Below are positions 1 to 64,000 of a stretch of DNA of 64,000 nucleotides, piece by piece. Within the stretch, counting starts at the first letter, position 1; each line of letters begins with the position of its first letter. The stretch covers positions 1 to 64,000 of the IMG/VR virus record IMGVR_UViG_3300049563_000052. One strand, given 5' to 3'. The notes beneath the pieces were generated by a model. That model was given only the letters and a program-made list of their open reading frames with translations. It was not told the DNA's origin and made no database searches. The position numbers and the translations under genes were made by a program. Source of the DNA: a virus (Duplodnaviria > Caudoviricetes).

Positions 1-77
1 GATGCCCGACCCGGCGCCGCCGCGCCGCTAGGGTCGGCCCCGTCCGGGGTGGACCAACACACCCCAGGGGGAACATC

Positions 78-356
78 ATGCGGATTCGGACTCTGGCCGC
101 GGCGGGCGCGATGGGCGGCCTGCTCATCGCCGGGATGGCCGGGCTGGCCGGCACCGCGAACGCGGCCACCGGCGGCGGCTGCCCGTCCGGCGGTGACTGG
201 ACGCTGGCCTCCACCGCGATCGTCATCGACGCGCTGGACAACGGCAACTTTGCCGACCAGAACGGGGACGGCCTGGCCTGCTTCAAGGTGAACAAGGGGC
301 AGACCGCCAAGCACGACGGCGTGGCGTCGTTCACCTGGAAGGACAACACGAACTGA
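78..356 (+). CDS. Small secreted protein with DxNxDGxxC Ca-binding-like loop
   Basis: Signal peptide ending ANA, two Cys, DQNGDGLAC; purine-rich RBS-like run upstream. Confidence 0.75.
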   Translation: MRIRTLAAAGAMGGLLIAGMAGLAGTANAATGGGCPSGGDWTLASTAIVIDALDNGNFADQNGDGLACFKVNKGQTAKHDGVASFTWKDNTN

Positions 357-526
357 TGAAGACCGTCCTCGCCGCCATCACCGCGGCACTGCTCGTCCTC
401 CTCGGCTCCGGGGTCGCCAACGCCGATCCCGACTTCGGGCCGGGCAACAGCCAGAAGGGTCCACACGACCCGGGCGCGCTGTGCCACCCGCCGGGGCAGA
501 CCGTCGACTTCCCCGCCTGCAAGTAG
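356..526 (+). CDS. 56-aa secreted peptide with two Cys (not in ORF track)
   Basis: TGATG coupling; MKTVLAAITAALLVLLGSGVANA-DPDFGPGNSQKGPHDPGALCHPPGQTVDFPACK. Confidence 0.7.
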   Translation: MKTVLAAITAALLVLLGSGVANADPDFGPGNSQKGPHDPGALCHPPGQTVDFPACK

Positions 527-530
527 GACC

Positions 531-547
531 GTCAACCCGGTCTTGAC
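531..547. repeat. GTCAA-N7-TTGAC motif, copy 1 (others at 10878, 17276, 36941)
   Basis: gtcaa cccggtc ttgac. Confidence 0.7.
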
Positions 548-550
548 ACG

Positions 551-582
551 GAACGGCCCCCCGCCGCGACGGGGGGCCGTTC
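551..582. terminator. Bidirectional hairpin terminator
   Basis: 13-bp stem gaacggccccccg/cggggggccgttc between convergent genes. Confidence 0.7.
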
Positions 583-598
583 TGCTGCACGGGCGCGC

Positions 599-1312
599 TC
601 AGCCGGGTGGGGCCGCCGCCAACCCGCCGACGGGGCGGGCGGGGCGAGGGTTCCGGGCCCGGCCCGCCAGCAGGGCCCAGATGATGACGATCTGCTGGCA
701 GGCGAGGAAGCACAGCAGCAGGTTGTTCAGCCACGTCCACGGCACCGGCAGGATCGCGAGCACCGTGAGCACCGCGGCGAACGCGATGGCGAACGTGACC
801 ACCTCACCGATCGGGGCGTGCCGCCGCAGCGCCTGGAGGATGAACGGCACCGACGCGATGGTGTCTACCAGGATGGCGGCGATCACCACGACCAGCCCGG
901 CCGCTTCCGGCTCAGCCGGGCCGATCCAGCCGAAGAACAGCGGCACATAGATCACGATCCCGATGCCGCACAGAATCAGCGACCAGCGGTCGATCGGCTC
1001 GATGATCAGCGGTTCGTGTCGGATCAACGCCCACACGGCGATGATCAGCGGCCCGGTGGACAGGGCGGCCTTGGCGATCCACGACTCCGGGGCGGCCCCG
1101 CCGAATGCCTGCCCGATGGTGGCCATCGAGCCGACGATGAACCACGTGCCCCACATGCCCGGTTTCGGGTGCGTGCGGCGCGGATCGGTGAACCGGTGCC
1201 GTAACGGCCACACGGTCGGGATGATGCACAACAAGAAGATCCAACTTGTCACCGTGGACACGACGATGACCGTGTGGGCAGACAGCGGGCCGAGCAGCGT
1301 GAGGGTTTTCAT
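599..1312 (-). CDS. Multi-pass membrane protein, PQ-loop/SWEET-like (paralogue of 1718-2680)
   Basis: About 7 hydrophobic segments; P..WGTW, ID.W.LI.C and D.IA.VP motifs shared with the paralogue; ATGA coupling. Confidence 0.65.
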   Translation of the reverse strand: MKTLTLLGPLSAHTVIVVSTVTSWIFLLCIIPTVWPLRHRFTDPRRTHPKPGMWGTWFIVGSMATIGQAFGGAAPESWIAKAALSTGPLIIAVWALIRHEPLIIEPIDRWSLILCGIGIVIYVPLFFGWIGPAEPEAAGLVVVIAAILVDTIASVPFILQALRRHAPIGEVVTFAIAFAAVLTVLAILPVPWTWLNNLLLCFLACQQIVIIWALLAGRARNPRPARPVGGLAAAPPG

Positions 1313-1647
1313 GGCCGGACCACGGGCCGCCGCGCGAGCACCGCGCCGCGCAGCACGTCGAACCCCTCTTGCAGGGTGTCGTATTCGACGTCGACCTCCC
1401 ACGAGATCGTGTCGCGCAGCGGGTAGTCCTTCCACAGCGTCTCGAACCAATCCCGGGCGGCGTTGATCCCCATGTCGTCCGGGATGGGAACGATCACGTT
1501 CCCGCCGGTCTGCACGTACGGGCGCACCCGCGTGAACACTCCGGTGCGTTCCCGTTCCTCCAACCACGCCTGCGCGGCGTCGATCTGCTCAAGGGTCACT
1601 CTGAACGGTTCGTCGGGGTGCGGTCGGACCGTGACGTGCAGGTGCAT
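1309..1647 (-). CDS. Small alpha/beta protein, muconolactone-isomerase/DUF3303-like pattern
   Basis: W..G..Y..GG..I..L...YPL..WEV pattern; own RBS and palindrome-linked promoter. Confidence 0.45.
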   Translation of the reverse strand: MHLHVTVRPHPDEPFRVTLEQIDAAQAWLEERERTGVFTRVRPYVQTGGNVIVPIPDDMGINAARDWFETLWKDYPLRDTISWEVDVEYDTLQEGFDVLRGAVLARRPVVRP

Positions 1648-1699
1648 CGGGAAACTCCCTGGTGGTGGGGGCACTTCGGGACCCGAGCAACGTAGCAGG

Positions 1700-1718
1700 T
1701 AGCGCGCCGGGCGCACAT
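1700..1718. promoter_or_regulatory. 19-bp palindrome, variant copy
   Basis: tagcgcgcc g ggcgcacat upstream of the 1647 start. Confidence 0.65.
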
Positions 1719-2680
1719 CACCGGCGGGGGGCGACCGCCGGGTGGGCCCCGTTGGCTGCCGCCTGCTGCGGGGACAGCGGTGGCGGCGGGATCAGGTTGA
1801 CCCGCTCGCGGTCGAGCCAGCCTTTCCAGTGCCCGGCCGCGTAGGTCTCCTCCATCAGCCGCACCAGCCGGGTCGGGGACGCGTCCCAGTCGGCGATGTC
1901 CGGCGGCACCAACTCGGCCAGCTCCGCGGCGTGCGGGCTGCGCCACCACGGCGGCCTGCGCCGTTCGGTCGTGAACTCCGTCCACAACTCCGGGGCCGGG
2001 CGCAGCGGCCGATCCGGGCGCAGCCGCAACGGGTCGTCGTCGACCACCGCGGCGACGTCCGCGAGCGGGCGCCGCACCCAGATCGTCACCGACATGACCA
2101 CGCCCAGCGCGAGCAGGTACGCCGGATAGAGGATCTGCCACACATCCATCGGGGCGGCCAGGATCGTGCACAGCGCCGACACGCCCACCGTGACGAACGG
2201 CCGCACCGACATCGGCCGCTGCGGGGACGGCCACAGCGCCATCGTCACCGCCGGGATGGCCGCGATCCCGTCCGTGATCACGGTCAGCACCAGCGCCGGT
2301 TTCCCGTCCACGGCCAGCAGCAGCGCCAGCGACGCCAGCGTGCCGATGCCGCACGCGATGTCCACCCGCCGCTGCCACGGCACCCCCGGTTCGGCGTCTC
2401 GGTAGCGCAGCAGCGCCCCGCCCGCGTACGCCGCCGCCACCACCGTGATCACCACCAGCAGCATGGCCGCCGCGGTCCACCCGCCCAGCTGCACCTGCGA
2501 CACCAGCGCGATCACCCCGAGCACCGTCCACATGCACCACGTCACCGGGGAGGCGCCCTCCCGGCCGCGCCACGTGTTCACGATGGGGTCGATGTTGCCG
2601 ACGGCCATCACCGTCGCCCCGATCCACGGCAGCCCGACCAGCAGCCAGCCCAGGCCGAGCGCCTCCAGCCACGGCCCCAT
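1718..2680 (-). CDS. Multi-pass membrane protein, PQ-loop/SWEET-like, with soluble C-terminal tail
   Basis: SPVTWCMW, VDIACG, TDGIAAIP, LYPAYL; TGATG coupling to the upstream gene. Confidence 0.65.
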   Translation of the reverse strand: MGPWLEALGLGWLLVGLPWIGATVMAVGNIDPIVNTWRGREGASPVTWCMWTVLGVIALVSQVQLGGWTAAAMLLVVITVVAAAYAGGALLRYRDAEPGVPWQRRVDIACGIGTLASLALLLAVDGKPALVLTVITDGIAAIPAVTMALWPSPQRPMSVRPFVTVGVSALCTILAAPMDVWQILYPAYLLALGVVMSVTIWVRRPLADVAAVVDDDPLRLRPDRPLRPAPELWTEFTTERRRPPWWRSPHAAELAELVPPDIADWDASPTRLVRLMEETYAAGHWKGWLDRERVNLIPPPPLSPQQAAANGAHPAVAPRR

Positions 2681-3567
2681 CAGGCGTGCACCGCCGCGAT
2701 CGGGGTGTCCGGGTGGTTGACGTTGTGGGTGTGGATGAGCCGCCGATGCAGCCGGTGCGCCATCCGCAGCCGCGGACTCTCCGCCGGGGTGTCCAGCAGC
2801 CGCTCGATCGCCGCCGCGCGCAGCAGCAGCAGATCGTCGTACGGGTCCCGCTCGGCGGGCGGGGTGGCGGCGGCGGCCAGGATCCCGTCCCGCAGCCACA
2901 GCGCGTGCCGGTCCGGGCGTGGCTCCCCGCCGACCCGGCTGCGCGGGCGGCCGTGGACCTGCCAGTGCAGCGCCGCCGCCAACGCCTCCGGCAGGCTGTA
3001 CCACGCCAGCGCCTCCGCCGGGGCAGTGACCAGCTGCGGCGCAGTACGGAACGCCGCCCACGCGGCCCGGATCGCGGCCATCTCCTCCCACGTCGACGAA
3101 CTGGTCATCCCGATCGGCACCCCGCACGCCTCCATCCGCTCGTCCAACACGGCGTCGCCGGGCAGCGGGAACCGCAGGTAGCGCCACCGCCAGGCGTCGC
3201 AGAACGCCAACCACCAGAACCGGTACACCCCGGCCACCTGCCCGGGGGTGCGCTCGGGGGCGCCGGTGTGCCCGCCGGGCAGCGGCCACCCGGCCACTGT
3301 GTGCACCATCCGCGGCGACAGCACCAGCTCCCAGTCGATGCGCAGCCGCCCGGCGCGGGCCCGGTCCTGCAACAACGCCACCAACGCGATCATGTCGCAC
3401 AGCTGGGCGTACTGGCGGCCCGCCGACGCCACGAACGTCTGCGCGTACAGCCGCAGCATGAGCATGCCGAACCGGCTGCGCCGCACCACCGGGTCGGTGG
3501 TGGCGTCGAGCACCTTCGCCAACGGGTAGCCGACCGGGGCCGTCGCCGGGGCGGTCGGCGCGGTCAT
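2680..3567 (-). CDS. Hypothetical helical protein with His-rich C-terminus
   Basis: Coupled at both ends; HRLHRRLIHTHNVNH. Confidence 0.7.
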   Translation of the reverse strand: MTAPTAPATAPVGYPLAKVLDATTDPVVRRSRFGMLMLRLYAQTFVASAGRQYAQLCDMIALVALLQDRARAGRLRIDWELVLSPRMVHTVAGWPLPGGHTGAPERTPGQVAGVYRFWWLAFCDAWRWRYLRFPLPGDAVLDERMEACGVPIGMTSSSTWEEMAAIRAAWAAFRTAPQLVTAPAEALAWYSLPEALAAALHWQVHGRPRSRVGGEPRPDRHALWLRDGILAAAATPPAERDPYDDLLLLRAAAIERLLDTPAESPRLRMAHRLHRRLIHTHNVNHPDTPIAAVHA

Positions 3568-4700
3568 GCCTGAACCGCCCCGTATTGCGTATACGGCCGG
3601 TACAGCTCGACGCGGGCCGCGCGCCGCCGCCGTAGCCAGACCACCGCGTTCTCCTCCGGCCGGGTCTGCACCAGCGACCGCAGGTCATGGATGGCGTGTT
3701 CGCCCATCACGGTGTGCTGCTCGATGTCGGCCAGGTCGGCCTCGAACAGCCGATCCCGGGCGTCGGCCAGGCCGGGGTGCCGCAGCGCCAGCTCGGCGTA
3801 CGGCAGCCCGCCCAGGTACCGGCCCAACAGTTCCCGGATGCGCTGGTGATGCTGCTTGTGCTCCAGGAACGCGCCGCCGGTGAGCCCCTTCGGCAGATAC
3901 GGGGGCGCCATCGTCGGGCGGACCACCTCGAGGTACAGCCGACCGGGGAGCACCGCCGACCACAGCATCGCCGCGGTGAACCCGCGCACCTGGAGCGCCG
4001 CGGTGCGCAGGTGCGCGGCGGCGCGGTCTTCGAACCCGACCTCGCGGAGACAGTTCGCGGCGGCCTCGACCGACCCGGCGGCCATCATGTTGAGGCACAG
4101 GTAGGCGTGGTGGGCGACCACCCAGCGCTGCTCCGGGCCGCCGTCGGGGAGGTAGTCGAGCAGCGGTTGCGGATCAACCGGCTCCGGTGCGACGGCGGGC
4201 GGGCGCGGCGGCAGCGGGGTGTCGGCCAGTCCGGCGATGATCGTGCGCAGCCCGGCGAGCAGGGCCACGATCTGGTTGCCGTCGACGGCGGCGTATTCGA
4301 GCTCGGCGAGCGACCAGCGGGCGATGAGCACCGCGTACAGCGCCATCGACGTCGACCCCATCGTGTCCGAGTGCCGCACCCCGAAGTAGCTGTAGATCAG
4401 CTTCGAGGGCGGCATGGTGTCGGTCGGCAGGGCTCCGTCGGCGAGGGCTTCGGCGAGCCTGCCGAGCGCGGTCACCCCGTCGGGGAGCCGGGAGCGCAGC
4501 GCCCGGGTGTCGGACTCCCCGGCGGCGTCGATGAGCCGATCCAGGGCGGCGAGCGCGGCAGCGGCGGGTTTCACCGCGGCCTCGGGGCGGCGCCACGGCA
4601 GCACCCGGTACCGGGTGTCGGGGAGCACCACGAGCGGCACCCCGGGCGCGTACCGGTGCGGGTCGTCGAGCGCGGACGTGGGCAGCAGGGCGGTGGTCAT
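3564..4700 (-). CDS. Heme-dependent aromatic oxygenase-like protein (SfmD / LmbB2 tyrosine hydroxylase, TDO superfamily)
   Basis: YSYFGVR, RWVVAHH, LYLEVVRPTMAPP..GLTG..LEH, IEQH..RSL recall the SfmD/LmbB2 motif order; RBS GGAAAGGA. Confidence 0.6.
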   Translation of the reverse strand: MTTALLPTSALDDPHRYAPGVPLVVLPDTRYRVLPWRRPEAAVKPAAAALAALDRLIDAAGESDTRALRSRLPDGVTALGRLAEALADGALPTDTMPPSKLIYSYFGVRHSDTMGSTSMALYAVLIARWSLAELEYAAVDGNQIVALLAGLRTIIAGLADTPLPPRPPAVAPEPVDPQPLLDYLPDGGPEQRWVVAHHAYLCLNMMAAGSVEAAANCLREVGFEDRAAAHLRTAALQVRGFTAAMLWSAVLPGRLYLEVVRPTMAPPYLPKGLTGGAFLEHKQHHQRIRELLGRYLGGLPYAELALRHPGLADARDRLFEADLADIEQHTVMGEHAIHDLRSLVQTRPEENAVVWLRRRRAARVELYRPYTQYGAVQA

Positions 4701-4749
4701 CGTGGTGGGGTCCTTTCCGAGACGGGGCGGGGCGGATGATCGGCGGGCG

Positions 4750-4995
4750 TCACCCGACACCGACCCGGCTGGTAGTGACCACGGCCCCGGGCGCCAGGTG
4801 GTACAGCGCCACACAGGCGACGGCGGTCATGTTGGCCCGGGACCCGTTCGGGCCGATCACCACGACCCGCAGCGGGTCGTCGGGGTCGGCGTCGATCCGC
4901 ACGGCGATCCCGGTCGGATACACCGGCACCCGCCGCCCCTTCATGATTCGTTCGCCGGTCGGGATGTCGGGCCGGTTGTCGTAGACGCCGCTCAT
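4750..4995 (-). CDS. Hypothetical protein
   Basis: AGGAGG RBS; heads the oxygenase operon. Confidence 0.6.
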   Translation of the reverse strand: MSGVYDNRPDIPTGERIMKGRRVPVYPTGIAVRIDADPDDPLRVVVIGPNGSRANMTAVACVALYHLAPGAVVTTSRVGVG

Positions 4996-5051
4996 CGGCG
5001 CCTCCTCACCGTTTCGGGGACAGCGGGGACCGTGAGCGGGGTGTGGGGCAT
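4992..5051 (-). CDS. Putative 19-aa leader peptide MPHTPLTVPAVPETVRRRR
   Basis: ATGA coupling to 4995; CCCCACCAC motif upstream. Confidence 0.35.
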   Translation of the reverse strand: MPHTPLTVPAVPETVRRRR

Positions 5052-5204
5052 GGCATCGCTTCCGTGTGGTGGGGTCGTGCTTCGGGTGGGGTTGATGCGC
5101 GCCTGGAGCACGCTAGCCGATGTCGCCGAGGCGTGTCTCGAATGGGGTTACCGCCCGGTCGGGTCCGGCCCCACGGCGCGCCCGGCGCGCCTGCGCTACG
5201 GTGG

Positions 5205-5490
5205 GCAGGCGGAACCTTCTCCCGCCTGGTGCTCCGTCGCGTCGGACACATCCAGAGCCGAGGGGTCCGCCCAGGGGACCGCCTCCCGCCTGCATGCCGG
5301 CGAAGCACAGCAGGCGCCGAGGCGGTCCCCGCCTCACGGATAGGGGTGCGGGCCGCTCGCCAACTCGCCCAGCCCGGCCACCCACTCCCGGTGCCGGCGT
5401 TCCTCCCGCCGCCACCACACCGACCACGCCACCACGGCGGCCACCGAGACCGCGGCACCGCCTATGGCGGCCCATCCCAGCCATCGCACG
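5205..5490 (+). ncRNA. Candidate structured ncRNA
   Basis: Palindrome core at 5175-5191 followed by TACGGT; hairpins at 5206-5228 and 5274-5330; no credible ORF. Confidence 0.35.
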
Positions 5491-5496
5491 GCCGGG

Positions 5497-5709
5497 TCAC
5501 TTCTTCTTGCGCTTGAGGACCCGGTTGGCCTTGGCGTGGATCCGGTCCCGCGTCGCCTTACTGATCTTGCCGCGTTTCATCTGCTGGGTCGCGCGGGCCT
5601 TCGCGTTCGCCGCGTGCGCCCGGTCGTGCATCGGGTACTTGCGTTTGCCCGGCTGCCCGAACTGGGACTTCCGCAGCTTCTTCTTCCGGGCTGCGCGCAG
5701 CTTCGCCAT
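5497..5709 (-). CDS. Small very basic protein (DUF6582-like)
   Basis: L.KSQFG.P..RKYPMHDRAHA.NA.AR. Confidence 0.65.
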   Translation of the reverse strand: MAKLRAARKKKLRKSQFGQPGKRKYPMHDRAHAANAKARATQQMKRGKISKATRDRIHAKANRVLKRKKK

Positions 5710-5721
5710 GCCTGCTCCCCC

Positions 5722-6330
5722 TCACCCGCGGTGCGCCACGTCGACCACCAACATGCCGATGTGCCGATGCCCCGGGCCGGGCGGCAACACGAACACCCGG
5801 AACGGGCGCGGCTCCGCGACCCCCAGCCCGATCGACGTCACCGACTCGAACGAGCCCGCAAAGATCACCGACCGGAACTCCACCCACGATGTCAGCTTCC
5901 GCGTGGGGATCAGCTGGTCCCCGGCCTGCGGGCCCCCGGCCCGGTGCGACGCCGGGTTGCCCACCACGACCAGCAGCCGGGCCTGACCCGGCACGGTGAG
6001 CACGTCACCCTTCGGGTCGCTGGTGACCTCGTTGACGTAGCGGACGTTGAAGCCGCCCACCGGCCCCACCGTGTCGATCACCAGCCGGTCATAGCAGGGG
6101 TCGTGACGGCCCACCCGAATCTGATCGATGACGGACTGCGACAGCGCCATGCCGCCGCCCGCGGTGGGCGGGGACGTCTTGGCGGCCGAGGTGAACCCGG
6201 GCGGGCAGTTCGCCACCGCGGCCGGGCCGACCGGGCCGGGCATCCCATCGCCGCGGGCGATGTTTGCCGTAGCGAAGATGATGAACACCACCGCGGCGAG
6301 GATCGCCACCAGTGTGCGCGGAAACGTCAT
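5722..6330 (-). CDS. Secreted actinobacterial AMIN-like domain protein
   Basis: Signal peptide; IRVGRHDPCYDRLVID, GSFES, RPFRVF, LVVDVAH. Confidence 0.7.
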   Translation of the reverse strand: MTFPRTLVAILAAVVFIIFATANIARGDGMPGPVGPAAVANCPPGFTSAAKTSPPTAGGGMALSQSVIDQIRVGRHDPCYDRLVIDTVGPVGGFNVRYVNEVTSDPKGDVLTVPGQARLLVVVGNPASHRAGGPQAGDQLIPTRKLTSWVEFRSVIFAGSFESVTSIGLGVAEPRPFRVFVLPPGPGHRHIGMLVVDVAHRG

Positions 6331-6401
6331 CGCCCTGCCCCCCGGAGTCGCTGCGTGCGGGCGCGGCGTGGGGCGGGCCCGGTCTGCGCCCGCAGCGTAA
6401 A

Positions 6402-6430
6402 CGACCCCCGCGGTGAAACCGCGGGGGTCG
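6402..6430 (-). terminator. Hairpin terminator
   Basis: cgacccccgcggt-gaa-accgcgggggtcg downstream of the 6467 stop. Confidence 0.55.
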
Positions 6431-6466
6431 CTCCACTCGGAGGGGGTGTGTCCAGGTTAGAGGTGC

Positions 6467-6748
6467 TTACGCCGTGCGCCGGGCCGGGTCGCCGGACAGC
6501 GGCACCAGCTGCTCCCCGTCCGGGTGCAGCAGCCACCACCGGTCCCCGCCCGCGTTGCGCTCGACGATGCGCACCTCGCAGCCGTAGCGGCGGAACAGCC
6601 GCGCGAAGTGCCGGGCGGCCCGCTCGTCGCGGTGCCAGTCCCAGCCCGGGAACGGGTGCTTGGGGTGCTTGTACCGGATCGCCCACCCGGGCTGACCGGT
6701 GCTGGTGTCGGTGCCGCGCTTCGGGCGGCGGGCGGTCGCGGCGCTCAT
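6467..6748 (-). CDS. Hypothetical protein
   Basis: ATGA coupling; codon pattern. Confidence 0.6.
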   Translation of the reverse strand: MSAATARRPKRGTDTSTGQPGWAIRYKHPKHPFPGWDWHRDERAARHFARLFRRYGCEVRIVERNAGGDRWWLLHPDGEQLVPLSGDPARRTA

Positions 6749-7092
6749 GACTCGCCGACCTTCGGGCTCGGCCCGGCGGCCAACACGGCATCGATCCACG
6801 CCTGCGCGACCTCACGCATGTCCACCACCTCGTACCGGGTGGAGCCGTCGGTGAGCTGCACCGTCAGGGCCAGCCACCCGTTGCCGACCCCGGCCCCGCA
6901 GGTCAGGTCGAACGAATCCAACTCGCTGTCCGGGTCGGTGCTCTCCCCGGCCAGCCAGCCGACGCGGAACCCGCACGGCAGTGTGGACTCGACGCGCCGC
7001 ACCGGCAGCCCCAACGGGTACCGCGGCATGATCGGGTCCAGCGTGATGCGGCGCCCGTCGGTGTGGGCCTCGGTGGTGATCTCGCCTTCCAT
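6745..7092 (-). CDS. Hypothetical protein
   Basis: AAGGAG RBS. Confidence 0.65.
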   Translation of the reverse strand: MEGEITTEAHTDGRRITLDPIMPRYPLGLPVRRVESTLPCGFRVGWLAGESTDPDSELDSFDLTCGAGVGNGWLALTVQLTDGSTRYEVVDMREVAQAWIDAVLAAGPSPKVGES

Positions 7093-7224
7093 GATCTTCT
7101 CTCCTTGTTGTTGCGGGTGGTGGTACCGGGCCCGTCTCGCGGGGAAGTCCGAGACGGACCCGGCGGCTTGTGGGGCCCGCCCCGCACGGGAAACGGGGCG
7201 GGCCCCTGCTGGGGAGTGGTGGGG

Positions 7225-7410
7225 TCAGCCGTGCAGCGAGCGCTTGTGGCCGCAGCCGCGGCAGGTGGGCGTGAACGCCTGCACCAGCGCCGGGATGCCG
7301 AAGCTGAGGAGGTTCATCCAGAGCTTGCCCTGGCGGCGGCCGAACTCGGCGGCGGAGCTGTTGGTGCAACGCTTGCAGCCGGGGCAGCCGGTCTGAACGC
7401 GGATGGTCAT
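7225..7410 (-). CDS. Small Zn-ribbon-like protein
   Basis: CPGCKRC..CRGCGH; CCCACCACGAA motif and GAAGGA upstream. Confidence 0.55.
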   Translation of the reverse strand: MTIRVQTGCPGCKRCTNSSAAEFGRRQGKLWMNLLSFGIPALVQAFTPTCRGCGHKRSLHG

Positions 7411-7464
7411 GATCATGGTCCTTCGGGTTTCGTGGTGGGAGAGGAGAGGCGGGGGAGGATAGGA

Positions 7465-7501
7465 ACCGGGCCGCCCCACCCCCCTTGCGGGGCGGCCCGG
7501 T
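7465..7501 (-). terminator. Hairpin terminator
   Basis: accgggccgcccc/ggggcggcccggt just after the 7508 stop. Confidence 0.6.
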
Positions 7502-7507
7502 GGTCTG

Positions 7508-8743
7508 TCAGATGTTGGCGACGTCCAGCACTCGCAGCGCGGACATGTCCAGCTCGAACCCCCGGTCAGCCGACGGGACGGTCTGGCTGAACGCGGTGAC
7601 CGCGTTGACCACGCCGCCGCGGGTGGCCTGCCCGCCGCGCAGGAACATGTCCAAGATCCCGTCCTGCTCGCGGTCGGACCAGGACAGCTGCTTGCCGACG
7701 ACCTGCACGACCTCCTGCGCGGGCCGGTTCAGCTCCGCGGTGGCCTTGCCCTCGATGTCCGCGACGGACTTGGTCAGGTAGTCCTCGGACAGGAACGCCT
7801 TGACCGCGTCCTTGGTCCGGGACATGACCAGGTCCAGCGCCTTCTGCTGGGTTTCGGCGGACCAGGTGATCTGGCCCTCGTCGAGCTTGCCGCCCAGGTG
7901 CACCGCGCGGAACTTGCCCTCGTCGCGGGTCATGCCGTTGGTGCAGGCGAGCACCACGATCTCCGGGTAGATGGTGAACGAGCCCCAGCCGACCTCGGAG
8001 TTGGTGATGCGCAGCCCGGCGGACACGATGTCCCCGACCTGCGGCGGGCGGGCGCCGGGGGCGTCGTTGGGGTCGCCGCCGCGGGCGCTGTTGAGCCGGG
8101 CGTTGGTGAACGGGTTGCGGTAGCCGTCGAGCAGCCGCGGCGCGGCGGCGGTGATGGCCGGGCAGTCCAGCCGCACGTGCATCCGGGCCTCGGTCAGGTC
8201 CGCGGCGCGCACCCGCGCCTGGATCCCGGAGTCGTTGATGCCCTTGAGGACCTGCATGAGCACGTCGTAGTTGTCGATGGCCTTGTAGCTGTCGGACAGG
8301 AACGCCCGCCCGATGCCCTCGCCGCCTGCCTCGTCGCGGAAGGTGCGGAACAGGAACTTGCGCGGGTCGCCGGGGATGACGCGCTCGGGGTCGCCGAAGC
8401 CGTCGTAGCCGTGCAGCCACCCGTTGACGGTCTGGTCGTACATGTCGATGCGCTGGGCGCGCAGGCGGCGCATGTAGGCGCGGGGCACGTCGAGCCGGCC
8501 CGCGATCTGGTCGTCCATGACCTGCGTCGGGCGGTAGCGGCCGATGCGGCTGGTGACGCCGGAGTCGGTCATGTCCTGCTCGGCGTCGTCGACGTGCAGC
8601 ACGCCGTCCACCGAGTGGATCCGGCGGGCGGGGGCGACGAAGTCATGCACGGCCGCCCGCTGCTCGCGGAGCAGGGTCACGAGGTCTTCGAGGCTGGCGT
8701 TGCGTGCGTAGTCGGAGCTGGCGGCGGCGGTGGGGGTTGACAT
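7508..8743 (-). CDS. DUF932/DUF945-family phage/plasmid protein
   Basis: RAFLSDSYKAIDN, GLRITNSEVG, LACTNGM; GGAGG RBS. Confidence 0.75.
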   Translation of the reverse strand: MSTPTAAASSDYARNASLEDLVTLLREQRAAVHDFVAPARRIHSVDGVLHVDDAEQDMTDSGVTSRIGRYRPTQVMDDQIAGRLDVPRAYMRRLRAQRIDMYDQTVNGWLHGYDGFGDPERVIPGDPRKFLFRTFRDEAGGEGIGRAFLSDSYKAIDNYDVLMQVLKGINDSGIQARVRAADLTEARMHVRLDCPAITAAAPRLLDGYRNPFTNARLNSARGGDPNDAPGARPPQVGDIVSAGLRITNSEVGWGSFTIYPEIVVLACTNGMTRDEGKFRAVHLGGKLDEGQITWSAETQQKALDLVMSRTKDAVKAFLSEDYLTKSVADIEGKATAELNRPAQEVVQVVGKQLSWSDREQDGILDMFLRGGQATRGGVVNAVTAFSQTVPSADRGFELDMSALRVLDVANI

Positions 8744-8798
8744 CTGCGGGGTTCCTCCCGTGGGGGCCGGGCCCTGCGCCCGACCGAACAACCACAGT

Positions 8799-8817
8799 AT
8801 GCGCGCCGGGCGCGCAT
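8799..8817. promoter_or_regulatory. Perfect 19-bp palindrome merged with a leftward CATACT -10-like box
   Basis: atgcgcgcc g ggcgcgcat. Confidence 0.8.
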
Positions 8818-8880
8818 CCCGCTACCTGTTCCGCCAAGATTCTTTGAGAAATTTTCCGCCGCCGCCTGCGAAGACGTCTG

Positions 8881-9186
8881 TCAACCGTCCGAAGTGGACG
8901 CCGCGTCCGGGTCCAGGTCATTCGCCCACTCGGCGATCGACACCTCTTGCGCGCACGCCCAGCGCTCCATCTGCCCCGCCCAGAACTCCAGATAGAGCCC
9001 CATCCAGCGCAGCGCCACCGGATCCAGGTCGAACCGCTGCGCGCTGCCCCGCACCCCCGCCGACAACCCCTCCAACACCGCCGCCACCCGCGGCATCGGG
9101 GAGCTGCCCTCCGGAATCTCCCAATGCCGGGCCAGGTCCTTGATCCGGGCCGCGTTCTCTTCGATCTCCCGCTCGCGCTCGTCCAC
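8881..9186 (-). CDS. Hypothetical protein, probably leaderless
   Basis: TACGCT 6 nt before GTG. Confidence 0.6.
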   Translation of the reverse strand: MDEREREIEENAARIKDLARHWEIPEGSSPMPRVAAVLEGLSAGVRGSAQRFDLDPVALRWMGLYLEFWAGQMERWACAQEVSIAEWANDLDPDAASTSDG

Positions 9187-9201
9187 CCCGCAAGCGTATC
9201 C

Positions 9202-9220
9202 CCGCGCGCCGGGCGCGCAT
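9202..9220. promoter_or_regulatory. 19-bp palindrome between divergent -10-like boxes
   Basis: TACGCT leftward, TACGGT rightward. Confidence 0.75.
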
Positions 9221-9261
9221 GCTACGGTCGGGCTCCCACCACGAAACCGGGAGACACCGTC

Positions 9262-9555
9262 ATGGACACCTGGACGCCGCCCGCGGACGCGCTCCGCACC
9301 CACGCCGGAGACCTCAAGCACATCTGCAACGGCGACAACCCGGCCGGGCTGCCGTTCGGCAAGCTCGCCCCCGAAGGCACCTGCCCGCGCTGCGACGAGC
9401 GCCGCCACGGCGCCCCGCCCCGTCCCCGCTTCGGCGGCAGGCTCACCGCCGCCCAGCGCGACGCCCAGGCATGCGCCGACATCGCCGCGCACCACGCGTC
9501 CGCCCGGCACCGCTCCGGCGGCTGCGGCCTCGTCTGCACGTTCGGGGACTGGTGA
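9262..9555 (+). CDS. Cys/His-rich phage protein ending VCTFGDW
   Basis: CPRC, HxxxxRH..CTFGDW; RBS GGGAG. Confidence 0.65.
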   Translation: MDTWTPPADALRTHAGDLKHICNGDNPAGLPFGKLAPEGTCPRCDERRHGAPPRPRFGGRLTAAQRDAQACADIAAHHASARHRSGGCGLVCTFGDW

Positions 9556-10436
9556 GCATGAGCCACGACACCCTCGAAGCCGGGTTCGAGCCCACCGAGC
9601 TCGTCACCGCCATCCGCGCCAGCGCCGCCAAGCTCGACGCCCCGCCGACCCGCCGAGACATCACCGCGGACTGGTGGGACCGGCACCGCCCGACCCGGCG
9701 CGGCGTCGCGATCGGCTGCATCCTCGCGCTGCTCATCGTCATCGGGCTCGCCGCCGCCGCACTGTCCTTCGCGTCCATCGCCGGGCTCGCCATCCAATGC
9801 GGCATCCCGCCGGAGCTGGCCTGGCTGCTGCCCATCGTCATCGACGCCGGAGTCGTCGCGGGCACCATCGTGTGGCTGTCCCGGCGGCTGTTCCCCAACG
9901 AGGACGCGCGCCGCCTCGCCGCCGGGTACACGGTGAGCCTGCTCGTCGTGTCCATCGCCGCGAACGTCACCAACCACGTCCTCGCCGTCGAACATCTGTC
10001 CGCGTCCCTGTGGGTCATCATCCCGGTGTCCGCGATCGCGCCCGCGACCGTGTTCGTGATCGTGCACCTCGCGGTGACCGCGCTGCGCCCGGCGCGTCTC
10101 CCCGTCGCGGACCGCGGACACGAGGACAGTGCGAACACGGGAGCAGAGGACAGCGACACCCACGGGGACGCGGACGCGGACACGCACGAGAGGGACGCGG
10201 ACATGGGCGCCGACACGGACGCGGACGGCTACACCGCGCGGGTCCGCGCGGACGCCGCCGCCGCCGGGATCGAGCTGCCGCCCGCCCCGCCCGGCGAAAT
10301 CCGCAGCGACCGGCGCAAGCGACTCGCTCGCGAACGCAAGCGAGTCCAGCGCGCGATCGCCGCGCTCGACGCCACGCTCGTGGACGCCGCCCGCCGGGGC
10401 AGTCAGGCGCCGGACGACGTCCTCGCCGGGGGCTGA
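9552..10436 (+). CDS. DUF2637 / Spd-like plasmid-spread membrane protein
   Basis: Four TM segments; LSFASIAGLA..G..LAWLLPIVIDAG; SIAANVTNH. Confidence 0.7.
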   Translation: MSMSHDTLEAGFEPTELVTAIRASAAKLDAPPTRRDITADWWDRHRPTRRGVAIGCILALLIVIGLAAAALSFASIAGLAIQCGIPPELAWLLPIVIDAGVVAGTIVWLSRRLFPNEDARRLAAGYTVSLLVVSIAANVTNHVLAVEHLSASLWVIIPVSAIAPATVFVIVHLAVTALRPARLPVADRGHEDSANTGAEDSDTHGDADADTHERDADMGADTDADGYTARVRADAAAAGIELPPAPPGEIRSDRRKRLARERKRVQRAIAALDATLVDAARRGSQAPDDVLAGG

Positions 10437-10654
10437 TGGCCCGTCGCCGGTGGTCGGCCGTGCTCGTCGTGGCGGTCGGCATCGGCGGCTGGCTGCCCGC
10501 GGTGGTGCTCATCTGGCACTTCGCGCCGCCGCTGTGGGCGTGGCTGCTGGGCCACGCGAGCACGGTCTGTGTCGTGTTAGCCGTGCTCATGCTGGCCGTG
10601 GCCGCGTTCGGCTGGCCTACCTGCAAGAACCGGCGAAATCCCCCTATGCGGTGA
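10436..10654 (+). CDS. Small 2-TM membrane protein
   Basis: TGATG coupling; hydrophobic. Confidence 0.6.
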   Translation: MARRRWSAVLVVAVGIGGWLPAVVLIWHFAPPLWAWLLGHASTVCVVLAVLMLAVAAFGWPTCKNRRNPPMR

Positions 10655-10778
10655 CCGTGCGCACGGTCGGGTGACCGTCGGGGCCGTGCCGGGCAGGTCA
10701 GCCGGGGTGCACGGTCCGTCGCGGAGATCCACAGCTGCACGGTTGCACGGTCTGCCCGCACGGTCTCCTGACACGGTC
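10560..10778 (+). repeat. Seven direct 8-bp repeats GCACGGTC (candidate clt/TRS)
   Basis: Copies at 10560, 10661, 10709, 10737 (T at last base), 10745, 10758, 10771 (A at first base); one inverted copy at 10653. Confidence 0.7.
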
Positions 10779-10796
10779 CGTGCACCCCTCTCGCCA

Positions 10797-10815
10797 ATGC
10801 GCGCCAGGCGCGCGT
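10797..10815. promoter_or_regulatory. 19-bp palindrome variant running into TAGCGT
   Basis: atgcgcgcc a ggcgcgcgt. Confidence 0.75.
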
Positions 10816-10851
10816 AGCGTGGCGCTACCCACCACGAAGGGTCCCTCCGCC

Positions 10852-11727
10852 ATGGCTGTCATTGATCGCCCCCTGTCTGTCAATCCCGTCTTGACATCCG
10901 CGCCCCGACGAGCGCTGCCGCTGACACCGCTGCTACCGCTGGCCGAGGAGCTGTGGTGGATCGTGCGGTTCGCCGCGCTGCTGCTGTGGCTGACGTTGCG
11001 GTTCGGGTACCGGCAGGCGCGCCGGATCCCGGGGGCGGTGTTGCCGCCGCTGGGCGCGGTCGCGCTGTGCGGCTACATGGCGGTGCGCGCGGTGTCCGGG
11101 TATCTCGCGGACCCGCGTCCGCTCGTGGCCGTGTTCCTCGCGCCGGTGGTCGTGGTGGTCGGGTTCGCCCTGTTCTGCGCGTGGACATGCTCCGGGCTCG
11201 CCCCGGTCACCTACCGCGGTCCGCACGGCTCCATGACGGTGCGCCGCACCATCACCGGCAAGACGGAGCTGACCGCCCGCTACGTGAAGACCAAGCCCAA
11301 GCCGAAGCCCAAGAAGTTCTGCACCCCGAAGTCCACCGCCGTGCATGAGGGTGGACACGCCGCCGCCATCGAAGCGTGCGGGGGGACGATCGTGGGGGCC
11401 GCCGCCTTCTCCGACGGGTCCGGCTGGTGCAAGGGGCGGCTGCCGCGGATGGGCACGCTGCGGCACCGGGTCATCAACTACATGAGCGTCATGGTGGCCG
11501 GGGAGGTCGCGACCGGCTCCAAGTCCGGCTGCGGACACGATCAGTACTGGGCGACGTGGGCGGCGGAGAAGCTGCCCAAGAAGGACCGGTCGATGGCGTG
11601 GTCGCGGTGCTACTCGATGGCCCGCTGGGCGCAGTCCACGCACCGGGCGACGGCCGCCCGGGTTCGGGACGCGTTGCTGCGCACCGGCAGGTACCACGGG
11701 GCGGGCGGTTCGCAGCACTACCTGTGA
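10852..11727 (+). CDS. Membrane-anchored HExxH zinc metallopeptidase (M41/M50B-like)
   Basis: TAVHEGGHA, VAGEVA, GCGHD; N-terminal TM segments. Confidence 0.65.
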   Translation: MAVIDRPLSVNPVLTSAPRRALPLTPLLPLAEELWWIVRFAALLLWLTLRFGYRQARRIPGAVLPPLGAVALCGYMAVRAVSGYLADPRPLVAVFLAPVVVVVGFALFCAWTCSGLAPVTYRGPHGSMTVRRTITGKTELTARYVKTKPKPKPKKFCTPKSTAVHEGGHAAAIEACGGTIVGAAAFSDGSGWCKGRLPRMGTLRHRVINYMSVMVAGEVATGSKSGCGHDQYWATWAAEKLPKKDRSMAWSRCYSMARWAQSTHRATAARVRDALLRTGRYHGAGGSQHYL

Positions 11728-11734
11728 ACGGTGG

Positions 11735-11782
11735 GTGTTGGGTGCCCAACACTCCGTAGCCGTATGCGCGCCGGGCGCGCAC
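11735..11782. promoter_or_regulatory. GTGTTGGG-TG-CCCAACAC palindrome plus 19-bp palindrome
   Basis: 11735-11752 and 11764-11782; same pairing recurs at 12278-12337. Confidence 0.7.
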
Positions 11783-11792
11783 CGTAGGGGGC

Positions 11793-12053
11793 ATGACTGA
11801 CGCGCCCGCCGCCCCCACCAAGTACGCGCTGATCAAAGCGGAGACCCTCCGCGGCGAGCGCGTCTACACCGTGCTGATCAAGATGTCGGACGACTTCCGG
11901 CGCTGGCCCTACCGGGAGGACTACCGCCGGTACGCCACCCGCAAGGAGGCCGCCGCCGCCGCGGAGCTGACCGGGGCGGTGCTGCTGCGCCGGTGGTGTG
12001 ACGCGGTGCTGACCGCCGCGGAGTCCGCCGCGCAGTACGGCGGGCAGGCGTGA
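11793..12053 (+). CDS. Hypothetical protein, leaderless
   Basis: ATG follows the palindrome and a CACCGT box. Confidence 0.6.
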   Translation: MTDAPAAPTKYALIKAETLRGERVYTVLIKMSDDFRRWPYREDYRRYATRKEAAAAAELTGAVLLRRWCDAVLTAAESAAQYGGQA

Positions 12054-12274
12054 GCGTCACCGTCTTGGTCGCGGAGCTGCCGCGGCCGGTGCGCCGCGCG
12101 ACCATGCAGCTGATCGAGCGGGCCGTGATCATCGCCTACGCGGACGGCACGTTCCACGTCGCGGATCCGGCCGCCCGGCGCGGCTCCGACCGGATGGGCG
12201 CGAACGTGCCGGACATGCCCGCGCTGTGGGCGTGGTGCGTGCAGACGGCGCGGCTGAACGCCCGGTTGGAGTGA
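12050..12274 (+). CDS. Hypothetical protein
   Basis: GTGA coupling. Confidence 0.5.
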   Translation: MSVTVLVAELPRPVRRATMQLIERAVIIAYADGTFHVADPAARRGSDRMGANVPDMPALWAWCVQTARLNARLE

Positions 12275-12277
12275 CCG

Positions 12278-12340
12278 GTGTTGGGTGCGCAACATTCCAC
12301 CCCCTCAACCGTAGCTAGATGCGCGCCGGGCGCGCATACT
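12278..12340. promoter_or_regulatory. Second GTGTTG palindrome plus perfect 19-bp palindrome merged with CATACT
   Basis: gtgttgggtgcgcaacat; atgcgcgccgggcgcgcatact, then 6 nt to ATG. Confidence 0.8.
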
Positions 12341-12346
12341 AGGGAC

Positions 12347-12655
12347 ATGACCGACACCGCGCCCGCCGCCCCTCTCGCCGCCGTCCCCGCCCGCAAGCGC
12401 CCCGTGCGCATCCGCGAGGCCCGGGAGTACGGCGGCTTCGTGCGGCGCGCGATCCGCGGCCTGTCCGCCCGCGCCGAGCACGAAGACGCCGCCGCGGTGC
12501 TGTCCGAGCTCGTCACCGCGTCCACCGCGCTGGACGCCGCGCTGCGGGATGCCGTCGACCGGCTGCGCGCGCAGGGCTACAGCTGGGCCGAGATCGGCGC
12601 CCTGCTCAACACCTCCCGCCAGGGCGCGCAGCAGCGCTTCGGCCGGGCCCGCTGA
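12347..12655 (+). CDS. HTH DNA-binding protein
   Basis: LRAQGYSWAEIGALLNTSRQGAQQRFG. Confidence 0.8.
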   Translation: MTDTAPAAPLAAVPARKRPVRIREAREYGGFVRRAIRGLSARAEHEDAAAVLSELVTASTALDAALRDAVDRLRAQGYSWAEIGALLNTSRQGAQQRFGRAR

Positions 12656-12657
12656 CC

Positions 12658-12676
12658 GTGCGCGCCGGGCGCGCAG
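12658..12676. promoter_or_regulatory. 19-bp palindrome variant with TACCGT
   Basis: gtgcgcgcc g ggcgcgcag. Confidence 0.7.
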
Positions 12677-12711
12677 GTACCGTCACCCCCACCACGAAGG
12701 AGCACCAGAGC

Positions 12712-13026
12712 ATGAGCACCGCCACCACCGACGACATCCGCGCCGCGCGGCTGTTCGCCGACACGTACGCGCCCGAGCACGCCCGCCTGGTCGTCAGCCT
12801 GGTCCTGGACGGCTTCCACCCGTCGGAGTCGGAGCTGTGGCGGCGGGGCGAGCAGGGCTGGGCGGTGGTCGCGTTCGACGACCTGCACGTCTACGTCCGG
12901 GCGTACGAGTTCGCCCCGCGCGTCGGTCGGCGTCCCGGCGGCGGGCCCGGGAATCAGCAGTGGCAGGCCGTGTTCGTGCAGGCGCCCTTGCAGGTCGTGC
13001 GCGCCGCCGCCGCGGCGGTGAAGTGA
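12712..13026 (+). CDS. Hypothetical protein
   Basis: CCCACCACGAAGGAG leader. Confidence 0.65.
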   Translation: MSTATTDDIRAARLFADTYAPEHARLVVSLVLDGFHPSESELWRRGEQGWAVVAFDDLHVYVRAYEFAPRVGRRPGGGPGNQQWQAVFVQAPLQVVRAAAAAVK

Positions 13027-13340
13027 TGCCCCGCCGCGCCAAGCGCACTGTGCACTTCCGGGAGATCACCCGGTACCGCGACGTCGGCACGGTGTTGTAC
13101 GCCGTGGAGATCCGGCAGGGCCGCACGTCGTGGACGATCGGGCGCGTGTTCGGCGGGGGGCGCCACTGGGAGGGCCTGGCCGTGAACGGCGCGGCGTGGT
13201 CCCGGCGGCACCCCACCCGCATCGCCGCGACGTACGCGCTCGCCTACCACGAAGACTGGCGCGACGAAGAGACCTTTATCCGCTCGTGCGCCCCGGCCCT
13301 GTCTGGGGAACTGCTGCACGCCATCCACGGGGGGGAGTAG
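13026..13340 (+). CDS. Hypothetical protein
   Basis: TGATG coupling. Confidence 0.55.
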   Translation: MPRRAKRTVHFREITRYRDVGTVLYAVEIRQGRTSWTIGRVFGGGRHWEGLAVNGAAWSRRHPTRIAATYALAYHEDWRDEETFIRSCAPALSGELLHAIHGGE

Positions 13341-13345
13341 CACTG

Positions 13346-13570
13346 ATGGCCGACCGCAACCTCTTCAACCGGCGCGTTTTCGACCGCTACTCCGTGGGCG
13401 TCATCGACTTGTCCGAGACCGGCGACGGCTACCTGGAGATCACCGTCGATGAGCAGCCCAGCGGAATCGCCGCGGCGGTGGTCACGCTCCAGCTGTCCCG
13501 CCGCAAGGTGCGGGAGCTGCGGCTGGCGCTGGGCCACGTCGAGAAGCTGCTACCCGAGGAGATGACCTGA
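13346..13570 (+). CDS. Hypothetical protein
   Basis: GGGGAG RBS. Confidence 0.55.
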   Translation: MADRNLFNRRVFDRYSVGVIDLSETGDGYLEITVDEQPSGIAAAVVTLQLSRRKVRELRLALGHVEKLLPEEMT

Positions 13571-13571
13571 C

Positions 13572-13835
13572 ATGGCCTACCTGATGGCGTACGGGAAGTG
13601 CTTCGGCTGCGGGCGGATCTTCGGGTTCAACCCGGACCTCGTGCCCGCGCTGCGGGTGCGCTGGGTGCCCGACCCCGACGACCCGGACGGGGGCGGCGAC
13701 TGGGTCGACGACGCGGACGCGGACCCGCAGCCGCTCTGCGGGGTGTGCGTCACAGTGGCCAACCCGCAGCGCACCCGCAACGGGCTGGCCCCGATTCCCG
13801 TGCCGCCCGGCGCCTACGAGCCCGGGGAGGCGTGA
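13572..13835 (+). CDS. CxxC..CxxC Zn-binding protein (paralogue of 52063-52380)
   Basis: CFGC..F.FNP..VP..PLCGVC...AN..R. Confidence 0.6.
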   Translation: MAYLMAYGKCFGCGRIFGFNPDLVPALRVRWVPDPDDPDGGGDWVDDADADPQPLCGVCVTVANPQRTRNGLAPIPVPPGAYEPGEA

Positions 13836-14179
13836 TGCCCACCAAGCCGTCACCGTGGGACCGGCTGTACGCCGGGGACAAGTACGAGCCGGGCGCGACC
13901 GGGTGGATGGTCGGGCACACCGCCACGATGCCGTCCGGGCGGGTGTCTACCGCGTGGTGGTTCGGCCCGGCGCACGGGTGGGGCACCACCTACGGGGGGC
14001 TCGGCGAGCACACCGGCGCCCGCGTGTGGCGCACCAAGGCGCAGGCCGAAGCCGCGATCCGCCGCGTGTACCGCTCGCTGGCCCACGCGGAGGTCACCGG
14101 GCACCGGGCGATGCGCGTCGCGGACGCCGAAAGCCTCGCCCGCATACAGCAGCAGCAGCCGACGAAGGAGAGGCCGTGA
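13835..14179 (+). CDS. Hypothetical protein
   Basis: TGATG coupling, GGAGG RBS. Confidence 0.55.
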   Translation: MPTKPSPWDRLYAGDKYEPGATGWMVGHTATMPSGRVSTAWWFGPAHGWGTTYGGLGEHTGARVWRTKAQAEAAIRRVYRSLAHAEVTGHRAMRVADAESLARIQQQQPTKERP

Positions 14180-14388
14180 CCGTCCCCGACCCGCTGCCCC
14201 CGTTCAGCTCCCTACCCGGCAACAAGGTGACCCCGTCGCTGCTGGCGATGGCCGCGCTCCAGGTCTCCGACCTCGACCCGATGTACATGACCATGGGCGA
14301 CGAGCTGGCGTTGCAGATCGCCTACGAGTCGCTGCGCGCCCTGCTCAACCGGCACACCGCCACCCCACGCACCGGGGGGCCGCGATGA
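14176..14388 (+). CDS. Hypothetical protein
   Basis: AAGGAG RBS, GTGA coupling. Confidence 0.55.
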   Translation: MTVPDPLPPFSSLPGNKVTPSLLAMAALQVSDLDPMYMTMGDELALQIAYESLRALLNRHTATPRTGGPR

Positions 14389-14699
14389 GCAGCCCCCGGG
14401 TGCACGTCCTCAAGGTCGGCCCGCCGTATTTCGCCGCGGTCGACGAGGGCCGTAAGACGTTCGAGATCCGCCGCGACGACCGCGACTACCGCGTCGGCGA
14501 TCTGCTGCTGTTGAGCGAATACCTGGCCGACTGGGATGAGTACACCGGCCGCACCTGCGAGCGGCGCGTGACCTACGTGCTGCCCGGCGGCCAGTTCGGG
14601 TTGGCCGACGACTACGTCTGCATGGCGCTGGTCGCGGAGCCACCCCGCACGGCTGCCCGCGCGATGGTGGCGACCGCCCGCCGACCGGAGCCGTCATGA
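14385..14699 (+). CDS. ASCH/PUA-domain protein (DUF3850)
   Basis: HVLK..PPYF.AV.EG.KTFEIR.DDRDYRVGD.LLL.EY. Confidence 0.85.
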   Translation: MSSPRVHVLKVGPPYFAAVDEGRKTFEIRRDDRDYRVGDLLLLSEYLADWDEYTGRTCERRVTYVLPGGQFGLADDYVCMALVAEPPRTAARAMVATARRPEPS

Positions 14700-15022
14700 C
14701 CGCCCCGCCGCGCGCCGATGAGATCGCCGCCGCGCAGGTCGGGCGGGCGATGGGGCTGGCCGTGCTGTCCGGGCTGACCGGCGCGTTCGCCGCGCTCTCC
14801 GCCGTCGGCACCGTGCCGTGGTGGGCCTACCCGCTGGCGCTGTTCCTGGCCGCTTGGGCGGTGTGCTGCGTGATGATGTTCCGGGTGCTGCTGCCGATGA
14901 TGATCGCCGAGCTGCGCAAGCCGTACCGGCCCCGGATCAGCCGCCGCGCGTGCCGCTGCGCACACTTCGAGACCCCCCGACCCGATCACGAGCCGGGGCC
15001 CACCACGAGAACGGAACCCTGA
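14696..15022 (+). CDS. 2-TM membrane protein
   Basis: ATGA coupling; hydrophobic. Confidence 0.55.
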   Translation: MTAPPRADEIAAAQVGRAMGLAVLSGLTGAFAALSAVGTVPWWAYPLALFLAAWAVCCVMMFRVLLPMMIAELRKPYRPRISRRACRCAHFETPRPDHEPGPTTRTEP

Positions 15023-15399
15023 TGCTGACGTCGATCACCATCCGGGGGGAGCAGGTCCGCCCCCCCGACCCCACGCGGCGGCCGGGGCCGCCGCCCAGCG
15101 ACAGCCTGGGCGCGCCCACCGATGCCGCGATGCGCCGCGCCACGGAGTACGCCTACCAGCTGGCGATGGCGCTGGACAACCAGCTGTGGGTCATCGAGTA
15201 CCTGGCCGCCGGGCGGCTGTGCGACGCCGACCTGGGCCACGGTTACAGCGCCCGCGCCGACCACGTCCGCAGTGACGCGCGGGACCTCCACCTCACCACC
15301 GGGCATCTCCGCGACGCCCTGCGGCGGCTCGACAAGGCGGCCGGGGCCCGCACCCGCTGGGGGCTGCCCGCCTCCGGCCGCCCGGCGGTGACCCGATGA
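15022..15399 (+). CDS. Hypothetical protein
   Basis: TGATG coupling. Confidence 0.5.
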   Translation: MLTSITIRGEQVRPPDPTRRPGPPPSDSLGAPTDAAMRRATEYAYQLAMALDNQLWVIEYLAAGRLCDADLGHGYSARADHVRSDARDLHLTTGHLRDALRRLDKAAGARTRWGLPASGRPAVTR

Positions 15400-15698
15400 C
15401 CGGGCCCCGGAAGCGGCGCCCCTGCGCGTGTGACCGGTTCGCCGACTTCGGCTGCGGGGAGATGATCCCCGACAACCAGAACTGGGCGCCCGGCCACGCC
15501 GAGCGCATGTTGGGGCGGCTGGTCGATCTGCTCCGGGCGGCCGGGGACACCCCGTCCGTGGCGGTGTGGGTCAACCCGATCACCGCCCTGGACTTGGTGA
15601 GCCCGCGCATGGCTGCGCAATTACGCGCAGAGTTCACCGGCGGCCCGGCCGCGGGTGCGCAGCTGCGCGCACTCCCCGGCGAGGAGGCGACGGGGTGA
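15396..15698 (+). CDS. Hypothetical protein
   Basis: ATGA coupling; C.C..GCG..WAPGH. Confidence 0.55.
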   Translation: MTGPRKRRPCACDRFADFGCGEMIPDNQNWAPGHAERMLGRLVDLLRAAGDTPSVAVWVNPITALDLVSPRMAAQLRAEFTGGPAAGAQLRALPGEEATG

Positions 15699-15940
15699 AG
15701 ACCATCGCCCGCTCGTCCACCCGGAAGATCGCCGCGATCATGAAGCGGAACCCGACCTGCGAGATGTTCAGCCTGCGGAACAACTTCACACCGCAGGATG
15801 TCGACCCGGCCTGGGCGTGGGGGGAGCTGGACCGGTTCGACTTCGCCCGGCTCATCGAGATCGACGACAACACGTGGCAGATCACCGTGCACAGCAACCT
15901 CTGGTACAAGCTGCGCGCCGCACCCCGGGCGCCGGGGTGA
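15695..15940 (+). CDS. Hypothetical protein
   Basis: GGAGG RBS, GTGA coupling. Confidence 0.55.
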   Translation: MKTIARSSTRKIAAIMKRNPTCEMFSLRNNFTPQDVDPAWAWGELDRFDFARLIEIDDNTWQITVHSNLWYKLRAAPRAPG

Positions 15941-16098
15941 CCCGGCTCGTCGTCCTCGGCGTCGCCGGGATGCTCGCCCTGTGGCTGGCCGGCGTGATCG
16001 GGGGGACGGCGCCGTCGGCGATGACCGCGGCGATCGCCCTCGGCGCCGTGTCGGGGCTCAGCCTCGGCGCCGCCATCGACCATCGGCGACACCGGTGA
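15937..16098 (+). CDS. Small 2-TM protein
   Basis: GTGA coupling; hydrophobic. Confidence 0.5.
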   Translation: MTRLVVLGVAGMLALWLAGVIGGTAPSAMTAAIALGAVSGLSLGAAIDHRRHR

Positions 16099-16370
16099 GT
16101 AGGCGCCCGCAGCTGTGGACCGAACGGTGCCCGACGTGCGTGTTCTGGCCGGGGAACCGGATGCGGCTGGCCCCCGGCAGGCTCGCCGACCTGATCGCCA
16201 CCAACCGCGCCACCGGCTCGCTGCTCATCTGCCACGACACCACCCACGGCGCCCGCCCGGAGGGCCCGGTGATGTGCCGCGGCTACTGGGACGCCTACGC
16301 CGAAGAGTCCGCGGTCGCGCAGATCATGGAGCAGCTGTTCGGGCCGGACTGGTACGAGGAGGTTTCGTGA
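16095..16370 (+). CDS. Cys/His metal-binding phage protein
   Basis: CPTCVF..ICHDT..MCRGY. Confidence 0.6.
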   Translation: MSRRPQLWTERCPTCVFWPGNRMRLAPGRLADLIATNRATGSLLICHDTTHGARPEGPVMCRGYWDAYAEESAVAQIMEQLFGPDWYEEVS

Positions 16371-17008
16371 TCCCGAAATGGCTGTGGCGGACCGCGCCGG
16401 GCGTGCGGCGGCTGCTGCGACCGGCCGACCCCGCCATCCGCGAGATCGCCCGGTTCCTGGTCGCCCCGGATCCGCGCATCCACGCCCTGTCCCTGGAGCG
16501 GGACGCGGCGGATAAGCGGCGGGCGCAGTTGGAGCGCCGCGCCGGGGCGGCGGAGCGCCGCGCCAAGGCCGCCGAGGACGCCTTGGCGGCCGGGTCGGCC
16601 CCGGCCCCGGCGCTGCGCGCGGCGGCCCAAGAGATCCGGGGGCTGAAAGCGGCGCTGCGCGGGCTGCGCGCCGACGTCAAACAGGCGTACGAGCCGGTCG
16701 AGGTGGGCAGCTGCCGCAAGGTCCGCTATCTGCACGCCGAGGACGCCCGACGGCACGCCGCGCACGTGGCGTCCCGGTTCCCCGGCGACGTGTTCAACAT
16801 CTACCGGTGCCGGGTGTGCCCCCGCTACGTGTCGCCGTGGAACGTGCCGCCCTGGCACGTCGGGCACACCGTCTCCGACGACACGCCCGGGGCGACCTGG
16901 GTAGACGAGGACGGGCTGCTGCACCAGCCCGGTCTGCCCGCGGGGCCGCCCGTCGCGGACCCGGCCCCGCGCCGCGACCTGGAGTTGCGGGCATGGTTAC
17001 GCCGATGA
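16367..17008 (+). CDS. Coiled-coil plus Zn-finger-like phage protein
   Basis: CRKVRY..YRCRVC..WHVGH. Confidence 0.6.
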   Translation: MIPKWLWRTAPGVRRLLRPADPAIREIARFLVAPDPRIHALSLERDAADKRRAQLERRAGAAERRAKAAEDALAAGSAPAPALRAAAQEIRGLKAALRGLRADVKQAYEPVEVGSCRKVRYLHAEDARRHAAHVASRFPGDVFNIYRCRVCPRYVSPWNVPPWHVGHTVSDDTPGATWVDEDGLLHQPGLPAGPPVADPAPRRDLELRAWLRR

Positions 17009-17256
17009 GACCCGGACAGCACAGCCCACCGTCCCGCCCGATGCCGCCGCCGACCTGGACCCCGCCACCCCCACCGCCCCCGGCGCTGCCGCAATGGCTG
17101 TGCTGCATCTGCGCGGCGATCGTCGGGGGGCGGGCGGTCCCGGCCCGCTGCCTCGTCGGCGGGGACACGGTGTGCCTGGATCACCTCATCCTGCGGGCCG
17201 AATCAGCGTCGCTGAGCGAGGCCCTCGCGACCGCCCGCGCCGACCTGGCCCCCTGA
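17005..17256 (+). CDS. Hypothetical Pro-rich/Cys protein
   Basis: ATGA coupling; CCIC..CLDH. Confidence 0.45.
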   Translation: MRPGQHSPPSRPMPPPTWTPPPPPPPALPQWLCCICAAIVGGRAVPARCLVGGDTVCLDHLILRAESASLSEALATARADLAP

Positions 17257-17412
17257 CCCGCAACCGCCCGGCCGCTGTCAAGACGGGGTTGACACCCCAC
17301 CCGGGGCCCGAGGTGTGAGCGCCCACAAAACAGCCCCGGGCGGGGCGCACGGGGACGAGCCTCGTGCCCCACGCGCGGGACCCGCCCCCGATGGGGCACG
17401 GTAGAGCCGAGA

Positions 17413-19707
17413 TCATCCGCCTCGGCGGAGGCGCGCCATCGCCGCCCGCAGGTCCACCACCTGGTAGCCGCGGCCCCGCCCACCGGACCAGCTGCGCGGA
17501 TCCGTGGCCCGCAACCCCTCGCAGTGCGCGGCGATGGCCCGGCCCAGCGCCTCCACATGCCTGCGCGCTGTCGACCCCCACACCTGTTCGCACAGCAGCG
17601 CGGTGGCCACCCACTCGACATCCGCGGGGATCGCGTCGACCGCCCGCGCCACGGACGGCATCGGCTCCGGCAGCTTGACCGCCGTGGCCACCGCGGGCGC
17701 CGCCTCCTCGAGAACCGGTGCCCCGGCCGGGGTGTCGGCGGTGCGCATCGCGTCGGCTTCGGTCTGCATGCGCTGCGCGAGGGTTTCCAGCCGGGTCAGG
17801 TCCTCGTTGGTGGGCATGCCGATCGAGCCGGCCCCCTCCGGCGGCTCTGACGGCTCCCACCCGCCACCGGTCGGTGGCGGCTGCTGCGGCGGCGGCTGCT
17901 GCGGTGCCTTGTTCATGTTGATCCCTTCGGTCGTCTGTGCGGGCGGGGGCTGCCCACCCGGGGGGGCGGGTCGCCACTCCCAGCCGCGCTTGCGGCAGGC
18001 CCGCGCCAGGGTCGGCACCCGCTCCGGGTGCCAGCGCAGCTCGTAGTCCGCCCCGAGCGCCTCCAGGTCGGACTCCGACCACTGCGCGGGCGGCATCGCC
18101 GCGATCTGCCGCACCACCTGATCGATCAGCACCGTCCCGTCCAGGTGCGCCACCTTGCCCGGCATGGGGCGGGCGTCGTCGGCCATGGATGGCTGGATGT
18201 AGACGGTGTGATCCCGCAGCTTGGTCGAGTCGACGCCCATGCCGTCCAGCTTCGGCATGGTGAACGTGCCGTCCGCGTAGGTTTCGGTGGCGGTGCAGAT
18301 GCGGATGGTGAAGTTGCGCATCATCTCGTCCCCGGACGGGCCGAGCCCGTCATAGAGCCCCTGCTGGGTGAACGCCCAACACGAGATCCCGGAGGACCGC
18401 ACACCTTCCAGCAGCGCCGAGAACAGGCGGCTGATGGTGTAGTCCACACCCTCGATCGTCTGCGTTTGTGGGCGCCTGCCGCCGTCGTTGCCCTCATCCC
18501 ACAGGATCAGCAGACCGGGCCGTTCCGGGCCGATGGTCACCTTGGACTCGTCGTCGAGCTCGGCGTTGCGGGAGCGGCCCAACCGGTAGGCCGCGTGCAG
18601 CATGCGCAGGCACTCGGCGGGATCCTCCCCGGCCACCCAATCGATGATCGGGTACTCGTCGCGGCCGGAGAAGTAGCCGGTCAGCCACGGCCACACCAGC
18701 GGGTTGAGCTTGTTCGTCGACATGATCCATACGTGGCTTTCGCGGCGGCCTGAGGACGCCGCCGACGCCGCCGCCCGGATGATGTTGTTGGCGACCACGC
18801 CCTTCCCGGCGCCGCTCGCGCCGACGCACTTCCCGTGTCGGGCGGCCAGGCTGATCTCGATCGGGTCGCCGTCGAGGAACAGGCCCAGCCAGGCGGGCAT
18901 CCGCCATGGCCGGGGGGCGGGCGCATCGGTCAGCGGCACATCCTGGCGCTCGACGTGCGTGGTGTTGACGTGCAGGTACCACCGGTCCACCTTGAGCGGC
19001 TCGGGGCGGATGTCGTTGTCTTCGAACTGGATGCCGCGCTTGCGCCAGTGCACCGCGAGCTGCTGGGTCAACCGCGGCAAGAACTGGGTGAAGTCGAGGA
19101 AGTCGGTGAGCGCTTCGAGCGGCTGCCCTTCGGCGTCGAGCAGCTTCGGCCCGAACGTCCAGGTCTGCCCGGCCCGGGTCTTCTTCATCTCCAACACGTC
19201 GACGGCGCCCATCCCGGACTTGTCGAGCATGCGCCGCATCATCTCGATCTCATCGGCGGGCAGCGGTATCTGCGCGACGGTCTTGATCTGACCGCGGGGG
19301 GCGATCACGTTGTCCAGCGTCCACCACAGCACCGCGAGCAGCCCGCCGCCCAACAGCAGCAGCGGGGTCTGCGCCCACACCGACGTCGACGCGGCCAGCC
19401 ACAACCAGGCTGCGGTCGCGACGCCGATGAGCAGGCCGAGGATGCGCCCGGCCAGCGGCACCCACTCCACGTGTTCGCCGTAACCCCAGATCTGCCCGGC
19501 GCGCAGCATGAGCACCAAGCCCAGCACGCACCCGGCCAGCGCGACCAGGATCGGGGGGAAACCGGCGCCTTCGTGCGCGGCCCACTGCGGCAGCCATCCC
19601 ATGCACCAAATCCAGATGCCGAGGATGGTCGGTACCGCCCACACCCGAGACGGAGCCCAGGGCGGCTCCGGCTCGGGTTCGGGCTTCTTCGCGGTGGTGT
19701 CGGGCAT
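17413..19707 (-). CDS. traB: FtsK/SpoIIIE-family conjugal DNA translocase (TraB-like)
   Basis: About four N-terminal TM segments; Walker A GASGAGKG; Walker B LILWDEG; WAFTQ; small C-terminal wHTH-like domain. Confidence 0.75.
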   Translation of the reverse strand: MPDTTAKKPEPEPEPPWAPSRVWAVPTILGIWIWCMGWLPQWAAHEGAGFPPILVALAGCVLGLVLMLRAGQIWGYGEHVEWVPLAGRILGLLIGVATAAWLWLAASTSVWAQTPLLLLGGGLLAVLWWTLDNVIAPRGQIKTVAQIPLPADEIEMMRRMLDKSGMGAVDVLEMKKTRAGQTWTFGPKLLDAEGQPLEALTDFLDFTQFLPRLTQQLAVHWRKRGIQFEDNDIRPEPLKVDRWYLHVNTTHVERQDVPLTDAPAPRPWRMPAWLGLFLDGDPIEISLAARHGKCVGASGAGKGVVANNIIRAAASAASSGRRESHVWIMSTNKLNPLVWPWLTGYFSGRDEYPIIDWVAGEDPAECLRMLHAAYRLGRSRNAELDDESKVTIGPERPGLLILWDEGNDGGRRPQTQTIEGVDYTISRLFSALLEGVRSSGISCWAFTQQGLYDGLGPSGDEMMRNFTIRICTATETYADGTFTMPKLDGMGVDSTKLRDHTVYIQPSMADDARPMPGKVAHLDGTVLIDQVVRQIAAMPPAQWSESDLEALGADYELRWHPERVPTLARACRKRGWEWRPAPPGGQPPPAQTTEGINMNKAPQQPPPQQPPPTGGGWEPSEPPEGAGSIGMPTNEDLTRLETLAQRMQTEADAMRTADTPAGAPVLEEAAPAVATAVKLPEPMPSVARAVDAIPADVEWVATALLCEQVWGSTARRHVEALGRAIAAHCEGLRATDPRSWSGGRGRGYQVVDLRAAMARLRRGG

Positions 19708-19723
19708 GTGATCCGTGCTCGCT

Positions 19724-20122
19724 TTACCAGTCGGCGCCTTGGTGGATCTTGACGTCCCAGGCGATGTCCTGCTGCCGGGCCCGCACGATCCGCTCGATGC
19801 GATCCATCACGGCCTGCTTGGCGGCCTGCATCGCGGTGCGCAGCGCACTGGCCTGCCGCTGCTGCTGGTTGCCCAGCTCCCCGAAGAACTGCGCTGTCGA
19901 CGGGGGCAGGTCCACCATCTGCACGCTCTTGGCGCCGAGGTGCTTGTAGAACTGCGCGACCTGCAACTGGAGATCCGGCAGCCAGTCCATGACGGCCACA
20001 CACTGCATGGCCAACTCGGGGTTGTACTGCCGCTCGGCGTTCTTGAGCGCGTCGCTGATCTGCGTGTACCAACCCGGGGGCTTGGTGTGCTTCCGGGTGC
20101 CGTTCGCGGTGCCGACTGGCAT
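19724..20122 (-). CDS. Nested in-frame 132-aa product (TraA-like)
   Basis: CCCACCACGCAAGGAGG-7nt-ATG internal start. Confidence 0.6.
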   Translation of the reverse strand: MPVGTANGTRKHTKPPGWYTQISDALKNAERQYNPELAMQCVAVMDWLPDLQLQVAQFYKHLGAKSVQMVDLPPSTAQFFGELGNQQQRQASALRTAMQAAKQAVMDRIERIVRARQQDIAWDVKIHQGADW

Positions 20123-22753
20123 GGCGGTTCCTCCTTGCGTGGTGGGGGTCTTGCGGGTACTGGTGCGGCCGGGACCGACCCGGGCCGCGGGGGTGCGTCC
20201 GGCGGCCAGCCGCGCGGGCCGGGACCGCCGTCCACCCGCCGGTGCGTGCGGCGGGATGTGGTGGGGCAGCGGGGCGGGCAGGTTCCGCAGCGGCAGCCGG
20301 CGGATCGGCCACCACGACAGCAGCCGCGCGAACCGCATGCCCAACATGCGCCGGGTGTGCCGCCGCGCCCAGCGCAGCCCCCACCGCCCGGCCCGCCGCA
20401 GCGGGCGGACCATCGCCCGCCGGGTCCGCAGGGTGTGCGCGCGGAGCCGGGCATGCCGGGTGGGGACCAGCGCCGGTCCGCGGACCGGCCGCCCGCGGAC
20501 GGTGCTGCGCAGCTGCCCGCCGATGCGGCCCCGGGTCAGCCGGGCCAACGGGCTGCGACCGGTTACCAGCCGCCCCGATTGGGTACGGTGTCGCCGCAGC
20601 GCCGTACTGGTACCGGCGCTTGGCCGCGTCGGCCGCCTAGACCCCGCGGCGACGGCGCGGCCCCATAACGTCCGCACCCGCCCCGGCTGCCGGGCGGCGC
20701 GGTGCCTGCCGGTCGCATGTGCGGGGGGGCGGGCGGTGACGGGCCTGCTGCGGCGGGCCGGGGCGGCGTGCAACCACCGACCGAACGCGCCCCGCCGGGC
20801 GGCGGCGCGGGTCCCGGCGAGCGTGCGCCAACCGGTCCTACCCGGTCCACCACTGCGGCCACCGCCACCGCCCCGACGGGTCCCGCCGCGGGATCGGCCA
20901 GCTGCCGTCGTCCCGCCCCGGGCCCAGCGGCCGAATCGGCCGGTCTGCGTCCCGGCCCACCGGCCGCGGCCGTGACCGGTGCGGGGTCCCGCGAACGTCC
21001 GGGGGCGGGTTCGGGTCCCCGTCCCGGTACGCCGCCCCGTGCCGGTGCTGGTCCGCCATCTACCCGTCCCCGTTCCGGTGCGTCCCGTCCCGGTACTGGT
21101 GCCGCGCGGCATCGCCCGGGTCCGGCTGCCCAGCCCGCCGACCCGGCGGCTGCCCCGGTTCGACGCCCAGCCGGGCCCGCCGCCGATCCCGGCGAGCCGC
21201 CTCCCGAACTGTCCACGCCCACGCGCCGACCGTGTACCCGAGCGCGTCCCGCCGCCGCCGCGTCCGCCACGCGATCCGGGCGATGTCGAACTGCCCCGCC
21301 CGCGTGCACCTCCGGCACGGCCCCACAGCCGCGACCAGGGACTCCCGCCGTTCCTCGTCCCGCTCCGTCCACCCGAGCTGCGCCGCCCGCTGCCAGGGGG
21401 CCGGAGTCCCCACCGGGTGCTCCGCCCACTCGTCCCAGTACCCCGGGTCCGGCCGCCACCGCTCCCACCGCGTCCCCGCGATGTCCGTCCCGGACCGCTC
21501 GTGCCCCGTCCCCGGCCGCTCGTGCCCCGGGATCCACCGCTCGTGCGTGGGGTGCTGCGGGTGCGGGTGCCCGGCCCACCGACCCGGCGGGAACCCCGGC
21601 CGCTCGCCCATCCCGGGCCGGTCCCGCCGAACAGCTTGCCGAACCGTCCCGACCTGCCGGACGATCCGCGCCCCCGACCGCCCGCACCGCGGGCACCGGA
21701 GCCCGAGCCCCGACGGCCCGACGTCGTCGTGCCCCGGGTCGAACCGCGTCCCGTCAGGCCACCGAACAGCCCGCCGCGTCCGCTGCGCCCACCGGCGCCG
21801 GAGCCACGTCCACTCCGCCCGCCCGCGCGTCCGGCAGCCGTGCCACGTCCACTCCGGCCGCCGCCGCCGAACAGGCCACCGAGCCGGCCGCGGCTCCCGC
21901 CACGCCCACTGCTCGATCCGCCCAGCCCACTGCGCCCGCGGCCACCGCCGCGCGAGCCACCCCGGCCACTGCCGCCGAGCAGCCCGCCGAGCAGCCCCTT
22001 GCCACCGCTGCTGCCACCGCTGCCGCGTCCACTGCGCCCGCCGCCGCCGAGCAGCCCCTTGCCACCGCTGCCGCGTCCACTGCGCCCGCTGCGGCCACCG
22101 CCGAGGCTGCCACCGCGTGACCCGCCGAGCCCACCCCGCCGCGAGCCAGGCCGGGAGCTGAGCCCAGCCCCGCGCCCACCAGACGAACCGCGTCCGCTGC
22201 GTCCGGATCCCAGCCGTGACCCGAGCCCCGACCTGCGTCCGCCACTCGTGGAACGGCGGGTACCACCACCACTCCCACCGCCACGGCGGGAGCCAGAGGT
22301 GAGCCGCGAGCCGAGTCGTCTCGGCCCCGAGCTGGGCGACGTCCCGGACCGTGTCCCGGGACGGGACCGTCCAGCGCCGCCACCACCACGGCCGGGCATG
22401 GTCCAGGCCGTACGGGTGACGGTGCGGCGCTGCGGCCACTTGATCGTCCACGTGCGCCTCCGAGCTCGCGCGGGCCGCTTGGCGTCGGCTCGGACACGGG
22501 CCCGGTGCACCAGGTAGAGCAGCCAGGCGATCAGCAGCAGGATCCCGACGATCAACGCCCCGACCCAGCCGAGGGTAGCGGCGGCGACGATCTCAATCGC
22601 GGCAACGACCGGCGTGGCGAGCATGAGCCGGGAGGTGGTGGCGGCACGCTGCCGCTTGGCGACCTCGGCGCGTTGCGCGGCCTCCGGGTTCCCGGCCAAC
22701 CGCTGACGGCTGCCCGCCCGGGAGGGGGTGACGGGCCGCATGGTGGTGTTCAC
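19724..22753 (-). CDS. 1009-aa protein: N-terminal TM pair, Gly/Arg/Ser low-complexity region, helical C-terminal transfer-associated domain
   Basis: GTGA coupling at 22753; open for 3 kb; C-terminal YNPE.AM..IAWDV. Confidence 0.6.
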   Translation of the reverse strand: MNTTMRPVTPSRAGSRQRLAGNPEAAQRAEVAKRQRAATTSRLMLATPVVAAIEIVAAATLGWVGALIVGILLLIAWLLYLVHRARVRADAKRPARARRRTWTIKWPQRRTVTRTAWTMPGRGGGGAGRSRPGTRSGTSPSSGPRRLGSRLTSGSRRGGGSGGGTRRSTSGGRRSGLGSRLGSGRSGRGSSGGRGAGLSSRPGSRRGGLGGSRGGSLGGGRSGRSGRGSGGKGLLGGGGRSGRGSGGSSGGKGLLGGLLGGSGRGGSRGGGRGRSGLGGSSSGRGGSRGRLGGLFGGGGRSGRGTAAGRAGGRSGRGSGAGGRSGRGGLFGGLTGRGSTRGTTTSGRRGSGSGARGAGGRGRGSSGRSGRFGKLFGGTGPGWASGRGSRRVGGPGTRTRSTPRTSGGSRGTSGRGRGTSGPGRTSRGRGGSGGGRTRGTGTSGRSTRWGLRPPGSGRRSSGGRSGTRNGGSPWSRLWGRAGGARGRGSSTSPGSRGGRGGGGTRSGTRSARGRGQFGRRLAGIGGGPGWASNRGSRRVGGLGSRTRAMPRGTSTGTGRTGTGTGRWRTSTGTGRRTGTGTRTRPRTFAGPRTGHGRGRWAGTQTGRFGRWARGGTTAAGRSRGGTRRGGGGGRSGGPGRTGWRTLAGTRAAARRGAFGRWLHAAPARRSRPVTARPPAHATGRHRAARQPGRVRTLWGRAVAAGSRRPTRPSAGTSTALRRHRTQSGRLVTGRSPLARLTRGRIGGQLRSTVRGRPVRGPALVPTRHARLRAHTLRTRRAMVRPLRRAGRWGLRWARRHTRRMLGMRFARLLSWWPIRRLPLRNLPAPLPHHIPPHAPAGGRRSRPARLAAGRTPAARVGPGRTSTRKTPTTQGGTAMPVGTANGTRKHTKPPGWYTQISDALKNAERQYNPELAMQCVAVMDWLPDLQLQVAQFYKHLGAKSVQMVDLPPSTAQFFGELGNQQQRQASALRTAMQAAKQAVMDRIERIVRARQQDIAWDVKIHQGADW

Positions 22754-22989
22754 AGCCACGGCAAGGTCACCCCCGCAGCGTTGGACTGCACGTGCATCAA
22801 GCTGGTGATGGCGGTGTCCGCCACCTGCCACACCCGCGCCGCGGCGGAGGTCATGAACGACAGCGACGCCGCCGCCAGCCCGAAGAGAATGACCTTCCAG
22901 CGGGCGTCGATGTCGCCCTTGAGCACGTACCAGAGCACGACCAGCGACGCGTACACGCCGAGGCTGATGGTGATCGTCGAGGTGGACAT
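22750..22989 (-). CDS. Small 2-TM Spd-like protein
   Basis: Hydrophobic; coupled to the transfer operon. Confidence 0.55.
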   Translation of the reverse strand: MSTSTITISLGVYASLVVLWYVLKGDIDARWKVILFGLAAASLSFMTSAAARVWQVADTAITSLMHVQSNAAGVTLPWL

Positions 22990-22997
22990 GGGGGGGA

Positions 22998-23213
22998 TCA
23001 GCCCCCCGGGCGTGTCGCGTTGATACGACGCCACACCGTGGCGCGATGGACCCCATAGGCGGCGGCTACCGCCGCGGGGGAGAGGCCACGATGATGCACC
23101 AGCTCGGCCATCACGGCCTCCACTTGGAGACGTTCAGCGCCGACGCGTCGCAGCCAGGCGACGAGCTCGTCGTCGGTAGCGGTGTTCGGGTCCAAGGGAT
23201 GGTCCGTCCACAC
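22998..23213 (-). CDS. HTH regulator heading the transfer operon (Kor/TraR-like role)
   Basis: RGLSPAAVAAAYGVHRATVWRRI; CCCACCACGAAGCAGGAGG leader. Confidence 0.7.
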   Translation of the reverse strand: MWTDHPLDPNTATDDELVAWLRRVGAERLQVEAVMAELVHHRGLSPAAVAAAYGVHRATVWRRINATRPGG

Positions 23214-23300
23214 ATGGATGTGCCTCCTGCTTCGTGGTGGGCCCGCGTCGCGTTTCGCAACGACGAGTCGGGTTACTGTACCGACTCGGGCCGTCACCGG

Positions 23301-23993
23301 ATGCGTCGCGGGCGCGCTTCCCCCCGATCGGCGGCGCTGATCTCCTACGGGATCTTGGCGGTCCTGGCCCTGATCACCGGGTTGGGGGTGTCCGCGCTGG
23401 TCGGGCCGCTGCCCGCGTTCGACTGGTCGCGGGCGGCGATGCACGTGCTGCTGCACGGTCCAGTGGTGCAGGTGATCCCCACACCGCCCGTTACGGTGAT
23501 CGCGGCACCGCCGGGAACCCCGGCGGTGGTGGCACCGGAGCAGCCCCGGTCCCCGTCGCTGGGGAGCGAGTCGGGGGGTGCGCGTGCGCACGGTCGTCAC
23601 GCGCCGCCGAGTCGGGCCGGGGTCGCTGACTCGGCGGCGCCCACTGAGGCGTCGGTGTCGCCGGAGCCGGCGTCGGGTCCGGTGCCGCAGCTGGTCGCGG
23701 CGGAACCTTCCGAGGCGGAACCGTCGGATAACGGCGCGCCGCCTTCGGCCGAACAGCCCAGCAGAGTTACCGTCACGCCCGGCGCGCCGACCGCGACCGC
23801 AGCACCGACCCCCGCGGCCGACGCCTCACCGGACGACACCGACAGCACCACGGCGGACCCCACGCCGGAACCGACAGCCACCACAGCGGGGGGGCGGCAT
23901 GGACGAGGTCACGCAGCGGACCCGGGCGGCGATGCTGGGCAAGCTGACCAGCGCGACACCGAGCAACGCGCACGGCCAACCCCCACCCCGTGA
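23301..23993 (+). CDS. Membrane-anchored Pro/Ala/Thr-rich protein
   Basis: Single TM then low-complexity stalk; TACTGT inside the inverted repeat gagtcgg/ccgactc upstream. Confidence 0.5.
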   Translation: MRRGRASPRSAALISYGILAVLALITGLGVSALVGPLPAFDWSRAAMHVLLHGPVVQVIPTPPVTVIAAPPGTPAVVAPEQPRSPSLGSESGGARAHGRHAPPSRAGVADSAAPTEASVSPEPASGPVPQLVAAEPSEAEPSDNGAPPSAEQPSRVTVTPGAPTATAAPTPAADASPDDTDSTTADPTPEPTATTAGGRHGRGHAADPGGDAGQADQRDTEQRARPTPTP

Positions 23994-24178
23994 CGTGTCG
24001 GCGCGGGCCCGGCGGCGGGCGAACGGTCAGCGCGGATCGACGGCCGCGGCACGGGCCAAGACCGGCAAGCCGCTGCGGGACGACGTGCTCGCGGCGCCGC
24101 TGGTCCGCGGCCCGAAGGTCACCGGTTATGCGATCTTCGATGAAGTACGGGGCTGGCCTGCGGAAACACCCTAGGCAT

Positions 24179-24197
24179 ATGCGCGCCGGGCGCGTAT
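24179..24197. promoter_or_regulatory. 19-bp palindrome variant running into TATCGT, upstream of whiB1
   Basis: atgcgcgcc g ggcgcgtat cgt. Confidence 0.75.
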
Positions 24198-24248
24198 CGT
24201 GTCGGGTTGTCCACCACGAAACGGACCGACCCGACAAGGAGTTCTGCC

Positions 24249-24494
24249 ATGGACTGGCGTCACCGCGCGCTCTGCCGCGACGAGGACCCGGAGCTGTTCT
24301 TCCCGGTGGGGACCTCCGGCCCCGCGCTGCTTCAGATCGCCGAGGCGAAGACGGTTTGTCGTCGTTGCCCCGTTGTGTCCGAGTGCCTTACGTGGGCGCT
24401 GGAGACGGGGCAGGATGCCGGGGTATGGGGGGGCATGAGCGAGGACGAGCGCCGTGCCCTCAAGCGCCGCAATACCCGGACGCGGGCCGCGTGA
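24249..24494 (+). CDS. whiB1: WhiB1/WblE Fe-S transcription factor
   Basis: MDWRHRALCRDEDPELFFPVG..CRRC..C..GVWGGMSEDERRALKRR; AAGGAG RBS. Confidence 0.92.
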   Translation: MDWRHRALCRDEDPELFFPVGTSGPALLQIAEAKTVCRRCPVVSECLTWALETGQDAGVWGGMSEDERRALKRRNTRTRAA

Positions 24495-24677
24495 CCGCGT
24501 CCGGGGCCCGAACGCCGGACCAGCCACTTCGGTGGGTGCCCCCGCATCCGCGGCTGGTCCGGGCCCGGTGCTCCCATTACCGCCGGGCGTGCGTCCTCGA
24601 CCCCGCGTAGCTTCACGGCCGGGCACTGGTCGTGAGGCACCCCTTCACGGGGACCGGGGACGCACCTACATTGCTAC

Positions 24678-24699
24678 ATGCGCGCCCGGAGCGCATACT
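24678..24699. promoter_or_regulatory. 19-bp palindrome variant merged with CATACT
   Basis: atgcgcgcc c ggagcgcat act. Confidence 0.7.
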
Positions 24700-24741
24700 G
24701 AGGGTGTGCAGGTTGCAACCTCAGAATCCGGAGCCAACACC

Positions 24742-25155
24742 ATGACCGCCACCCCCGCCAGCGCCGGCCGGGCGATCCCCGCCGCCCTCGTAGTCCCACA
24801 CGTCCCACACGTCCCACACGTTTCGCACGTGCCGCACGTGCTGCCCGCGTCGCACCGGCCCGGCTACGACGGCGCCGTGCACACCCGCCTCGTCGACCGG
24901 GCCGCGCTGCTCCCGCTCGCCCGCCGCGCCGCGGCTCTCCGGGGGGCGGACCTGGGCACCCCCACCCTCACCGACCCCGCCCTGGGCACAGCGGTGGCGT
25001 GGCGGGCAGGCCGGGTGTGGCGGTTCGGCATCGTCGAGACGACCGGCCGGGCCGGGGTGCGCGCCGCCTACGTCGAGCTCGCCCGACCCGACCACGTCCG
25101 CCGAGCCCGGCTCACCAGTTGCCGGGGGGTACCCACCACGAAAGGATCACGATGA
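24742..25155 (+). CDS. Hypothetical protein with VPH repeats
   Basis: GGAG RBS; 9-bp tandem repeat at about 24793-24837. Confidence 0.5.
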   Translation: MTATPASAGRAIPAALVVPHVPHVPHVSHVPHVLPASHRPGYDGAVHTRLVDRAALLPLARRAAALRGADLGTPTLTDPALGTAVAWRAGRVWRFGIVETTGRAGVRAAYVELARPDHVRRARLTSCRGVPTTKGSR

Positions 25156-25760
25156 ACAAGGGAGAGGCCGCGTACGTCAACACGCTGCTGCGTTGGCTAC
25201 TCGGCATAGACGGCGACCCGGAGCAGGCCCGCTGGGCGGCGACCCGGCTCGCCGAGCGCGCGCACACCGCGTCGCCCGCGGCGGTGTCGGCGGCCACCGT
25301 GCAAAACCTGTGGGACGAGCGCGAGCCGTCGCCGTACGCGCTGCCCGCGCTGCTCGCCGCGTTCTGGCAGGCCGACCAAGGCTTCGTCGCCGACGCCGCC
25401 GAAAGCATGCGGGAGCTGACCGAAGGGCTGCTGGACGCGCACCGCTACACCCTGGCCCGGCCGGAGGGGTCGGATGCCTGGACGTACACACAGCTGTACG
25501 AGCACGCCCGCGACCACGGCCGCGACCAGCCCGAAGGCGGCCCGGTGCAGTGCGACTGCGGCCGGTTCGTCGAGGAGTGGGAGCGCACCTGCGGGCAGTG
25601 CGGGCGGGCCTATCCGGCGCAGCGCGACCCGTGGGCGGACACCGCCGCCGGGCTCGCCGCCGCCGAGGACCTGCCCGAAAACCGGGAGGACCTGCTCGGC
25701 GCTCTGCAACGCTCGCTCGCCGTGCGCCGGGTTCTCGACAACCCGGGGGGCGCGTCATGA
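25152..25760 (+). CDS. Hypothetical protein with Zn ribbon
   Basis: CCCACCACGAAAGGA leader; CDCG..CGQCG. Confidence 0.6.
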   Translation: MNKGEAAYVNTLLRWLLGIDGDPEQARWAATRLAERAHTASPAAVSAATVQNLWDEREPSPYALPALLAAFWQADQGFVADAAESMRELTEGLLDAHRYTLARPEGSDAWTYTQLYEHARDHGRDQPEGGPVQCDCGRFVEEWERTCGQCGRAYPAQRDPWADTAAGLAAAEDLPENREDLLGALQRSLAVRRVLDNPGGAS

Positions 25761-25999
25761 CCGACACCGACCACCGCAAGGTGTCGTTCGGGACCCCCGC
25801 CAACCCCGGCGGGCGGCTGTCGGACCTGGACGCCTCACTGGTCGTGGAGCAGCGCCCGGACGGCACGTTCCGGGTCACCATCCTGTGCCGCGGCAACCGT
25901 GGCGGCGAACGCCGAGAGTCGGTGATCCTCAGCCGCAGGCGGGCGCGGACGATGCTCAACCAGTGGGCGCCGCTGCTCGGAGAGGCGGACCCGGCATGA
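25757..25999 (+). CDS. Hypothetical protein
   Basis: ATGA coupling. Confidence 0.5.
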   Translation: MTDTDHRKVSFGTPANPGGRLSDLDASLVVEQRPDGTFRVTILCRGNRGGERRESVILSRRRARTMLNQWAPLLGEADPA

Positions 26000-26445
26000 C
26001 CCGCTGCTGCCGCTCCCACCGTCCGCAGGACGGGCGCCCGCTGATCCCCGCGCCGTGGCTCGGCGAGGGCCGGATGATCGCCTACTGCTGCGACCCCGAC
26101 GACTGCGGCCCGTGCTGCCCCAACTGCCCGGACTGCCCCACCCACAACCCGGGGGGTACCGAGCAGTGGGTGATCCGTTTCGTCGGGACCGCCGCCCAGC
26201 TGGTGGCGGACCCGAACAATCTCGACGACGGGGCCTGGCTCGTCGACTACGACCCCGACGGCAACGGCGGGACCGGGGACTGGACGTTCACCACGAACCG
26301 GGCCGAGGCGCGCCGGTTCCCGTCTGCGGCGGCGGCGTTGGAGTGCTGGCGGCAGCCGTCGACGGTGCTCCCGACCCGCCCGGACGGGAAACCGAACCGG
26401 CCGCTGACCGGGTTCACCATCTCCGCGGACCGGGTGCCGTCGTGA
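25996..26445 (+). CDS. Cys-rich N-terminus plus RPDGKPNRPLT-type domain
   Basis: CCDPDDCGPCCPNCPDC; ATGA coupling. Confidence 0.6.
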   Translation: MTRCCRSHRPQDGRPLIPAPWLGEGRMIAYCCDPDDCGPCCPNCPDCPTHNPGGTEQWVIRFVGTAAQLVADPNNLDDGAWLVDYDPDGNGGTGDWTFTTNRAEARRFPSAAAALECWRQPSTVLPTRPDGKPNRPLTGFTISADRVPS

Positions 26446-26654
26446 CCGGCCCCGTCTGGCGCGAGTACCTGACCCCGGACGTAGCGCTGGAAGTGGAGGA
26501 GTCCGGCAACGTCGTGCTGGTCACCCCCGAGCGTCGGGTGACGATCACCAGCGTGGGCCGGTGGATCGACTCGCTGACGCTCGCCCGCTCGTGCGCGCAG
26601 GCATCCTTCCGGGACGGCGAGTTCACCGGGGTCCGGTTCGGTGAGTGGCCATGA
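26442..26654 (+). CDS. Hypothetical protein
   Basis: GTGA coupling. Confidence 0.5.
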   Translation: MTGPVWREYLTPDVALEVEESGNVVLVTPERRVTITSVGRWIDSLTLARSCAQASFRDGEFTGVRFGEWP

Positions 26655-27061
26655 CCATCGTGATCCCGGACCTGTCGGGCGGGGCGATCGTGTTGTTCGC
26701 CGCCGCCTTCCTCATCCTGGCGGCGTGGTGGTGGATCGAGCACCGCGCGGTGCGTCGCCTGGAGGAGGAGAACCGGCAGCTGCTCGCCGACAACGCCGCG
26801 CTGTGGGCGCAGCCACGGGAGATCGTGGTCATCGGCGAGCCCGGTCTCGGCCGCCCGCCCGTCCCGCCCCGGCCGCAGGGCTGGCTGCCGTGCGGGTGCC
26901 GGTTCGACCAGTACGTGCGCCGGCACCGGCCCGGGTTCTGCCCGTTCAATGCCGGGTGCGACTGCGGCAGCGACCCGCGCGCGCACCGCCCCGACACGCC
27001 CCTGCTACGGCCCCCGGTGGACGACGACGGGATGACCCATCACGGCTGGGCCGAGCCATGA
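26651..27061 (+). CDS. TM plus Cys/His-rich protein
   Basis: ATGA coupling; N-terminal TM. Confidence 0.55.
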   Translation: MTIVIPDLSGGAIVLFAAAFLILAAWWWIEHRAVRRLEEENRQLLADNAALWAQPREIVVIGEPGLGRPPVPPRPQGWLPCGCRFDQYVRRHRPGFCPFNAGCDCGSDPRAHRPDTPLLRPPVDDDGMTHHGWAEP

Positions 27062-27672
27062 TGGGCCGCACGCACGTCATCACCGGGGCTGCGGTCGGCG
27101 CCTGGTATGCGGCGCTGATCCCGGTCGGGCACACCCCGACCGCCGACCTCATCCGGGTGATCAGCTGGGGGATCGTGACCGTCGCCGCCACCTTCCCCGA
27201 CATCGACCATTTCAAGGGGGCGGTGTCGACCTACCTGCCCCCGTTTACGACCGCCCTGTCCTGGGCGGTGCGCGGCGCCCCCATCCGGCTACCCGGCCGC
27301 CGGTTCCGGCTGTGGCCCGGGGTGCGGCACCGCGGGCAGCTGCACACCCCGCGCTCGGTGGTGTGGGCGGGCGGGGTCGGCTGCGTGCTCATCGGCATCG
27401 GCTGCGGGGTGCTCGCGCTGACCCACCCGGACGGGCTGTGGGCCGGGTGGTGGGCGTGGGGTCTCGCGGTCGGCGTCGGCTGGGCCACGCACCTCGCGTT
27501 CGATGCCCGCACCCACTCCGGGATCCCGGTCGGCGACAACAAGCACTGGACGTATGGCACCACCGTGCGCACCGGCGACAAGGACGAGGGCCGGATCCGG
27601 GTGTGGTGGTTCCGGATCGCGTGGGTGTCGGCCATCGCCGCGTTCGCGTTCACCGGGCTGCGGGTGATCTGA
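27058..27672 (+). CDS. Membrane-bound metal-dependent hydrolase (YdjM-like)
   Basis: MMGRTH, FPDIDH, HRG..H, HLAFD..T.SGIP. Confidence 0.85.
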   Translation: MMGRTHVITGAAVGAWYAALIPVGHTPTADLIRVISWGIVTVAATFPDIDHFKGAVSTYLPPFTTALSWAVRGAPIRLPGRRFRLWPGVRHRGQLHTPRSVVWAGGVGCVLIGIGCGVLALTHPDGLWAGWWAWGLAVGVGWATHLAFDARTHSGIPVGDNKHWTYGTTVRTGDKDEGRIRVWWFRIAWVSAIAAFAFTGLRVI

Positions 27673-27745
27673 CCGCACACCCCTCGCATGCGGGCCCGGC
27701 GAGCCTCGCCGGGCCCGCCGCCTGTCGGTGCCACGCTGACTGTTC

Positions 27746-27979
27746 ATGGGGGTCGAGCTGGACCAGGTCTCGGTGATCGACTCGGCGATGCGGCGCGGCT
27801 GGCGCCCGGACCCGAGGCAACTGCGGGGGGTGAGCATCGCCGGGTGCCTGCACCAAGGCGATCCGTACGGCCGGTTCTGGACCGACGACGCGCCGCGGCA
27901 CCTCGCGCACCCGGACGTCGACGGGCCGCTGCTGAGCGTCGCCGCGGACGCCGCGACCACGTTCCTCAACACGACGTGA
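27746..27979 (+). CDS. Hypothetical protein
   Basis: CACGCT box before a leaderless-type ATG. Confidence 0.45.
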   Translation: MGVELDQVSVIDSAMRRGWRPDPRQLRGVSIAGCLHQGDPYGRFWTDDAPRHLAHPDVDGPLLSVAADAATTFLNTT

Positions 27980-28227
27980 TGCCGTTCACCCGCGCCCCCG
28001 GGGCCGCCCTGACCACCGAGGAGGACCAGCTGCGGAAGCGGCTGCGGCTGGCGATGTTCCGGGCGCCGCGCGTGCTACCGCAGCCGATAGCGGCGATCAT
28101 TGCGCGGGAGTGTGGCGACTGGATCGACGTCGGCTACCGCTTCGGCGATCACGCAACGATGACGCAGCTGGCCGAGCTACTGCTGGTCAAGCTGCCGGAG
28201 TGGAAGGAACCCGAACATGGCAGCTAA
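27979..28227 (+). CDS. Hypothetical protein
   Basis: TGATG coupling. Confidence 0.55.
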   Translation: MPFTRAPGAALTTEEDQLRKRLRLAMFRAPRVLPQPIAAIIARECGDWIDVGYRFGDHATMTQLAELLLVKLPEWKEPEHGS

Positions 28228-28348
28228 GAAGCCGGGCGTCGTCAAGACCGGCGGCAAGAAGCCGACCAACCCGTTCGCCCTGAAAGGCAAGAAGGGCAAG
28301 GCCAAGAAGGGCAAGAAGAAGGGCAACCCGTTCGCGAAGGGCAAGTGA
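28217..28348 (+). CDS. 43-aa Lys-rich peptide (not in ORF track)
   Basis: GAAGGA RBS; MAAKKPGVVKTGGKKPTNPFALKGKKGKAKKGKKKGNPFAKGK. Confidence 0.65.
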   Translation: MAAKKPGVVKTGGKKPTNPFALKGKKGKAKKGKKKGNPFAKGK

Positions 28349-28351
28349 CCG

Positions 28352-28435
28352 ATGGGCGGTAAGCCGAAGCCGGGCACGCCGAAGGACAAGCGCAAGAAGG
28401 GGCGGGGGAAGAAGCCCGGCCCGAAGCCGCGGTGA
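28352..28435 (+). CDS. 27-aa Lys-rich peptide (not in ORF track)
   Basis: MGGKPKPGTPKDKRKKGRGKKPGPKPR; GTGA coupling to the next gene. Confidence 0.55.
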   Translation: MGGKPKPGTPKDKRKKGRGKKPGPKPR

Positions 28436-28635
28436 GCGGCCAGCAGCCGGACCCGGGGTTCGGGTTCACCGCTGTGCAAGAGGCCGCCGTGCAAATGCAC
28501 GAGCTGTTCGTGACGTGGCGCAAGGCAGGGTTCTCCGAGAAGCAAGCGCTGCACCTCATGAGCCAGCTCATGAACACGTCGCTGACCCAGGGCCAGACCC
28601 CGTGCCCGCACTGCGGGAAGCGACCGGGGGACTAG
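28432..28635 (+). CDS. Small phage protein
   Basis: AVQMHELF..W.KAGFSEKQAL.L. Confidence 0.65.
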   Translation: MSGQQPDPGFGFTAVQEAAVQMHELFVTWRKAGFSEKQALHLMSQLMNTSLTQGQTPCPHCGKRPGD

Positions 28636-28814
28636 TCGGCCCCGCCGAGCTGCAACCACATCACCACCGCATCCGCGGCGGCCCGCCACGCCGCCCGGAT
28701 CTCCGGGTCCTGCTGGTGCCAGTCGGGCAGCGGCTCACCGCTGACCAGCGACCGGCCATCCGAGTACACCCGGTATCCCTCGTAGGCGGCCTGCCCGGCT
28801 TCCATGCCCATCAC
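28632..28814 (-). CDS. Small phage protein
   Basis: GQAAYEGY..G.SL..G..LP.W..IRAAWRAAA. Confidence 0.6.
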   Translation of the reverse strand: MMGMEAGQAAYEGYRVYSDGRSLVSGEPLPDWHQQDPEIRAAWRAAADAVVMWLQLGGAD

Positions 28815-28999
28815 TCCCGGGCGGCGCGGTGCACCGCCGGCTCGGCCTGGTCGCGCAGCACGATCGTTTCGTCGTCGACCATCTGCGGCTCCGGCTGGAT
28901 CCGCCACCACGCCTCCCCGGAGCGCGTCCACCCCGCTCCCGGCGGGCGCATCCCGCACAGCAGCACGACCAAATCCCCGGTCATGGCCATCTTCGTCAT
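28811..28999 (-). CDS. Hypothetical protein
   Basis: GTGA coupling to the next gene. Confidence 0.4.
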   Translation of the reverse strand: MTKMAMTGDLVVLLCGMRPPGAGWTRSGEAWWRIQPEPQMVDDETIVLRDQAEPAVHRAARE

Positions 29000-29331
29000 C
29001 GCGGCCCCAAAACCTCGAGAACCGACCGAACCCGAACCGGGCATCGGCCGTGTGTCGGGGTACGGGGCCCGCCCGTCATACCCCCCACCCGGGCGGACGA
29101 GCCTCGCGGGGCCCGTCCGTTGTCCCCCCAGCACACCCGGGCGGGCGGGCCCCGGCCCCTACTAAGTACAAAGCAAGTACCTCGCAGATACATCTCCGGC
29201 GCGCCGGGTGCTGCGGGGGGCCAGGAGATCCACCCGGGCGCCCAAGGCGGATCTGTCGGATGCGCGTACCTACCGACCGTTTTCGGCATGCCCGGCCCCC
29301 GCAGCCCGCCGACGGTAACCCGCCGACGCAG

Positions 29332-29541
29332 CTAGCGCGGAAACCAGTGCACCAGCACGGGGGTTCCGTCGTCGGGGCAGTAATGGCTCATCGTGTCGAG
29401 GATGCGCCCGCGCACGGCGTACTGGCCTGCTACGCAGTCCGGGCAGAACCGGGCCCGTATCCGCTGCGGGGGGTCGCCGATGTAGAGGGGCGGGTCCGCG
29501 ATGACGTGCGGCACGTCGACATGCGGCAACGAGCGCATCAC
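29332..29541 (-). CDS. Small Zn-ribbon-like protein
   Basis: FCPDC..YCPDDG; coupled to the upstream gene. Confidence 0.5.
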   Translation of the reverse strand: MMRSLPHVDVPHVIADPPLYIGDPPQRIRARFCPDCVAGQYAVRGRILDTMSHYCPDDGTPVLVHWFPR

Positions 29542-30137
29542 CCGGAGAACGTCGGCGCTCCCGGCGCTGCCGCCGCGGTGGCGGGCAGCGCCGCGACCTT
29601 CCCGGTGGCGACCGCGCGGCCGTGCTCGGCGAACGCCTCGATCAGCCCCCGGGCCCAACATTCCTGCTCGAACACGTCTTGCTTGAGCCGCCCGACCTTG
29701 TTGCTCTCCGGCATCGACCGGGACACCGCCCACCGCTTGCCGGTGCGTTCGTCGTGGGTGGCGCGTTTGAGCCCGCCGCAGCCGTGCGCGCACACGAAGA
29801 ACAGCCGGACCTGCTTGGCCCCGCCGATCACGAACGGGGCCTCTTCGCTGCGCATGAGGAACCACGCGTGCATGAACGCCCGACAGAACACCTGCTCGTT
29901 GGTCATGTTGACCAGGGCGGGGTCGCGGGTCGGGCGGGTGTCGTCGACGGTGACCGGCTGCGGCGCGGGCACCGCCGCGGCCGTCGGCTCCGGGGCCGTG
30001 ACCGGCGCGTTTTTACGACGCTTTACGTTCGGCTTCGTAGTGATCTTCGGGGCGCGTCGGGCCTTCACGGCGGCGGGGCGCTCGTCGATGATGATGTCGG
30101 GGCGGCGGTTGGGCTTACGCGGCTTCGCGGCGGACAA
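29538..30137 (-). CDS. Basic N-terminus plus Cys/His domain protein
   Basis: GAAAGGA RBS; CRAFMHAW..CAHGC. Confidence 0.55.
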   Translation of the reverse strand: MSAAKPRKPNRRPDIIIDERPAAVKARRAPKITTKPNVKRRKNAPVTAPEPTAAAVPAPQPVTVDDTRPTRDPALVNMTNEQVFCRAFMHAWFLMRSEEAPFVIGGAKQVRLFFVCAHGCGGLKRATHDERTGKRWAVSRSMPESNKVGRLKQDVFEQECWARGLIEAFAEHGRAVATGKVAALPATAAAAPGAPTFSG

Positions 30138-30368
30138 CCTGCTGATCCTTTCGTGGTCTCGTTGGGGGGGTCGCTGCGAGCCTGCCCTACCGGCGGCGGT
30201 GCCGGTCGGCGAGTTCCGACAGCACCGCCGCGACGATCAGGAACACCACGATGAGCATCACCCAGTCGGTGAGCGTCATCGGCTCGATAGGCGGCGTCAT
30301 CGGCGGGCGCGGCGTTATCGGCCGCGGCGGGACACCCCAGAGCGGCGCGAGCACGCGGTGAGCCTGCC

Positions 30369-30734
30369 CTACGGCTCGACTTCCACCACATCGGGCCGCA
30401 GCGTGGACAGCGACTGGCCGATGTTGGTCACCACGTCCGCGGGCACCTGCCGCTCGTGCAGGATCGAGATCAGGTGGGTGGCCACCGTATTGAACGCGAC
30501 GTCGGTGATGCCGAGCCCGGCATGCGCGGGCCGCAGCGCCCGCCCCGAGTAGCCGTCCGGGCCGCCGAACGCAGCAGTGAGGAACGCCCGCTGATGATGT
30601 TCGAGCCGGTCCATGTCGACGTCGTCGAAGTAGCCGCGGGTTTCCTCGTCGTCGAGCAGCCGCTTGTACAGCTCCCCGGTGATCTCCGCGATGCCGGATT
30701 CGCCGCCGAGCGTGGCGTAGATGGGGGCGGTCAC
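30369..30734 (-). CDS. glbN: Group I truncated haemoglobin (trHbN)
   Basis: IYATLGG; B10 Tyr (LYKR); CD1 Phe (GYF); E11 Gln (HHQRAFL); GGP..YSGR; proximal His (PAHAGL); GTGA coupling. Confidence 0.9.
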   Translation of the reverse strand: MTAPIYATLGGESGIAEITGELYKRLLDDEETRGYFDDVDMDRLEHHQRAFLTAAFGGPDGYSGRALRPAHAGLGITDVAFNTVATHLISILHERQVPADVVTNIGQSLSTLRPDVVEVEP

Positions 30735-30985
30735 GATCGCCGCCGCTCCGGCCGCCACACGAAATCAGCCGGGGCGGGGAACCCGGCCTGCACGAGCTGG
30801 GCGTCGGAGAGCCCCGTGGTGGCGCGGGCCGCCTGGTAGGTGCGGGTCAGGTCCGCGTGCATGTTGGCGGCCTGGCTGACGTTCACCGAGGCGAACGTGT
30901 AGGCGTCCCGGATGCGGCGCAGGTACTCCACCATGGTCGCGGTCAGCCAGGTCGGGGTCTTGTCCGTGATGGTTGCGGGGGGCAT
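30731..30985 (-). CDS. Hypothetical protein co-transcribed with glbN
   Basis: GGAAGGA RBS; CCCCACCAC motif. Confidence 0.6.
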   Translation of the reverse strand: MPPATITDKTPTWLTATMVEYLRRIRDAYTFASVNVSQAANMHADLTRTYQAARATTGLSDAQLVQAGFPAPADFVWRPERRRS

Positions 30986-31066
30986 GAGACGGGTGGTCCT
31001 TCCGACGCTGGGGGAGTGGTGGGGCCAAGCCCGCCACCCTTCCGGACCGGGCCAGGACCGTCAAAT

Positions 31067-31085
31067 GCGCGCGCCCGGCGCGCCG
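31067..31085. promoter_or_regulatory. 19-bp palindrome variant in a divergent intergenic region
   Basis: gcgcgcgcc c ggcgcgccg. Confidence 0.55.
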
Positions 31086-31114
31086 GTGATCGAAGCTATG
31101 TCACACTGTGCGCC

Positions 31115-31447
31115 ATGTCCACCACGGATCCGCTCGACGAGGCGGTACGGGCCGCCGCGGGCACGCTCGTGCAGAGCGGGGAGCAGATCATCACCTGGGT
31201 GGTGCTGTGCGGAACCCGCAACTTCAACGGGGACGGCGGCGTCATCGTGATGCCCGCCGAGGTCAGCATGCCGGTGTGGCAGGCGAAGGGCATCCTCGTC
31301 GACGCGCTGGACGAGATCCGCAACGGCGGCGGGCGCATGGTGCTGCCCGCCGACGGCCCCCCGGATGACGACCTGGGCGGCGGCCCGGATGATGACTTCC
31401 GCATCGACCCCGATGACCCGCTCGGCGGGCAGTGGCCCGCGGCCTGA
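31115..31447 (+). CDS. Acidic hypothetical protein
   Basis: CACACT box before ATG. Confidence 0.6.
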   Translation: MSTTDPLDEAVRAAAGTLVQSGEQIITWVVLCGTRNFNGDGGVIVMPAEVSMPVWQAKGILVDALDEIRNGGGRMVLPADGPPDDDLGGGPDDDFRIDPDDPLGGQWPAA

Positions 31448-31448
31448 A

Positions 31449-31790
31449 CTAGTCGAACGGGCCGCAGTCCGGGGGCCTGGTCACCGCGAACACGTCCGCG
31501 GCGAACACCCACCGCGCGGGCTGCCCGTCCAGCTTGAGGTAGCCCTGCTCGGTGCGGCACACGATGCGCACCTGCGACCCCGCCGCCGGGGTCACCCCGA
31601 CCTTCCCGCAGCCGAACGCGCAGCCGACCCCATTCGGGTCCGCCGCGTACAGCGGGGCCCCGGCATCCACCACCATCCCGGTGGTGATCGTGTCGACCAC
31701 CCGTCGCGGCGGCGCCGGCTGGGTCAGCGTCGAGACGGCCAGTAGGGCGATCGCGGATGCGGCGAACACGCCGCCCACAAGTAGGCGCAT
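31449..31790 (-). CDS. Secreted SH3-like protein
   Basis: Signal/TM; GSQVRIVC..YLKL..WV..PDC. Confidence 0.5.
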   Translation of the reverse strand: MRLLVGGVFAASAIALLAVSTLTQPAPPRRVVDTITTGMVVDAGAPLYAADPNGVGCAFGCGKVGVTPAAGSQVRIVCRTEQGYLKLDGQPARWVFAADVFAVTRPPDCGPFD

Positions 31791-31823
31791 ACCCGGACGG
31801 ACGGATCCCGGGCCCGCCCGGTT

Positions 31824-31845
31824 CACCGTTTCACGTGAAACGGTG
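31824..31845. promoter_or_regulatory. parS: Chromosomal-type parS centromere site
   Basis: caccGTTTCACGTGAAACggtg; perfect 22-bp palindrome containing the actinobacterial parS consensus. Confidence 0.85.
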
Positions 31846-31888
31846 GGCGCGCATCGAACACGACCCCGCCGCGGTACGTGTGCCGGAC

Positions 31889-32242
31889 GTGACCACCGTG
31901 AACCTCGAAGAACAACGCCGCATCTACGGGCTGCCGCTCGCCGACGTCGTATTCCGGATCACCGAGCGGCTCGGCATCACACAGGTCCAGCTGGCCCGCA
32001 CCCTCGACATCTCCCCGGCCATGCTGAGCCAGCTCATCTCCGGGCAGCGGGTGCGCATCGGTGACCCGACCGCGCTGGCGCGGCTGATCGTGCTCGACCG
32101 CGCCTCCGTCGACGTGTGTTCGTGCGACAAGGACGCGGTGCGGGAGCTGCTGGGCCGGGTCGCCACGATCCACTGGCAGTGGCCGCCGACCCCCCGGCCG
32201 CGGCCACACCTCGCCGTGGTTGACGCTGTGCAACATCATTAG
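31889..32242 (+). CDS. XRE-type HTH DNA-binding protein
   Basis: QRRIYG.PL..LGITQVQLARTLDISPAMLSQLISGQRVRIG. Confidence 0.8.
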   Translation: MTTVNLEEQRRIYGLPLADVVFRITERLGITQVQLARTLDISPAMLSQLISGQRVRIGDPTALARLIVLDRASVDVCSCDKDAVRELLGRVATIHWQWPPTPRPRPHLAVVDAVQHH

Positions 32243-32247
32243 AGGGG

Positions 32248-32406
32248 CGGATCTTGTCGGGGGGCTCGGTAGGATGCCCCCGTCAGACCGTGTTAGCCCC
32301 GTCGGGCGTACTGGCTCCAGACAGCTGTTCCGGGTGGGCTCCCGGCGATCACCCCGCGGCGAGATCCGCGTAGATCACGGATCTTGTCGGGGGGCTCGGC
32401 TAGCGT
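32248..32406 (+). promoter_or_regulatory. Two 22-bp direct repeats, each followed by a TAnnnT box
   Basis: cggatcttgtcggggggctcgg at 32248 and 32378, followed by TAGGAT and TAGCGT. Confidence 0.7.
32287..32353 (+). ncRNA. Degenerate tRNA-like unit 1 (Trp-like CT-CCA-GA loop)
   Basis: TA, GCCC/GGGC D-stem, CCGGG/CCCGG T-stem; T-loop and acceptor stem eroded. Confidence 0.4.
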
Positions 32407-32810
32407 GCCGGGCCGGGTCGCCGCTTCGGCGCTGAGGACTGCGCCCGCGTGCCCGCCACCGTGCCGTAGACCGGGTTCGAGTCCCGGGGGCGGCGACCCC
32501 CCCGGCTACGATCGGCCTTCGCCGCCCCGGCCCCGGAGGCACCACCGGTGGACGGTTCGAGTCCGTCGCCGGACGGGCCCGGGGCCGCGACCGCCGCCTG
32601 CGCCCGCCAGAACGCGGCGCCCCGCTCGTTTTGGGCGCCCCGCACGAGCTCCGCCCGGTAGAAGGCGTTCAGATGCCAGCTATCGCAGAGCGCCTCCGCG
32701 GAGGCCGGGCCCTGGTAGCAGTCCCCCACGTACACGTCGATGCGCTCGCCCGGATCGCGGTAGTGCCAGGGGCAGTTGTCCGGGCCGACGATCTCCACCG
32801 GCCCGGTCAC
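32400..32810 (-). CDS. Hypothetical protein whose 3' end is antisense to the tRNA-like units
   Basis: Coupled to the upstream gene; C-terminal part looks like read-through. Confidence 0.45.
   Translation of the reverse strand: MTGPVEIVGPDNCPWHYRDPGERIDVYVGDCYQGPASAEALCDSWHLNAFYRAELVRGAQNERGAAFWRAQAAVAAPGPSGDGLEPSTGGASGAGAAKADRSRGGRRPRDSNPVYGTVAGTRAQSSAPKRRPGPAR
32420..32495 (+). ncRNA. tRNA-like unit 2 with scrambled anticodon arm
   Basis: Acceptor GCCGCTT/GGGCGGC (extends by 5 bp); D-arm GCGC-TGAGGACT-GCGC; T-arm CCGGG-TTCGAGT-CCCGG. Confidence 0.7.
32500..32575 (+). ncRNA. tRNA-like unit 3 with non-canonical anticodon loop
   Basis: CCGGC/GCCGG acceptor; TA; CGA/TCG D-stem; variable hairpin; T-arm GACGG-TTCGAGT-CCGTC. 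Confidence 0.6.
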
Positions 32811-33004
32811 TAGCCGTCCAGCAAGAACCGGGCCACCGCCACCAGATCGTCCACCGTGCTGATCAGCGCGATCTGCTCCGCCAGCTCACCGGCGTGACGC
32901 ATGGCGGCGGCCCGTCGCTCCAGCGCCCGATCCTCACCCCACCACTGCCGGGCGGCGGGCTCGGCGTCGTCGGCGATCTCGACGTTCGCGGCGTCCTCGC
33001 TCAC
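32810..33004 (-). CDS. Hypothetical protein
   Basis: Coupled to the next gene. Confidence 0.5.
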   Translation of the reverse strand: MSEDAANVEIADDAEPAARQWWGEDRALERRAAAMRHAGELAEQIALISTVDDLVAVARFLLDG

Positions 33005-33014
33005 GCGCTGACGC

Positions 33015-33266
33015 CTAGCCCGTCGGCTCATCCGGGCGTAGCCCGCGCAGCCGCGCCACCAGCGGGCTAAGCGCTCGCGCGGTGTCCGCGTCCACCGTCG
33101 ACCCCTCTTGCAGCTTCGCGTCCAGGGCGTCCAGCTCGCCTGCCACCTCATCGATCGCCGCCGTCAGCGCCGTGAGCTGCGCCTGGGTCTGCTCACCAAC
33201 CATCAAGATCCTCCGTATCCGGCCGGGCATGGCCAGCAGATCATCGAGCCACTGCCCCGGGGTCAC
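33015..33266 (-). CDS. Small coiled-coil protein
   Basis: Heptad pattern; alternative start at 33203 with GGAGG. Confidence 0.55.
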   Translation of the reverse strand: MTPGQWLDDLLAMPGRIRRILMVGEQTQAQLTALTAAIDEVAGELDALDAKLQEGSTVDADTARALSPLVARLRGLRPDEPTG

Positions 33267-33361
33267 GGGGGATCATCCTGGCATCCGAACGGGTGAAATC
33301 CGCGGCGACATCCGGAAAAAACGGGGGGTAGTCGCATCCGGCGCACCTATAGCTCCGATAG

Positions 33362-33601
33362 CTATAACGAACCGTCCGCGTCCACAGAGCTGCCCACAGC
33401 TGGGGACGCGACCAGTGCCCGCATCCGGTCCCCGACCCGGTCGGCGGTCGGGCGGTCCAACCCGAGCGCGAGCAGCCCGGCCAGCATGCCCAGCTCGAAC
33501 GTTTCCGCCAGCGCCTCCGCGGCGCGCAGCTGCCCGCACGCCGGGCACCGCTGCGCGTCACGCGTGACGTCACGCGGGACATCACGGGGGACGTCAGTCA
33601 C
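33362..33601 (-). CDS. Hypothetical protein with DVPR repeats and CPAC
   Basis: 12-bp repeats at about 33553-33598. Confidence 0.4.
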   Translation of the reverse strand: MTDVPRDVPRDVTRDAQRCPACGQLRAAEALAETFELGMLAGLLALGLDRPTADRVGDRMRALVASPAVGSSVDADGSL

Positions 33602-33698
33602 CGGCGCACCGCCAGCAGCAGCGACACCCCGAACCACGCCCCGCCGACCAGCACACACCACATGACGACGTCACCCGCCGACCCGCCGATGATCGGCG

Positions 33699-33893
33699 TC
33701 ACCGGCGACGCCCGCGCGCCTTCCGGGTGCGGGCCGCCTTGCGGGACATCGCCGACCGCTGCCCGTGGGTGCGGCCCCCGTTGGCGATCCGCGCCGCCTG
33801 CTGCTTGGTCATGCCGTGACGGCGCAGCGCTCGATACACCTTCTGCCTGGACGCGTAAACGAACCCGTACTTGCCGCCTCGGCTGGAGACCAT
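33699..33893 (-). CDS. Small basic protein, Y.ALRR.G..K..AARI.N family
   Basis: GGAGG RBS; paralogue of the upstream gene. Confidence 0.7.
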   Translation of the reverse strand: MVSSRGGKYGFVYASRQKVYRALRRHGMTKQQAARIANGGRTHGQRSAMSRKAARTRKARGRRR

Positions 33894-33898
33894 GATCG

Positions 33899-34039
33899 CT
33901 ACTTCCTCCGACGGCGGCGGGTCTTCTTGGCTGCCGCGTTCGAGATCCGCGCCGCGCTGCTCTTGGAGTGGCCCTTGCGGCGAAGAGCCTCGTACATGCG
34001 GGGCCGCTTCAGTGATCGTTTCCACTTCGTGCCGGGCAT
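33899..34039 (-). CDS. 46-aa basic protein, same family (not in ORF track)
   Basis: MPGTKWKRSLKRPRMYEALRRKGHSKSSAARISNAAAKKTRRRRRK. Confidence 0.7.
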   Translation of the reverse strand: MPGTKWKRSLKRPRMYEALRRKGHSKSSAARISNAAAKKTRRRRRK

Positions 34040-34118
34040 GGCGTCATGGTGACACGGGCTGACCGCCTACCGATTGCACCGTGCCAACGCCCGGCGCTCA
34101 CTCGTACGGTGGGCGCTC

Positions 34119-34331
34119 GTGACCCAGACCCCGTCGCAGACCACCCGTCCCGCGTCCCGCCGTGAAGGCAACGGACGCCTCGCCGCACTCGACGAGATCA
34201 TCGACAACGTGTTCGACCTGTACGCGCGGGCGCTCGACACCCAGCGGCAGATCGCCAAGTCGATGCTCGACGTGTTCGCGCCGATGTACTCGGTGGTCGA
34301 GGAAGCTCAGCGACTGGTCCGCGAACGCTGA
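34119..34331 (+). CDS. Small amphipathic helical protein
   Basis: TACGGT box before GTG. Confidence 0.55.
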   Translation: MTQTPSQTTRPASRREGNGRLAALDEIIDNVFDLYARALDTQRQIAKSMLDVFAPMYSVVEEAQRLVRER

Positions 34332-34390
34332 CACCCCCCTCGGCCGAGCTGAGCACCCGGCCGAGAAGTAGCCCACCCGGCCGAGTAGAC

Positions 34391-34422
34391 GCCGGGCCGT
34401 CCCTCCCTCGGGGCGGCCCGGC
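34391..34422. terminator. Bidirectional hairpin
   Basis: gccgggccgtccc/ggggcggcccggc between convergent genes. Confidence 0.6.
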
Positions 34423-34432
34423 GGTGTCGTTT

Positions 34433-34822
34433 TCAGCCTCGTGGGCCGTTGTGCGGGCGCTGCCCGCCGAGCAGCAACCTGTACGCGGCCTGTCCGTCCT
34501 CCGACTGCGCCCACTCGTCCGCTTCCGCCTTGGTGGCGTCGAACTCGCCGTCCTTGGCCGCCTGCGCCACCGCCATGCCGCGCTGTTTCAGCGCGGCATG
34601 GTCCTGCACCTGCACCACGCGCAGGATGTCGGCGAGCAACCTGCTGATGTTCATGCCGTCGTCGACGTCGGGCGGGCAGCGAAAGTCGTCGTAGTGACAC
34701 GCCTCCGCGTAGTTGGCGACCTGCCCGAACGCCGGGCCGAGCTCGCCGAGCACCCGGGCCAGATACACGCTGGTGCGTTCGCCGTCGCGGCGCCGCTCCC
34801 ACCAGTAGGCCGTGTCGGTCAC
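34433..34822 (-). CDS. Hypothetical phage protein
   Basis: GGAGG RBS; HYDDF..GEFDATK.E..EWA.S. Confidence 0.65.
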   Translation of the reverse strand: MTDTAYWWERRRDGERTSVYLARVLGELGPAFGQVANYAEACHYDDFRCPPDVDDGMNISRLLADILRVVQVQDHAALKQRGMAVAQAAKDGEFDATKAEADEWAQSEDGQAAYRLLLGGQRPHNGPRG

Positions 34823-34871
34823 CGCGTCAGCCTCCGCTCCGCGCGCTCAGTTGCGTCCATCACGATGCCGT

Positions 34872-34893
34872 ATGCGCGCCCGGCGCGCATACT
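34872..34893. promoter_or_regulatory. Perfect 19-bp palindrome merged with CATACT, between divergent genes
   Basis: atgcgcgcccggcgcgcatact, then 6 nt to ATG. Confidence 0.8.
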
Positions 34894-34899
34894 TGAGTC

Positions 34900-35289
34900 A
34901 TGTTCGTCGTTCGGGCCCTCGTCCAGATCGTCCTCACCGTTGTCGTCGCCACCGCCACGTTCACCGCCGGGATCTTCATCCTCGGCGCCCTCAACATCAT
35001 CCACCCGGCCACCGCCGCCGCCGCCCCGGCTGCCCCGGTTGCCGCCGCCCCGGCCTGCTCGGCGCCCACCGCTGAGGCGGGCATGCACTTCGACGACTGC
35101 GCCAAGCTGGACGGCGCCAACATCGACGACCTGCGCACCGCCGAGGATGACCCGGCCTGGGATTGCCGCACCATGGGCGACCACGTGTGCGGCCCGGACA
35201 ACAGCCAGGGTGTTGAGGCCGGGGTGTACTCGCACAACGTGCGCTACATGACCTGGGAGCAGGCGCAGGCGCATCGCGAACTGTCCTGA
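34900..35289 (+). CDS. Exported protein with EDDP.WDC.TMG...CG motif
   Basis: N-terminal TM; leaderless. Confidence 0.65.
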   Translation: MFVVRALVQIVLTVVVATATFTAGIFILGALNIIHPATAAAAPAAPVAAAPACSAPTAEAGMHFDDCAKLDGANIDDLRTAEDDPAWDCRTMGDHVCGPDNSQGVEAGVYSHNVRYMTWEQAQAHRELS

Positions 35290-35300
35290 TCGGAGCTACG

Positions 35301-35329
35301 GCCCCGGCCCCTTCCGCGGGGGTCGGGGC
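35301..35329 (+). terminator. Hairpin terminator
   Basis: gccccggcccc/ggggtcggggc. Confidence 0.5.
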
Positions 35330-35463
35330 CGCGGCGTCTTCCCGGTCCACCGGCCCGCTCATCATTGACGGAAGCGCGCGGCCGGTGGATTCCCAAGGTT
35401 GCCCCTGATCTGGAGGCGATGCCCAATTTATCAGGGGGATGAGCGCCCGCCGGGCTCGCTCGG

Positions 35464-35634
35464 CTAGTCCCGCCGCGGTTGCACGGGCCCGCCGCAGTAG
35501 CCGCACATCCCGAGCCGTTGCCCGGGCCGCGGGTAGATGGCGTCACCGCAACACGGGGATCGCTTGGGGAAGTCCTCCCACCCCAGCGTGGGGCGGACCG
35601 TGAGCCGGAACACCGGCCGCGCTGAGCGCGCCAT
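35464..35634 (-). CDS. Small Cys-rich protein
   Basis: SPCCG..CGYCG. Confidence 0.45.
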   Translation of the reverse strand: MARSARPVFRLTVRPTLGWEDFPKRSPCCGDAIYPRPGQRLGMCGYCGGPVQPRRD

Positions 35635-35642
35635 GGCCCGTC

Positions 35643-35933
35643 CTAGTCCCCGCGTGACACCAGCCGCGGCGTGTAATAGCGGTTCAGGAATGCGTCCCCG
35701 ACGGGCATCGGCTCGTCGGGGACGCTCGTGTAATAGCGCTCCGAGTCGGGGACCAGGTGTGCCCAGGACCGGGTGCCGTAGTGCTCGGCCATCACGCAGG
35801 TGATCCACTGCTGGGCGTCGATCATGGCCTGGCGGCCGGGTGCGCCGGGCTGCATCGCGGCCGCCATCCGGTCCAGGCACCGCCAGCACGCGACCAGTTC
35901 CGCCAGCGGCGGCTTGTCGTCGAGGTCGGTCAC
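35643..35933 (-). CDS. Hypothetical protein
   Basis: GGAGG RBS, GTGA coupling. Confidence 0.55.
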   Translation of the reverse strand: MTDLDDKPPLAELVACWRCLDRMAAAMQPGAPGRQAMIDAQQWITCVMAEHYGTRSWAHLVPDSERYYTSVPDEPMPVGDAFLNRYYTPRLVSRGD

Positions 35934-36298
35934 GATCCCTCCGGCGGTGCGGACGAGGTGATCTGGTCGGCGTCCATCGCGAGCCGCAGCAGCCGCGCCG
36001 CCAGCGACCGCGCCTCGTTCGGGGTGAGGGCCAGATACGGATCGCCGAGCACGGTCAGGGATACCCACACCGGCACCTGCTTACCGTCGTCGGTGCGCCG
36101 GCCGCCGCGCTGATCCAGCCCGGTCTCGATGTCGTCGGGGAAGGTGCCGGTCATGAACATCCTCGTGATCTCTGGGGTGACGATCATGGGGTCGGACACG
36201 TACCGCGTTTGGCCGTCCTCGTCGGTCTCGGCGCGCAGCGGGATGAACGTCCCACCCGGCCCGGTCACGCTGACCTGCGGGTGCAGCGGATCGGTCAC
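35930..36298 (-). CDS. Hypothetical protein
   Basis: GGAGG RBS; LALTPNEARSLAARLL. Confidence 0.55.
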   Translation of the reverse strand: MTDPLHPQVSVTGPGGTFIPLRAETDEDGQTRYVSDPMIVTPEITRMFMTGTFPDDIETGLDQRGGRRTDDGKQVPVWVSLTVLGDPYLALTPNEARSLAARLLRLAMDADQITSSAPPEGS

Positions 36299-36624
36299 AG
36301 CGCCTCCAACGCGTCGTACAGATCGCCGGGCCAGCCGAAGCCCTGCGGCAGGTCGGTCGCCTCCGATGCGCGGGCCCACGCCTCCCGCACCGCCTCCACC
36401 CGCCGCTCCAAGGCGGGCAGGTCGTTGTCTGCGGCGAGGGCTTCGATGTCGGCGTCGAGTACCCGGTAGCAGTAGCCGGACACCAGCCGCATCGCCTCGA
36501 CCACCGACGCGTTCGCGCCGGTGCCCCACCCGAAATCGTCGGCGAGCGCGCGCAGCGTGCGGAAGGTGACGATCAGATCGGCGACGTCGATGTAGTTGGG
36601 GCTGCCCTGTTCGGGGGCTGTCAT
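36295..36624 (-). CDS. Hypothetical protein
   Basis: ATGA coupling. Confidence 0.55.
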   Translation of the reverse strand: MTAPEQGSPNYIDVADLIVTFRTLRALADDFGWGTGANASVVEAMRLVSGYCYRVLDADIEALAADNDLPALERRVEAVREAWARASEATDLPQGFGWPGDLYDALEAL

Positions 36625-36827
36625 GACGTGACCCGCTCGACGTCCACGGGCCCGCCCGCCTCGTAGTGCGCGATCGAGTCCCGCAGCGCGTTGACCGCCG
36701 CCATGATGCCGGGGCTGAACGGGTCACCGACGGGCAGCGCCCGCACTCGGGCCTCCATCCAGTCGGCCTGCTTGGTCAGCTCGTCGATCCGAGCGGCCCG
36801 GTCGACCGCTTCATCGCCTCCTGCCAC
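36621..36827 (-). CDS. Hypothetical protein
   Basis: GGAGGAG RBS; palindrome variant 36871-36889 with TACGAT upstream. Confidence 0.55.
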   Translation of the reverse strand: MAGGDEAVDRAARIDELTKQADWMEARVRALPVGDPFSPGIMAAVNALRDSIAHYEAGGPVDVERVTS

Positions 36828-37199
36828 GGCGTGTATCTCCTCCCGGCGCGCGTGTATCTCCGGGCATCGTATGCGCGCCAGGCGTGCCGTTTTCACGGGG
36901 GCTCGGCGACACCCCGGCACCCTGCCAGGCCCGATCGCAGTGTCAACACCGTCTTGACAGCCAGGCGTGTATCTCCAGACTCCGCGGGTGCACACCCCGG
37001 CCGCACCCGTTTTAGCGGGGGCTCGCACCACAGGGCGTGTATCTCCGCCCTGGCGTGTATCTCAAGGGCCTCTTACCAGGACTGCCCCCCACCGGGCCAT
37101 GCCCCCGCCCCCCATGATCCCCACCCGAGACCACACCCCCACGTGCGCACACCCGTGTGCGTCACACGTGTATCGAGAGCAAGGTCAGCAGAGATACAC
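36828..37199. repeat. Iteron-like GCGTGTATCTC repeats
   Basis: Direct copies at 36829, 36850, 36965, 37035, 37053; partial at 37167; inverted at 37191. Confidence 0.75.
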
Positions 37200-37257
37200 C
37201 TATCCTCAGCACCATGATCAGTAGCAAGCCATGGTGTTGTCACTGTTGTCGCTGACC

Positions 37258-37566
37258 ATGTTGTCGTCGTCGACTGAGCAGTTCGTGCGACCCACTGGCC
37301 ATCGCTGGCGCAAAGCTGTTGCGGCTGTGCGCAAACGCAGGCCAATGATCTGCACGCTGTGCGCACAGCCCATCGATCTGTCGCTTGCCTACCCTGACCC
37401 TTGGTCCTTCAGCGTGGATCACACGGTAGCGATAGCCGAAGGTGGAGACCCGTACGAGCCGAAGAACCTCGAACCAGCTCATCTGATTCACAACATCCAG
37501 AAGTCCACACGATCACACTGGTCTGCGATCGACGCCAGCGCATGGATCGCCGACGAAGACCCCTGA
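37258..37566 (+). CDS. HNH endonuclease (packaging-associated)
   Basis: CTLC..SVDH..GG....NLEPAH..HN..KS. Confidence 0.85.
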   Translation: MLSSSTEQFVRPTGHRWRKAVAAVRKRRPMICTLCAQPIDLSLAYPDPWSFSVDHTVAIAEGGDPYEPKNLEPAHLIHNIQKSTRSHWSAIDASAWIADEDP

Positions 37567-37810
37567 CCACAGAGGATCACCGAACATCATCGGTGAAGGA
37601 TCTTCAAAGGATCACACAAGGATCATCGCGACCACGTTTGTGCAGGTCAAGCGGGCATAGGGGGGGTACCCGGCCAGTTAGATCATGGCAGACCCGGTGA
37701 CCCGCTCCGTGCCCGTTTGTCTCCCCCCGCGATGCCCCACAGTCGTGATCTTCGGCTGGTGGCTGGTGCGGCGTGTCGGCGCTGGTCTGCGCGATGCCGG
37801 TGTCACGGTG
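37567..37810. other. Probable cos / genome-end region
   Basis: Non-coding, between HNH and the late operon; G-run+TACCC; TCTCCCCCC; six GATC sites. Confidence 0.45.
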
Positions 37811-37815
37811 TGCCG

Positions 37816-38568
37816 GTGACACAGACGCTTCCGCGGCGTACCGAGTACATGCGCGTCGATGAGATGCACGAGGCGGACATCAACCCGAAGGGCCACGACG
37901 AGCGCCGCATCAAGCTGTCCATCGAGCGGTGGGGGTTCCTGGAGCAGCCGGTGCTGGATGAGCGCACCGGCAAGCTCGTGCACGGGCATGGTCGTCTGCA
38001 CCAGCTGGTCTCCATGCTCGGCGAGGGGCAGGACCCGCCGGACGGGATCACCACCGACAAGCAGGGGCACTGGTTGTGGCCGGTGACGCGGGGCTGGTCG
38101 TCGCGCAGTGACGAGGAGGCGTTGCAGGTCGGGGTGGCGCTCAACCGGCTGACCGAAGTCGGCGGCTGGGCGGATCTGGAGGGCCTGACGGGGATCTTGG
38201 ACGCCGCCAACGACCTCGACCCGGCGCTGCTGGACGTGATCGGCTACTCCAGCGACGAGCTGGATGATCTGCACGCCACGTTGGAGGAGACGGGCGGGGT
38301 GGCGGATCCGCAGGCCCGGACGCGGGACGGGATCCCGGAGCGGCTGGACGCGTACGAGCACGCAGGCACCCACACGATCATCTTGGTGTACTCGAACACG
38401 GTCTTCGGCTGGGCGATCGACAAGCTGGGTCTGGTCGCCGAGCAGCGCGGTTTCGACTCCAACGCCGAGGTGGTGTTGGCGCTGCTGAGCGAGGCGGTCG
38501 GGGAGTCGCCGCCGCCGGGCAGCGCGCTCGACGGGGGAGGTGACGCGGATGCCGGTTCGGCTGCGTGA
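37816..38568 (+). CDS. ParB/Srx N-terminal-domain protein
   Basis: NPKGHD..I..SI.RWGF..PVLD..LVHGHGRL. Confidence 0.8.
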   Translation: MTQTLPRRTEYMRVDEMHEADINPKGHDERRIKLSIERWGFLEQPVLDERTGKLVHGHGRLHQLVSMLGEGQDPPDGITTDKQGHWLWPVTRGWSSRSDEEALQVGVALNRLTEVGGWADLEGLTGILDAANDLDPALLDVIGYSSDELDDLHATLEETGGVADPQARTRDGIPERLDAYEHAGTHTIILVYSNTVFGWAIDKLGLVAEQRGFDSNAEVVLALLSEAVGESPPPGSALDGGGDADAGSAA

Positions 38569-39538
38569 GATCCGGGCGCGGCGGCGGCTGACCCCCAAGC
38601 AGGCGTCGGAGTTGGTGGGGCTGACGGCCCCGGCGTACGACCCGACGTTCACCGATGCGGTGCTGGTGCGGGACGCAGGCTCCGGCGCCCCGCAGCTGAT
38701 CTACACCCCGATCGAGGGTGGGGTCGGGGACCTGCGGCGGGCGGTGTTGGGCATCGACAAGTGGAACCCGGTGCAGCGGGCCAGCGGCATGTACGGGGAC
38801 TCCCGCACGTTCGGGTCCTATCCGCGGCGGCCGATCTACGGCCGGGAGGGCTGCACCCCGACGCAGCTGTCCACAGAGAACCCGCAGCTGCACGGGGTGC
38901 TGCTGCGCTATGCCAACGATCTGAGCGCGTCGCTGGCGGAGTGGGTGCCGTCAGTGTTCGCACAGGGCATCGCGGAGGTCACCCCGGTCAAGGCGGAGTG
39001 GCGGCTGGGCGAAACCACCTGGACCTCCGGCGTGATCAACAATTCGACGGTGCTGCCGTACCACCGCGACGCCGGGAACTTCCGGGCCTGGTCGGCGATG
39101 CCCGTCATCCGCAGGCAGATGGCGGGCGGGGCGCTGCACCTGCCGGAGTACGACCTGACCGTGCCGTGCCGGGACGGGTGGTGTGTGCTGTTCCCCGGGT
39201 ATGAGCTGGTGCACGGGGTCACCCCGATGCGGCTGCGGCAGCGCGACGGCTACCGGTTCAGCGTGGTGTTCTATGCGCTGCGCGGCATGCGGGACTGCGC
39301 CACCGTGGCGCTGGAGACCGCACGCGCCCGGGAGATGCGCACCCAGCGGGAGCGCAGCATCGCGGCCCGGCTGGTCACCGGGGAGCCCGCCGACATCCGG
39401 GATTACCGCACCGCCGGGGCCGTCTCTGCCGCCCACGGCCGCGATCCGCGCGTCGCGAAGAAGGCATCCGGGCGGCTGATCGGCGGCCGGGACACCCGCA
39501 GCATGCGCCCGGACCCGCCGCGGGTGGGTGATCGGTGA
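38549..39538 (+). CDS. TET/JBP-family 2OG-Fe(II) oxygenase
   Basis: TSGVIN..LPYHRDAGN (HxD); GG.L.LPEY; LVHGVTP; RFSVVFY. Confidence 0.85.
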   Translation: MPVRLREIRARRRLTPKQASELVGLTAPAYDPTFTDAVLVRDAGSGAPQLIYTPIEGGVGDLRRAVLGIDKWNPVQRASGMYGDSRTFGSYPRRPIYGREGCTPTQLSTENPQLHGVLLRYANDLSASLAEWVPSVFAQGIAEVTPVKAEWRLGETTWTSGVINNSTVLPYHRDAGNFRAWSAMPVIRRQMAGGALHLPEYDLTVPCRDGWCVLFPGYELVHGVTPMRLRQRDGYRFSVVFYALRGMRDCATVALETARAREMRTQRERSIAARLVTGEPADIRDYRTAGAVSAAHGRDPRVAKKASGRLIGGRDTRSMRPDPPRVGDR

Positions 39539-40371
39539 TGCCGCGTGGACGTCCCCGCGAATACCAAGTGGCGGTGCCGTCGTTCCGGCGGGCGGACAGC
39601 CTCAGCGCGCGGGCGCTGCCGTGGCTGCTGGGGTCGGGGGTGCGGCCGAGCCGCATCACCGTGTTCACCCATGACCATGACGAGCAGCTGGACGCCTACC
39701 GCGCGCTGACCACGTCGGCCGGGGTGGAGTTGGTGACCACGGACCGGCGCGGCATTACCGCTCAGCGGGAGGCCATCATCGGCGCCTACCCGCCGGGGAC
39801 ACCGCTGGTGTGCGTCGACGACGACGTGACCGGCATCGAGGAGGCCCTGGACAAGAAACGGCTGCGGCCCGTCGCCGACGTCGACGCCCTGTTCACCACG
39901 ATGTTCACGGAGTGCTTCGCCCGGGACCTGTGGGTGTGGGGGCTGGCGCCGGTGGTGAACGCGTTCTACCTGACCCCGGGCCGGCTGTCCGAAGGACTCA
40001 AGTTCCTGATCTTCACGGTGTTCGGATGTTTCACCCGACCGGGGCATCCGGTACACCGGTTCACCGTGCCTTACAAAGACGAGCACGAGCTGAGCCTGCG
40101 GGCGTGGTGGTGGGACGGTGCGGTGCTGCGGCATGACGGGATGGCCGCCCGCGCGAACTTCTACACGCTGCCCGGCGGCTGCCAAGGCCAACGCACCCCG
40201 GCCGCGGTGGCGGAGTCGGTGGCGAGCCTGCGGCAGCAGTGGCCGGGGCTGATCCGGCTCAACACCCGCAAACGGGACACCGGCTACACGGAGATCACGC
40301 TCGCGGCCAAGCCCCGCCATGGCGGGCACCCGGCCACGGTCGGGCCGCCGGGACAGCGGAGGTCGGCGTGA
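39535..40371 (+). CDS. GT-A glycosyltransferase (TET-associated / GREB1-like)
   Basis: VAVPSFRRA; CVDDDV; KDEHELSL; PGGCQ. Confidence 0.8.
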   Translation: MMPRGRPREYQVAVPSFRRADSLSARALPWLLGSGVRPSRITVFTHDHDEQLDAYRALTTSAGVELVTTDRRGITAQREAIIGAYPPGTPLVCVDDDVTGIEEALDKKRLRPVADVDALFTTMFTECFARDLWVWGLAPVVNAFYLTPGRLSEGLKFLIFTVFGCFTRPGHPVHRFTVPYKDEHELSLRAWWWDGAVLRHDGMAARANFYTLPGGCQGQRTPAAVAESVASLRQQWPGLIRLNTRKRDTGYTEITLAAKPRHGGHPATVGPPGQRRSA

Positions 40372-40727
40372 ACGCCCGGCACGTCGAGCTCACCTGGGAG
40401 TACACCCGCTGGACGGGCGAGGCCCTGGAGCAGGCCATTCCCGGGGAAGCCTGCCGGTACTCCGCGACCGTGACCATGCACCCGGCCGCGCCGCCGCCCG
40501 GGGTGGTGGTGTTGGTGTGGGTGTTGGTGCCGTCGCTGGCCCGGCTGGGCAGCTACGTCGCCGGGGCGCACATGGTGCCGATCGAGGCGGTCACCGAAGA
40601 GACGGTCAAGGACGCCACCCGCACCGCGGTCGGGCATGCCCTGCAAGGCCGCACCGAACAGCTCAAGGCCCTGAACGGCGGCCCGGGTGGGATGGCGTTC
40701 CCGCCGCTGGATTGGAAGCCGGAATGA
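40368..40727 (+). CDS. Hypothetical protein
   Basis: GGAGG RBS, GTGA coupling. Confidence 0.5.
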   Translation: MNARHVELTWEYTRWTGEALEQAIPGEACRYSATVTMHPAAPPPGVVVLVWVLVPSLARLGSYVAGAHMVPIEAVTEETVKDATRTAVGHALQGRTEQLKALNGGPGGMAFPPLDWKPE

Positions 40728-40936
40728 CGGACCGGGTCTTCCACGCCGCGCAGGTGCGGCGCGGGCAGCGGGTGCTGATCACCACCACGGATGCGCCGGA
40801 GATGGCGCAGGACCGGGCGGAGATCGTGGAGATGTTGCAGCAGCGGTTCCCGGGGGTGGAGTTCACGCTGCTGTGCGGCGTGAGCGGGCTGGTGGTGACC
40901 AGCAAGGAAGACGGCACCCCCGGGCGGCGGGCGTAG
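40724..40936 (+). CDS. Hypothetical protein
   Basis: ATGA coupling. Confidence 0.5.
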   Translation: MTDRVFHAAQVRRGQRVLITTTDAPEMAQDRAEIVEMLQQRFPGVEFTLLCGVSGLVVTSKEDGTPGRRA

Positions 40937-41622
40937 TGGCGACCTCGCAGAACGGCTGGCCCGCGGGGGACGCGGTCCGGCTGCGCATCTGGGACATCCC
41001 GGGCACCGCGCGGCGGATCCGGCTGGCCGACGGGGACGCCGGGTGGCTGCTGGTCGACTTCGCGGCGTGGTTTCACCGCGAGATCGAGCCGATCGACGAG
41101 GGTCAGCTGGACGACTGGGGTTACGCGTTCCGGGTCATCCGGGCCGGGGTGGCATTGAGCAACCATGCGTCCGGGACGGCGATCGATCTGAACGCGACCC
41201 GGCATCCCCTGGGGAAACGCGGCACGTTCCGCCCCGACCAGGTGGCGAAGATCCGGGCCCGGCTGCGGCTGTACGACGGCTGCCTGCGGTGGGGCGGGGA
41301 CTACACCGGGCGCCCCGACGACATGCACATCGAGATCAACAAACCGGCGGGGGCGGTGGCGGCGGTGGCCGCCCGGCTCCGCGGCGGCGCCGCGCCGACC
41401 GAGGGGGATGACGAGTTGACACCCGAACAGGCCCAGCAGCTGCGGCTGCTGTGCTCGCAGGTGGTGTGGGGCGAGAAGGACGGCCCGGCGCCGTGGGGGT
41501 GGCCCACGTGGAACGGCGGCTCGGGTGAGGTGCTGACCCTCGTCGACTACCTGCGGCGCGCCAACGAACGCGACGAGAAGATCCTCCAGCTGCTCCAAGA
41601 CATCGCCGGGCGAATGCCGTGA
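40936..41622 (+). CDS. lysA: Endolysin, M15-family peptidase
   Basis: SQNGW; DDWGY.FR; SNHASGTAIDLNA..HP; WGGDY..D.MH.EI. Confidence 0.85.
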   Translation: MATSQNGWPAGDAVRLRIWDIPGTARRIRLADGDAGWLLVDFAAWFHREIEPIDEGQLDDWGYAFRVIRAGVALSNHASGTAIDLNATRHPLGKRGTFRPDQVAKIRARLRLYDGCLRWGGDYTGRPDDMHIEINKPAGAVAAVAARLRGGAAPTEGDDELTPEQAQQLRLLCSQVVWGEKDGPAPWGWPTWNGGSGEVLTLVDYLRRANERDEKILQLLQDIAGRMP

Positions 41623-42392
41623 GCACCGCGTTGCGACTGGTGGCACGGCCGGGGTGGGGGGAGCTGGTGGCGGGGGGATTGCCTGGTCCGGCGCCGCGGG
41701 TGCTGCTGTTCACCGGCGGGGTGGCGTCGCTGTGCGTGTGGTACCTGACGGGGGCGCCGCTGCCGGTGTTTGTGCAGATCGGCGCCCCGTACGAGCTGGC
41801 CATGGCGGAGGTGCTGGACGGGTTGGCGCAGCGCATCGCCGGGTTCGAGCCGGTGACGCTGACCGGGCCGCCGATCGGGGAGAACGCCGACGTCACCGCC
41901 GGCTACATCCCGCATCGGCACCTGGCGCTGCTGGTGGCGGCGGCGGCGTGGATGCGCCCCTCGGTGATCTACACGTCGACGGTGCTGGGGGAAGTCGAGG
42001 CGGACCGGTCGCGGGCATGGCACCGGGCCACCTCCCGCGCGTTGGCCGGTGACGGCCCGACGATCCGGGTGGTCGCCCCGGCCGCCCGCATGACCAAGAC
42101 CGGGCTGCTGCGCCGCACGCTGCGCGACTATCCGCAGGTGGCGGAGCTGCTGCCGTTGACGCGGTCGTGCTACCTGCCGGTGGGGCAGCCCTGCGGGGCG
42201 TGTCCGGGCTGTTTCCGGCGGGCCGTGGCCGAGTTCCACTGCGGACTGCGGGCGAACCCGCCGCTGCTGCCCGAAGAGGCCGGGTGGGGCAGCGGGTGGG
42301 CCGCGGCCCGGCAGATCGGGGTGCGGCGCTGGCCGGGGCTGGCCGTGGACGGGGCGCTGTCCGGGTTGGCGCTGGCCGGGATCCGGGTCTGA
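41619..42392 (+). CDS. QueC-like PP-loop protein with degenerate SGGxDS
   Basis: LLFTGGVAS; YIPHRH; MTK; TRSCY..PCGACPGCFRR. Confidence 0.7.
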   Translation: MSTALRLVARPGWGELVAGGLPGPAPRVLLFTGGVASLCVWYLTGAPLPVFVQIGAPYELAMAEVLDGLAQRIAGFEPVTLTGPPIGENADVTAGYIPHRHLALLVAAAAWMRPSVIYTSTVLGEVEADRSRAWHRATSRALAGDGPTIRVVAPAARMTKTGLLRRTLRDYPQVAELLPLTRSCYLPVGQPCGACPGCFRRAVAEFHCGLRANPPLLPEEAGWGSGWAAARQIGVRRWPGLAVDGALSGLALAGIRV

Positions 42393-42395
42393 GCG

Positions 42396-42653
42396 ATGAT
42401 CTCTGTTGAGGATCGGCACCCGGCCACGCAGCACCTCGCGCGGTGGCTCACGCCGAACATGCAGCTGCCGCCGGAGGCGTTGGCGGTGTCCACGCTGTGT
42501 TGGGACATCGGCGGGGACATGATCGCCCGGCTGCCGGATGGGCCGGAGCTGTCCGAGGGCCTGCGGAAGCTGCTGGAGGCCAAGGACTGCTTTGTGCGGG
42601 CCGCGATCGGGGCCGCGGCTGCCGCCGCCCGCGGACCGGGAGCGCCGCGGTGA
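42396..42653 (+). CDS. Small helical-hairpin protein, Acb2/Tad1-like candidate
   Basis: LPDGPELSEGLRKLLEAKDCFVRAA. Confidence 0.45.
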   Translation: MISVEDRHPATQHLARWLTPNMQLPPEALAVSTLCWDIGGDMIARLPDGPELSEGLRKLLEAKDCFVRAAIGAAAAAARGPGAPR

Positions 42654-43195
42654 GCCGCAGCACCGAAGGGCTGGGCCGTAAAAGCCCGCGGCTGCGGCGC
42701 ACCAAAGCCGAAACCGAGCAGTGCCAGGAGCGGGCGCATTTCCTGCGGACGGTGGGGGCGCTGGACTTCGACCGGATCGCCGAGTCCCCGGACCCGACCG
42801 GTACCGGGCCGTCGCTGTACAGCAACGCCGCCGCGGCCCGGCAGGCGTACCTGGCGCACGCGACCCGGGTCCGCGGCACCAAAGAAGAGCCTGCCCTGAC
42901 CGTGCGGGAGCGTCGCGCCCTCACCGATGATCGCTATGAACGGATACTGCAAGCGTGGATGGTGAAGGCGCTCGGCGGGTCCGAAACCGCGACCATGCTG
43001 TGCCTGCGCGCCCTGCACGACCAGCAAGAACTGTGGGGGCTGCGGATCCGACCGTCCTCACCCGACATCGAGGAGTCCACCGAGGACGTCGCCGATGACC
43101 TCGCAGACCGCCGCGCCACCAAACGCTCCAAGGCCCGCGCCGACGCTCTACGGCAGACAAGAGCCCGCCCGCCTACTGCTCCCCCCGGAGACTGA
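42650..43195 (+). CDS. terS: Terminase small subunit (putative)
   Basis: HTH-like N-terminus; immediately before TerL. Confidence 0.55.
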   Translation: MSRSTEGLGRKSPRLRRTKAETEQCQERAHFLRTVGALDFDRIAESPDPTGTGPSLYSNAAAARQAYLAHATRVRGTKEEPALTVRERRALTDDRYERILQAWMVKALGGSETATMLCLRALHDQQELWGLRIRPSSPDIEESTEDVADDLADRRATKRSKARADALRQTRARPPTAPPGD

Positions 43196-44783
43196 CCGGC
43201 TGGTCACGGCGGGCCCGGAGGTGGTCGAGCTGGCCGCCACCACCGGGCTGTACCTGGATCCGTGGCAGGAGTATTGCCTGGACTGCGCGCTGTGGGAGCA
43301 GCCGTCCCCGGAGGACCCGTCCGAAGACGCCTGGGAGTGGTCGGCGTTCGAGGTCGTGATCTTGGTGCCGCGGCAGAACGGCAAGGGCTCCATCTTGGAG
43401 GCGCGGGAGCTGGCCGGGCTGTTCCTGTTCGAAGAGGACCTGATCCTGCACTCCGCGCACGAGTTCAAAACCTCGACGGAGGCGTACCGGCGGATCAAGG
43501 GCCGGATCGAGAACACGCCGTGGATGCTGCGCCGGGTCGCCGCGAACGGGTTCCAGTCCGCGCACGGCAACGAGGGCATCGAGCTGAAACCCACGAAGGT
43601 CATCATCTCGGGGTCGTCGGGGCGGCACATCTCCGGCGGCCGGGTGTGCCGGCTGCGGTTCGTCGCGCGCACCACTGGCTCCGGGCGTGGTTTTACGGCG
43701 GATTTGGTGATCTGGGATGAGGCGTTCAACCTGCCGGAGACCGTCGTCGGGGCGCAGCTGCCGACGCTGTCCGCGGTCCCGAACCCGCAGCTGTGGTACA
43801 CGAGCTCGGCCGTGGACAAGGACGTCCACCAGTGGGGGGTGACGTTGGCGCGGGTGCGGGCCCGCGCGCTGGCCGCGATCGCCGGGGAGCCGCCGCCGCC
43901 CGGCGCGGAAGCCGACGACGACATGGCCGGGCTGGTGTGGCTGGAGTGGCAGGCCGACGAAGACGCCTTCCGGGCCGCGATGGACACCGGTGTGGCCGCG
44001 ACCCGCAACATGGCCCGCACCCGCAGCGAGTGGGCGGCGTCGAACCCGGGGCTCGGGTTCCGGCTGCGGGAGCGGCGCATCGCCCGCGAGGTCCGCGCCA
44101 TGGGCCTCAAGACGTTCATCGTGGAGCGGCTGAACATCGGGGACTGGCCGGAGCTGGACGAAGACGCCCGCCGCATCGAGACCGACCGGTGGGCGCTGAT
44201 CGCCGACCCGGGATCCCGGCCCGGCTCCCCGATCGCGTTGGCGTTCGAGGTGAGCCTGGACGGGCGCACGGCGGCGGTCGCGTCCGCGGGGCGGCGTGAG
44301 GATGACGACCGGTTCCATATCAAGGTCACCGACCACCGCCCCGGCGGCGGCACGGCGTGGGTGGTGCCGCGGATCATGGATTTGGTCGCCCGATACAACG
44401 TCTGCTGCGTGATCTACAACCCGGCCGGTCAGGGCGGGGCGCTGGCGGTGGACCTCGAGAATGCCGGGCTGCACCGGTGGCATCCGCACCACCCCGGCAA
44501 GGGCGGCATGCGGGGGCTGTCCGGGCGTGAGCTGGCCATGGCGTGCGGGGAGCTGGTCGGCGACACGACCGCCGAATCCGACCGCCTCCGCCACTGTGGG
44601 CAGCAACCGCTAGATGATGCGGTCAAGGAGGCCGGTACCCGACCTCTGGCGGACGCGTGGGCTTGGGACCAGCGCAAGTCCACCGCCGACATCACCCCAC
44701 TGGTTTCGGTGACCTGCGCGTTGCACGGGTTTCGGGTGCACGGCGCGGAAGAGGGAGCGACCCCGTGGGGGGAGTGGGTGTGA
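43095..44783 (+). CDS. terL: Terminase large subunit
   Basis: LDPWQ; VPRQNGKG; SGRG..DLVIWDEA; ASNPGLG; DITPLV. Confidence 0.93.
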   Translation: MTSQTAAPPNAPRPAPTLYGRQEPARLLLPPETDRLVTAGPEVVELAATTGLYLDPWQEYCLDCALWEQPSPEDPSEDAWEWSAFEVVILVPRQNGKGSILEARELAGLFLFEEDLILHSAHEFKTSTEAYRRIKGRIENTPWMLRRVAANGFQSAHGNEGIELKPTKVIISGSSGRHISGGRVCRLRFVARTTGSGRGFTADLVIWDEAFNLPETVVGAQLPTLSAVPNPQLWYTSSAVDKDVHQWGVTLARVRARALAAIAGEPPPPGAEADDDMAGLVWLEWQADEDAFRAAMDTGVAATRNMARTRSEWAASNPGLGFRLRERRIAREVRAMGLKTFIVERLNIGDWPELDEDARRIETDRWALIADPGSRPGSPIALAFEVSLDGRTAAVASAGRREDDDRFHIKVTDHRPGGGTAWVVPRIMDLVARYNVCCVIYNPAGQGGALAVDLENAGLHRWHPHHPGKGGMRGLSGRELAMACGELVGDTTAESDRLRHCGQQPLDDAVKEAGTRPLADAWAWDQRKSTADITPLVSVTCALHGFRVHGAEEGATPWGEWV

Positions 44784-45022
44784 AACGTCCGAGCCTGTCG
44801 AGCTACGCGATCGCGTTGCTGTTGATCGGGGTTGCTTTGACCAGCGTCGGCGTGGGCTTCCAGTTTGGAGCGCCGTGGGGCCTCATGCTGTCCGGAGTGG
44901 CCTTGACCGTGGGGGGTGTGGTGATCGTGCGCGATCTGCTGCGGGCACCCCGAGAGGTCCGGCCGCGCCGCCCCCCGCACGCGGTGTCCCAGGTGCGGCC
45001 CACCCAGCAGCAAGCGGGGTAA
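44780..45022 (+). CDS. Small 2-TM protein
   Basis: GTGA coupling; hydrophobic. Confidence 0.6.
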   Translation: MKRPSLSSYAIALLLIGVALTSVGVGFQFGAPWGLMLSGVALTVGGVVIVRDLLRAPREVRPRRPPHAVSQVRPTQQQAG

Positions 45023-45025
45023 GCG

Positions 45026-46558
45026 GTGCCGGGCGTGATCGAGCAATGGCGCGACACCCGCGCCGCCGTGGCGACCACTGACCGCTCCATCACCACCATC
45101 GACGACTACGCCTACGCACTGTCCGGGCTGTACGCCGACACCGCTGTGACGTGGGGGTTCGGGCCGGGCAACCAGGACTGGCGGTACGAGCCGGTGGAGC
45201 GGGTGGCGTCCAGCTTCGAGGGCTACGCCAGCCAGCTCATGGAGGAAAACGGCGCCGTCGCCGCCATCATCGGGGTCCGGGTGCTGGCGTTCAGCCTGAT
45301 CCGGTTCGCGTTCCAACGCATGCGCGGCGGGCGCCCGTCGGGGCTGTTCAGCCTGCCGGGGCTGGCGCTGCTGGAGCGGCCGTACCCGGGCGGCACCACC
45401 CAAGACCTGCTCGCCCGGATGCTCCAGGATGTCGACCTGGCCGGGAACGCCTACGTCACCACGACCACCGGCATCGGCGGGCCGGAGTCGGTGCGGCTGC
45501 GCCCGGACTGGGTGCAGATCATCCTCATGCCGATCATCAAACCGTCCGGGGAGTTCCTCGGGTATCGGCGGGTGGGCTACACCTACCACGAGGGCGGCAT
45601 CGAGCAGTGCCGCCCCGAAGAGGTCGCCCTGTTCGACGTCAAAGAGGTGGCGCATTTCGCCCCGGACCCGGACCCGTCCGGGCGCTACCGCGGGCAGTCG
45701 TGGCTGACGTCGGTCATCCGGGAGGTCGTCAACGACAAGGCGATGGAGCGGCACAAGACCCGGTACTTCGAGAACGCGGCCACCCCGGCGCTGTCGGTGA
45801 GCTTGGCGGAGTCGGTCACCCCGACGCAGTTCGCCGAGTTCAAAGAGAAGATGAACATCGAGCACCGCGGCCCGGAAAACGCGGGCAAGACCCTGTTCCT
45901 GGGCGGCGGCGCCGACGTGAAGGTGATCGGCGCGCAGCTGGAGCAGATCGGGTTCGAGCATCTGCAAGGCCGCGGGGAGACCCGGCTGGCCGCCCGCGCC
46001 GGGGTGCCCCCGGTCATCGTCGGGCTGTCGGAGGGCATATCTCAAGCCACGTACTCCAACTACAGCCAGGCCATGCGCCGGTTCGGGCAGCTGACCCTGG
46101 AGGCGCTGTGGGGTAACGCGGCCGGGTCGCTGGAGACGCTGGTCCCGCCGCCCGGCGGCGATGCCCGGTTGTGGTTCGACACGCGGGATGTGGCGTTCCT
46201 CAAAGAGGACGCCCGCAGCCGCGCCGAGGTACACCAGATCAAAGCCTCCACGATCAACACCTACATCACGGCCGGGTTCACCCCGGAGAGCGCGGTGGAG
46301 GCCGTCGACGCCGAAGACGTGTCCCGGCTGGTCCCGACCGGCCTGGTGAGTGTGCAGCTGCAACCCCCCGGCGGCGCCCCGCCCACCGCCGCCACGCCCG
46401 CCACCACGCCCGCCCCGGCGGCGGCGGGCACCAAGTCCGCCCGTGACGCCGATGACGAGCTCCCGGAGACGGGGGAGCTGGATGCGGTGGATCGAGAGCT
46501 GCATCTGTCCGGGGCGCACCCGCATCCGCGGCTGGCGCACACCAACGGGAAAGGTTGA
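45026..46558 (+). CDS. Portal protein (HK97 family)
   Basis: DLAGNAY; LRPDWV; YFENAATP; GVPPVIVG; TYSN. Confidence 0.92.
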   Translation: MPGVIEQWRDTRAAVATTDRSITTIDDYAYALSGLYADTAVTWGFGPGNQDWRYEPVERVASSFEGYASQLMEENGAVAAIIGVRVLAFSLIRFAFQRMRGGRPSGLFSLPGLALLERPYPGGTTQDLLARMLQDVDLAGNAYVTTTTGIGGPESVRLRPDWVQIILMPIIKPSGEFLGYRRVGYTYHEGGIEQCRPEEVALFDVKEVAHFAPDPDPSGRYRGQSWLTSVIREVVNDKAMERHKTRYFENAATPALSVSLAESVTPTQFAEFKEKMNIEHRGPENAGKTLFLGGGADVKVIGAQLEQIGFEHLQGRGETRLAARAGVPPVIVGLSEGISQATYSNYSQAMRRFGQLTLEALWGNAAGSLETLVPPPGGDARLWFDTRDVAFLKEDARSRAEVHQIKASTINTYITAGFTPESAVEAVDAEDVSRLVPTGLVSVQLQPPGGAPPTAATPATTPAPAAAGTKSARDADDELPETGELDAVDRELHLSGAHPHPRLAHTNGKG

Positions 46559-46560
46559 CC

Positions 46561-47823
46561 ATGCGCACGCCCACCGCCGATGACCGGCTGACCCTGTCCG
46601 ATTTCGTGGACCGCCTCCGGAAGACCGGGCGCGACCCGGAGCGGCTCATGAACGACTGCCCGGACTTCGCGCTGCGCGCCCTTCTGCGGGGCCAACCGGT
46701 CCGCGACAACCTGTCGCGCACCGTCGACGAGGAGCTGCGGCACGAAGACACCGCGGACGGTCTGAGCATCGACGGGCACTGGACCGTCTTCAACTCCCTC
46801 ACCGAAATCAACAGCTGGGAGGGGACCTACCTGGAGCAGGTGTTGCCGGGGGCGACGAAGAAGACGCTGCGCGACGCCATGCCCAAGATGCAGTTCGACC
46901 ACGGCCACCACCCGCTGTTGGGCAGCCTGCCGCTGGGCCGCTGGGACGAGGCCAAGGAAACCGAGCGCGGCTCGTGGTCGGCCGGGCGGATGATCGACAA
47001 CTGGTTGACGGCGCCGTTCGCGGACGCGATCCGCGCTCAGACGGTCAGGGGCATGAGCTTCAGATTCAAGGTGCTCAAGGAGAAGTGGTACACCGCCCGC
47101 GGCGACCTGATCAAAGACGACCGGGAGCTGTTCGACAAGCTGTTCTGGGGTGAGGGCGACGAAGACGAGTACCCGCTGCGCCGCGACCTGATCGAGGTGT
47201 CCGTGTCGGAGGCCGGGCCGGTGGTGTGGCCCGCCTACACCGACACCGACGTGTCCGCCCGCAGCTCCGACGGCTCCCGCATCGTGATCGACCTGGCCGC
47301 GCTGGACAAGCGGGCCGCGGCCGGGCGGGTGGTGGCGCTGCTGGACGCGGAGATGGCGCGCGCCGCCAGCTGCGGCCCGACCCCGCCCGCGGAGGACCCG
47401 CGCAGCCGGTGGCAGCCGTTGGGACGCGCCGAGCTGGCCCGCATGGCCGAAAACGCGGCCCGGCTGGTGCACAATGCCGACGTGGCCGCCACTGCGGTCC
47501 ACACGCACGAGCCGCAAACCACCGGAGAACCGGCCGCCGACCACGCGCCGTCCGCCCCCCACGAACGTGACGCCGCGCCGGAGAGCACCGCGCAGCCCCC
47601 GGCCGGGGAGCACTCGCGGCCAGGGACGAGCACGCCGGAACCGACTCGCAGCGGTCAGCGACCGCTGAACCCCACCGCGCGCAAGATCGATCTGCGTAGC
47701 CGTTACCGCGACGTGCTCAGCGCTGCCCTGGCCCTGCCCCCAATCGATGAGGCATCCAGGGAGAACGCCGATGAGCGGCGAGGACCAGGGCACCGGCACC
47801 CTCGATCAGCCGGACGAGCGTGA
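46561..47823 (+). CDS. Prohead protease (HK97 family) with long C-terminal extension
   Basis: QFDHG; GMSFRF; EAGPVVWPAY. Confidence 0.88.
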   Translation: MRTPTADDRLTLSDFVDRLRKTGRDPERLMNDCPDFALRALLRGQPVRDNLSRTVDEELRHEDTADGLSIDGHWTVFNSLTEINSWEGTYLEQVLPGATKKTLRDAMPKMQFDHGHHPLLGSLPLGRWDEAKETERGSWSAGRMIDNWLTAPFADAIRAQTVRGMSFRFKVLKEKWYTARGDLIKDDRELFDKLFWGEGDEDEYPLRRDLIEVSVSEAGPVVWPAYTDTDVSARSSDGSRIVIDLAALDKRAAAGRVVALLDAEMARAASCGPTPPAEDPRSRWQPLGRAELARMAENAARLVHNADVAATAVHTHEPQTTGEPAADHAPSAPHERDAAPESTAQPPAGEHSRPGTSTPEPTRSGQRPLNPTARKIDLRSRYRDVLSAALALPPIDEASRENADERRGPGHRHPRSAGRA

Positions 47824-49378
47824 CGCAGCAGGCCAGCGACGCGGGCCGACTCTCACCCATAGCCAGGCGATCAACCGGCTGCATGATCTGCGCACCCAGA
47901 TGGGCGCGATCGCAGAGCTGGACAACCCGTCCGCAGAGGACGACAAGTACTTCTCCGAGCTGGAGATCGAGTTCCAGGACGTCGACGCGCACCGGCGGCG
48001 GCTGGAGCGGGACGCGGCGCTCGCTGCGGTGCGGCAGACCACCGACGGGCTGTCCGCCGTCGGGTATCTGCGCTCCGAGCGGGGTGCGTTCGACAACCAG
48101 CGCAACGGCCGCGGACACGACGGCTCCCACGGCTACGACCGGGACGCCATCATGGAGCCCGACTCCATCACCGACGCCCGGTTCCGCAACCCGTGGGCGT
48201 TCGACGAGGTGCGCACGTTCGGTCGGGACCCGGATGCGGTCGCCCGCGAGTGGCACTCCCGCGCGCTGAGCGCGTGCGAGCGGATGCCCGCGGCCACCGA
48301 CGCCATCCGCAAGGCATCCACGGACATCATCGAGCGCTGGGACGACGAAGACGGCAACCTGGCCCGGTTCATGCTGGCCGGGAGCCAGCCCGCCTACCTC
48401 CGCGCCTGGTGCAAGATTTTCAAGGCCGGTGACCGGGTCGCGAACCTGTCCGTGGAGGAACGGCAGGCCGTCGCCACCGTTCAGCACATTTCCCGGCAAA
48501 CCCGCGCAATGTCATTGACAGATAGCGCAGGCGGCTATTTAGTGCCTTTCCAGCTCGATCCAACAATTGTATTGACCGCGAATGGATCGGTGAACGAAAT
48601 TCGTCAGGCGGCCCGCACAGTGGTCGCTATCGGCGATACTTGGAATGGTATTTCGTCCGGCGCGGTGGCGTGGTCCTACGACGCGGAAGCCGCGCAGGTC
48701 TCCGACGACTCCACGACGTTCGCGCAGCCCACGATCCCCATCTACAAGGCGCAGGGGTTCGTCCCGATCTCCATCGAGGCCATCCAGGACGCGGCCAACG
48801 TGACCGCCGAGGTGGCGATGCTGATGGCCGCCGGTAAGGACATCCTGGAGGCGCAGGCGTTCGCGGTCGGCTCCGGTGTGGCCATGCCGACCGGGATCGT
48901 GCCCTCGCTGACCGGCGGCGCCTCCGAGGTCACCACGGCCTCCGACACCGCCCTGGCCATCGGCGACATCTACAAGCTGCACGGCAGCCTGCCCGCCCGG
49001 TACCGGCGCAACGCGTCCTGGCTGGCCAACAACCTGATCTACAACATGATCCGCGCGTTCGGGACGACGTACGAGCTGTGGGGTGCGCTGGCCGGGGACC
49101 GCCCGACGACGCTGCTCAACCGGCCCGCCTACGAGTCCGAGGACATGGACGGCACCATCGCCGCGGGCACCGACTACGTCATGGTTTTCGGTGATTTCAA
49201 CAATTATGTGATTGCCGATCGCATCGGCATGACGATGGAATTTGTGCCGCATTTGTTCCAGCAGACCACCGCCGGTACCGGATTCGGTCGTCCGACCGGG
49301 CAGCGCGGCTGGCTGGCCTACGTCCGCCACGGCGCCGACTCGGTCAACGACGCCGCATTCCGGATGCTCAAGGCGTAA
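47771..49378 (+). CDS. Major capsid protein (HK97 fold with delta domain)
   Basis: GGYLVP; VPISIE; LLNRP; VFGDF..YVIADRIG. Confidence 0.93.
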   Translation: MSGEDQGTGTLDQPDERDAAGQRRGPTLTHSQAINRLHDLRTQMGAIAELDNPSAEDDKYFSELEIEFQDVDAHRRRLERDAALAAVRQTTDGLSAVGYLRSERGAFDNQRNGRGHDGSHGYDRDAIMEPDSITDARFRNPWAFDEVRTFGRDPDAVAREWHSRALSACERMPAATDAIRKASTDIIERWDDEDGNLARFMLAGSQPAYLRAWCKIFKAGDRVANLSVEERQAVATVQHISRQTRAMSLTDSAGGYLVPFQLDPTIVLTANGSVNEIRQAARTVVAIGDTWNGISSGAVAWSYDAEAAQVSDDSTTFAQPTIPIYKAQGFVPISIEAIQDAANVTAEVAMLMAAGKDILEAQAFAVGSGVAMPTGIVPSLTGGASEVTTASDTALAIGDIYKLHGSLPARYRRNASWLANNLIYNMIRAFGTTYELWGALAGDRPTTLLNRPAYESEDMDGTIAAGTDYVMVFGDFNNYVIADRIGMTMEFVPHLFQQTTAGTGFGRPTGQRGWLAYVRHGADSVNDAAFRMLKA

Positions 49379-49421
49379 GCGCCGGACCACCGGACCACGG
49401 GACCGAAGGGATAGCAGAGTC

Positions 49422-49865
49422 ATGGCAGACGACAAGGACCAGAGCCAGCAGGGACCGCAGAGCACCGGCGGCACCGCGGCGAGCCGCCGCGCCGAACGCA
49501 GCACGGCGGAAAGCCAGCAGGGCGCGAGCACCGGCCAGGTGGCGACCCGGGACAGCGGGAGCGGGAGCGGGCTGTCGGGCGCGGAGCTCGACAAGAAGCG
49601 CCGCTTCGCCGGGGTCACCGAGGCCGCCGCCGACGAGCTGGAAGCGCTCGAAGTCGACCCGCGGCTGGACAACCGGACCGGGGATCAGCGGCCACCCGCC
49701 CCCGGCCTGCTCAAGCCGCAGCAGTTCGACGGGCCCGAGGTGGGGCACTTCGCCGAGCACGCCGAGCAGGTCGGCGGCGAGTTCGCGGAGGTCACCGGGT
49801 CCGGCGGTGAGGTGCGCGGCATGCGTTCCCCCGGCCGACTCGGCCGCGGCGACCCCGACGAGTGA
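49422..49865 (+). CDS. Hypothetical protein
   Basis: After the capsid gene; RBS-like AAGGGA. Confidence 0.55.
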   Translation: MADDKDQSQQGPQSTGGTAASRRAERSTAESQQGASTGQVATRDSGSGSGLSGAELDKKRRFAGVTEAAADELEALEVDPRLDNRTGDQRPPAPGLLKPQQFDGPEVGHFAEHAEQVGGEFAEVTGSGGEVRGMRSPGRLGRGDPDE

Positions 49866-49877
49866 TACGGACGTCGA

Positions 49878-50204
49878 ATGGCTGACCTCATGCAGGCCAA
49901 GGACGCGTTCTCGTGTTCCTTGGACAAGAACGGGCGGGTGCCGTTCTCGGTGGGGGCCGGGGACCTGTTCGCCGCCGATGACGAGGTCGTGCGCCGGTAC
50001 CCGAACAACTTCCGGCCGGTGCGGTACCGGGACTCCGCCGAGGTGCGCCGCCCGTTGGCGGCGCATCCCGGCGCCGGGGACGAGACCGCGACCGCCGGGC
50101 CGGGGGAGCGGCGGTCGCTGTCTCGGCCGCCGCGTCGAGCGGAGAAGGCGAAGCCGGACCCGGCGCCCGCCCCGGCCGCGTCGACTGCTCCGAGCGAGGT
50201 GTAA
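49878..50204 (+). CDS. Hypothetical head-region protein
   Basis: E.ATA.PGERR motif. Confidence 0.6.
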   Translation: MADLMQAKDAFSCSLDKNGRVPFSVGAGDLFAADDEVVRRYPNNFRPVRYRDSAEVRRPLAAHPGAGDETATAGPGERRSLSRPPRRAEKAKPDPAPAPAASTAPSEV

Positions 50205-50206
50205 CC

Positions 50207-50605
50207 GTGCGGGACTCCATGTACGACGACACCGCCGCGCGGCAGACGTTGGCTCCGGCGGTGCGCACCAACGGCACCGTGACCGGCAACGCGATCGACG
50301 CCCGCGGCTATCAGGTGGCGATGGTGATAGTCAGCGCGGGCGCGATCACCGACGGAACGCAGACCATCGCGGTGCAGGACTCCGACGACGGCTCCACCAA
50401 CTGGCAGCCGTACGCCGGGCAGACCCAGGGGTCGGTGCCGACGTTGGCGACCGCGCAGCAGAACGCGGTCTACCGGCTGGCGCTCGACACCATCCCGCGG
50501 CGCTACCTGCGGGTCAACATCACCGTGGCGGGCGCCACCACCGGTGGTGCGGTCGGGGCGACGATCCTGCTGCACCGCCCGCTCGGGGACATGCAGGTGA
50601 CCTAG
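50207..50605 (+). CDS. Capsid decoration/cement protein (Bbp16-like)
   Basis: GNAID; VQDSDDG..W; RRYLRV. Confidence 0.65.
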   Translation: MRDSMYDDTAARQTLAPAVRTNGTVTGNAIDARGYQVAMVIVSAGAITDGTQTIAVQDSDDGSTNWQPYAGQTQGSVPTLATAQQNAVYRLALDTIPRRYLRVNITVAGATTGGAVGATILLHRPLGDMQVT

Positions 50606-51340
50606 ATGGCCGGGCGGCACCGGGTTGTGCACGGGCGGCACCGCAAGCCGGTGCCGCCCCGGACGGCGGGCGCGACCGTAGCGCGTACCGCGCTGGCCGG
50701 GACGGCGCTGGTGGCCCCGTTCGGGGTGCAGCTGTTGGGCGCACCGGTCGCGGAGGCTGCCGCGGTGCGGCCTGCGAGCGGGTGGGGCGCGATCGTGCAC
50801 TGCGAGTCCGGCGGCAACCCCCGCGCGTCCAACGGGACGCACTTCGGGCTGTTCCAGTTCGACCTGCCCACGTGGCGGTCGGTGAACGGGCCGGGGCATC
50901 CGCTGAACGCCAGCCCCGCACAGCAGATCGCGGCGGCGGAGCGGCTGTTCGCGCGGCGGGGCACGCAGCCGTGGGCGGCGTCGCAGTCGTGTTGGTCCGG
51001 GGTGACGCGGGCGCTGACCATCCGCTCCGGCCCGGCCCGGGTGGTCGCGGGCGCCACCAAGCCACGCGCGGTGCCCAAGCCGCGGGTGGTGGTCAAGCCG
51101 AAGCCGAAGGTGCACGTCGCGCCGAAGCTCACCCCCAAGCCGCACCCGGCGCCGCGGGTGACGTCACGCAGGCTCACCCCGGCCCCGCCGCCGAAGCTGC
51201 ACAGCCACCGGGTGATCCGCGGCGACACCCTGTCGGAGATCGCGGCCCGCAACCGGGTGCCGCAGCGCGCCCTGCACGGGTTCCGCTCCGGCAACCCGAA
51301 TCTGATCTTTCCTGGCGAGATTGTCACCTGGAGGAAGTGA
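50606..51340 (+). CDS. rpf: Secreted resuscitation-promoting factor with LysM
   Basis: GRHR-type signal; W..I..CESGGN; GLFQF..TW; QQIAAA; QPW; LysM VIRGDTLSEIA..NPNLIFPG. Confidence 0.88.
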   Translation: MAGRHRVVHGRHRKPVPPRTAGATVARTALAGTALVAPFGVQLLGAPVAEAAAVRPASGWGAIVHCESGGNPRASNGTHFGLFQFDLPTWRSVNGPGHPLNASPAQQIAAAERLFARRGTQPWAASQSCWSGVTRALTIRSGPARVVAGATKPRAVPKPRVVVKPKPKVHVAPKLTPKPHPAPRVTSRRLTPAPPPKLHSHRVIRGDTLSEIAARNRVPQRALHGFRSGNPNLIFPGEIVTWRK

Positions 51341-51609
51341 TGGCAGCCCAAGTCGGGGATCGCTACCGCAACACCAGCGGGACGCTGCTGTACGAGCTCA
51401 TGCCCGCAGACTGCGAGGCCGAGGTGCGGCAGGTGGACCCGGACGACGCCGACACCGCGCACGCCGGGACGCTCGTTCTCGAGTTCGACCCGGACCCGGA
51501 CGGGGACAACGCCACCGAGCACCGGGCGGCGATCGGGATCACCGAGGACGAACTAGCCCGGGACTGGGCACCGGTCGGCGGGCAGCGCGGGGGTGGGCGT
51601 CGTGGCTGA
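51340..51609 (+). CDS. Acidic hypothetical protein
   Basis: TGATG coupling, GGAGG RBS. Confidence 0.5.
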   Translation: MAAQVGDRYRNTSGTLLYELMPADCEAEVRQVDPDDADTAHAGTLVLEFDPDPDGDNATEHRAAIGITEDELARDWAPVGGQRGGGRRG

Positions 51610-52066
51610 GGTCATCCCGAACGAGGGCCTGGACATCGTCCTCAACATCGTCCCGCGGAACGGCGCGAACATCGCCACCACGTACCTGTTCCTGGCGACC
51701 GGGCTGACCGCGAGCACCGTGCCGGGGCAGACCGCGGTGCTGGCCACGTACGGGGCGGCGGCGTTCGGCGAGGCCGCGTTCACCTCCTACGCCCGGCAGT
51801 CGATCGCGTCGGCGTCGTGGGGGGCCCCGGCGGCAGGCTCCGGCAACGCGTCCGGCGGCAGGCAGTCGTCGGCGGCGCAGGTGAGTTTCCCGGCGGCGGG
51901 CGCCTCCTACGGCACCGCGATCACGTTCTTCGGGTTGGCGGACGCGTCCGGGCATGGCTCGGAGAAGGCGCTGTTCTACGCGAACTTCGACGACACGACC
52001 GCGATCTCTTCGATGGCGCTCGGCGACATCATCAAGGTCACCCCGACGTACGGGCTGCTGCCGTGA
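51602..52066 (+). CDS. Small beta-rich fibre subunit
   Basis: YARQ..W..V.FPAA..YG..IT.FGL.DA..GD.IKVT. Confidence 0.6.
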   Translation: MAEVIPNEGLDIVLNIVPRNGANIATTYLFLATGLTASTVPGQTAVLATYGAAAFGEAAFTSYARQSIASASWGAPAAGSGNASGGRQSSAAQVSFPAAGASYGTAITFFGLADASGHGSEKALFYANFDDTTAISSMALGDIIKVTPTYGLLP

Positions 52067-52380
52067 GCCGAGCCCAGGTCGGCGGGATCACGCTGCGCGG
52101 GGCGGGCATCCTCCCCGGGCGTCGGCGTCCGCAGTGGACCCGGCTGCGCTGCGGCGGCTGCCGGCACGCGTTCACCGGCAACGCGCACACCGTGCCGGTG
52201 TGGCAGGGCAGCCCGTGCTGCCGCAACTGTTGGCGGCGGGTCAACCTGACCCGGCGCTCCGCGAACCTGCCGGAGTGGGACACCCCCGAGGACGCCTGGC
52301 CGGGTGCTGACCCGGACATCGTGCGGGACGTCATCCCCACCCACAACGGCTGTCTGATCGTCCCGGGGGTGACGACATGA
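52063..52380 (+). CDS. CxxC..CxxC protein (paralogue of 13572-13835)
   Basis: CGGC..F..N..VP..PCCRNC...VN..R. Confidence 0.55.
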   Translation: MSRAQVGGITLRGAGILPGRRRPQWTRLRCGGCRHAFTGNAHTVPVWQGSPCCRNCWRRVNLTRRSANLPEWDTPEDAWPGADPDIVRDVIPTHNGCLIVPGVTT

Positions 52381-52556
52381 TCGCTCTGTCCGCGGTGCTG
52401 CTCATCTTGGCGTTGGTGTTCTTCCTGGTGGCCGCTGTGATCGGGTACGGGGTGGCACCGGACGGGCGCCCGGCCGGATGGCATCGCACCAACTTTGTGG
52501 CGCTCGGCCTGGCCTGCTGGGTCGCGACCGAGGTCATCGCCCTGTTCGTGCGCTAG
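52377..52556 (+). CDS. 59-aa 2-TM protein, holin candidate (not in ORF track)
   Basis: ATGA coupling; MIALSAVLLILALVFFLVAAV..NFVALGLACW. Confidence 0.55.
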   Translation: MIALSAVLLILALVFFLVAAVIGYGVAPDGRPAGWHRTNFVALGLACWVATEVIALFVR

Positions 52557-52584
52557 GCCGGTGGCTAGCTGTGGCGCGTGATTC

Positions 52585-53793
52585 ATGGCATTAACTCAGT
52601 CACAGTTTCGTGGGCGCAACGACGACGGATCACAAACGGCCGCGACGTGGAAGGCCGCCGTAAATACGAACTGGTCACAGCCGCTGGATGTAAACTTCCG
52701 ACTGCGGTTCACCATTGCATCTACAGCTATTCAGGCAACAGATTGGCAAGCGTTTTACAGTAAAAACGGTGGGGCCTGGACCGCGATCACGGGATCATCG
52801 TTGGTGGTCCGCACCGCGTTGTCTTCCCAGGTGGCGGAGGGTGAGGCGACAACCCAACAACTCAGTGCGGGGACATTCGTCGCGGGAACGGTTGACGAGA
52901 CCGATGGGTTCTACGCCTCCACGTCGCTGACGGCTACCTCGTCGACCGAGCTAGAGGGGGTCTACGTCCTTCGGTCGGCCGACTTGATCGCCGGTGACAC
53001 TGTCGGGATTCGAATTCAGCAAGGCAACTTCACCGCGCTTGGCACGTATACGGCTACGCCATCATTCACGGTTAGCGGTACGGGGCTCACGATCCGTGGC
53101 GAGGCCAGTAACGCAGTCAATACGGCGGGCGCGAATACCCCATCGGTATCGACCCCGGCGGGTACGCAGGTCGGCGACATTATCCTGTGTATTTGCGCTA
53201 ACGATTGGTTTACCGCGGCGACATTGCTGACCCCCACGGGTACCGCGGCCTCATCGTGGACGCTGCAACATACCTACGATGGTGGTTCCAACGCTAATCA
53301 CGTCAAGGTGTGGACCGCTCCGGCCATCGCCGCCGGTGCACAGACGGTGAACTACGCCTACGGCACGCCGGGCGACGGTAGCGAGGAACGCTATATCCAA
53401 ATCATCGTGTTTGATGCTAATGTGGCATTTGACGCCGCCGTATCCAGCACGATATCCGCGTCGACGGCATTTACCAGTCCGACCGTCAATGCAGCCGGTA
53501 TCGACGATGTACTCGTGGTGAATGTCGGTACCAATGGGGCCGCCGGGGTGAGCAACTTCACCATGGATGCAGCGTTGACGATTCTCACCGAGCGCGATGT
53601 CGGAACGTTCAGCACTCTTCGAAGTGGCTATCAGCAGTTGTCGGCGAGTGGGGCGACGGGTACTCGAACGAATACGTGCAGCGTGGCGCGGACCGGGCAT
53701 GCGCTGTCGGTGACGATGAAATCCGCGGCGCTGGTGTACGAGCCGCAACAGCCGCAGCCGTACACCGCGCGCCGTCGGGCGTCGCTCTGGTGA
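52585..53793 (+). CDS. Virion fibre-associated beta-sandwich protein, lower GC
   Basis: FRGRNDDG; Thr/Ser/Ala-rich. Confidence 0.65.
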   Translation: MALTQSQFRGRNDDGSQTAATWKAAVNTNWSQPLDVNFRLRFTIASTAIQATDWQAFYSKNGGAWTAITGSSLVVRTALSSQVAEGEATTQQLSAGTFVAGTVDETDGFYASTSLTATSSTELEGVYVLRSADLIAGDTVGIRIQQGNFTALGTYTATPSFTVSGTGLTIRGEASNAVNTAGANTPSVSTPAGTQVGDIILCICANDWFTAATLLTPTGTAASSWTLQHTYDGGSNANHVKVWTAPAIAAGAQTVNYAYGTPGDGSEERYIQIIVFDANVAFDAAVSSTISASTAFTSPTVNAAGIDDVLVVNVGTNGAAGVSNFTMDAALTILTERDVGTFSTLRSGYQQLSASGATGTRTNTCSVARTGHALSVTMKSAALVYEPQQPQPYTARRRASLW

Positions 53794-53806
53794 GGGGGAA
53801 GTTCCG

Positions 53807-54328
53807 GTGACTCTGTTCTGGGCCGCGAACGCGGCGATGCCGACCACCGCGGCCAACGCGCCCGCCGCGACCGTGTCCGGCTGCAAGACCTACCTCCAGA
53901 TCTCGACCCCGGCCACCCGCGGCATCGCGCTGGTCGCGTTCGGGGTGGAGTTCGCCGGGCTGCTCACCGTGGCGACCACAGTGGAGGCGGTGGACACCGC
54001 CGCGATCGGCGCCACCGCGCTGACCGCGCACGTCGCCGCCGGGGTGCAGCCCTACGGGATGCACGCGATCGGCGCCACCGCCCCGGTATCGGCGATGACG
54101 CTGGGCACCGGCAACACCGGCTACGCCCCGGGCACCGGCACCGAGGGCACGATCGTCGCCACCCGCACCGGCAAGCTGAAGATCCTGCCCGCGGGCGCAT
54201 CGAACTACGAGTGGGAGTGGAGCCAGGGCCGCGAGTTCTGGATCGGGCCGTCCCGGTTCCTGCGGCTCCGGCTCACCACCACCACCACCGCGCCCACCAT
54301 GAGCTGCTGGTTCCTCTGGGACGAGTGA
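53807..54328 (+). CDS. Virion structural protein
   Basis: Beta-rich; position in the module. Confidence 0.6.
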   Translation: MTLFWAANAAMPTTAANAPAATVSGCKTYLQISTPATRGIALVAFGVEFAGLLTVATTVEAVDTAAIGATALTAHVAAGVQPYGMHAIGATAPVSAMTLGTGNTGYAPGTGTEGTIVATRTGKLKILPAGASNYEWEWSQGREFWIGPSRFLRLRLTTTTTAPTMSCWFLWDE

Positions 54329-54340
54329 CGGGGACCTGCC

Positions 54341-57300
54341 GTGGCGCTGCTCGGGAGGGCCAGACCGCAGAACCGTCGCCTCACCGAGTCGACGGTCTGG
54401 CCCTACCAGCCGATTACCGGCGTCGGTTCCCGGTTCGCCAACACCGGCACTAACGGCACCACCCAGCTATCGGTGTCGCCGACCGCGGTTGGCGACCTGC
54501 TGGTCTTGGTGTCCGGCATCAACACGTCGGGGATCACCGTCTCGTCGGTGTCCGGCGGCGGGGTCAGCTCGTGGGCGCGGGCCGCCGGTCCGTTTCAGAT
54601 GACCACCGCCGCGACGCGCAACCTGGAGATCTGGTTTGGGCGGATCACCACCGCCGGAGCGGCCACGGTCACGATCACCCCGTCGGCGTCGATCTCCGGT
54701 ATCCGCTCCGACCTGATCGCGCAGCAGTTCCATTCACCGTCGGGTGTGTCGGCGGTGTGGGCGGTGGACGCCGGGCAGGGCGGGGGCCAGAACAACACGG
54801 GATCGTCGACGAGCATCGCGTTCCCGACGCTGACCCCGTCCACGAATGATCTTTACTTCGGGTACGGCGTCACCGGCACGAGCACGAGCGGCGCCACCGC
54901 CGGGTACACCTACCAGACCGACCCCAACTCGAACCCGATCATCTACAACGGCGGCGTTCTCGCGCCGCAATCGCCGACGGTCACGCAAACCTCCAGCAAC
55001 TCCGGGTCGATCGCCGTCCTGTTCCGGGACACCGCCCCCGATTTCACCGTCTACGACAAGACCGGCGGCTGCGGCGGCAGCTCCGGTCCGGGCGGCGCCA
55101 AGACGGTCGTCTCCCCGATCGGCGGCACGTTCATCGAGGACGTCAACGCGGTCGTCGGCACCACCACGACCACGACCGGAACCTTCGTCGCCGCCCCCAC
55201 CGACGGCGATCTTGCCTACTGCTACGCGGTGAACAAGCCGTCCACGGTCACCCCGCCCGCCCCGGCCGGATGGACCCAGATTTCCTCGGTCGTCGTCGGC
55301 ACCGGCACGGACGGGGTCGGCACCGGCCCGGTCCGGATCACCGTCTGGCATCAGGTCGTGGCCGGGACCTTCACGTCCCCGACCGTGACCAACCCGGCAG
55401 GCTCGGTGATCGCCGCCGGGATCGCCTACATCCGGCCGAACGCCGCGCTCGCCGGAACCACCGGCGTCGGCCACACCACCACCTCGGCGCAGGATCTCGT
55501 CGACGACGCCACCTGGTCGTTGACCGGTGGCGCCGACCTCGGGGTGATCGACAAGGATTTGGTGCTGACCGTCGACGGCTGGTCCAACAACATCGCCTCG
55601 GCCGCCTCCCTCGGGTCGCTGTCCGGTCCCGGGCTGACCGTCGGCAGCTCCTCAGAGCTGACCGATACCCAGCTGAACGTGGGCAACCGCGGCCAGATGG
55701 TGGCCAACCTGTTCTGGTCGATCACCGGCCAGTCCACCGGGGCGCAGACGCACGCGCAAACCCTGAACGCGGCGATGACGAACCGCACCGGCGGCACCCT
55801 GTTTGTGCGGATCCGGCCGCTCGGGCAGCCGCTCGCGGTCATCTACACCAAGACCGGCGGGTCGGGTGGGGCGGGCGCCCCGGGCGGCGTCGAGACGGTG
55901 CAGAACCCGGTCACCTCGACCAAGGCCGGGGCCGGGGTCGCGGTCGGGGCGCCGGGTGGGGCGAAGACCGTCGTGCGGGTCGCCACGCTGGTCGCCTCCT
56001 ACAAGGTGGAGGCCAACGCCGCCGACAACACCACCCTGACCACGCCCTCGTTCACCCCGGCCGCGGGGGAGCTGCTGGTGGTCAAGGCCGGTAACGGCGA
56101 CGTCCGCGGCACCTTCGCGGTCAACCCCACCGACACCCAAGACCTGGAGTGGACCCGGCAGCAGTCGTTCTTCTCCGGCACCAACCAGTCCGCGGCGCAG
56201 GTCAACACCGCCCGGGTGCGGACGGCGACGGCGATGACGGTGTCGCTGGCCATGTCCGGCAGCCCTTACTACCACTCGATGATCGTCGAGCGGTGGGCGT
56301 GGGGCGGGCTGCACCCGACCACCCCCTCCGTGGCCGTGCCGACCACCGGCACCGGCGCCCCGTCCGCGACCGTCACCACCGTCGGCACCGAATCGGCGAT
56401 CACATGGGTCAACGCGGACTGGGTACCGGCCAACCCGAGCTCCCGCGCCTACCGGTCCGGCGCGACCGAAGACGGACTCCAGTACACGGCGGGGATCATC
56501 GCCGTGTACTACGCGTGGCAGCGGGCCTCGGTGAACGGCGCACAGTCCATCGGGCTGACCGCACCCGGCGGGCAGACCTGGTCGATGGTCGGCGTCGAGC
56601 TGCTGACCAAGGTGTCCGCGACCCCGACCGCGACCGCGCCCGCGGACGTCACCGGCTGGGCGGTGAACACCGCGCTCGCGCTCACCGGCACCGACACCGA
56701 CCCGGACATCGACACCCGCCGCTGGTCGATCGTGTCCGGCCCGGTCGGGGCCGGGACCACGCTGGCCCGGGTCGCGGGACTGAGTTGGACGCCGACGGTC
56801 GCCGGTAGCTACGTGCTGCGGTACGAGGTCGCCAACTCCGGCGGCTCCGGCTTCGACGACATCGCCGTGCAGGTCGTCACGATCTTCGCCAAGGCCGGGG
56901 CGGGCGCCGGGGTGGGCGCCCCCGGCGGCGCGAAGGCCGTCACCACCAGCAAGGCGGGCGCCGGGGCGGGTGTCGGAGCACCGGGCGGCGCGAAGGTTCG
57001 CACTACCGCCACCACCACCAGCAAGACGGGCACCGCGGCGGGCGTCGGGGCACCCGGCGGGGCGAAGACCGTTCAGGGTGCGGTCACCACCGCGAAGGCG
57101 GGCACCGCGGCCGGGGTGGGTGCTCCCGGCGGGGCGAAGGTCCGCATCACGGCCACTACCACCGCGAAGACGGGGACCGCGGCGGGTGTCGGCGCGCCGG
57201 GCGGTGGCAAGGCCGTACAGAACCCGGTCACGACAGCCAAGGCCGGTACCGCGGCAGCTGCCGGGGCGCCGGGCGGTGTCAAGGCGCTGTTGACAGCCAC

Positions 57301-59143
57301 GACGACGGCGAAGACCGGTGCGGGTGCTGCGGTCGGCGCGCCCGGCGGGGCGAAGAGCGTCGTCTCTGGCGCGGCCATCGTCAAGACCGGTACCGCCGCC
57401 GCGGTGGCCGCTGCGGGCGGCGCCAAGGCCGTCCAGAACCCGATCACCACCAGCAAGGCCGGGACGGGTGCAGCGGTCGGGGCGCCCGGCGGCGCCAAGG
57501 TGCGCATCACTGCGACCACCTACACCAAGGCGGGCACGTCCGCGACGGCGGGCGCCCCTGGCGGCGTGAAGACGTTCGTCCCGGCCGGGGTGATCGTCAA
57601 GACGGGTGCGGGGGTTGCGGCGGGCGCACCGGGCGGGGCGAAGCTGGTCGTCTCGCTGTTCATCGTCAAGACCGGGACGGCGGTCGCGGTCGGGGCGCCG
57701 GGCGGGGTCAAGTCCCTCGCCGCGCCGGGCCAAGTCGTCAAGGCAGGTGCCGCCGCCGCACCGGGCGCACCGGGCGGCGCCAAGACGGTCACGCACCCGG
57801 CAACCCAGGCCAAGGCAGGTACGGCGGCGGCGGTCGGGGTGCCCGGCGGGAACCGTAGCGTCGACCGGGCCCGCACCGGAACCGCTGTGGCCGTGGCTGC
57901 GCCGGGCGGCACCAAACAGGTCGGCGGCGGCGCCACCGTCACCAAGGCGGGCACCGCGGCGGCCGTGGCCGCACCCGGCGGCGCGCAGACGGTCACGCAC
58001 CCGGCGACGGTGGTCAAAGCGGGCACCGGCGCGGCGGCCGGGGCGCCCTCGGGTGGGAAGTCGATCGCCGGGGCCGGGCAGGTCGTCAAGGCGGGCACCG
58101 CCGCGGCGGTGGGTGCGCCCGGCGGGGTCCGCACCCGGACGGCGCAGAAGACCGGTACCGCAGCAGCCGTCGCCGCCCCGGGTGGCGCCCGGACGGTCGC
58201 GGGGCCGGGGACGATCGTCAAGGCGGGGACGGCGGCAGCTGTCGCGGTGGGTGCCGGGACGGAAACGGTCGCGCACGCGGCGGTCGTGGTCAAGGCGGGC
58301 ACGGCTGCCGGGGCCGCCGCACCCGGTGGCGCCAAGACCGTTCAAACCCCCCAGCAGACGGTCAAGTCGGGTGCGGCGGCAGCGGCCGGAGCCCCGGGCG
58401 GGGCCCGCTCGCTTACCTCCCCTGGGCTCGTCGTCAAGTCGGGCGCCGGTGTTACCGCAGTCGTCGCGGGCGGCGGCCGGGTTCGGGTGTTGGGCCGCAC
58501 CGGCGCCGCGGTTGCGGTCGGGGCGCCGGGCGGCGCCAAGACCCTCTCCGGGGCCGGGGCGATCGTCAAGACCGGCAGCGGTGTCGCGGCCGGCGCACCG
58601 GGTGGGGCCCGCTCCGCGGTGCTCGTCAAGGCCGGGACCGCGGCCGTGGTGGTGGTGGCGCGGGGCGCCCGCGCCGGGGTGCTGAACAAGGCCGGGTCCG
58701 CCGTCGCGGCGGGTGTGGGATCCGGGCTCAAAATATTCGCCCCGCACACCGTGCACACCAAGACCGGGGCCGGGGTGTGCAGCGTGGTCGGGTCCGGGAC
58801 GCGGATCCGGTGGCTGCTGCGCACCGGCACCGCGGCCGGGCGCCCGGTGGTGTCCGGGTGGGCGTACGTCAACCCGCGCCGCAAGACCGGCGCTGCGGCA
58901 GCGCGGGGCGCCCCGGGCGGGCAGCTGACGCTGCACGAGTTCGTCCAGTTCGGCCGGGTGTCGGGCTGGGACCCGACCGGGCCTACCGCGGTCGGGGTGC
59001 TGATCGGCCTGCCGGGGGTGGTCGAGGCCCCGATCCGGGTTCCGGCGGTGGTCGGCGGCGCGTCGCCGCCGGGTTCGAGCGCCGTCGTCGACCACACTGG
59101 CGCTGTTGCGGATGTTGTCTTCTGGGATGGGAGTGACGGGTGA
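54341..59143 (+). CDS. 1600-aa fibre protein: beta domains, PKD-like domain, about 33 KxGxxxxxGAPGGxK repeats
   Basis: Repeats counted by eye; WSIVSGP..WTP.VAGSY.LR. Confidence 0.75.
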   Translation: MALLGRARPQNRRLTESTVWPYQPITGVGSRFANTGTNGTTQLSVSPTAVGDLLVLVSGINTSGITVSSVSGGGVSSWARAAGPFQMTTAATRNLEIWFGRITTAGAATVTITPSASISGIRSDLIAQQFHSPSGVSAVWAVDAGQGGGQNNTGSSTSIAFPTLTPSTNDLYFGYGVTGTSTSGATAGYTYQTDPNSNPIIYNGGVLAPQSPTVTQTSSNSGSIAVLFRDTAPDFTVYDKTGGCGGSSGPGGAKTVVSPIGGTFIEDVNAVVGTTTTTTGTFVAAPTDGDLAYCYAVNKPSTVTPPAPAGWTQISSVVVGTGTDGVGTGPVRITVWHQVVAGTFTSPTVTNPAGSVIAAGIAYIRPNAALAGTTGVGHTTTSAQDLVDDATWSLTGGADLGVIDKDLVLTVDGWSNNIASAASLGSLSGPGLTVGSSSELTDTQLNVGNRGQMVANLFWSITGQSTGAQTHAQTLNAAMTNRTGGTLFVRIRPLGQPLAVIYTKTGGSGGAGAPGGVETVQNPVTSTKAGAGVAVGAPGGAKTVVRVATLVASYKVEANAADNTTLTTPSFTPAAGELLVVKAGNGDVRGTFAVNPTDTQDLEWTRQQSFFSGTNQSAAQVNTARVRTATAMTVSLAMSGSPYYHSMIVERWAWGGLHPTTPSVAVPTTGTGAPSATVTTVGTESAITWVNADWVPANPSSRAYRSGATEDGLQYTAGIIAVYYAWQRASVNGAQSIGLTAPGGQTWSMVGVELLTKVSATPTATAPADVTGWAVNTALALTGTDTDPDIDTRRWSIVSGPVGAGTTLARVAGLSWTPTVAGSYVLRYEVANSGGSGFDDIAVQVVTIFAKAGAGAGVGAPGGAKAVTTSKAGAGAGVGAPGGAKVRTTATTTSKTGTAAGVGAPGGAKTVQGAVTTAKAGTAAGVGAPGGAKVRITATTTAKTGTAAGVGAPGGGKAVQNPVTTAKAGTAAAAGAPGGVKALLTATTTAKTGAGAAVGAPGGAKSVVSGAAIVKTGTAAAVAAAGGAKAVQNPITTSKAGTGAAVGAPGGAKVRITATTYTKAGTSATAGAPGGVKTFVPAGVIVKTGAGVAAGAPGGAKLVVSLFIVKTGTAVAVGAPGGVKSLAAPGQVVKAGAAAAPGAPGGAKTVTHPATQAKAGTAAAVGVPGGNRSVDRARTGTAVAVAAPGGTKQVGGGATVTKAGTAAAVAAPGGAQTVTHPATVVKAGTGAAAGAPSGGKSIAGAGQVVKAGTAAAVGAPGGVRTRTAQKTGTAAAVAAPGGARTVAGPGTIVKAGTAAAVAVGAGTETVAHAAVVVKAGTAAGAAAPGGAKTVQTPQQTVKSGAAAAAGAPGGARSLTSPGLVVKSGAGVTAVVAGGGRVRVLGRTGAAVAVGAPGGAKTLSGAGAIVKTGSGVAAGAPGGARSAVLVKAGTAAVVVVARGARAGVLNKAGSAVAAGVGSGLKIFAPHTVHTKTGAGVCSVVGSGTRIRWLLRTGTAAGRPVVSGWAYVNPRRKTGAAAARGAPGGQLTLHEFVQFGRVSGWDPTGPTAVGVLIGLPGVVEAPIRVPAVVGGASPPGSSAVVDHTGAVADVVFWDGSDG

Positions 59144-59961
59144 GCAGCGTCGGTGAGGTGGTGCGGCTGGGCGCGCACGTCACCGACGAGACCGGCAACG
59201 ACCTGAACGCGGTCGCCACGACGCTGACCGTGACCCGCCCGGACGACACCACGGTCACCGTGGACGTGCTCAACCCGCCCGCGCGCACCGGCTACTACAC
59301 GGTCGATTACGTGCCGACCCTGCCCGGCGGGCACGTGTGGCTGTGGACGTTCGATCAGCCCGCCGTGGTGTTGGAGGGCAGCTTCTACGTCTCGACGCCG
59401 GGCGTGGTCGGGCTGCTGTCGCTGGCCGAGGCCAAGAAGATCCTCAACATCACCGACACCCGCAACGACGACGCGATCTCCGCCACGGTGGTGCGGGCGA
59501 CGGAGCTGGCCGAAACCCAGATCCGGGAGCTGCTGGTGCGCCGCCCGGTGTCCGAGACCCGGGACCTGGGCTACACGTGGCGCAGCGGCCTGCCGCTGAC
59601 CTACCGGCCGGTGACCAAGGTGACGTTGGTCGAGCGGCTGAACGGCGACGCCTCCGTGATCGAGGCGGTCGCCCCGCCCACGGTGTGGGCCGACGAGTTC
59701 GGCATCCTGCGCTGCGCCCGCCCGGCGATGTTCACCGGACTGGTCCGGGTCTCGTACGTGGCCGGGCCCGCCGTGGTGAGCGAGGGCAAACGCGGCGCCG
59801 TGGAGTACTTGGTGCAACACCTGTGGACCAACCGCGGCGCCGCCATCCGGCCCCGAGTCGGCGGCGGCGACCTGAGCGCGTCGGACGACCCCACCTCCCG
59901 TGTCGCGCTGCCGCTGCGGGTCATCGAGCAGCTGGGCCCGCGCGGGCCGTTGGTCGGGTGA
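59140..59961 (+). CDS. Head-tail adaptor with extra N-terminal Ig-like domain
   Basis: LLSLAEAK..LNI..D..I; VRVSYVAG; HLW..R. Confidence 0.75.
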   Translation: MSSVGEVVRLGAHVTDETGNDLNAVATTLTVTRPDDTTVTVDVLNPPARTGYYTVDYVPTLPGGHVWLWTFDQPAVVLEGSFYVSTPGVVGLLSLAEAKKILNITDTRNDDAISATVVRATELAETQIRELLVRRPVSETRDLGYTWRSGLPLTYRPVTKVTLVERLNGDASVIEAVAPPTVWADEFGILRCARPAMFTGLVRVSYVAGPAVVSEGKRGAVEYLVQHLWTNRGAAIRPRVGGGDLSASDDPTSRVALPLRVIEQLGPRGPLVG

Positions 59962-59965
59962 GCGG

Positions 59966-60463
59966 ATGTCCCGCGCCTACCCGGCCATGCTGCGCCTGAT
60001 CGAGATCTGGGAGACGGCCATCGCCGACTCGGTGTACGCCGACAACCTGGACGTCTACTTGGGACCGCTGTACTCCGGCGACCCGGACGACGCGGTGTTC
60101 GTCGGCTACGACGGCGACCCCGGCGGCGAGTTCGAGATGGTCACCCACGTCCAGAACTGGGCGGCGCTCGGCCAACGCGCCCAACATGATCACTTCGATG
60201 TGCACTGCTGCATCCTCGCGATGGCCGGGGTCAGCGACGGCAAGGCGATGAGCGACGCCATGGCCCGGCTGTACGGGATCTGGCGCACGTTGACCGTGGC
60301 GCTCAAGGCGGACCCGTCGATGGGCATGGGTCCGGGGACGGCGGAGAACGCGCCGGTCTGGGTTACCGACGTGCGCAGTTTCACCAGCTATGTGCCCATC
60401 GACCCGGACCGCGGCGTGATGCCGCGGATCTCGTTCGACGTGCACGTGGAAACCAGGGTGTGA
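59966..60463 (+). CDS. Tail terminator/completion protein
   Basis: Position; L.ADPS.G. Confidence 0.6.
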   Translation: MSRAYPAMLRLIEIWETAIADSVYADNLDVYLGPLYSGDPDDAVFVGYDGDPGGEFEMVTHVQNWAALGQRAQHDHFDVHCCILAMAGVSDGKAMSDAMARLYGIWRTLTVALKADPSMGMGPGTAENAPVWVTDVRSFTSYVPIDPDRGVMPRISFDVHVETRV

Positions 60464-60476
60464 GGGAGAGGAAGCG

Positions 60477-60749
60477 ATGACGGTCACGCTGCGGAACCTC
60501 AGCGCGGACGACGTGACGCTGTGGGCTCCGGGGGGAGCGCCGGGCGCGTTCGCCGTCGCCGGGGACGACACGGTGGAGGTGCCCGGGGAGGTGCTGGGCG
60601 AGGGCGACGACTACGTCCTCATCGGCCCGGAGGGCACCACCTGGGACGAAGACGAAGACGTGCCCGGCGAGGTGCGGGCATGGCCCACGACGCTGTGGGC
60701 GGTCGAGAGCGGCGGCACGCCGCAGAAGGGTGGCGAGGACGATGCCTAG
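60477..60749 (+). CDS. Acidic hypothetical protein
   Basis: GAGGA RBS. Confidence 0.6.
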   Translation: MTVTLRNLSADDVTLWAPGGAPGAFAVAGDDTVEVPGEVLGEGDDYVLIGPEGTTWDEDEDVPGEVRAWPTTLWAVESGGTPQKGGEDDA

Positions 60750-61773
60750 CGGCGCAGGGCTCGACGCACAGCTAGGCGTCGGAGCCGAATCCACGTGGGG
60801 CACGTCGGTCACGCCGACGTTGTTTCTCGAGTTCCTGTCCGAGTCGATGTCGATGGACCCGACGTTCCTCGACAGCGCGGGCATCCGGGCCGGGCAGCGG
60901 TACAAGCGGGTCTCCCGGGTGATCCAGTCCCGCAAGGCGGTGTCCGGTGACTTCCAGATCGAATACGGCACCAAGAAAATGGGCCTGTTGTGGAAGCACG
61001 CGCTCGGCTCCGCGTTCACGACGCCGACCATCCTCGTGACGCCCGCCTACGAGCAGATCCACACCCCGGGGGACTTCCGCGGACTCGGCCTGACCGTGCA
61101 GATCGGCCGCCCGGAGCCGCAGACGGCGCTGGTGAAGCCGTTCACCTACTCCGGGTGCAAGTGCAGCGAGTGGGAGTTCCACGTCGAGGACGGGTCCATC
61201 CCGACGTTGCAGCTGACGTTGGACGGCCGCGACGAGAGCACCGCGACCGCGCTGACCGCGGCGTCCTACCCGGCCGGGGTCGGGATCTTCAGCTTCGCCA
61301 ATGCGCAGCTCAAGTTGGGCGGCACCGCGGCCACCGCCACCGGGAAGACCACCGTCACCGGCGGGGTGGCGGCCTCGACGATCGTGACCGCGATGACGGT
61401 GCACGGCACCACCCCGATGGCCACCGAACGGTACGGGCTGGGCAACGCGGGGCTGAAGGCGCAGCAGATCGAGAACGACATTCCGACGATCACCGGCAGC
61501 TTTGACGCCGAGTTCAACAAGGCCGAGCTCTACGACGCGTTCGCCGGGAACGTGACGCAGTGCGTGCAGATGTTGCTGACCGGCGCCACGATCGGCGCGT
61601 CCGGGTCGGTGGACACCCTGGAGATCACGCTGCCCGCGTGCAAGATGAAGTCGGCGAGCCCGCAGGTCGGCGGCCCGGACATCGTGAGTATGACCACCGA
61701 GTTTGAGGCGTACTACGACGAGGTCAACCCGCCGATCCAGGTCCGGGTCATCTCGTCCGACACAGCCCTGTGA
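60742..61773 (+). CDS. Major tail (tube) protein
   Basis: G.GAESTWGT.VTP..FLEF..ES; FTYSGCK. Confidence 0.8.
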   Translation: MPSGAGLDAQLGVGAESTWGTSVTPTLFLEFLSESMSMDPTFLDSAGIRAGQRYKRVSRVIQSRKAVSGDFQIEYGTKKMGLLWKHALGSAFTTPTILVTPAYEQIHTPGDFRGLGLTVQIGRPEPQTALVKPFTYSGCKCSEWEFHVEDGSIPTLQLTLDGRDESTATALTAASYPAGVGIFSFANAQLKLGGTAATATGKTTVTGGVAASTIVTAMTVHGTTPMATERYGLGNAGLKAQQIENDIPTITGSFDAEFNKAELYDAFAGNVTQCVQMLLTGATIGASGSVDTLEITLPACKMKSASPQVGGPDIVSMTTEFEAYYDEVNPPIQVRVISSDTAL

Positions 61774-61780
61774 CCCGGCC

Positions 61781-62299
61781 GTGCCACCGGTACCGCTGTT
61801 CGACATGCAGGTCGTGGGGGGCGACCAGTTCCGCCGCCTGGCCATCCGCATGAAGCAGGCCGGGCGTCGGGACCTGCTCGCGGAGCTGCGCAAGGAGTTC
61901 CGGGCGGCGTCCCGGCCGATGGTCGCCGACGTGCAGGCCGCCTACCGGACGCTGCCGGACATCTCCCCGGCGCACCGCACCGGGGAGCAGGCCCGCGCCA
62001 GCGTCGCCAAGGCGGTCCGGTTGAAGATCAGCGCAGCGGCGACCCGGGCCGGGGTCACGGTGATCGTCGACTCCAAGCGGCTGCCGCCCGACATGCGGTC
62101 GCTGCCGAAGGTGTGGGAGGCCGGGCACTGGCGGCACCCGGTGTACGCCCGCGGTGATCAGCCGCGCTCGGAGTGGAAGTGGGTCGAGCAGCGGTCCACC
62201 CCGCGACGGGTGTTCCGCCGCACCTGCGCCCGGCACGGACCGGACTTCCGCGCCGCCTGTCTGCGCGCCATGGACCAGATCCGCTTCCAGCTCAGCTAA
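61781..62299 (+). CDS. HK97-gp10-like tail completion protein
   Basis: Basic; WRHPVY..WV.Q. Confidence 0.6.
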   Translation: MPPVPLFDMQVVGGDQFRRLAIRMKQAGRRDLLAELRKEFRAASRPMVADVQAAYRTLPDISPAHRTGEQARASVAKAVRLKISAAATRAGVTVIVDSKRLPPDMRSLPKVWEAGHWRHPVYARGDQPRSEWKWVEQRSTPRRVFRRTCARHGPDFRAACLRAMDQIRFQLS

Positions 62300-62310
62300 G
62301 GAGCCCCACG

Positions 62311-62712
62311 ATGAAAGTCCGCCTCGGCGAAGGCGAATGGTACGACTTCCAAGGCGATCGACTGCTGGTCAAGGAGGCCCGCGAGCTGGAGCAGGCGACC
62401 GGCATGGGGTTGCAGGACTTCTCCGACGGCATCCGCCGCGGCAAGATCGACGCCCTCGTGTTCATGCTGTACCTCGCGCAGCGCCGGGCCGGGGTCGCGT
62501 GCCGGTTCCGCGACTTCGACGAGACGAACATCGCCGATCTCCAGATCGAAGACGACGAAGACACCGCCGCGCCCGCCGAGCCCGGCCCGGAGCCGGACGT
62601 GTCGCCGCTGGCCGCGGCCCGGGACGGCCGCCCCCCGGCCGAGCCGCCACCGCCTACGCCGATCACCCGCGCCGCCCGGCCCCGGAAGAAGGGGGGCAAG
62701 GCGACTGGCTAG
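62311..62712 (+). CDS. Tail assembly chaperone (G)
   Basis: AAGGAG RBS; just before the tape measure gene. Confidence 0.75.
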   Translation: MKVRLGEGEWYDFQGDRLLVKEARELEQATGMGLQDFSDGIRRGKIDALVFMLYLAQRRAGVACRFRDFDETNIADLQIEDDEDTAAPAEPGPEPDVSPLAAARDGRPPAEPPPPTPITRAARPRKKGGKATG

Positions 62713-62936
62713 ACCGGGAGGTCCGGCGGGCGTTCGCGCCGTGGGCGCGCCCGGCGCAGCGCATCGCCCGGTACTCCATCACGATCGCCTACCGGTTCCA
62801 CTTCGACCCGCGCGTCATCGACGAATGGACGCTGACCGAGTTCGACGGCTTCGCCCGCCAGTGTGATCAGTTCGACGAGCAGGAACGCAAGCAAGAACGC
62901 GAGACCAAGGCAATGCGCCGCCGCCCCCACCGGTGA
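62691..62936 (+). CDS. -1 frameshift extension of the chaperone (G-T)
   Basis: Slippery G-GGG-GGC at 62691-62697; -1 frame open, with FHFDP..IDEWTL.EF. Confidence 0.65.
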   Translation, partial: GGQGDWLDREVRRAFAPWARPAQRIARYSITIAYRFHFDPRVIDEWTLTEFDGFARQCDQFDEQERKQERETKAMRRRPHR

Positions 62937-62953
62937 GCACGAGGGGGTGAGCG

Positions 62954-64000
62954 GTGACCGACCTGTCGTACGACATCGTCGCCACCACCGCCCAGGCCGC
63001 CCGCGCCCTGGAGTCGCTGTCCCGGCAGCTGGAGCGGCTGTCCGACCGGCTGGATGAGATCGACGGCCGCCGCGCCGAAGCCGACGTCGACGTCGACTCC
63101 GCGGACGCCGAGGCCGGGATCGCCGAAGTCGAGCGGGGCCTGAACCGCATCGACGGCCGCAAGGTCACCGCCAAGATCGACGTCGATAAGTCGTTCGGCG
63201 CGATGATGACCAAGCTCGGCTCGATCACCGGGATGTTCACCAAGGTCGGCGCGGCGGGCGCCGGGCTGATGGCGACCACCCACACCGTGATGGGGCTGGC
63301 CGCCGCCGTGGTGGATCTGTCCGGGCTGATCGGTATCGCGGCGGGTGCTGCCGCGGCCGGGGGGGCGGTCTTCGCCACCTTGAAGGTCGGTACGCAGGGC
63401 CTCGGCGACGCCATGAAGGCCGTCGGTGAGGGGGACGCGAAGAAGCTCGACGAGGCGCTCAAGAAGCTGGCGCCCAGCGCCCGCGCCGTGGTGTTGGAGT
63501 TCGCGCACCTGAAACCGGAGTGGGAAAAGCTGCAACTGGACGTGCAGCAACGCCTGTTCGCCGGGCTGAACAAGGAAGTCGAAGCGCTCGGCAAGACCTA
63601 CCTGCCGATCCTGCGCACCGGCATGGATTCGGTCGCCGACGCCACCAACCGGCTGATCAAGAGCACGGCGGATTATCTCAAGGGCGCGGAGGCCACCGGC
63701 AACGTCCGAACGATCTTCGACAACACCGCGAAGAGCATGGACGCGCTGCACTCGGTGGGCGCCTCCATCGTGTCGATCTTCGGGAACATCGCTGCCGTCG
63801 GGTCGAGCTTCCTGCCGGGGCTCGCGACCAGCTTCGCGCAGGCTGCGGACCGGGCCGCGGACTTCATCGCCAAGGCGAAGGAGACCGGGCAGCTCGCGGA
63901 GTGGATGCAGCGCGCCAAAGACGCCGCGGGCCAGCTCTGGGAAGCGCTGAAGAACATCGGCGGCGCCCTCGGCGGGATCTTCAAGGCGTCCGGCGCCGAA
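62954..64000 (+). CDS. Tape measure protein (5' part, truncated by window end)
   Basis: Open frame from GTG; ALKKLAPSAR; VQQRLFAGL. Confidence 0.85.
   Translation, partial: MTDLSYDIVATTAQAARALESLSRQLERLSDRLDEIDGRRAEADVDVDSADAEAGIAEVERGLNRIDGRKVTAKIDVDKSFGAMMTKLGSITGMFTKVGAAGAGLMATTHTVMGLAAAVVDLSGLIGIAAGAAAAGGAVFATLKVGTQGLGDAMKAVGEGDAKKLDEALKKLAPSARAVVLEFAHLKPEWEKLQLDVQQRLFAGLNKEVEALGKTYLPILRTGMDSVADATNRLIKSTADYLKGAEATGNVRTIFDNTAKSMDALHSVGASIVSIFGNIAAVGSSFLPGLATSFAQAADRAADFIAKAKETGQLAEWMQRAKDAAGQLWEALKNIGGALGGIFKASGAE

Follow-up and report, generated by a model that had tools for sequence, protein, structure and literature searches.

What does a phage do with an operon that encodes a heme-dependent aromatic oxygenase and two membrane proteins? 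Heme-dependent aromatic oxygenases (HDAOs), among them SfmD, TyrH, PrnB and MarE, have been described in natural-product pathways of bacteria, and we found no report of such an enzyme in a virus in the literature searched. The operon considered here lies within a 64,000-nucleotide stretch of DNA (the window) that forms positions 1 to 64,000 of IMG/VR record IMGVR_UViG_3300049563_000052.

Operon structure and phage context

At the GC content of the window (72%) raw lists of open reading frames are misleading. Genes were therefore called from third-position GC, by a frame plot together with a GC3-based caller. A first, sequence-only reading of the region had described a compact, coupled cluster on the minus strand, and codon-position GC bore this out, resolving six co-directional genes between positions 599 and 4995 (GC3 of 0.88-0.97) with overlapping stop and start codons at four junctions. 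The features are as follows:

4992-5051, minus strand: leader ORF (putative gene) of 19 codons; its stop overlaps the p81 start (ATGA) and it contains the strong p81 RBS GAGGAGG
4750-4995, minus strand: p81, first operon gene, small, no family assigned; GC3 0.91
3564-4700, minus strand: heme enzyme, 378 aa, SfmD_perox/HDAO family, Cys-less clade
2680-3567, minus strand: p295, 295 aa, an orphan protein, helical and soluble
1718-2680, minus strand: memA, 320 aa, 7-TM protein
1309-1647, minus strand: iso, 112 aa, soluble, no family assigned
599-1312, minus strand: memB, 237 aa, 7-TM protein
1700-1718, no strand assigned: palindrome copy (16/19) at the memA end of the 70-nt gap between memA and iso, directly adjoining the stop codon of memA (1718-1720)
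5174-5192, no strand assigned: palindrome copy (16/19) in the region of about 280 nt upstream of the operon

The ATGA overlap, read from the sequence at the leader/p81 junction, is also found at the enzyme/p295 and iso/memB junctions, and p295 and memA overlap by TGATG, so that translation of p295 is coupled to that of the enzyme gene, and translation of memA to that of p295. Larger intergenic gaps separate p81 from the enzyme gene (49 nt) and memA from iso (70 nt). An internal promoter had been proposed between memA and iso. No sigma-70-like promoter was found in positions 1-7000, and the gap holds instead one copy of a 19-bp palindrome that recurs throughout the phage, ATGCGCGCCSGGCGCGCAT, which has 13 matches in the window compared to 0.24 expected and is common to the operon and to early/accessory genes of the same phage. 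The copy at 1700-1718 is a candidate operator or second control point, and a gap with its own palindrome indicates that iso and memB may form a separate unit.

The source record has a length of 97 kb, is 91% complete, and encodes portal, protease and capsid genes. It is linear and incomplete, neither end repeats nor an integrase were found in it, and the operon is situated at its far left end with no phage hallmark gene further left. Such a position could reflect a piece of host chromosome or of a biosynthetic cluster that was joined to the phage by mis-trimming of a prophage boundary or during assembly. Bacterial relatives of the enzyme do reside in aromatic natural-product clusters, one of them in an NRPS/PKS cluster with a P450 and another with a DAHP synthase, a phenazine-type gene and an isochorismate synthase. 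We nevertheless regard this explanation as very improbable, because the palindrome occurs both within and upstream of the operon, the GC content of the operon agrees with that of the remaining record, and memB and p295 had no relative in a pattern-limited scan of 185,579 bacterial species genomes. Related modules are moreover located within viral contigs and flanked by phage genes, as in locus L011, where an ERF recombinase and a lysin enclose iso and memB, and a phage-like contig places a clade-mate of the enzyme (P0010) beside integrase and repressor genes. The source is an uncultured high-GC soil actinophage, and the operon is probably accessory cargo.

A predicted heme enzyme of the SfmD family without the heme-binding cysteine

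The motif order of the 378-aa protein had been likened to that of SfmD/LmbB2-type heme enzymes, and this family assignment is upheld. The enzyme (P0001) and all 7 of its relatives carry the precomputed domain PF27188 (SfmD_perox). Homology to SfmD (6VDP) was found with the single sequence in phmmer (E 1.7e-6) and with profile A1 against the PDB (E 2.6e-11), and profile A1 also matched the TyrH structures 7KQR (E 4.5e-6) and 8R2S (E 9.7e-5). In a tree the enzyme was placed within a 7-member clade with a support of 1.0. Of the relatives with a solved structure SfmD, which acts as 3-methyl-L-tyrosine peroxygenase in saframycin biosynthesis, matches best, with an alignment over residues 185-361 of the phage enzyme, limited to about its C-terminal half, but the phage-borne gene is not part of a saframycin-type cluster. 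TyrH of the LmbB2 type shares the core motifs, although the match is weaker (residues 187-261 only), the phage enzyme is longer (378 aa vs 316 aa) and it belongs to another clade.

All motifs quoted in the first reading were located in the enzyme, namely RW..HH (192-198), VRPTMAPP (260-267), LTGGAFLEH (273-281) and HTVMG (329-333). Common to SfmD and the phage enzyme are RW..H, RPTM.PP, (S/T)G, the proximal His (H313 in SfmD, H329 in the phage enzyme) and an S-L motif following that His. Among 130 family representatives R192, W193, H197, R261, M264, G275 and H329 were near-invariant, with His at the proximal heme position in 128 of them. The Cys of the HxxxC motif had been noted as missing with the proximal His retained, and this is the case: G333 occupies the position of SfmD Cys317, and 0/130 of the nearest family representatives encode Cys there (A, T, V, I, G or S instead). 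In SfmD this residue forms a thioether to heme and is required for activity (PMC8179489, PMC11791213). With Gly in its place the phage enzyme should not be an SfmD-type c-heme enzyme, and the lack of Cys in all 130 nearest representatives leads us to expect a His-ligated, non-covalent b-type heme, as is found in LmbB2 (PMC8179489, PMC11791213).

HMMER pairs the second, labile axial ligand of SfmD, His274, with the non-conserved H284. An ungapped register (TG-GAFLEH against SG-LHWRDH) is needed to place it on H281, a residue that is invariant in the closest clade and replaced by Tyr in 66/130 family representatives, comprising most members beyond this clade. H329 as proximal ligand and H281 are named here as candidate heme ligands, with a His-His spacing of 47 residues compared to about 38 in SfmD. 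By homology the enzyme is predicted to have a TDO-like fold with a heme pocket. SfmD and TyrH hydroxylate tyrosines using O2/ascorbate or H2O2, and TyrH converts tyrosine to L-DOPA with H2O2 or O2/ascorbate (PMC8179489, PMC11791213).

Membrane proteins and small proteins of the operon

The two membrane proteins had been described as twins, and memA and memB are indeed paralogues (26% identity, E 2e-4). Hydropathy analysis of memA showed 7 TM segments and, beyond them, a tail of about 115 aa that is soluble. Homologues of memA are encoded in loci L012 (38% identity over 307 aa, tail included) and L005 (32%). The description as PQ-loop-like holds at the level of the fold: the structure prediction for memB superposes on solved members with seven TM segments in a 3+1+3 arrangement, including cystinosin (7ZK1/8DKE), AtSWEET13 (5XPD), OsSWEET2b (5CTG) and the KDEL receptor (8APY), at a sequence identity of 5-8%. 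According to this model memB has the cystinosin/SWEET/KDEL-receptor fold. Neither protein matched the Pfam families PQ-loop (PF04193) or MtN3_slv (PF03083) at E<=1, and Atlas feature scores to clusters with PQ-loop or MtN3 reached only 0.81-0.82, which we treat as a lead only. Of the Pro-Gln dipeptide expected after TM1 and TM5 the Pro is kept (P32 is near-invariant, and a Pro is present in the second repeat too), whereas the Gln is lost and Thr/Phe follows. Further differences to PQ-loop, SWEET and KDEL-receptor proteins are the constant pairing of memB with a 112-aa soluble protein and the tail of memA. Several PQ-loop proteins, such as cystinosin and PQLC2, carry amino acids.

For iso, the earlier label of an isomerase-like protein gained no support at the sequence level: no match to an isomerase family was obtained, the type considered being small alpha+beta proteins like muconolactone isomerase. 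None of 5 iso family members matched a Pfam family at E<=0.01, and a profile search against the PDB returned only chance-level matches to CdaA (E 0.1). The gene was found directly upstream of memB in 11/11 assessable loci.

The protein p295 is all-helical and soluble with many invariant polar residues. Its supposed His tail proved to be a conserved His-containing C-terminal motif (YNANHPDxPI..H) and not a run of His. Genes for p295 occur in three further contexts without the heme enzyme. The first gene of the operon, p81, had no match in Pfam, PHROG, PDB or PADLOC, but its relative in locus L023, a protein of 68 aa, shares 51% identity over 47 aa (E 2.6e-10), and alignment A5 of this family showed a conserved VRVD.DP..P..V...G.RA.M.

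Related loci and modularity

The first reading would have fallen had these genes never been found together elsewhere; they do co-occur, in varied sets. Locus L005 encodes five of the six operon genes in changed order, with iso-memB on the strand opposite to the enzyme genes. In L012 a homologue of PrnB (2V7I, E 4e-16), another HDAO enzyme, and a PLP decarboxylase are found with p81-like, iso, memB and memA genes. In L023 a p81-like gene, a PLP decarboxylase, iso and memB are combined, with MoaC and an SDR encoded next to iso-memB, and in L001 an SfmD-like gene is followed by a multi-TM protein. Among 50,697 GenBank phage records no relative of the enzyme, p295 or memB was detected, in agreement with the earlier remark that no such module was known in phages, and no sequenced phage searched has the whole gene set.

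Most iso-memB loci lack any heme enzyme (L011, L015, L019 and L022, as well as L016, L018 and L020 as far as their sequence reaches), and part of the operon may thus be a separate module. The operon might then consist of two unrelated modules side by side, with iso-memB as an autonomous actinophage module, serving for example nucleoside, vitamin or cofactor uptake or superinfection exclusion, and p81, the enzyme, p295 and memA as another one. There would be no joint pathway that makes and moves a compound. In line with this, a dATP/dGTP pyrophosphohydrolase adjoins iso-memB in the four loci L011, L015, L019 and L022, the neighbours in L023 are MoaC and SDR, iso-memB is preceded by the 70-nt gap with its own palindrome copy, and it is encoded on the opposite strand in L005. 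Yet the memB paralogue memA shows translational coupling to p295 and the enzyme, both an HDAO enzyme and memA are found at most 1-2 genes away from iso-memB in three independent arrangements (the window, L005 and L012), and cassettes that are opened by p81-like proteins, as in L023 and L012, end in iso-memB. We therefore consider two unrelated modules somewhat unlikely.

Proposed function in the phage

We lean towards a cargo cassette of the phage whose proteins alter an aromatic amino acid and transport either the substrate or the product across the membrane. During infection or lysogeny the heme enzyme would hydroxylate or otherwise oxidise a tyrosine-type aromatic amino acid with O2 and a reductant, or with H2O2. 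The metabolite of this enzyme could be acted on, or held, by p295, and the PQ-loop-like proteins memA and memB would import the substrate, an amino acid, or export the product. The repeated 19-bp palindrome would tie the operon to the phage's own regulation.

Alternatively, the operon might serve counter-defence or host take-over. The enzyme would in this case destroy or alter an aromatic compound of the host (an anti-phage metabolite or a signal) or drain the aromatic amino-acid pool, and the membrane proteins would import the compound. According to work cited in a prophage survey (PMC10023795), Streptomyces defend themselves chemically against phages with aromatic secondary metabolites. HDAO enzymes oxidise aromatic rings, and the palindrome shared with early/accessory genes would also be consistent with such a role. 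The characterised enzymes SfmD, TyrH and PrnB, however, use free amino acids and not polyketides or aminoglycosides, and neither PADLOC nor other searches gave a defence-related match for the operon. We consider this alternative quite unlikely.

Returning to the cargo cassette that makes and moves a compound, it can be compared to biosynthetic gene clusters of phages and prophages, which Dragos et al. in 2021 reportedly found to be mostly bacteriocin-type. Similar to these, the operon represents accessory small-molecule genes on a phage genome outside of the structural and replication modules. It differs in its predicted chemistry, in which an aromatic amino acid is oxygenated with the help of heme, and in having no recognisable peptide precursor or immunity gene. 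The survey mentioned above, covering prophages in 2,406 actinobacterial genomes, reports no clusters for known anti-phage molecules (PMC10023795).

As a wider and more tentative possibility, soil actinophages might carry modular small-molecule cassettes in which an exchangeable slot for amino-acid-modifying enzymes is flanked by a conserved p81-like first gene and by the conserved membrane unit iso-memB, to which memA may be added, and whose product is diffusible and acts beyond the infected cell. The slot of related cassettes contains an SfmD-like or PrnB-like heme oxygenase, a PLP decarboxylase, an SDR or MoaC. Two different members of the HDAO superfamily beside the same membrane proteins point to a recurring phage strategy based on aromatic amino-acid chemistry; the decarboxylases that recur are similar to those acting on histidine and serine rather than on aromatic amino acids. 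If this modular reading is true, an aromatic amino acid would be converted into a catechol, amine or indole-type compound and exported, or such a compound would be imported and converted. We can only speculate that it would serve as a signal, a competitor toxin or in counter-defence. It would also be the first time that heme-dependent aromatic oxygenase chemistry is assigned to a virus, and a new transporter family would be defined.

Four families of no known function (p81, p295, iso and memB/memA) gain a testable setting by the analysis of this operon. Within the SfmD family it further identified a large clade that lacks the Cys and should use b-type heme, and it offers compact candidates for L-DOPA-type biocatalysts. 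Were the product exported, phages would contribute a new type of extracellular molecule to Streptomyces-type soil communities, in which chemical warfare and anti-phage metabolites matter.

Gene content of the operon

The window covers the first 64 kb of an IMG/VR virus record, a linear sequence of 97,019 bp without end repeats, estimated by CheckV to be 91% complete. Phage genes for portal, prohead protease and major capsid proteins lie at 45-49 kb of the window, and the same record encodes, outside the window, a GH25 lysin, YqaJ/RecT and RusA. Because of the GC content of 72% in the window, raw ORF lists were misleading; gene frames were taken instead from a plot of GC at third codon positions and from a GC3-based caller. 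By GC3 framing, the long ORFs 1596-2672, 1718-3688 and 599-1567 (as a whole) were in wrong frames or over-extended.

Genes of the operon (GC3-based calls)
4750-4995 (-): p81
3564-4700 (-): enzyme, 378 aa
2680-3567 (-): p295
1718-2680 (-): memA, membrane protein
1309-1647 (-): iso, 112 aa
599-1312 (-): memB, membrane protein

Translational coupling was evident within the operon. Stop and start codons overlapped between the enzyme gene and p295 (ATGA), p295 and memA (TGATG), and iso and memB (ATGA), an upstream 19-codon ORF overlapped the start of p81, and gaps of 49 nt and 70 nt separated p81 from the enzyme gene and memA from iso. From the GC3 gene calls, codon overlaps and gaps, the anatomy of the minus-strand cluster proposed in the sequence-only reading was therefore correct, and its observation as a whole is confirmed.

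None of the six proteins, p81 included, matched a family in the local Pfam, NCBIfam, PHROGs or PADLOC libraries; the Pfam copy scanned lacked the PF27188 model. For p295 no convincing match was obtained by structure searches (Foldseek against PDB, VIA-align against all PDB representatives, ESM Atlas by features and structure), by its profile against PDB sequences, or by hhalign against the enzyme family. The label "isomerase-like" given earlier to iso found no support, with no relative in Pfam or PDB. A complex prediction for iso and memB scored 0.00, was made with no control runs and carries no weight for or against binding.

An SfmD-family enzyme lacking the thioether cysteine

Precomputed annotation of a large protein collection placed PF27188 (SfmD_perox) on the enzyme (P0001) and on 7/7 of the relatives found. 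Against solved structures, the single sequence matched SfmD (6VDP, E 1.7e-6) and TyrH (7KQR, E 0.066), and an eight-relative profile matched 6VDP (2.6e-11), 7KQR (4.5e-6) and 8R2S (9.7e-5). The SfmD/LmbB2-type family named from the sequence was thus right. The profile alignment set H329-T-V-M-G333 of the enzyme opposite H313-I-G-V-C317 of SfmD; the proximal His is kept, whereas the thioether Cys is lost, with G333 opposite C317, as had been noted from the absent HxxxC Cys. In SfmD homologues His274, His313 and Cys317 are strictly conserved, C317S SfmD is inactive, and LmbB2, related to SfmD, has a b-type heme (PMC8179489).

An exhaustive profile search recovered 484 family representatives at E<=1e-3. 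A residue census of 130 full-length sequences among the best 150 of these found the proximal His in 128/130 and a Cys at +4 from it in 0/130; R192, W193, H197, R261, M264 and G275 were nearly invariant. Because the +4 Cys was absent throughout the census, the phage enzyme belongs to a large section of the SfmD family that is Cys-less and uncharacterised, and that by analogy should use non-covalent heme, like TyrH. The candidate second axial His is H284 or H281, depending on register: SfmD His274 lies opposite H284, which is not conserved, in the HMMER alignment, and in an ungapped register opposite H281, a residue that does not vary within the closest clade but is Tyr in roughly half the family.

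FastTree analysis of the 130 sequences placed P0001 in a 7-member clade with P0007, P0008, P0014, P0016, P0009 and P0010 (support 1.0); relatives from isolate genomes fell outside it, with 34-36% identity. Within the clade, P0010 (40% identity) adjoins a tyrosine integrase and an HTH repressor followed by a run of small genes, a typical prophage end, and P0016 is on a 2-kb contig without neighbours. P0008 (48%) is encoded on a 58-kb contig (L001), with a multi-TM protein and then a DUF5131 gene downstream. The multi-TM protein, of 293 aa (L001:9173-10054) and directly 3' of the SfmD-like gene, was rejected as a p295 homologue and is a different, unrelated protein. An iso homologue (L001:4337-4654), without memB, lies 3.3 kb upstream of the SfmD-like gene.

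Bacterial cousins of the enzyme are found in aromatic natural-product pathways, as judged from two gene settings: P0011 (36%, Micromonospora) belongs to an NRPS/PKS cluster that also encodes a P450 and a flavin reductase, and a Streptomyces megaplasmid carries a homologue (35%) whose neighbours encode DAHP synthase, isochorismate synthase, a phenazine-type protein, a cyclase and ATP-grasp enzymes. Such pathways are the expected setting for HDAO enzymes (PMC11791213).

Two seven-helix membrane proteins

The membrane proteins memA and memB are paralogous (E 2e-4, 26% identity). The 23 memB relatives (49-80% identity) were all metagenomic. An AlphaFold2 model of memB from a 26-row alignment (pLDDT 90, pTM 0.84) had seven TM helices. 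In VIA-align comparisons against 48,161 PDB representatives it was closest to human cystinosin (13.1), followed by AtSWEET13 (11.8), OsSWEET2b (10.3) and the KDEL receptor (9.8), with the next, unrelated chain at 7.1; Foldseek gave the same ranking (cystinosin TM 0.58), with weak E-values. By these rankings the PQ-loop-like description is sound for the fold. For the sequence it is not, as neither protein matched the sequence models of the local Pfam and the PQ motif lacks its Gln. Several PQ-loop proteins are amino-acid carriers.

Recurrence of the operon genes

Gene order in the window and related loci
Window: p81 - SfmD-like - p295 - memA, then iso - memB
L005 (soil contig): SfmD-like (75%) - p295 (81%) - memA-like (32%); iso (36%) - memB (63%) divergent upstream
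L012: p81-like - PLP decarboxylase - 344-aa PrnB homologue - 71 aa - iso - memB - memA
L023: p81-like (E 2.6e-10) - PLP decarboxylase - two small genes - SDR - MoaC - iso - memB
L011, L015, L019, L022: 212-aa protein - dATP/dGTP pyrophosphohydrolase - iso - memB

The linkage of the operon genes was borne out by their recurrence together in related loci, with parts of the gene set co-occurring in L005, L012 and L023. Relatives of p81 occur in L023 and L012, the memA homologue of L012 has 38% identity across 307 aa, and iso lay directly upstream of memB in 11/11 loci with enough sequence to judge. The 344-aa protein of L012, tried as an SfmD-like enzyme, did not match the SfmD-like profile and is a PrnB homologue instead (2V7I, E 4e-16). 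Two different HDAO-superfamily enzymes accompany the same membrane unit.

Because of this co-occurrence in the window, L005, L012, L023 and other loci, the six genes form a linked network. A reading in which the membrane unit is a module separate from the enzyme genes is kept alive by the existence of iso-memB alone, but we consider it unlikely. Within the linked network, p295 was also found elsewhere without the enzyme. One p295 homologue (P0165, 55%) is encoded on a contig that looks phage-like and carries Prim-Pol/AAA_25 and WhiB; the gene before it encodes an Rv1352-domain protein, and those after it encode a protein of 259 aa and a PLP decarboxylase. In L022 an Rv1352-domain protein follows just after iso-memB. 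The related cassette at L023:1410-5487 combines a PLP decarboxylase, an SDR, a complete MoaC that scores above the NCBIfam cut-off, iso and memB, an unexpected enzyme set that hints at pterin- or cofactor-type chemistry. The recurring PLP decarboxylases were nearest to histidine and serine decarboxylases, under equivalog cut-offs, and therefore an aromatic amine should be assumed only with caution.

Phage or host origin of the operon

We regard the operon as very probably phage-borne. Related modules were found inside viral contigs, with phage genes, ERF and Amidase_2 among them, flanking iso-memB in L011, itself an IMG/VR contig, and L022. Pattern-limited scans of genomes from 185,579 bacterial and archaeal species gave no relative of memB or p295. 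A 19-bp palindrome, ATGCGCGCCSGGCGCGCAT, occurs in 13 copies in the window versus 0.24 expected.

Copies of the 19-bp palindrome
Window: 1700, 5174, 8799, 9202, 10797, 11764, 12319, 12658, 24179, 24678, 27688, 34872, 45320
Full record (G000): 83136, upstream of recE/recT; 95487, upstream of the last gene (1 mismatch)

The window copies are mostly intergenic, in the early and accessory region; that at 1700 adjoins the stop codon of memA, where the gap to iso opens, and that at 5174 lies upstream of the operon. The palindrome resembles an operator for a single phage regulator and was absent from the related loci fetched. Against a phage-borne operon count its position at the far left of a record that is linear and incomplete, the presence of only two small ORFs further left, and the absence of a tyrosine or serine recombinase (integrase) from the record. 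The two record ends do not overlap.

Left of the operon the sole ORFs are two small ones without family matches, with signal-peptide-like N-termini and converging on memB. On the right, the nearest clearly phage-type neighbours are genes for a protein with an AMIN-like domain (PF24837, E 7e-29) and for a phrog_1362 protein resembling mycobacteriophage Myrna gp67 and Arthrobacter phage genes. A perfect 12-bp inverted repeat, GGGGACCGCCTC ... GAGGCGGTCCCC, just past the stop of a small gene (5334-5489), could be a terminator dividing that gene from the operon.

Features flanking the operon
111-356 (+) and 356-526 (+): small ORFs
5274-5330 (-): inverted repeat, 33-nt loop
5722-6309 (-): AMIN-like domain protein
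7508-8743 (-): phrog_1362 protein
G000 95627-97015 (+), L010:5628-7016, outside the window: final gene of the record, 462 aa, stop 4 nt from the end; animal haem peroxidase (PF03098, E 1e-14)

Distribution and possible function

Searches of 50,697 GenBank phage records with the enzyme, p295 and memB (tblastn) gave no match. An IMG/VR pattern scan found iso-memB in only one further viral contig, and the enzyme or p295 in none; because this and the species-genome scans used short peptide patterns, distant relatives can escape them. PLSDB plasmids held distant enzyme relatives only, and no memB. Full-text literature searches turned up no description of an SfmD, LmbB2 or PrnB-type enzyme encoded by a phage, and in a survey of prophages across 2,406 genomes of actinobacteria no clusters for known anti-phage molecules were reported (PMC10023795).

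By analogy with characterised family members, the enzyme would bind b-type heme via H329 and oxygenate a tyrosine-type, possibly tryptophan-type, amino acid with O2 and a reductant or with H2O2. From their fold and the known PQ-loop amino-acid carriers, memA and memB may carry the substrate or product through the membrane. In a circular or permuted genome, the second heme enzyme, encoded by the PF03098 gene, would be located close to the SfmD-like operon. The finding is one of known chemistry, here phage-borne, joined to four protein families without assigned function, and candidates for its putative benefit to the phage are a signal, a toxin, counter-defence or nutrient capture.

Follow-up and report, generated by a model that had tools for sequence, protein, structure and literature searches.

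Among the closest described systems is the plasmid-phage pZL12 (NC_013420), which, according to PMC3583192 and to the title under which PMC4487206 cites Zhong et al. (2010; J Bacteriol 192:3747), combines a conjugal transfer locus with a lytic phage cycle. The movement of plasmids between and within mycelia is carried out by TraB together with Spd proteins (PMC4447253). Genes for related FtsK-like translocases are also found in 99 phage records, 96 of which are Streptomyces phages, and PHROG 31069, with Hiyaa gp102 and PIS136 PIS_041 as members, represents such proteins, the ATPase described here scoring below its threshold. Given these records and the precedent of pZL12, the combination of virion genes with a plasmid-type transfer locus is not the rarity for which the initial annotation took it.

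The window analysed here covers the initial 64 kb of a tailed phage of 97 kb (estimated genome completeness 91%) whose hosts are high-GC soil actinomycetes, and its character as a virion-encoding phage is confirmed by genes for terminase, portal, protease, capsid and tape measure proteins. A megablast comparison of 48 kb of the window with phages gives no match, and related loci are found neither in viral contigs nor in genome contigs; a scan of metagenomes recovered eight, all of them short. The module of interest is a minus-strand operon at 23.27-17.41 kb that encodes a small HTH protein, a protein with two transmembrane (TM) segments, a protein of about 1000 residues rich in Gly and Arg, and a membrane ATPase (Table 1). 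We regard it, with about even confidence, as a phage-borne actinomycete module for the transfer of double-stranded DNA, akin to the Tra systems of Streptomyces plasmids and to the tra locus of pZL12.

Table 1. Coordinates of features in the 64-kb window.
Feature	Position	Strand	Evidence or remark
DUF2637 multi-TM protein, 294 aa	9552..10436	+	PF10935 E 6e-10 (above cut-off), phrog_733
Array of the 8-bp motif GCACGGTC, 9 copies, 131 bp, non-coding	10653..10783	both orientations	k-mer cluster scan
Terminator-like hairpin and T-run	17333..17346	-	67 nt past ATPase stop codon
TraB/FtsK-like membrane ATPase, 764 aa	17413..19707	-	fold, family HMM, motifs
Nested 132-aa product, predicted to be the C-terminal helical domain alone	19724..20122	-	internal SD and ATG
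Gly/Arg-rich partner protein, ~1005 aa	19724..22741	-	open frame; architecture common to pZL12 gene 72
Small membrane protein with 2 TM segments, at most 94 aa	22750..23034	-	GC3 0.96, two hydrophobic segments
Small HTH protein, ~80-90 aa, first gene of operon	22998..23267, start approximate	-	HTH_23, phrog_664

All of the parts previously listed for this operon (HTH, 2-TM and giant proteins, nested product and ATPase), as well as the DUF2637 gene, do exist, and some of their boundaries required correction. The maximal HTH reading frame of 200 aa (22998-23600) overstates the gene, since the substitutions that separate the window from its metagenomic relative L007 show a third-codon-position bias in the HTH frame only within about 22970-23240; a gene of about 80-90 aa is therefore preferred. 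Its product matches HTH_23 in Pfam (E 2e-5) and is 60% identical to the L007 copy. A divergent plus-strand gene, starting at about 23300-23400 and ending at 23993, is also real. The 2-TM protein is conserved in L007 at 42% identity (E 7e-14), and, like the giant protein, it has no usable family match in Pfam, PHROGs, NCBIfam or the PDB. A scan of the operon region for sigma-70 promoters found nothing.

The giant reading frame (19724-23056) is open for 1110 codons, 23% of which encode Gly and 19% Arg, and between 20548 and 22750 it contains no stop codon, as against four in each of the other minus-strand frames and about 6.6 expected by our own estimate from base composition. Its true start is likely to be the ATG at 22741, which gives a protein of 1005 aa that overlaps the end of the 2-TM gene. 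The protein consists of a TM anchor, about 700 aa of low-complexity sequence rich in Gly, Arg, Ser and Thr, and a C-terminal helical domain that ends in a conserved W-D-[VIL] motif a few residues before the C-terminus. The proposal that this domain is also made as a separate, nested product is supported by the sequence AAGGAGGA located 6 nt upstream of ATG 20122, both being retained in the metagenomic relatives L005 and L007, where gene callers predict a free protein of 128-130 aa. Free-standing genes of 115-130 aa for the same domain are present in L010, in Hiyaa (gp101) and in P0171/P0172. The 132-aa domain is modelled as three helices, two of them long (pLDDT 65), and a Foldseek search with this model returned only generic helical hairpins and no significant PDB match, including none to WXG100 proteins.

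The ATPase has N-terminal TM helices and a single P-loop domain, which a disordered linker rich in Pro joins to a predicted C-terminal winged helix. Three to four hydrophobic helices are present at the N-terminus, modelled at residues 19-46, 52-74, 82-107 and 114-144, with three TM segments above the hydropathy cut-off. There is one Walker A/B pair (GASGAGKG and LLILWDE) and one P-loop domain in the model, and the Walker B pattern hhhh[DE]E and the TQ motif are invariant among the homologues. Residues 683-763 are predicted, in the model only, to fold as helix-strand-helix-helix-strand-strand with pLDDT values of 83-92; this region has no Pfam HTH match. The protein falls below every threshold in Pfam, PHROG, NCBIfam and PDB sequence searches. 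Its score of 10.4 bits against PF01580 (FtsK_SpoIIIE; gathering cut-off 24) is a weak discriminator, as TraB of pJV1 also fails at 18.3 bits. In a Foldseek search the model matches the FtsK motor 6t8g (E 7e-7) as well as EccC, EssC and TcpA, a coupling protein of conjugation, and chromosomal FtsK, which is likewise membrane-anchored with a C-terminal DNA-reading winged helix (predicted in the window's protein), is the best structural match of the core.

The matches to EccC and EssC bring in the type VII secretion systems, whose EccC and EssC proteins contain degenerate ATPase domains and in which EccC has three P-loop domains. An ATPase of this kind could export a small helical-hairpin protein after recognising its C-terminal tail, in the manner of EccC and EsxB, and a partner of about 130 aa with long modelled helices and a conserved motif close to its C-terminus, together with the degenerate Walker A of the ATPase, would be in keeping with such a role. 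We nonetheless consider this highly improbable: EccC and EssC have several tandem ATPase domains where the window's protein has one, its C-terminus is predicted to be a winged helix, FtsK and TcpA outrank EccC in the fold search, and TraB and Tra, which translocate plasmid DNA, are within reach of the family HMM. Moreover, the partner often comes as a fusion with a TM anchor, an arrangement unsuited to a secreted substrate, and its model matches neither WXG100 proteins nor any other fold significantly.

Searching plasmids with the ATPase by tblastn gives no match, and its plasmid relatives are reached only through the intermediate PIS_041 of the Saccharomonospora phage PIS136. Of the relatives that bear a name this one is the nearest (29% identity with E 5e-30, and E 3e-48 by hhalign), and it falls in the same clade. 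A family profile built from 57 members (E-values at Z = 1e6) matches pZL12 gene 71 at 65 bits (E 2e-16), pSQ10 at 103 bits, pADI95-16c at 58 bits, TraB of pJV1 at 34.6 bits (E 3e-7) and Tra of pIJ101 at 27.6 bits (E 4e-5), whereas E. coli FtsK, at 11 bits (E 4.3), is not significant. Direct alignment by hhalign gives E 1.6e-18 with the protein of a Streptomyces anulatus phage-plasmid and E 3e-5 with pZL12 gene 71. Of 1.84 billion proteins searched with a profile, no more than 330 proved related to the ATPase, and we take this as an indirect sign that the profile does not spill over into chromosomal FtsK. The ten family members looked up by name are all metagenome proteins that bear none.

In the phylogenetic tree the ATPase family adjoins the plasmid clade, albeit with long branches and a single FtsK outgroup, and the window's protein belongs to a clade (99% SH-aLRT) that includes the phages PIS136 and Mwe-JY05 and is separate from the plasmid clade. 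The name 'Microcystis phage' given to Mwe-JY05 was not accepted as a sign of a non-actinomycete host; its locus has 74% GC. The family HMM and the tree together, a comparison that the initial annotation had set as a possible refutation, thus group the ATPase with actinomycete plasmid translocases and not with chromosomal FtsK. Because its clade lies apart from that of the plasmids, its function may nevertheless have shifted relative to theirs.

Support for a conjugation-type core comes also from the gene directly upstream. An HMM of the partner's C-terminal domain, run against 1567 six-frame ORFs, matches only the gene immediately upstream of the ATPase in eight other elements: pZL12 (gene 72, E 3.4e-9), the S. 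anulatus phage-plasmid (E 5e-12), pADI95-16c (E 4e-12), pSQ10 (E 2e-3), a Streptomyces flavofungini plasmid (E 8e-6), pAmyja1 (E 3e-4), Hiyaa (E 4e-6) and Mwe-JY05 (E 2e-13). The pair of partner and ATPase thus recurs in pZL12 (genes 72/71) and other phage-plasmids of about 90 kb, in the small actinomycete plasmids pSQ10 and pADI95-16c, and in the Streptomyces phage Hiyaa, in which gp101 lies directly upstream of the ATPase gp102. The 680-aa partner of the S. anulatus element and pZL12 gene 72 share the architecture of the window's protein, and in the former element the module is situated among GntR, NUDIX and kilB genes and adjoins a terminase gene.

The features of this locus do not all point to an active system. 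In the Walker A motif of the window's ATPase and of its two nearest relatives a Gly replaces the Mg-binding Ser/Thr (GKG), and the ATPase activity may therefore be weak or lost. The giant reading frame of L007 is broken into three frames, and the module lacks a context of Kor, Nudix and Spd genes, as would be expected if the module were an inactive or decaying passenger from a plasmid. Such decay seems quite improbable, however, for an ATPase that is full-length, has a GC3 of 0.92 and has 120 invariant columns in seven homologues at identities down to 39%. The GKG form occurs also in separate lineages (Mwe-JY05, P0053 and P0056), the nested product has retained its SD and ATG, and the third-position substitution bias of the first gene speaks against decay of the operon. 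The breaks in L007, which may be errors, fall where a metagenome assembly runs through GC-rich sequence of low complexity.

pZL12, at about 90 kb, resembles the window's phage in that it both forms virions and has an FtsK-like tra gene (genes 71-73 being its presumed transfer locus), and the partner protein of the window is detectably homologous to gene 72, with the same TM anchor, low-complexity tract and W-D-motif C-terminal domain. The tract is rich in Gly, Ser and Lys in pZL12 and in Gly and Arg in the window, and the two ATPases belong to different clades. pZL12 has an upstream GntR regulator, ParA and an integrase-family gene, whereas the window's genome has none of the three. Streptomyces TraB/Tra proteins (pSVH1, pJV1 and pIJ101) have the same succession of TM helices, P-loop domain and winged helix, the last being predicted in the window, although the sequence similarity is very low and the Walker A of the window's protein reads GKG; the partner domain was not found by the domain HMM in pIJ101 or pJV1. 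These plasmids have GntR-type Kor/TraR and Spd proteins. The genome of the present phage, at 91% completeness, contains no match to a GntR-type Kor/TraR repressor, the regulator in the operon being the small HTH_23-type protein, and no Spd protein is demonstrable.

The multi-TM protein adjacent to the pZL12 module is encoded by gene 73, to which neither the 2-TM protein nor the DUF2637 protein of the window is detectably related. The DUF2637 protein, with about four TM stretches, is encoded 7 kb from the operon, on the opposite strand and in another transcription unit. Comparison with SpdB of pIJ101 yields nothing, and that with orf666, a protein of the pJV1 spread region, yields an hhalign E of 7e-4 at only 27% probability; equating the DUF2637 protein with SpdB or with gene 73 was thus rejected for want of a convincing match at the available sensitivity. 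DUF2637-type genes are, however, neighbours of the module in the S. flavofungini plasmid (so annotated), in PIS136 (PIS_045) and in Hiyaa (gp98), and the protein is a candidate, though unproven, member of the transfer system.

Short direct-repeat arrays accompany the Tra genes of Streptomyces plasmids, and the window's phage also has one, at a distance of 6.6 kb from the ATPase gene and beside the DUF2637 gene. It is the only 8-bp repeat array in the window, and a k-mer scan of the 3' end of the ATPase gene (17.0-17.6 kb) revealed no clt-like array there. Five of the GCACGGTC copies are exact and four have one mismatch, with a 16-bp palindrome at 10653-10668, and the remainder of the window holds no surplus of the motif; a genome-wide excess of the KOPS type is absent. 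In L008 and L009 arrays of a like kind directly follow the ATPase gene, that of L009 being made up of TGCCAC, and PIS136 has one beside its DUF2637 gene. Judged from its sequence, the array is a candidate clt or iteron, and could equally be an operator.

Whether the phage could persist as a transfer donor depends on the remainder of its genome, in which a search for rep and int had been suggested. A Rep initiator is present (phrog_8064, E 1e-38), and the 91% complete genome has no match to an integrase, to a Nudix gene or, in Pfam, to ParA or ParB_N, the sole trace of ParB being a ParB-N-like PHROG match within a DNA-modification module. With GntR also absent, a persistent donor state is therefore hypothetical. 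A phage with Rep and without ParA or integrase might instead re-use the pump within the cell, either to segregate or clear the DNA of the phage or of a plasmid-prophage through septa or to expel or block incoming DNA in superinfection exclusion; in the former case the pump would act as FtsK/SpoIIIE does on chromosomes, at closing sporulation or vegetative septa, such that spores inherit a phage that lacks ParA. The separate, well-supported clade with phage members would suit this, as would the FtsK-like genes of 133-kb Streptomyces phages such as Wofford, whose upstream gene is annotated as a nucleotidyltransferase and in whose locus the domain HMM found no partner, and the loose association of phage FtsK-like genes with development or replication in published work (PMC13587820, PMC11536984). 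We consider this re-use unlikely, since the partner gene is common to plasmids of 10-18 kb that have room for little besides replication and transfer, and neither task is experimentally supported for any phage copy.

By homology, domain architecture and conserved gene pairing, then, the module is a divergent form of the known dsDNA-transfer core of pZL12 and actinomycete plasmids, with a putative function that can be outlined as follows. The 764-aa protein, anchored in the membrane by its N-terminal helices, would form an FtsK-like ring, and its C-terminal winged helix would bind phage DNA at short repeats, for which the GCACGGTC array at 10.65-10.78 kb is the best candidate. The pump would then move the unprocessed double-stranded DNA of a phage in a replicating or plasmid state through the cross-wall of a septum or into another hypha in contact with the first. 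Its obligate partners, serving as scaffold or regulator, would be the TM-anchored Gly/Arg-rich protein and the free 132-aa domain, and the Arg/Gly tract may hold DNA or the cell wall; the 2-TM protein would be an accessory component in the membrane, with the small HTH protein as the local regulator. From these likenesses we infer that the window's phage may spread from hypha to hypha. It is possible, though rather doubtful when taken as one claim, that tailed actinophages broadly use a TraB-like pump with a helical partner to push their dsDNA genomes between compartments or hyphae without virions, and that they include phages that lack integrase and ParA, such as Hiyaa and the phage described here.

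The analysis connects the many hitherto unexplained actinophage genes annotated as 'FtsK-like translocase' with the transfer loci of pZL12 and of small actinomycete plasmids, defines a conserved partner gene as a knock-out target beside the ATPase, and draws attention to arrays of short repeats as candidate sites of recognition. A second route of spread that needs no receptor would, if real, escape defences that act at entry. An active module would give a virus of mycelial bacteria two means of travel, as a particle and as naked double-stranded DNA pumped through the network of hyphae, and the spread of plaques, host range, resistance based on receptors and gene flow among Streptomyces in soil would then be read differently.

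The window comprises the first 64 kb of one contig of 97,019 bp (72% G+C), whose virus record is linear and estimated to be 91% complete. Genes were called by third-position G+C, and the right half of the window is the virion and lysis block of a tailed phage; the presence of terminase, portal, S78 protease, HK97-type capsid and lysin genes bears out the designation as a virion-encoding phage. No close relative was found by megablast among 50,697 phage records, and its terminase shares no more than 37% identity with other actinophage terminases. RecE/RecT-like genes are present in the same genome outside the window. We note that the genome also carries unusual phage cargo, a globin gene and an animal-haem-peroxidase-like gene.

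Features of the phage genome (window positions except where marked; strand in brackets)
Feature	Coordinates	Match or remark
GCACGGTC array	10653-10783	nine copies, 131 non-coding bases
Probable unlisted gene	~16995-17256 (+)	~87 aa, Pro-rich, Cys pairs; convergent to ATPase gene
Membrane ATPase, last operon gene	17413-19707 (-)	764 aa
Giant ORF, third operon gene	likely start ATG 22741 (-)	overlaps end of 2-TM gene
2-TM protein, second operon gene	22750-23034 (-)	conserved in L007
HTH protein, first operon gene	maximal ORF 22998-23600 (-)	HTH_23, E 2e-5
Divergent gene beside operon	23301-23993 (+)	one TM segment, Pro/Thr/Ala-rich tail; conserved in L007; no family match
WhiB-family regulator	24207-24494 (+)	Pfam E 4e-28; ~1 kb from operon
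GAAGGGCAA repeats	28291-28336	four tandem copies in short stretch between small genes
Globin, bacterial-like	30369-30758 (-)	Pfam E 1e-18
Gene-free gap, ~1 kb	36827-37810	upstream of ParB-N-like gene
Repeats with core GGCGTGTATCTCC	36828-37057	five copies of 9-13 bp, within the gap
Apparent DNA-modification block	37810-42392	ParB-N-like (phrog_620), Tet/JBP-type oxygenase (below Pfam cut-off), M15 peptidase, QueC-like
Terminase large subunit	43221-44783	phrog_9, E 5e-58
Portal, S78 protease, HK97-type capsid	45-49.4 kb	
1600-aa ORF	54341-59143	tape-measure position
Tail lysins, GH25 lysin	right half of window	
Animal-haem-peroxidase-like gene	genome 95627-97015 (L002:15627-17015)	E 1e-14

The operon is a leftward unit flanked by two rightward gene blocks, with a terminator-like hairpin 67 nt past its last stop codon. 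All of the parts first described are present, with corrections to their boundaries. The 200-codon HTH ORF was rejected as overlong, and the protein is about 80-90 aa: on alignment to L007, a metagenomic relative, third-position substitutions concentrate in the HTH frame only at ~22970-23240. To the right of ~23240 it is the divergent plus-strand ORF whose third positions collect the substitutions, and because the bias switches frame in this way both genes are real. An apparent 404-bp gap by the ATPase gene shrinks to only ~156 bp if the small convergent gene is counted.

The giant ORF (23% Gly, 19% Arg) has no stops across 2.2 kb, compared with four in each other minus-strand frame. Ahead of its final 132 codons stand AAGGAGGA and an ATG at 20122, and the proposed nested C-terminal product is well founded, since this putative ribosome-binding site and ATG are conserved in the metagenomic loci L005 and L007, and the domain occurs as a free-standing gene in L010, phage Hiyaa and two database relatives. 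The L007 copy of the giant ORF is broken across three frames, which may reflect assembly error in a low-complexity stretch. The domain is modeled as two long helices plus a third and matches no known structure significantly, and a W-D-[VIL] motif closes all copies.

The ATPase has no sequence matches in Pfam, PHROG, NCBIfam or PDB; PF01580 scores 10 bits, in the Walker A region only. Only six homologues were found in a 5.8-billion-protein index, and 330 representatives emerged when 1.84 billion proteins were searched in full with a profile. The homologue alignment contains a Walker A motif, a TQ motif and an invariant glutamate in Walker B. Walker A reads GKG in the window protein and its two nearest relatives, and this form recurs in other lineages. 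An AlphaFold model, moderate in quality (mean pLDDT 60, core 63-88), shows four helices at the N-terminus, a single P-loop domain, a linker that is disordered and, predicted with confidence, a C-terminal helix/strand domain with winged-helix order; its top Foldseek match is the FtsK motor (E 7e-7), with TcpA, the coupling protein of pCW3, ranking second and EccC/EssC and HerA below it.

Among phages, tblastn identified PIS_041 of Saccharomonospora phage PIS136 (29% identity, E 5e-30) and one protein encoded by 'Microcystis' phage Mwe-JY05. In the latter (PP395638.1), the 15-kb locus retrieved contains the ATPase and partner module with RecET-like genes, and the record has ParA and integrase matches too; the cyanobacterial host label is doubtful because the locus is 74% G+C. 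In PIS136, too, a whiB gene lies near the FtsK-like gene, ~2 kb away. As a query, PIS_041 matches actinomycete plasmids, including an 89.7-kb Streptomyces anulatus plasmid in which the match sits amid GntR, NUDIX and kilB genes, near a terminase gene. The S. anulatus protein aligns with the ATPase family by hhalign (99.1% probability, E 1.6e-18, 491 columns including the TM region) and links onward to gene 71 of the plasmid-phage ZL12/pZL12. A family profile of 57 full-length members groups the ATPase with transfer proteins and not with chromosomal FtsK, the alternative raised in the initial annotation, since it scores pJV1 TraB and pIJ101 Tra but not Escherichia coli FtsK. A maximum-likelihood tree of the core, which has long branches and a single FtsK outgroup and thus offers consistency only, places the window in a clade with 99% support that also holds PIS136, Mwe-JY05 and metagenome sequences and adjoins a clade of plasmids and phage-plasmids.

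Matches to the ATPase family profile and the partner-domain HMM
Element	ATPase profile	Partner-domain HMM
PIS136	810 bits	absent
Mwe-JY05	593 bits	E 1.7e-13
pAmyja1	281 bits	E 2.6e-4
S. anulatus plasmid	172 bits	E 4.7e-12
pSQ10	103 bits	E 1.6e-3
S. flavofungini plasmid	81 bits	E 7.7e-6
Hiyaa	75 bits	E 3.7e-6 (gp101)
Wofford	72 bits	absent
pZL12	65 bits (gene 71)	E 3.4e-9 (gene 72)
pADI95-16c (10.5 kb)	58 bits	E 4e-12
pJV1	34.6 bits, E 3e-7 (TraB)	absent
pIJ101	27.6 bits, E 4e-5 (Tra)	absent
E. coli	11 bits, E 4.3 (FtsK)	
L008/L009 (metagenomic)		absent

An HMM of the partner domain, built on the window sequence together with four relatives from metagenomes, was run against 1567 six-frame ORFs from all fetched loci and matches only the ORF immediately upstream of the ATPase gene; partner and ATPase thus constitute a conserved two-gene core. 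It is common to small plasmids, which have room for little except replication and transfer, to ~90-kb phage-plasmids, and to tailed phages. pZL12 gene 72 and a 680-aa S. anulatus protein are built like the window partner, with a TM anchor, a long low-complexity tract and the C-terminal domain. We note that the S. anulatus plasmid (NZ_CP108377.1) and pAmyja1 of Amycolatopsis japonica (NZ_CP008954.1), ~90-kb circular 'plasmids' with phage genes by the transfer module (terminase in one; GH25 lysin and a LamG tail-like protein in the other), look like pZL12-type phage-plasmids.

Other components of the proposed kit fared less well. The genome, at its estimated 91% completeness, has no match to GntR, NUDIX, tyrosine integrase, large serine recombinase, ParA (AAA_31) or ParB_N, so that a Kor/TraR repressor finds no GntR-type candidate; the search for rep and int genes beyond the window recovered a replication initiator (phrog_8064, E 1e-38) and no integrase. 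Relatives carrying the module mostly have integrase, ParA or both; Hiyaa has neither. The DUF2637 gene is real (E 6e-10), and genes of this type adjoin the module in the S. flavofungini plasmid, PIS136 and Hiyaa, but in the window it lies 7 kb away in a separate transcription unit. No Spd protein is demonstrable: the DUF2637 alignment could be related neither to pIJ101 SpdB nor to pZL12 gene 73, and its resemblance to a pJV1 spread-region protein is weak.

No repeat array is present at the 3' end of the ATPase gene. The strongest short-repeat cluster of the genome's left part, the GCACGGTC array, sits just past the DUF2637 gene and a small TM gene and includes a 16-bp palindrome; about 0.03 exact copies are expected in such a span at the window-wide rate, and elsewhere the motif is not enriched. 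L009 has nine TGCCAC-core repeats directly 3' of its ATPase gene, L008 a similar array, and PIS136 more than 10 GGAACCA repeats adjoining its DUF2637-type gene. As candidate recognition sites, these arrays fit the logic of clt, the recognition repeats of TraB systems, though the GCACGGTC array is equally possibly an operator or iteron. Elsewhere, the GGCGTGTATCTCC repeats could be an iteron or operator array.

In pSVH1, TraB is required for transfer and Spd proteins for intramycelial spread (PMC4447253), and FtsK-like genes receive passing mention in phage papers (PMC13587820, PMC11536984). As cited in PMC4487206, Zhong et al. 2010 refer in their title to replication, transfer and a plasmid/lytic phage cycle in pZL12, whose genes 71-73 are, judging from annotation, probably its tra genes. 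The combination was described as rare, which is overstated because 99 phage records hold related genes and pZL12 is a worked-out precedent. The proposed conjugation kit was likewise overdrawn in detail, lacking Kor and a demonstrable Spd, but it was right in kind: homology and gene pairing point to a transfer function, and the module appears to be a dsDNA-transfer core of the plasmid type, carried by a phage that forms virions.
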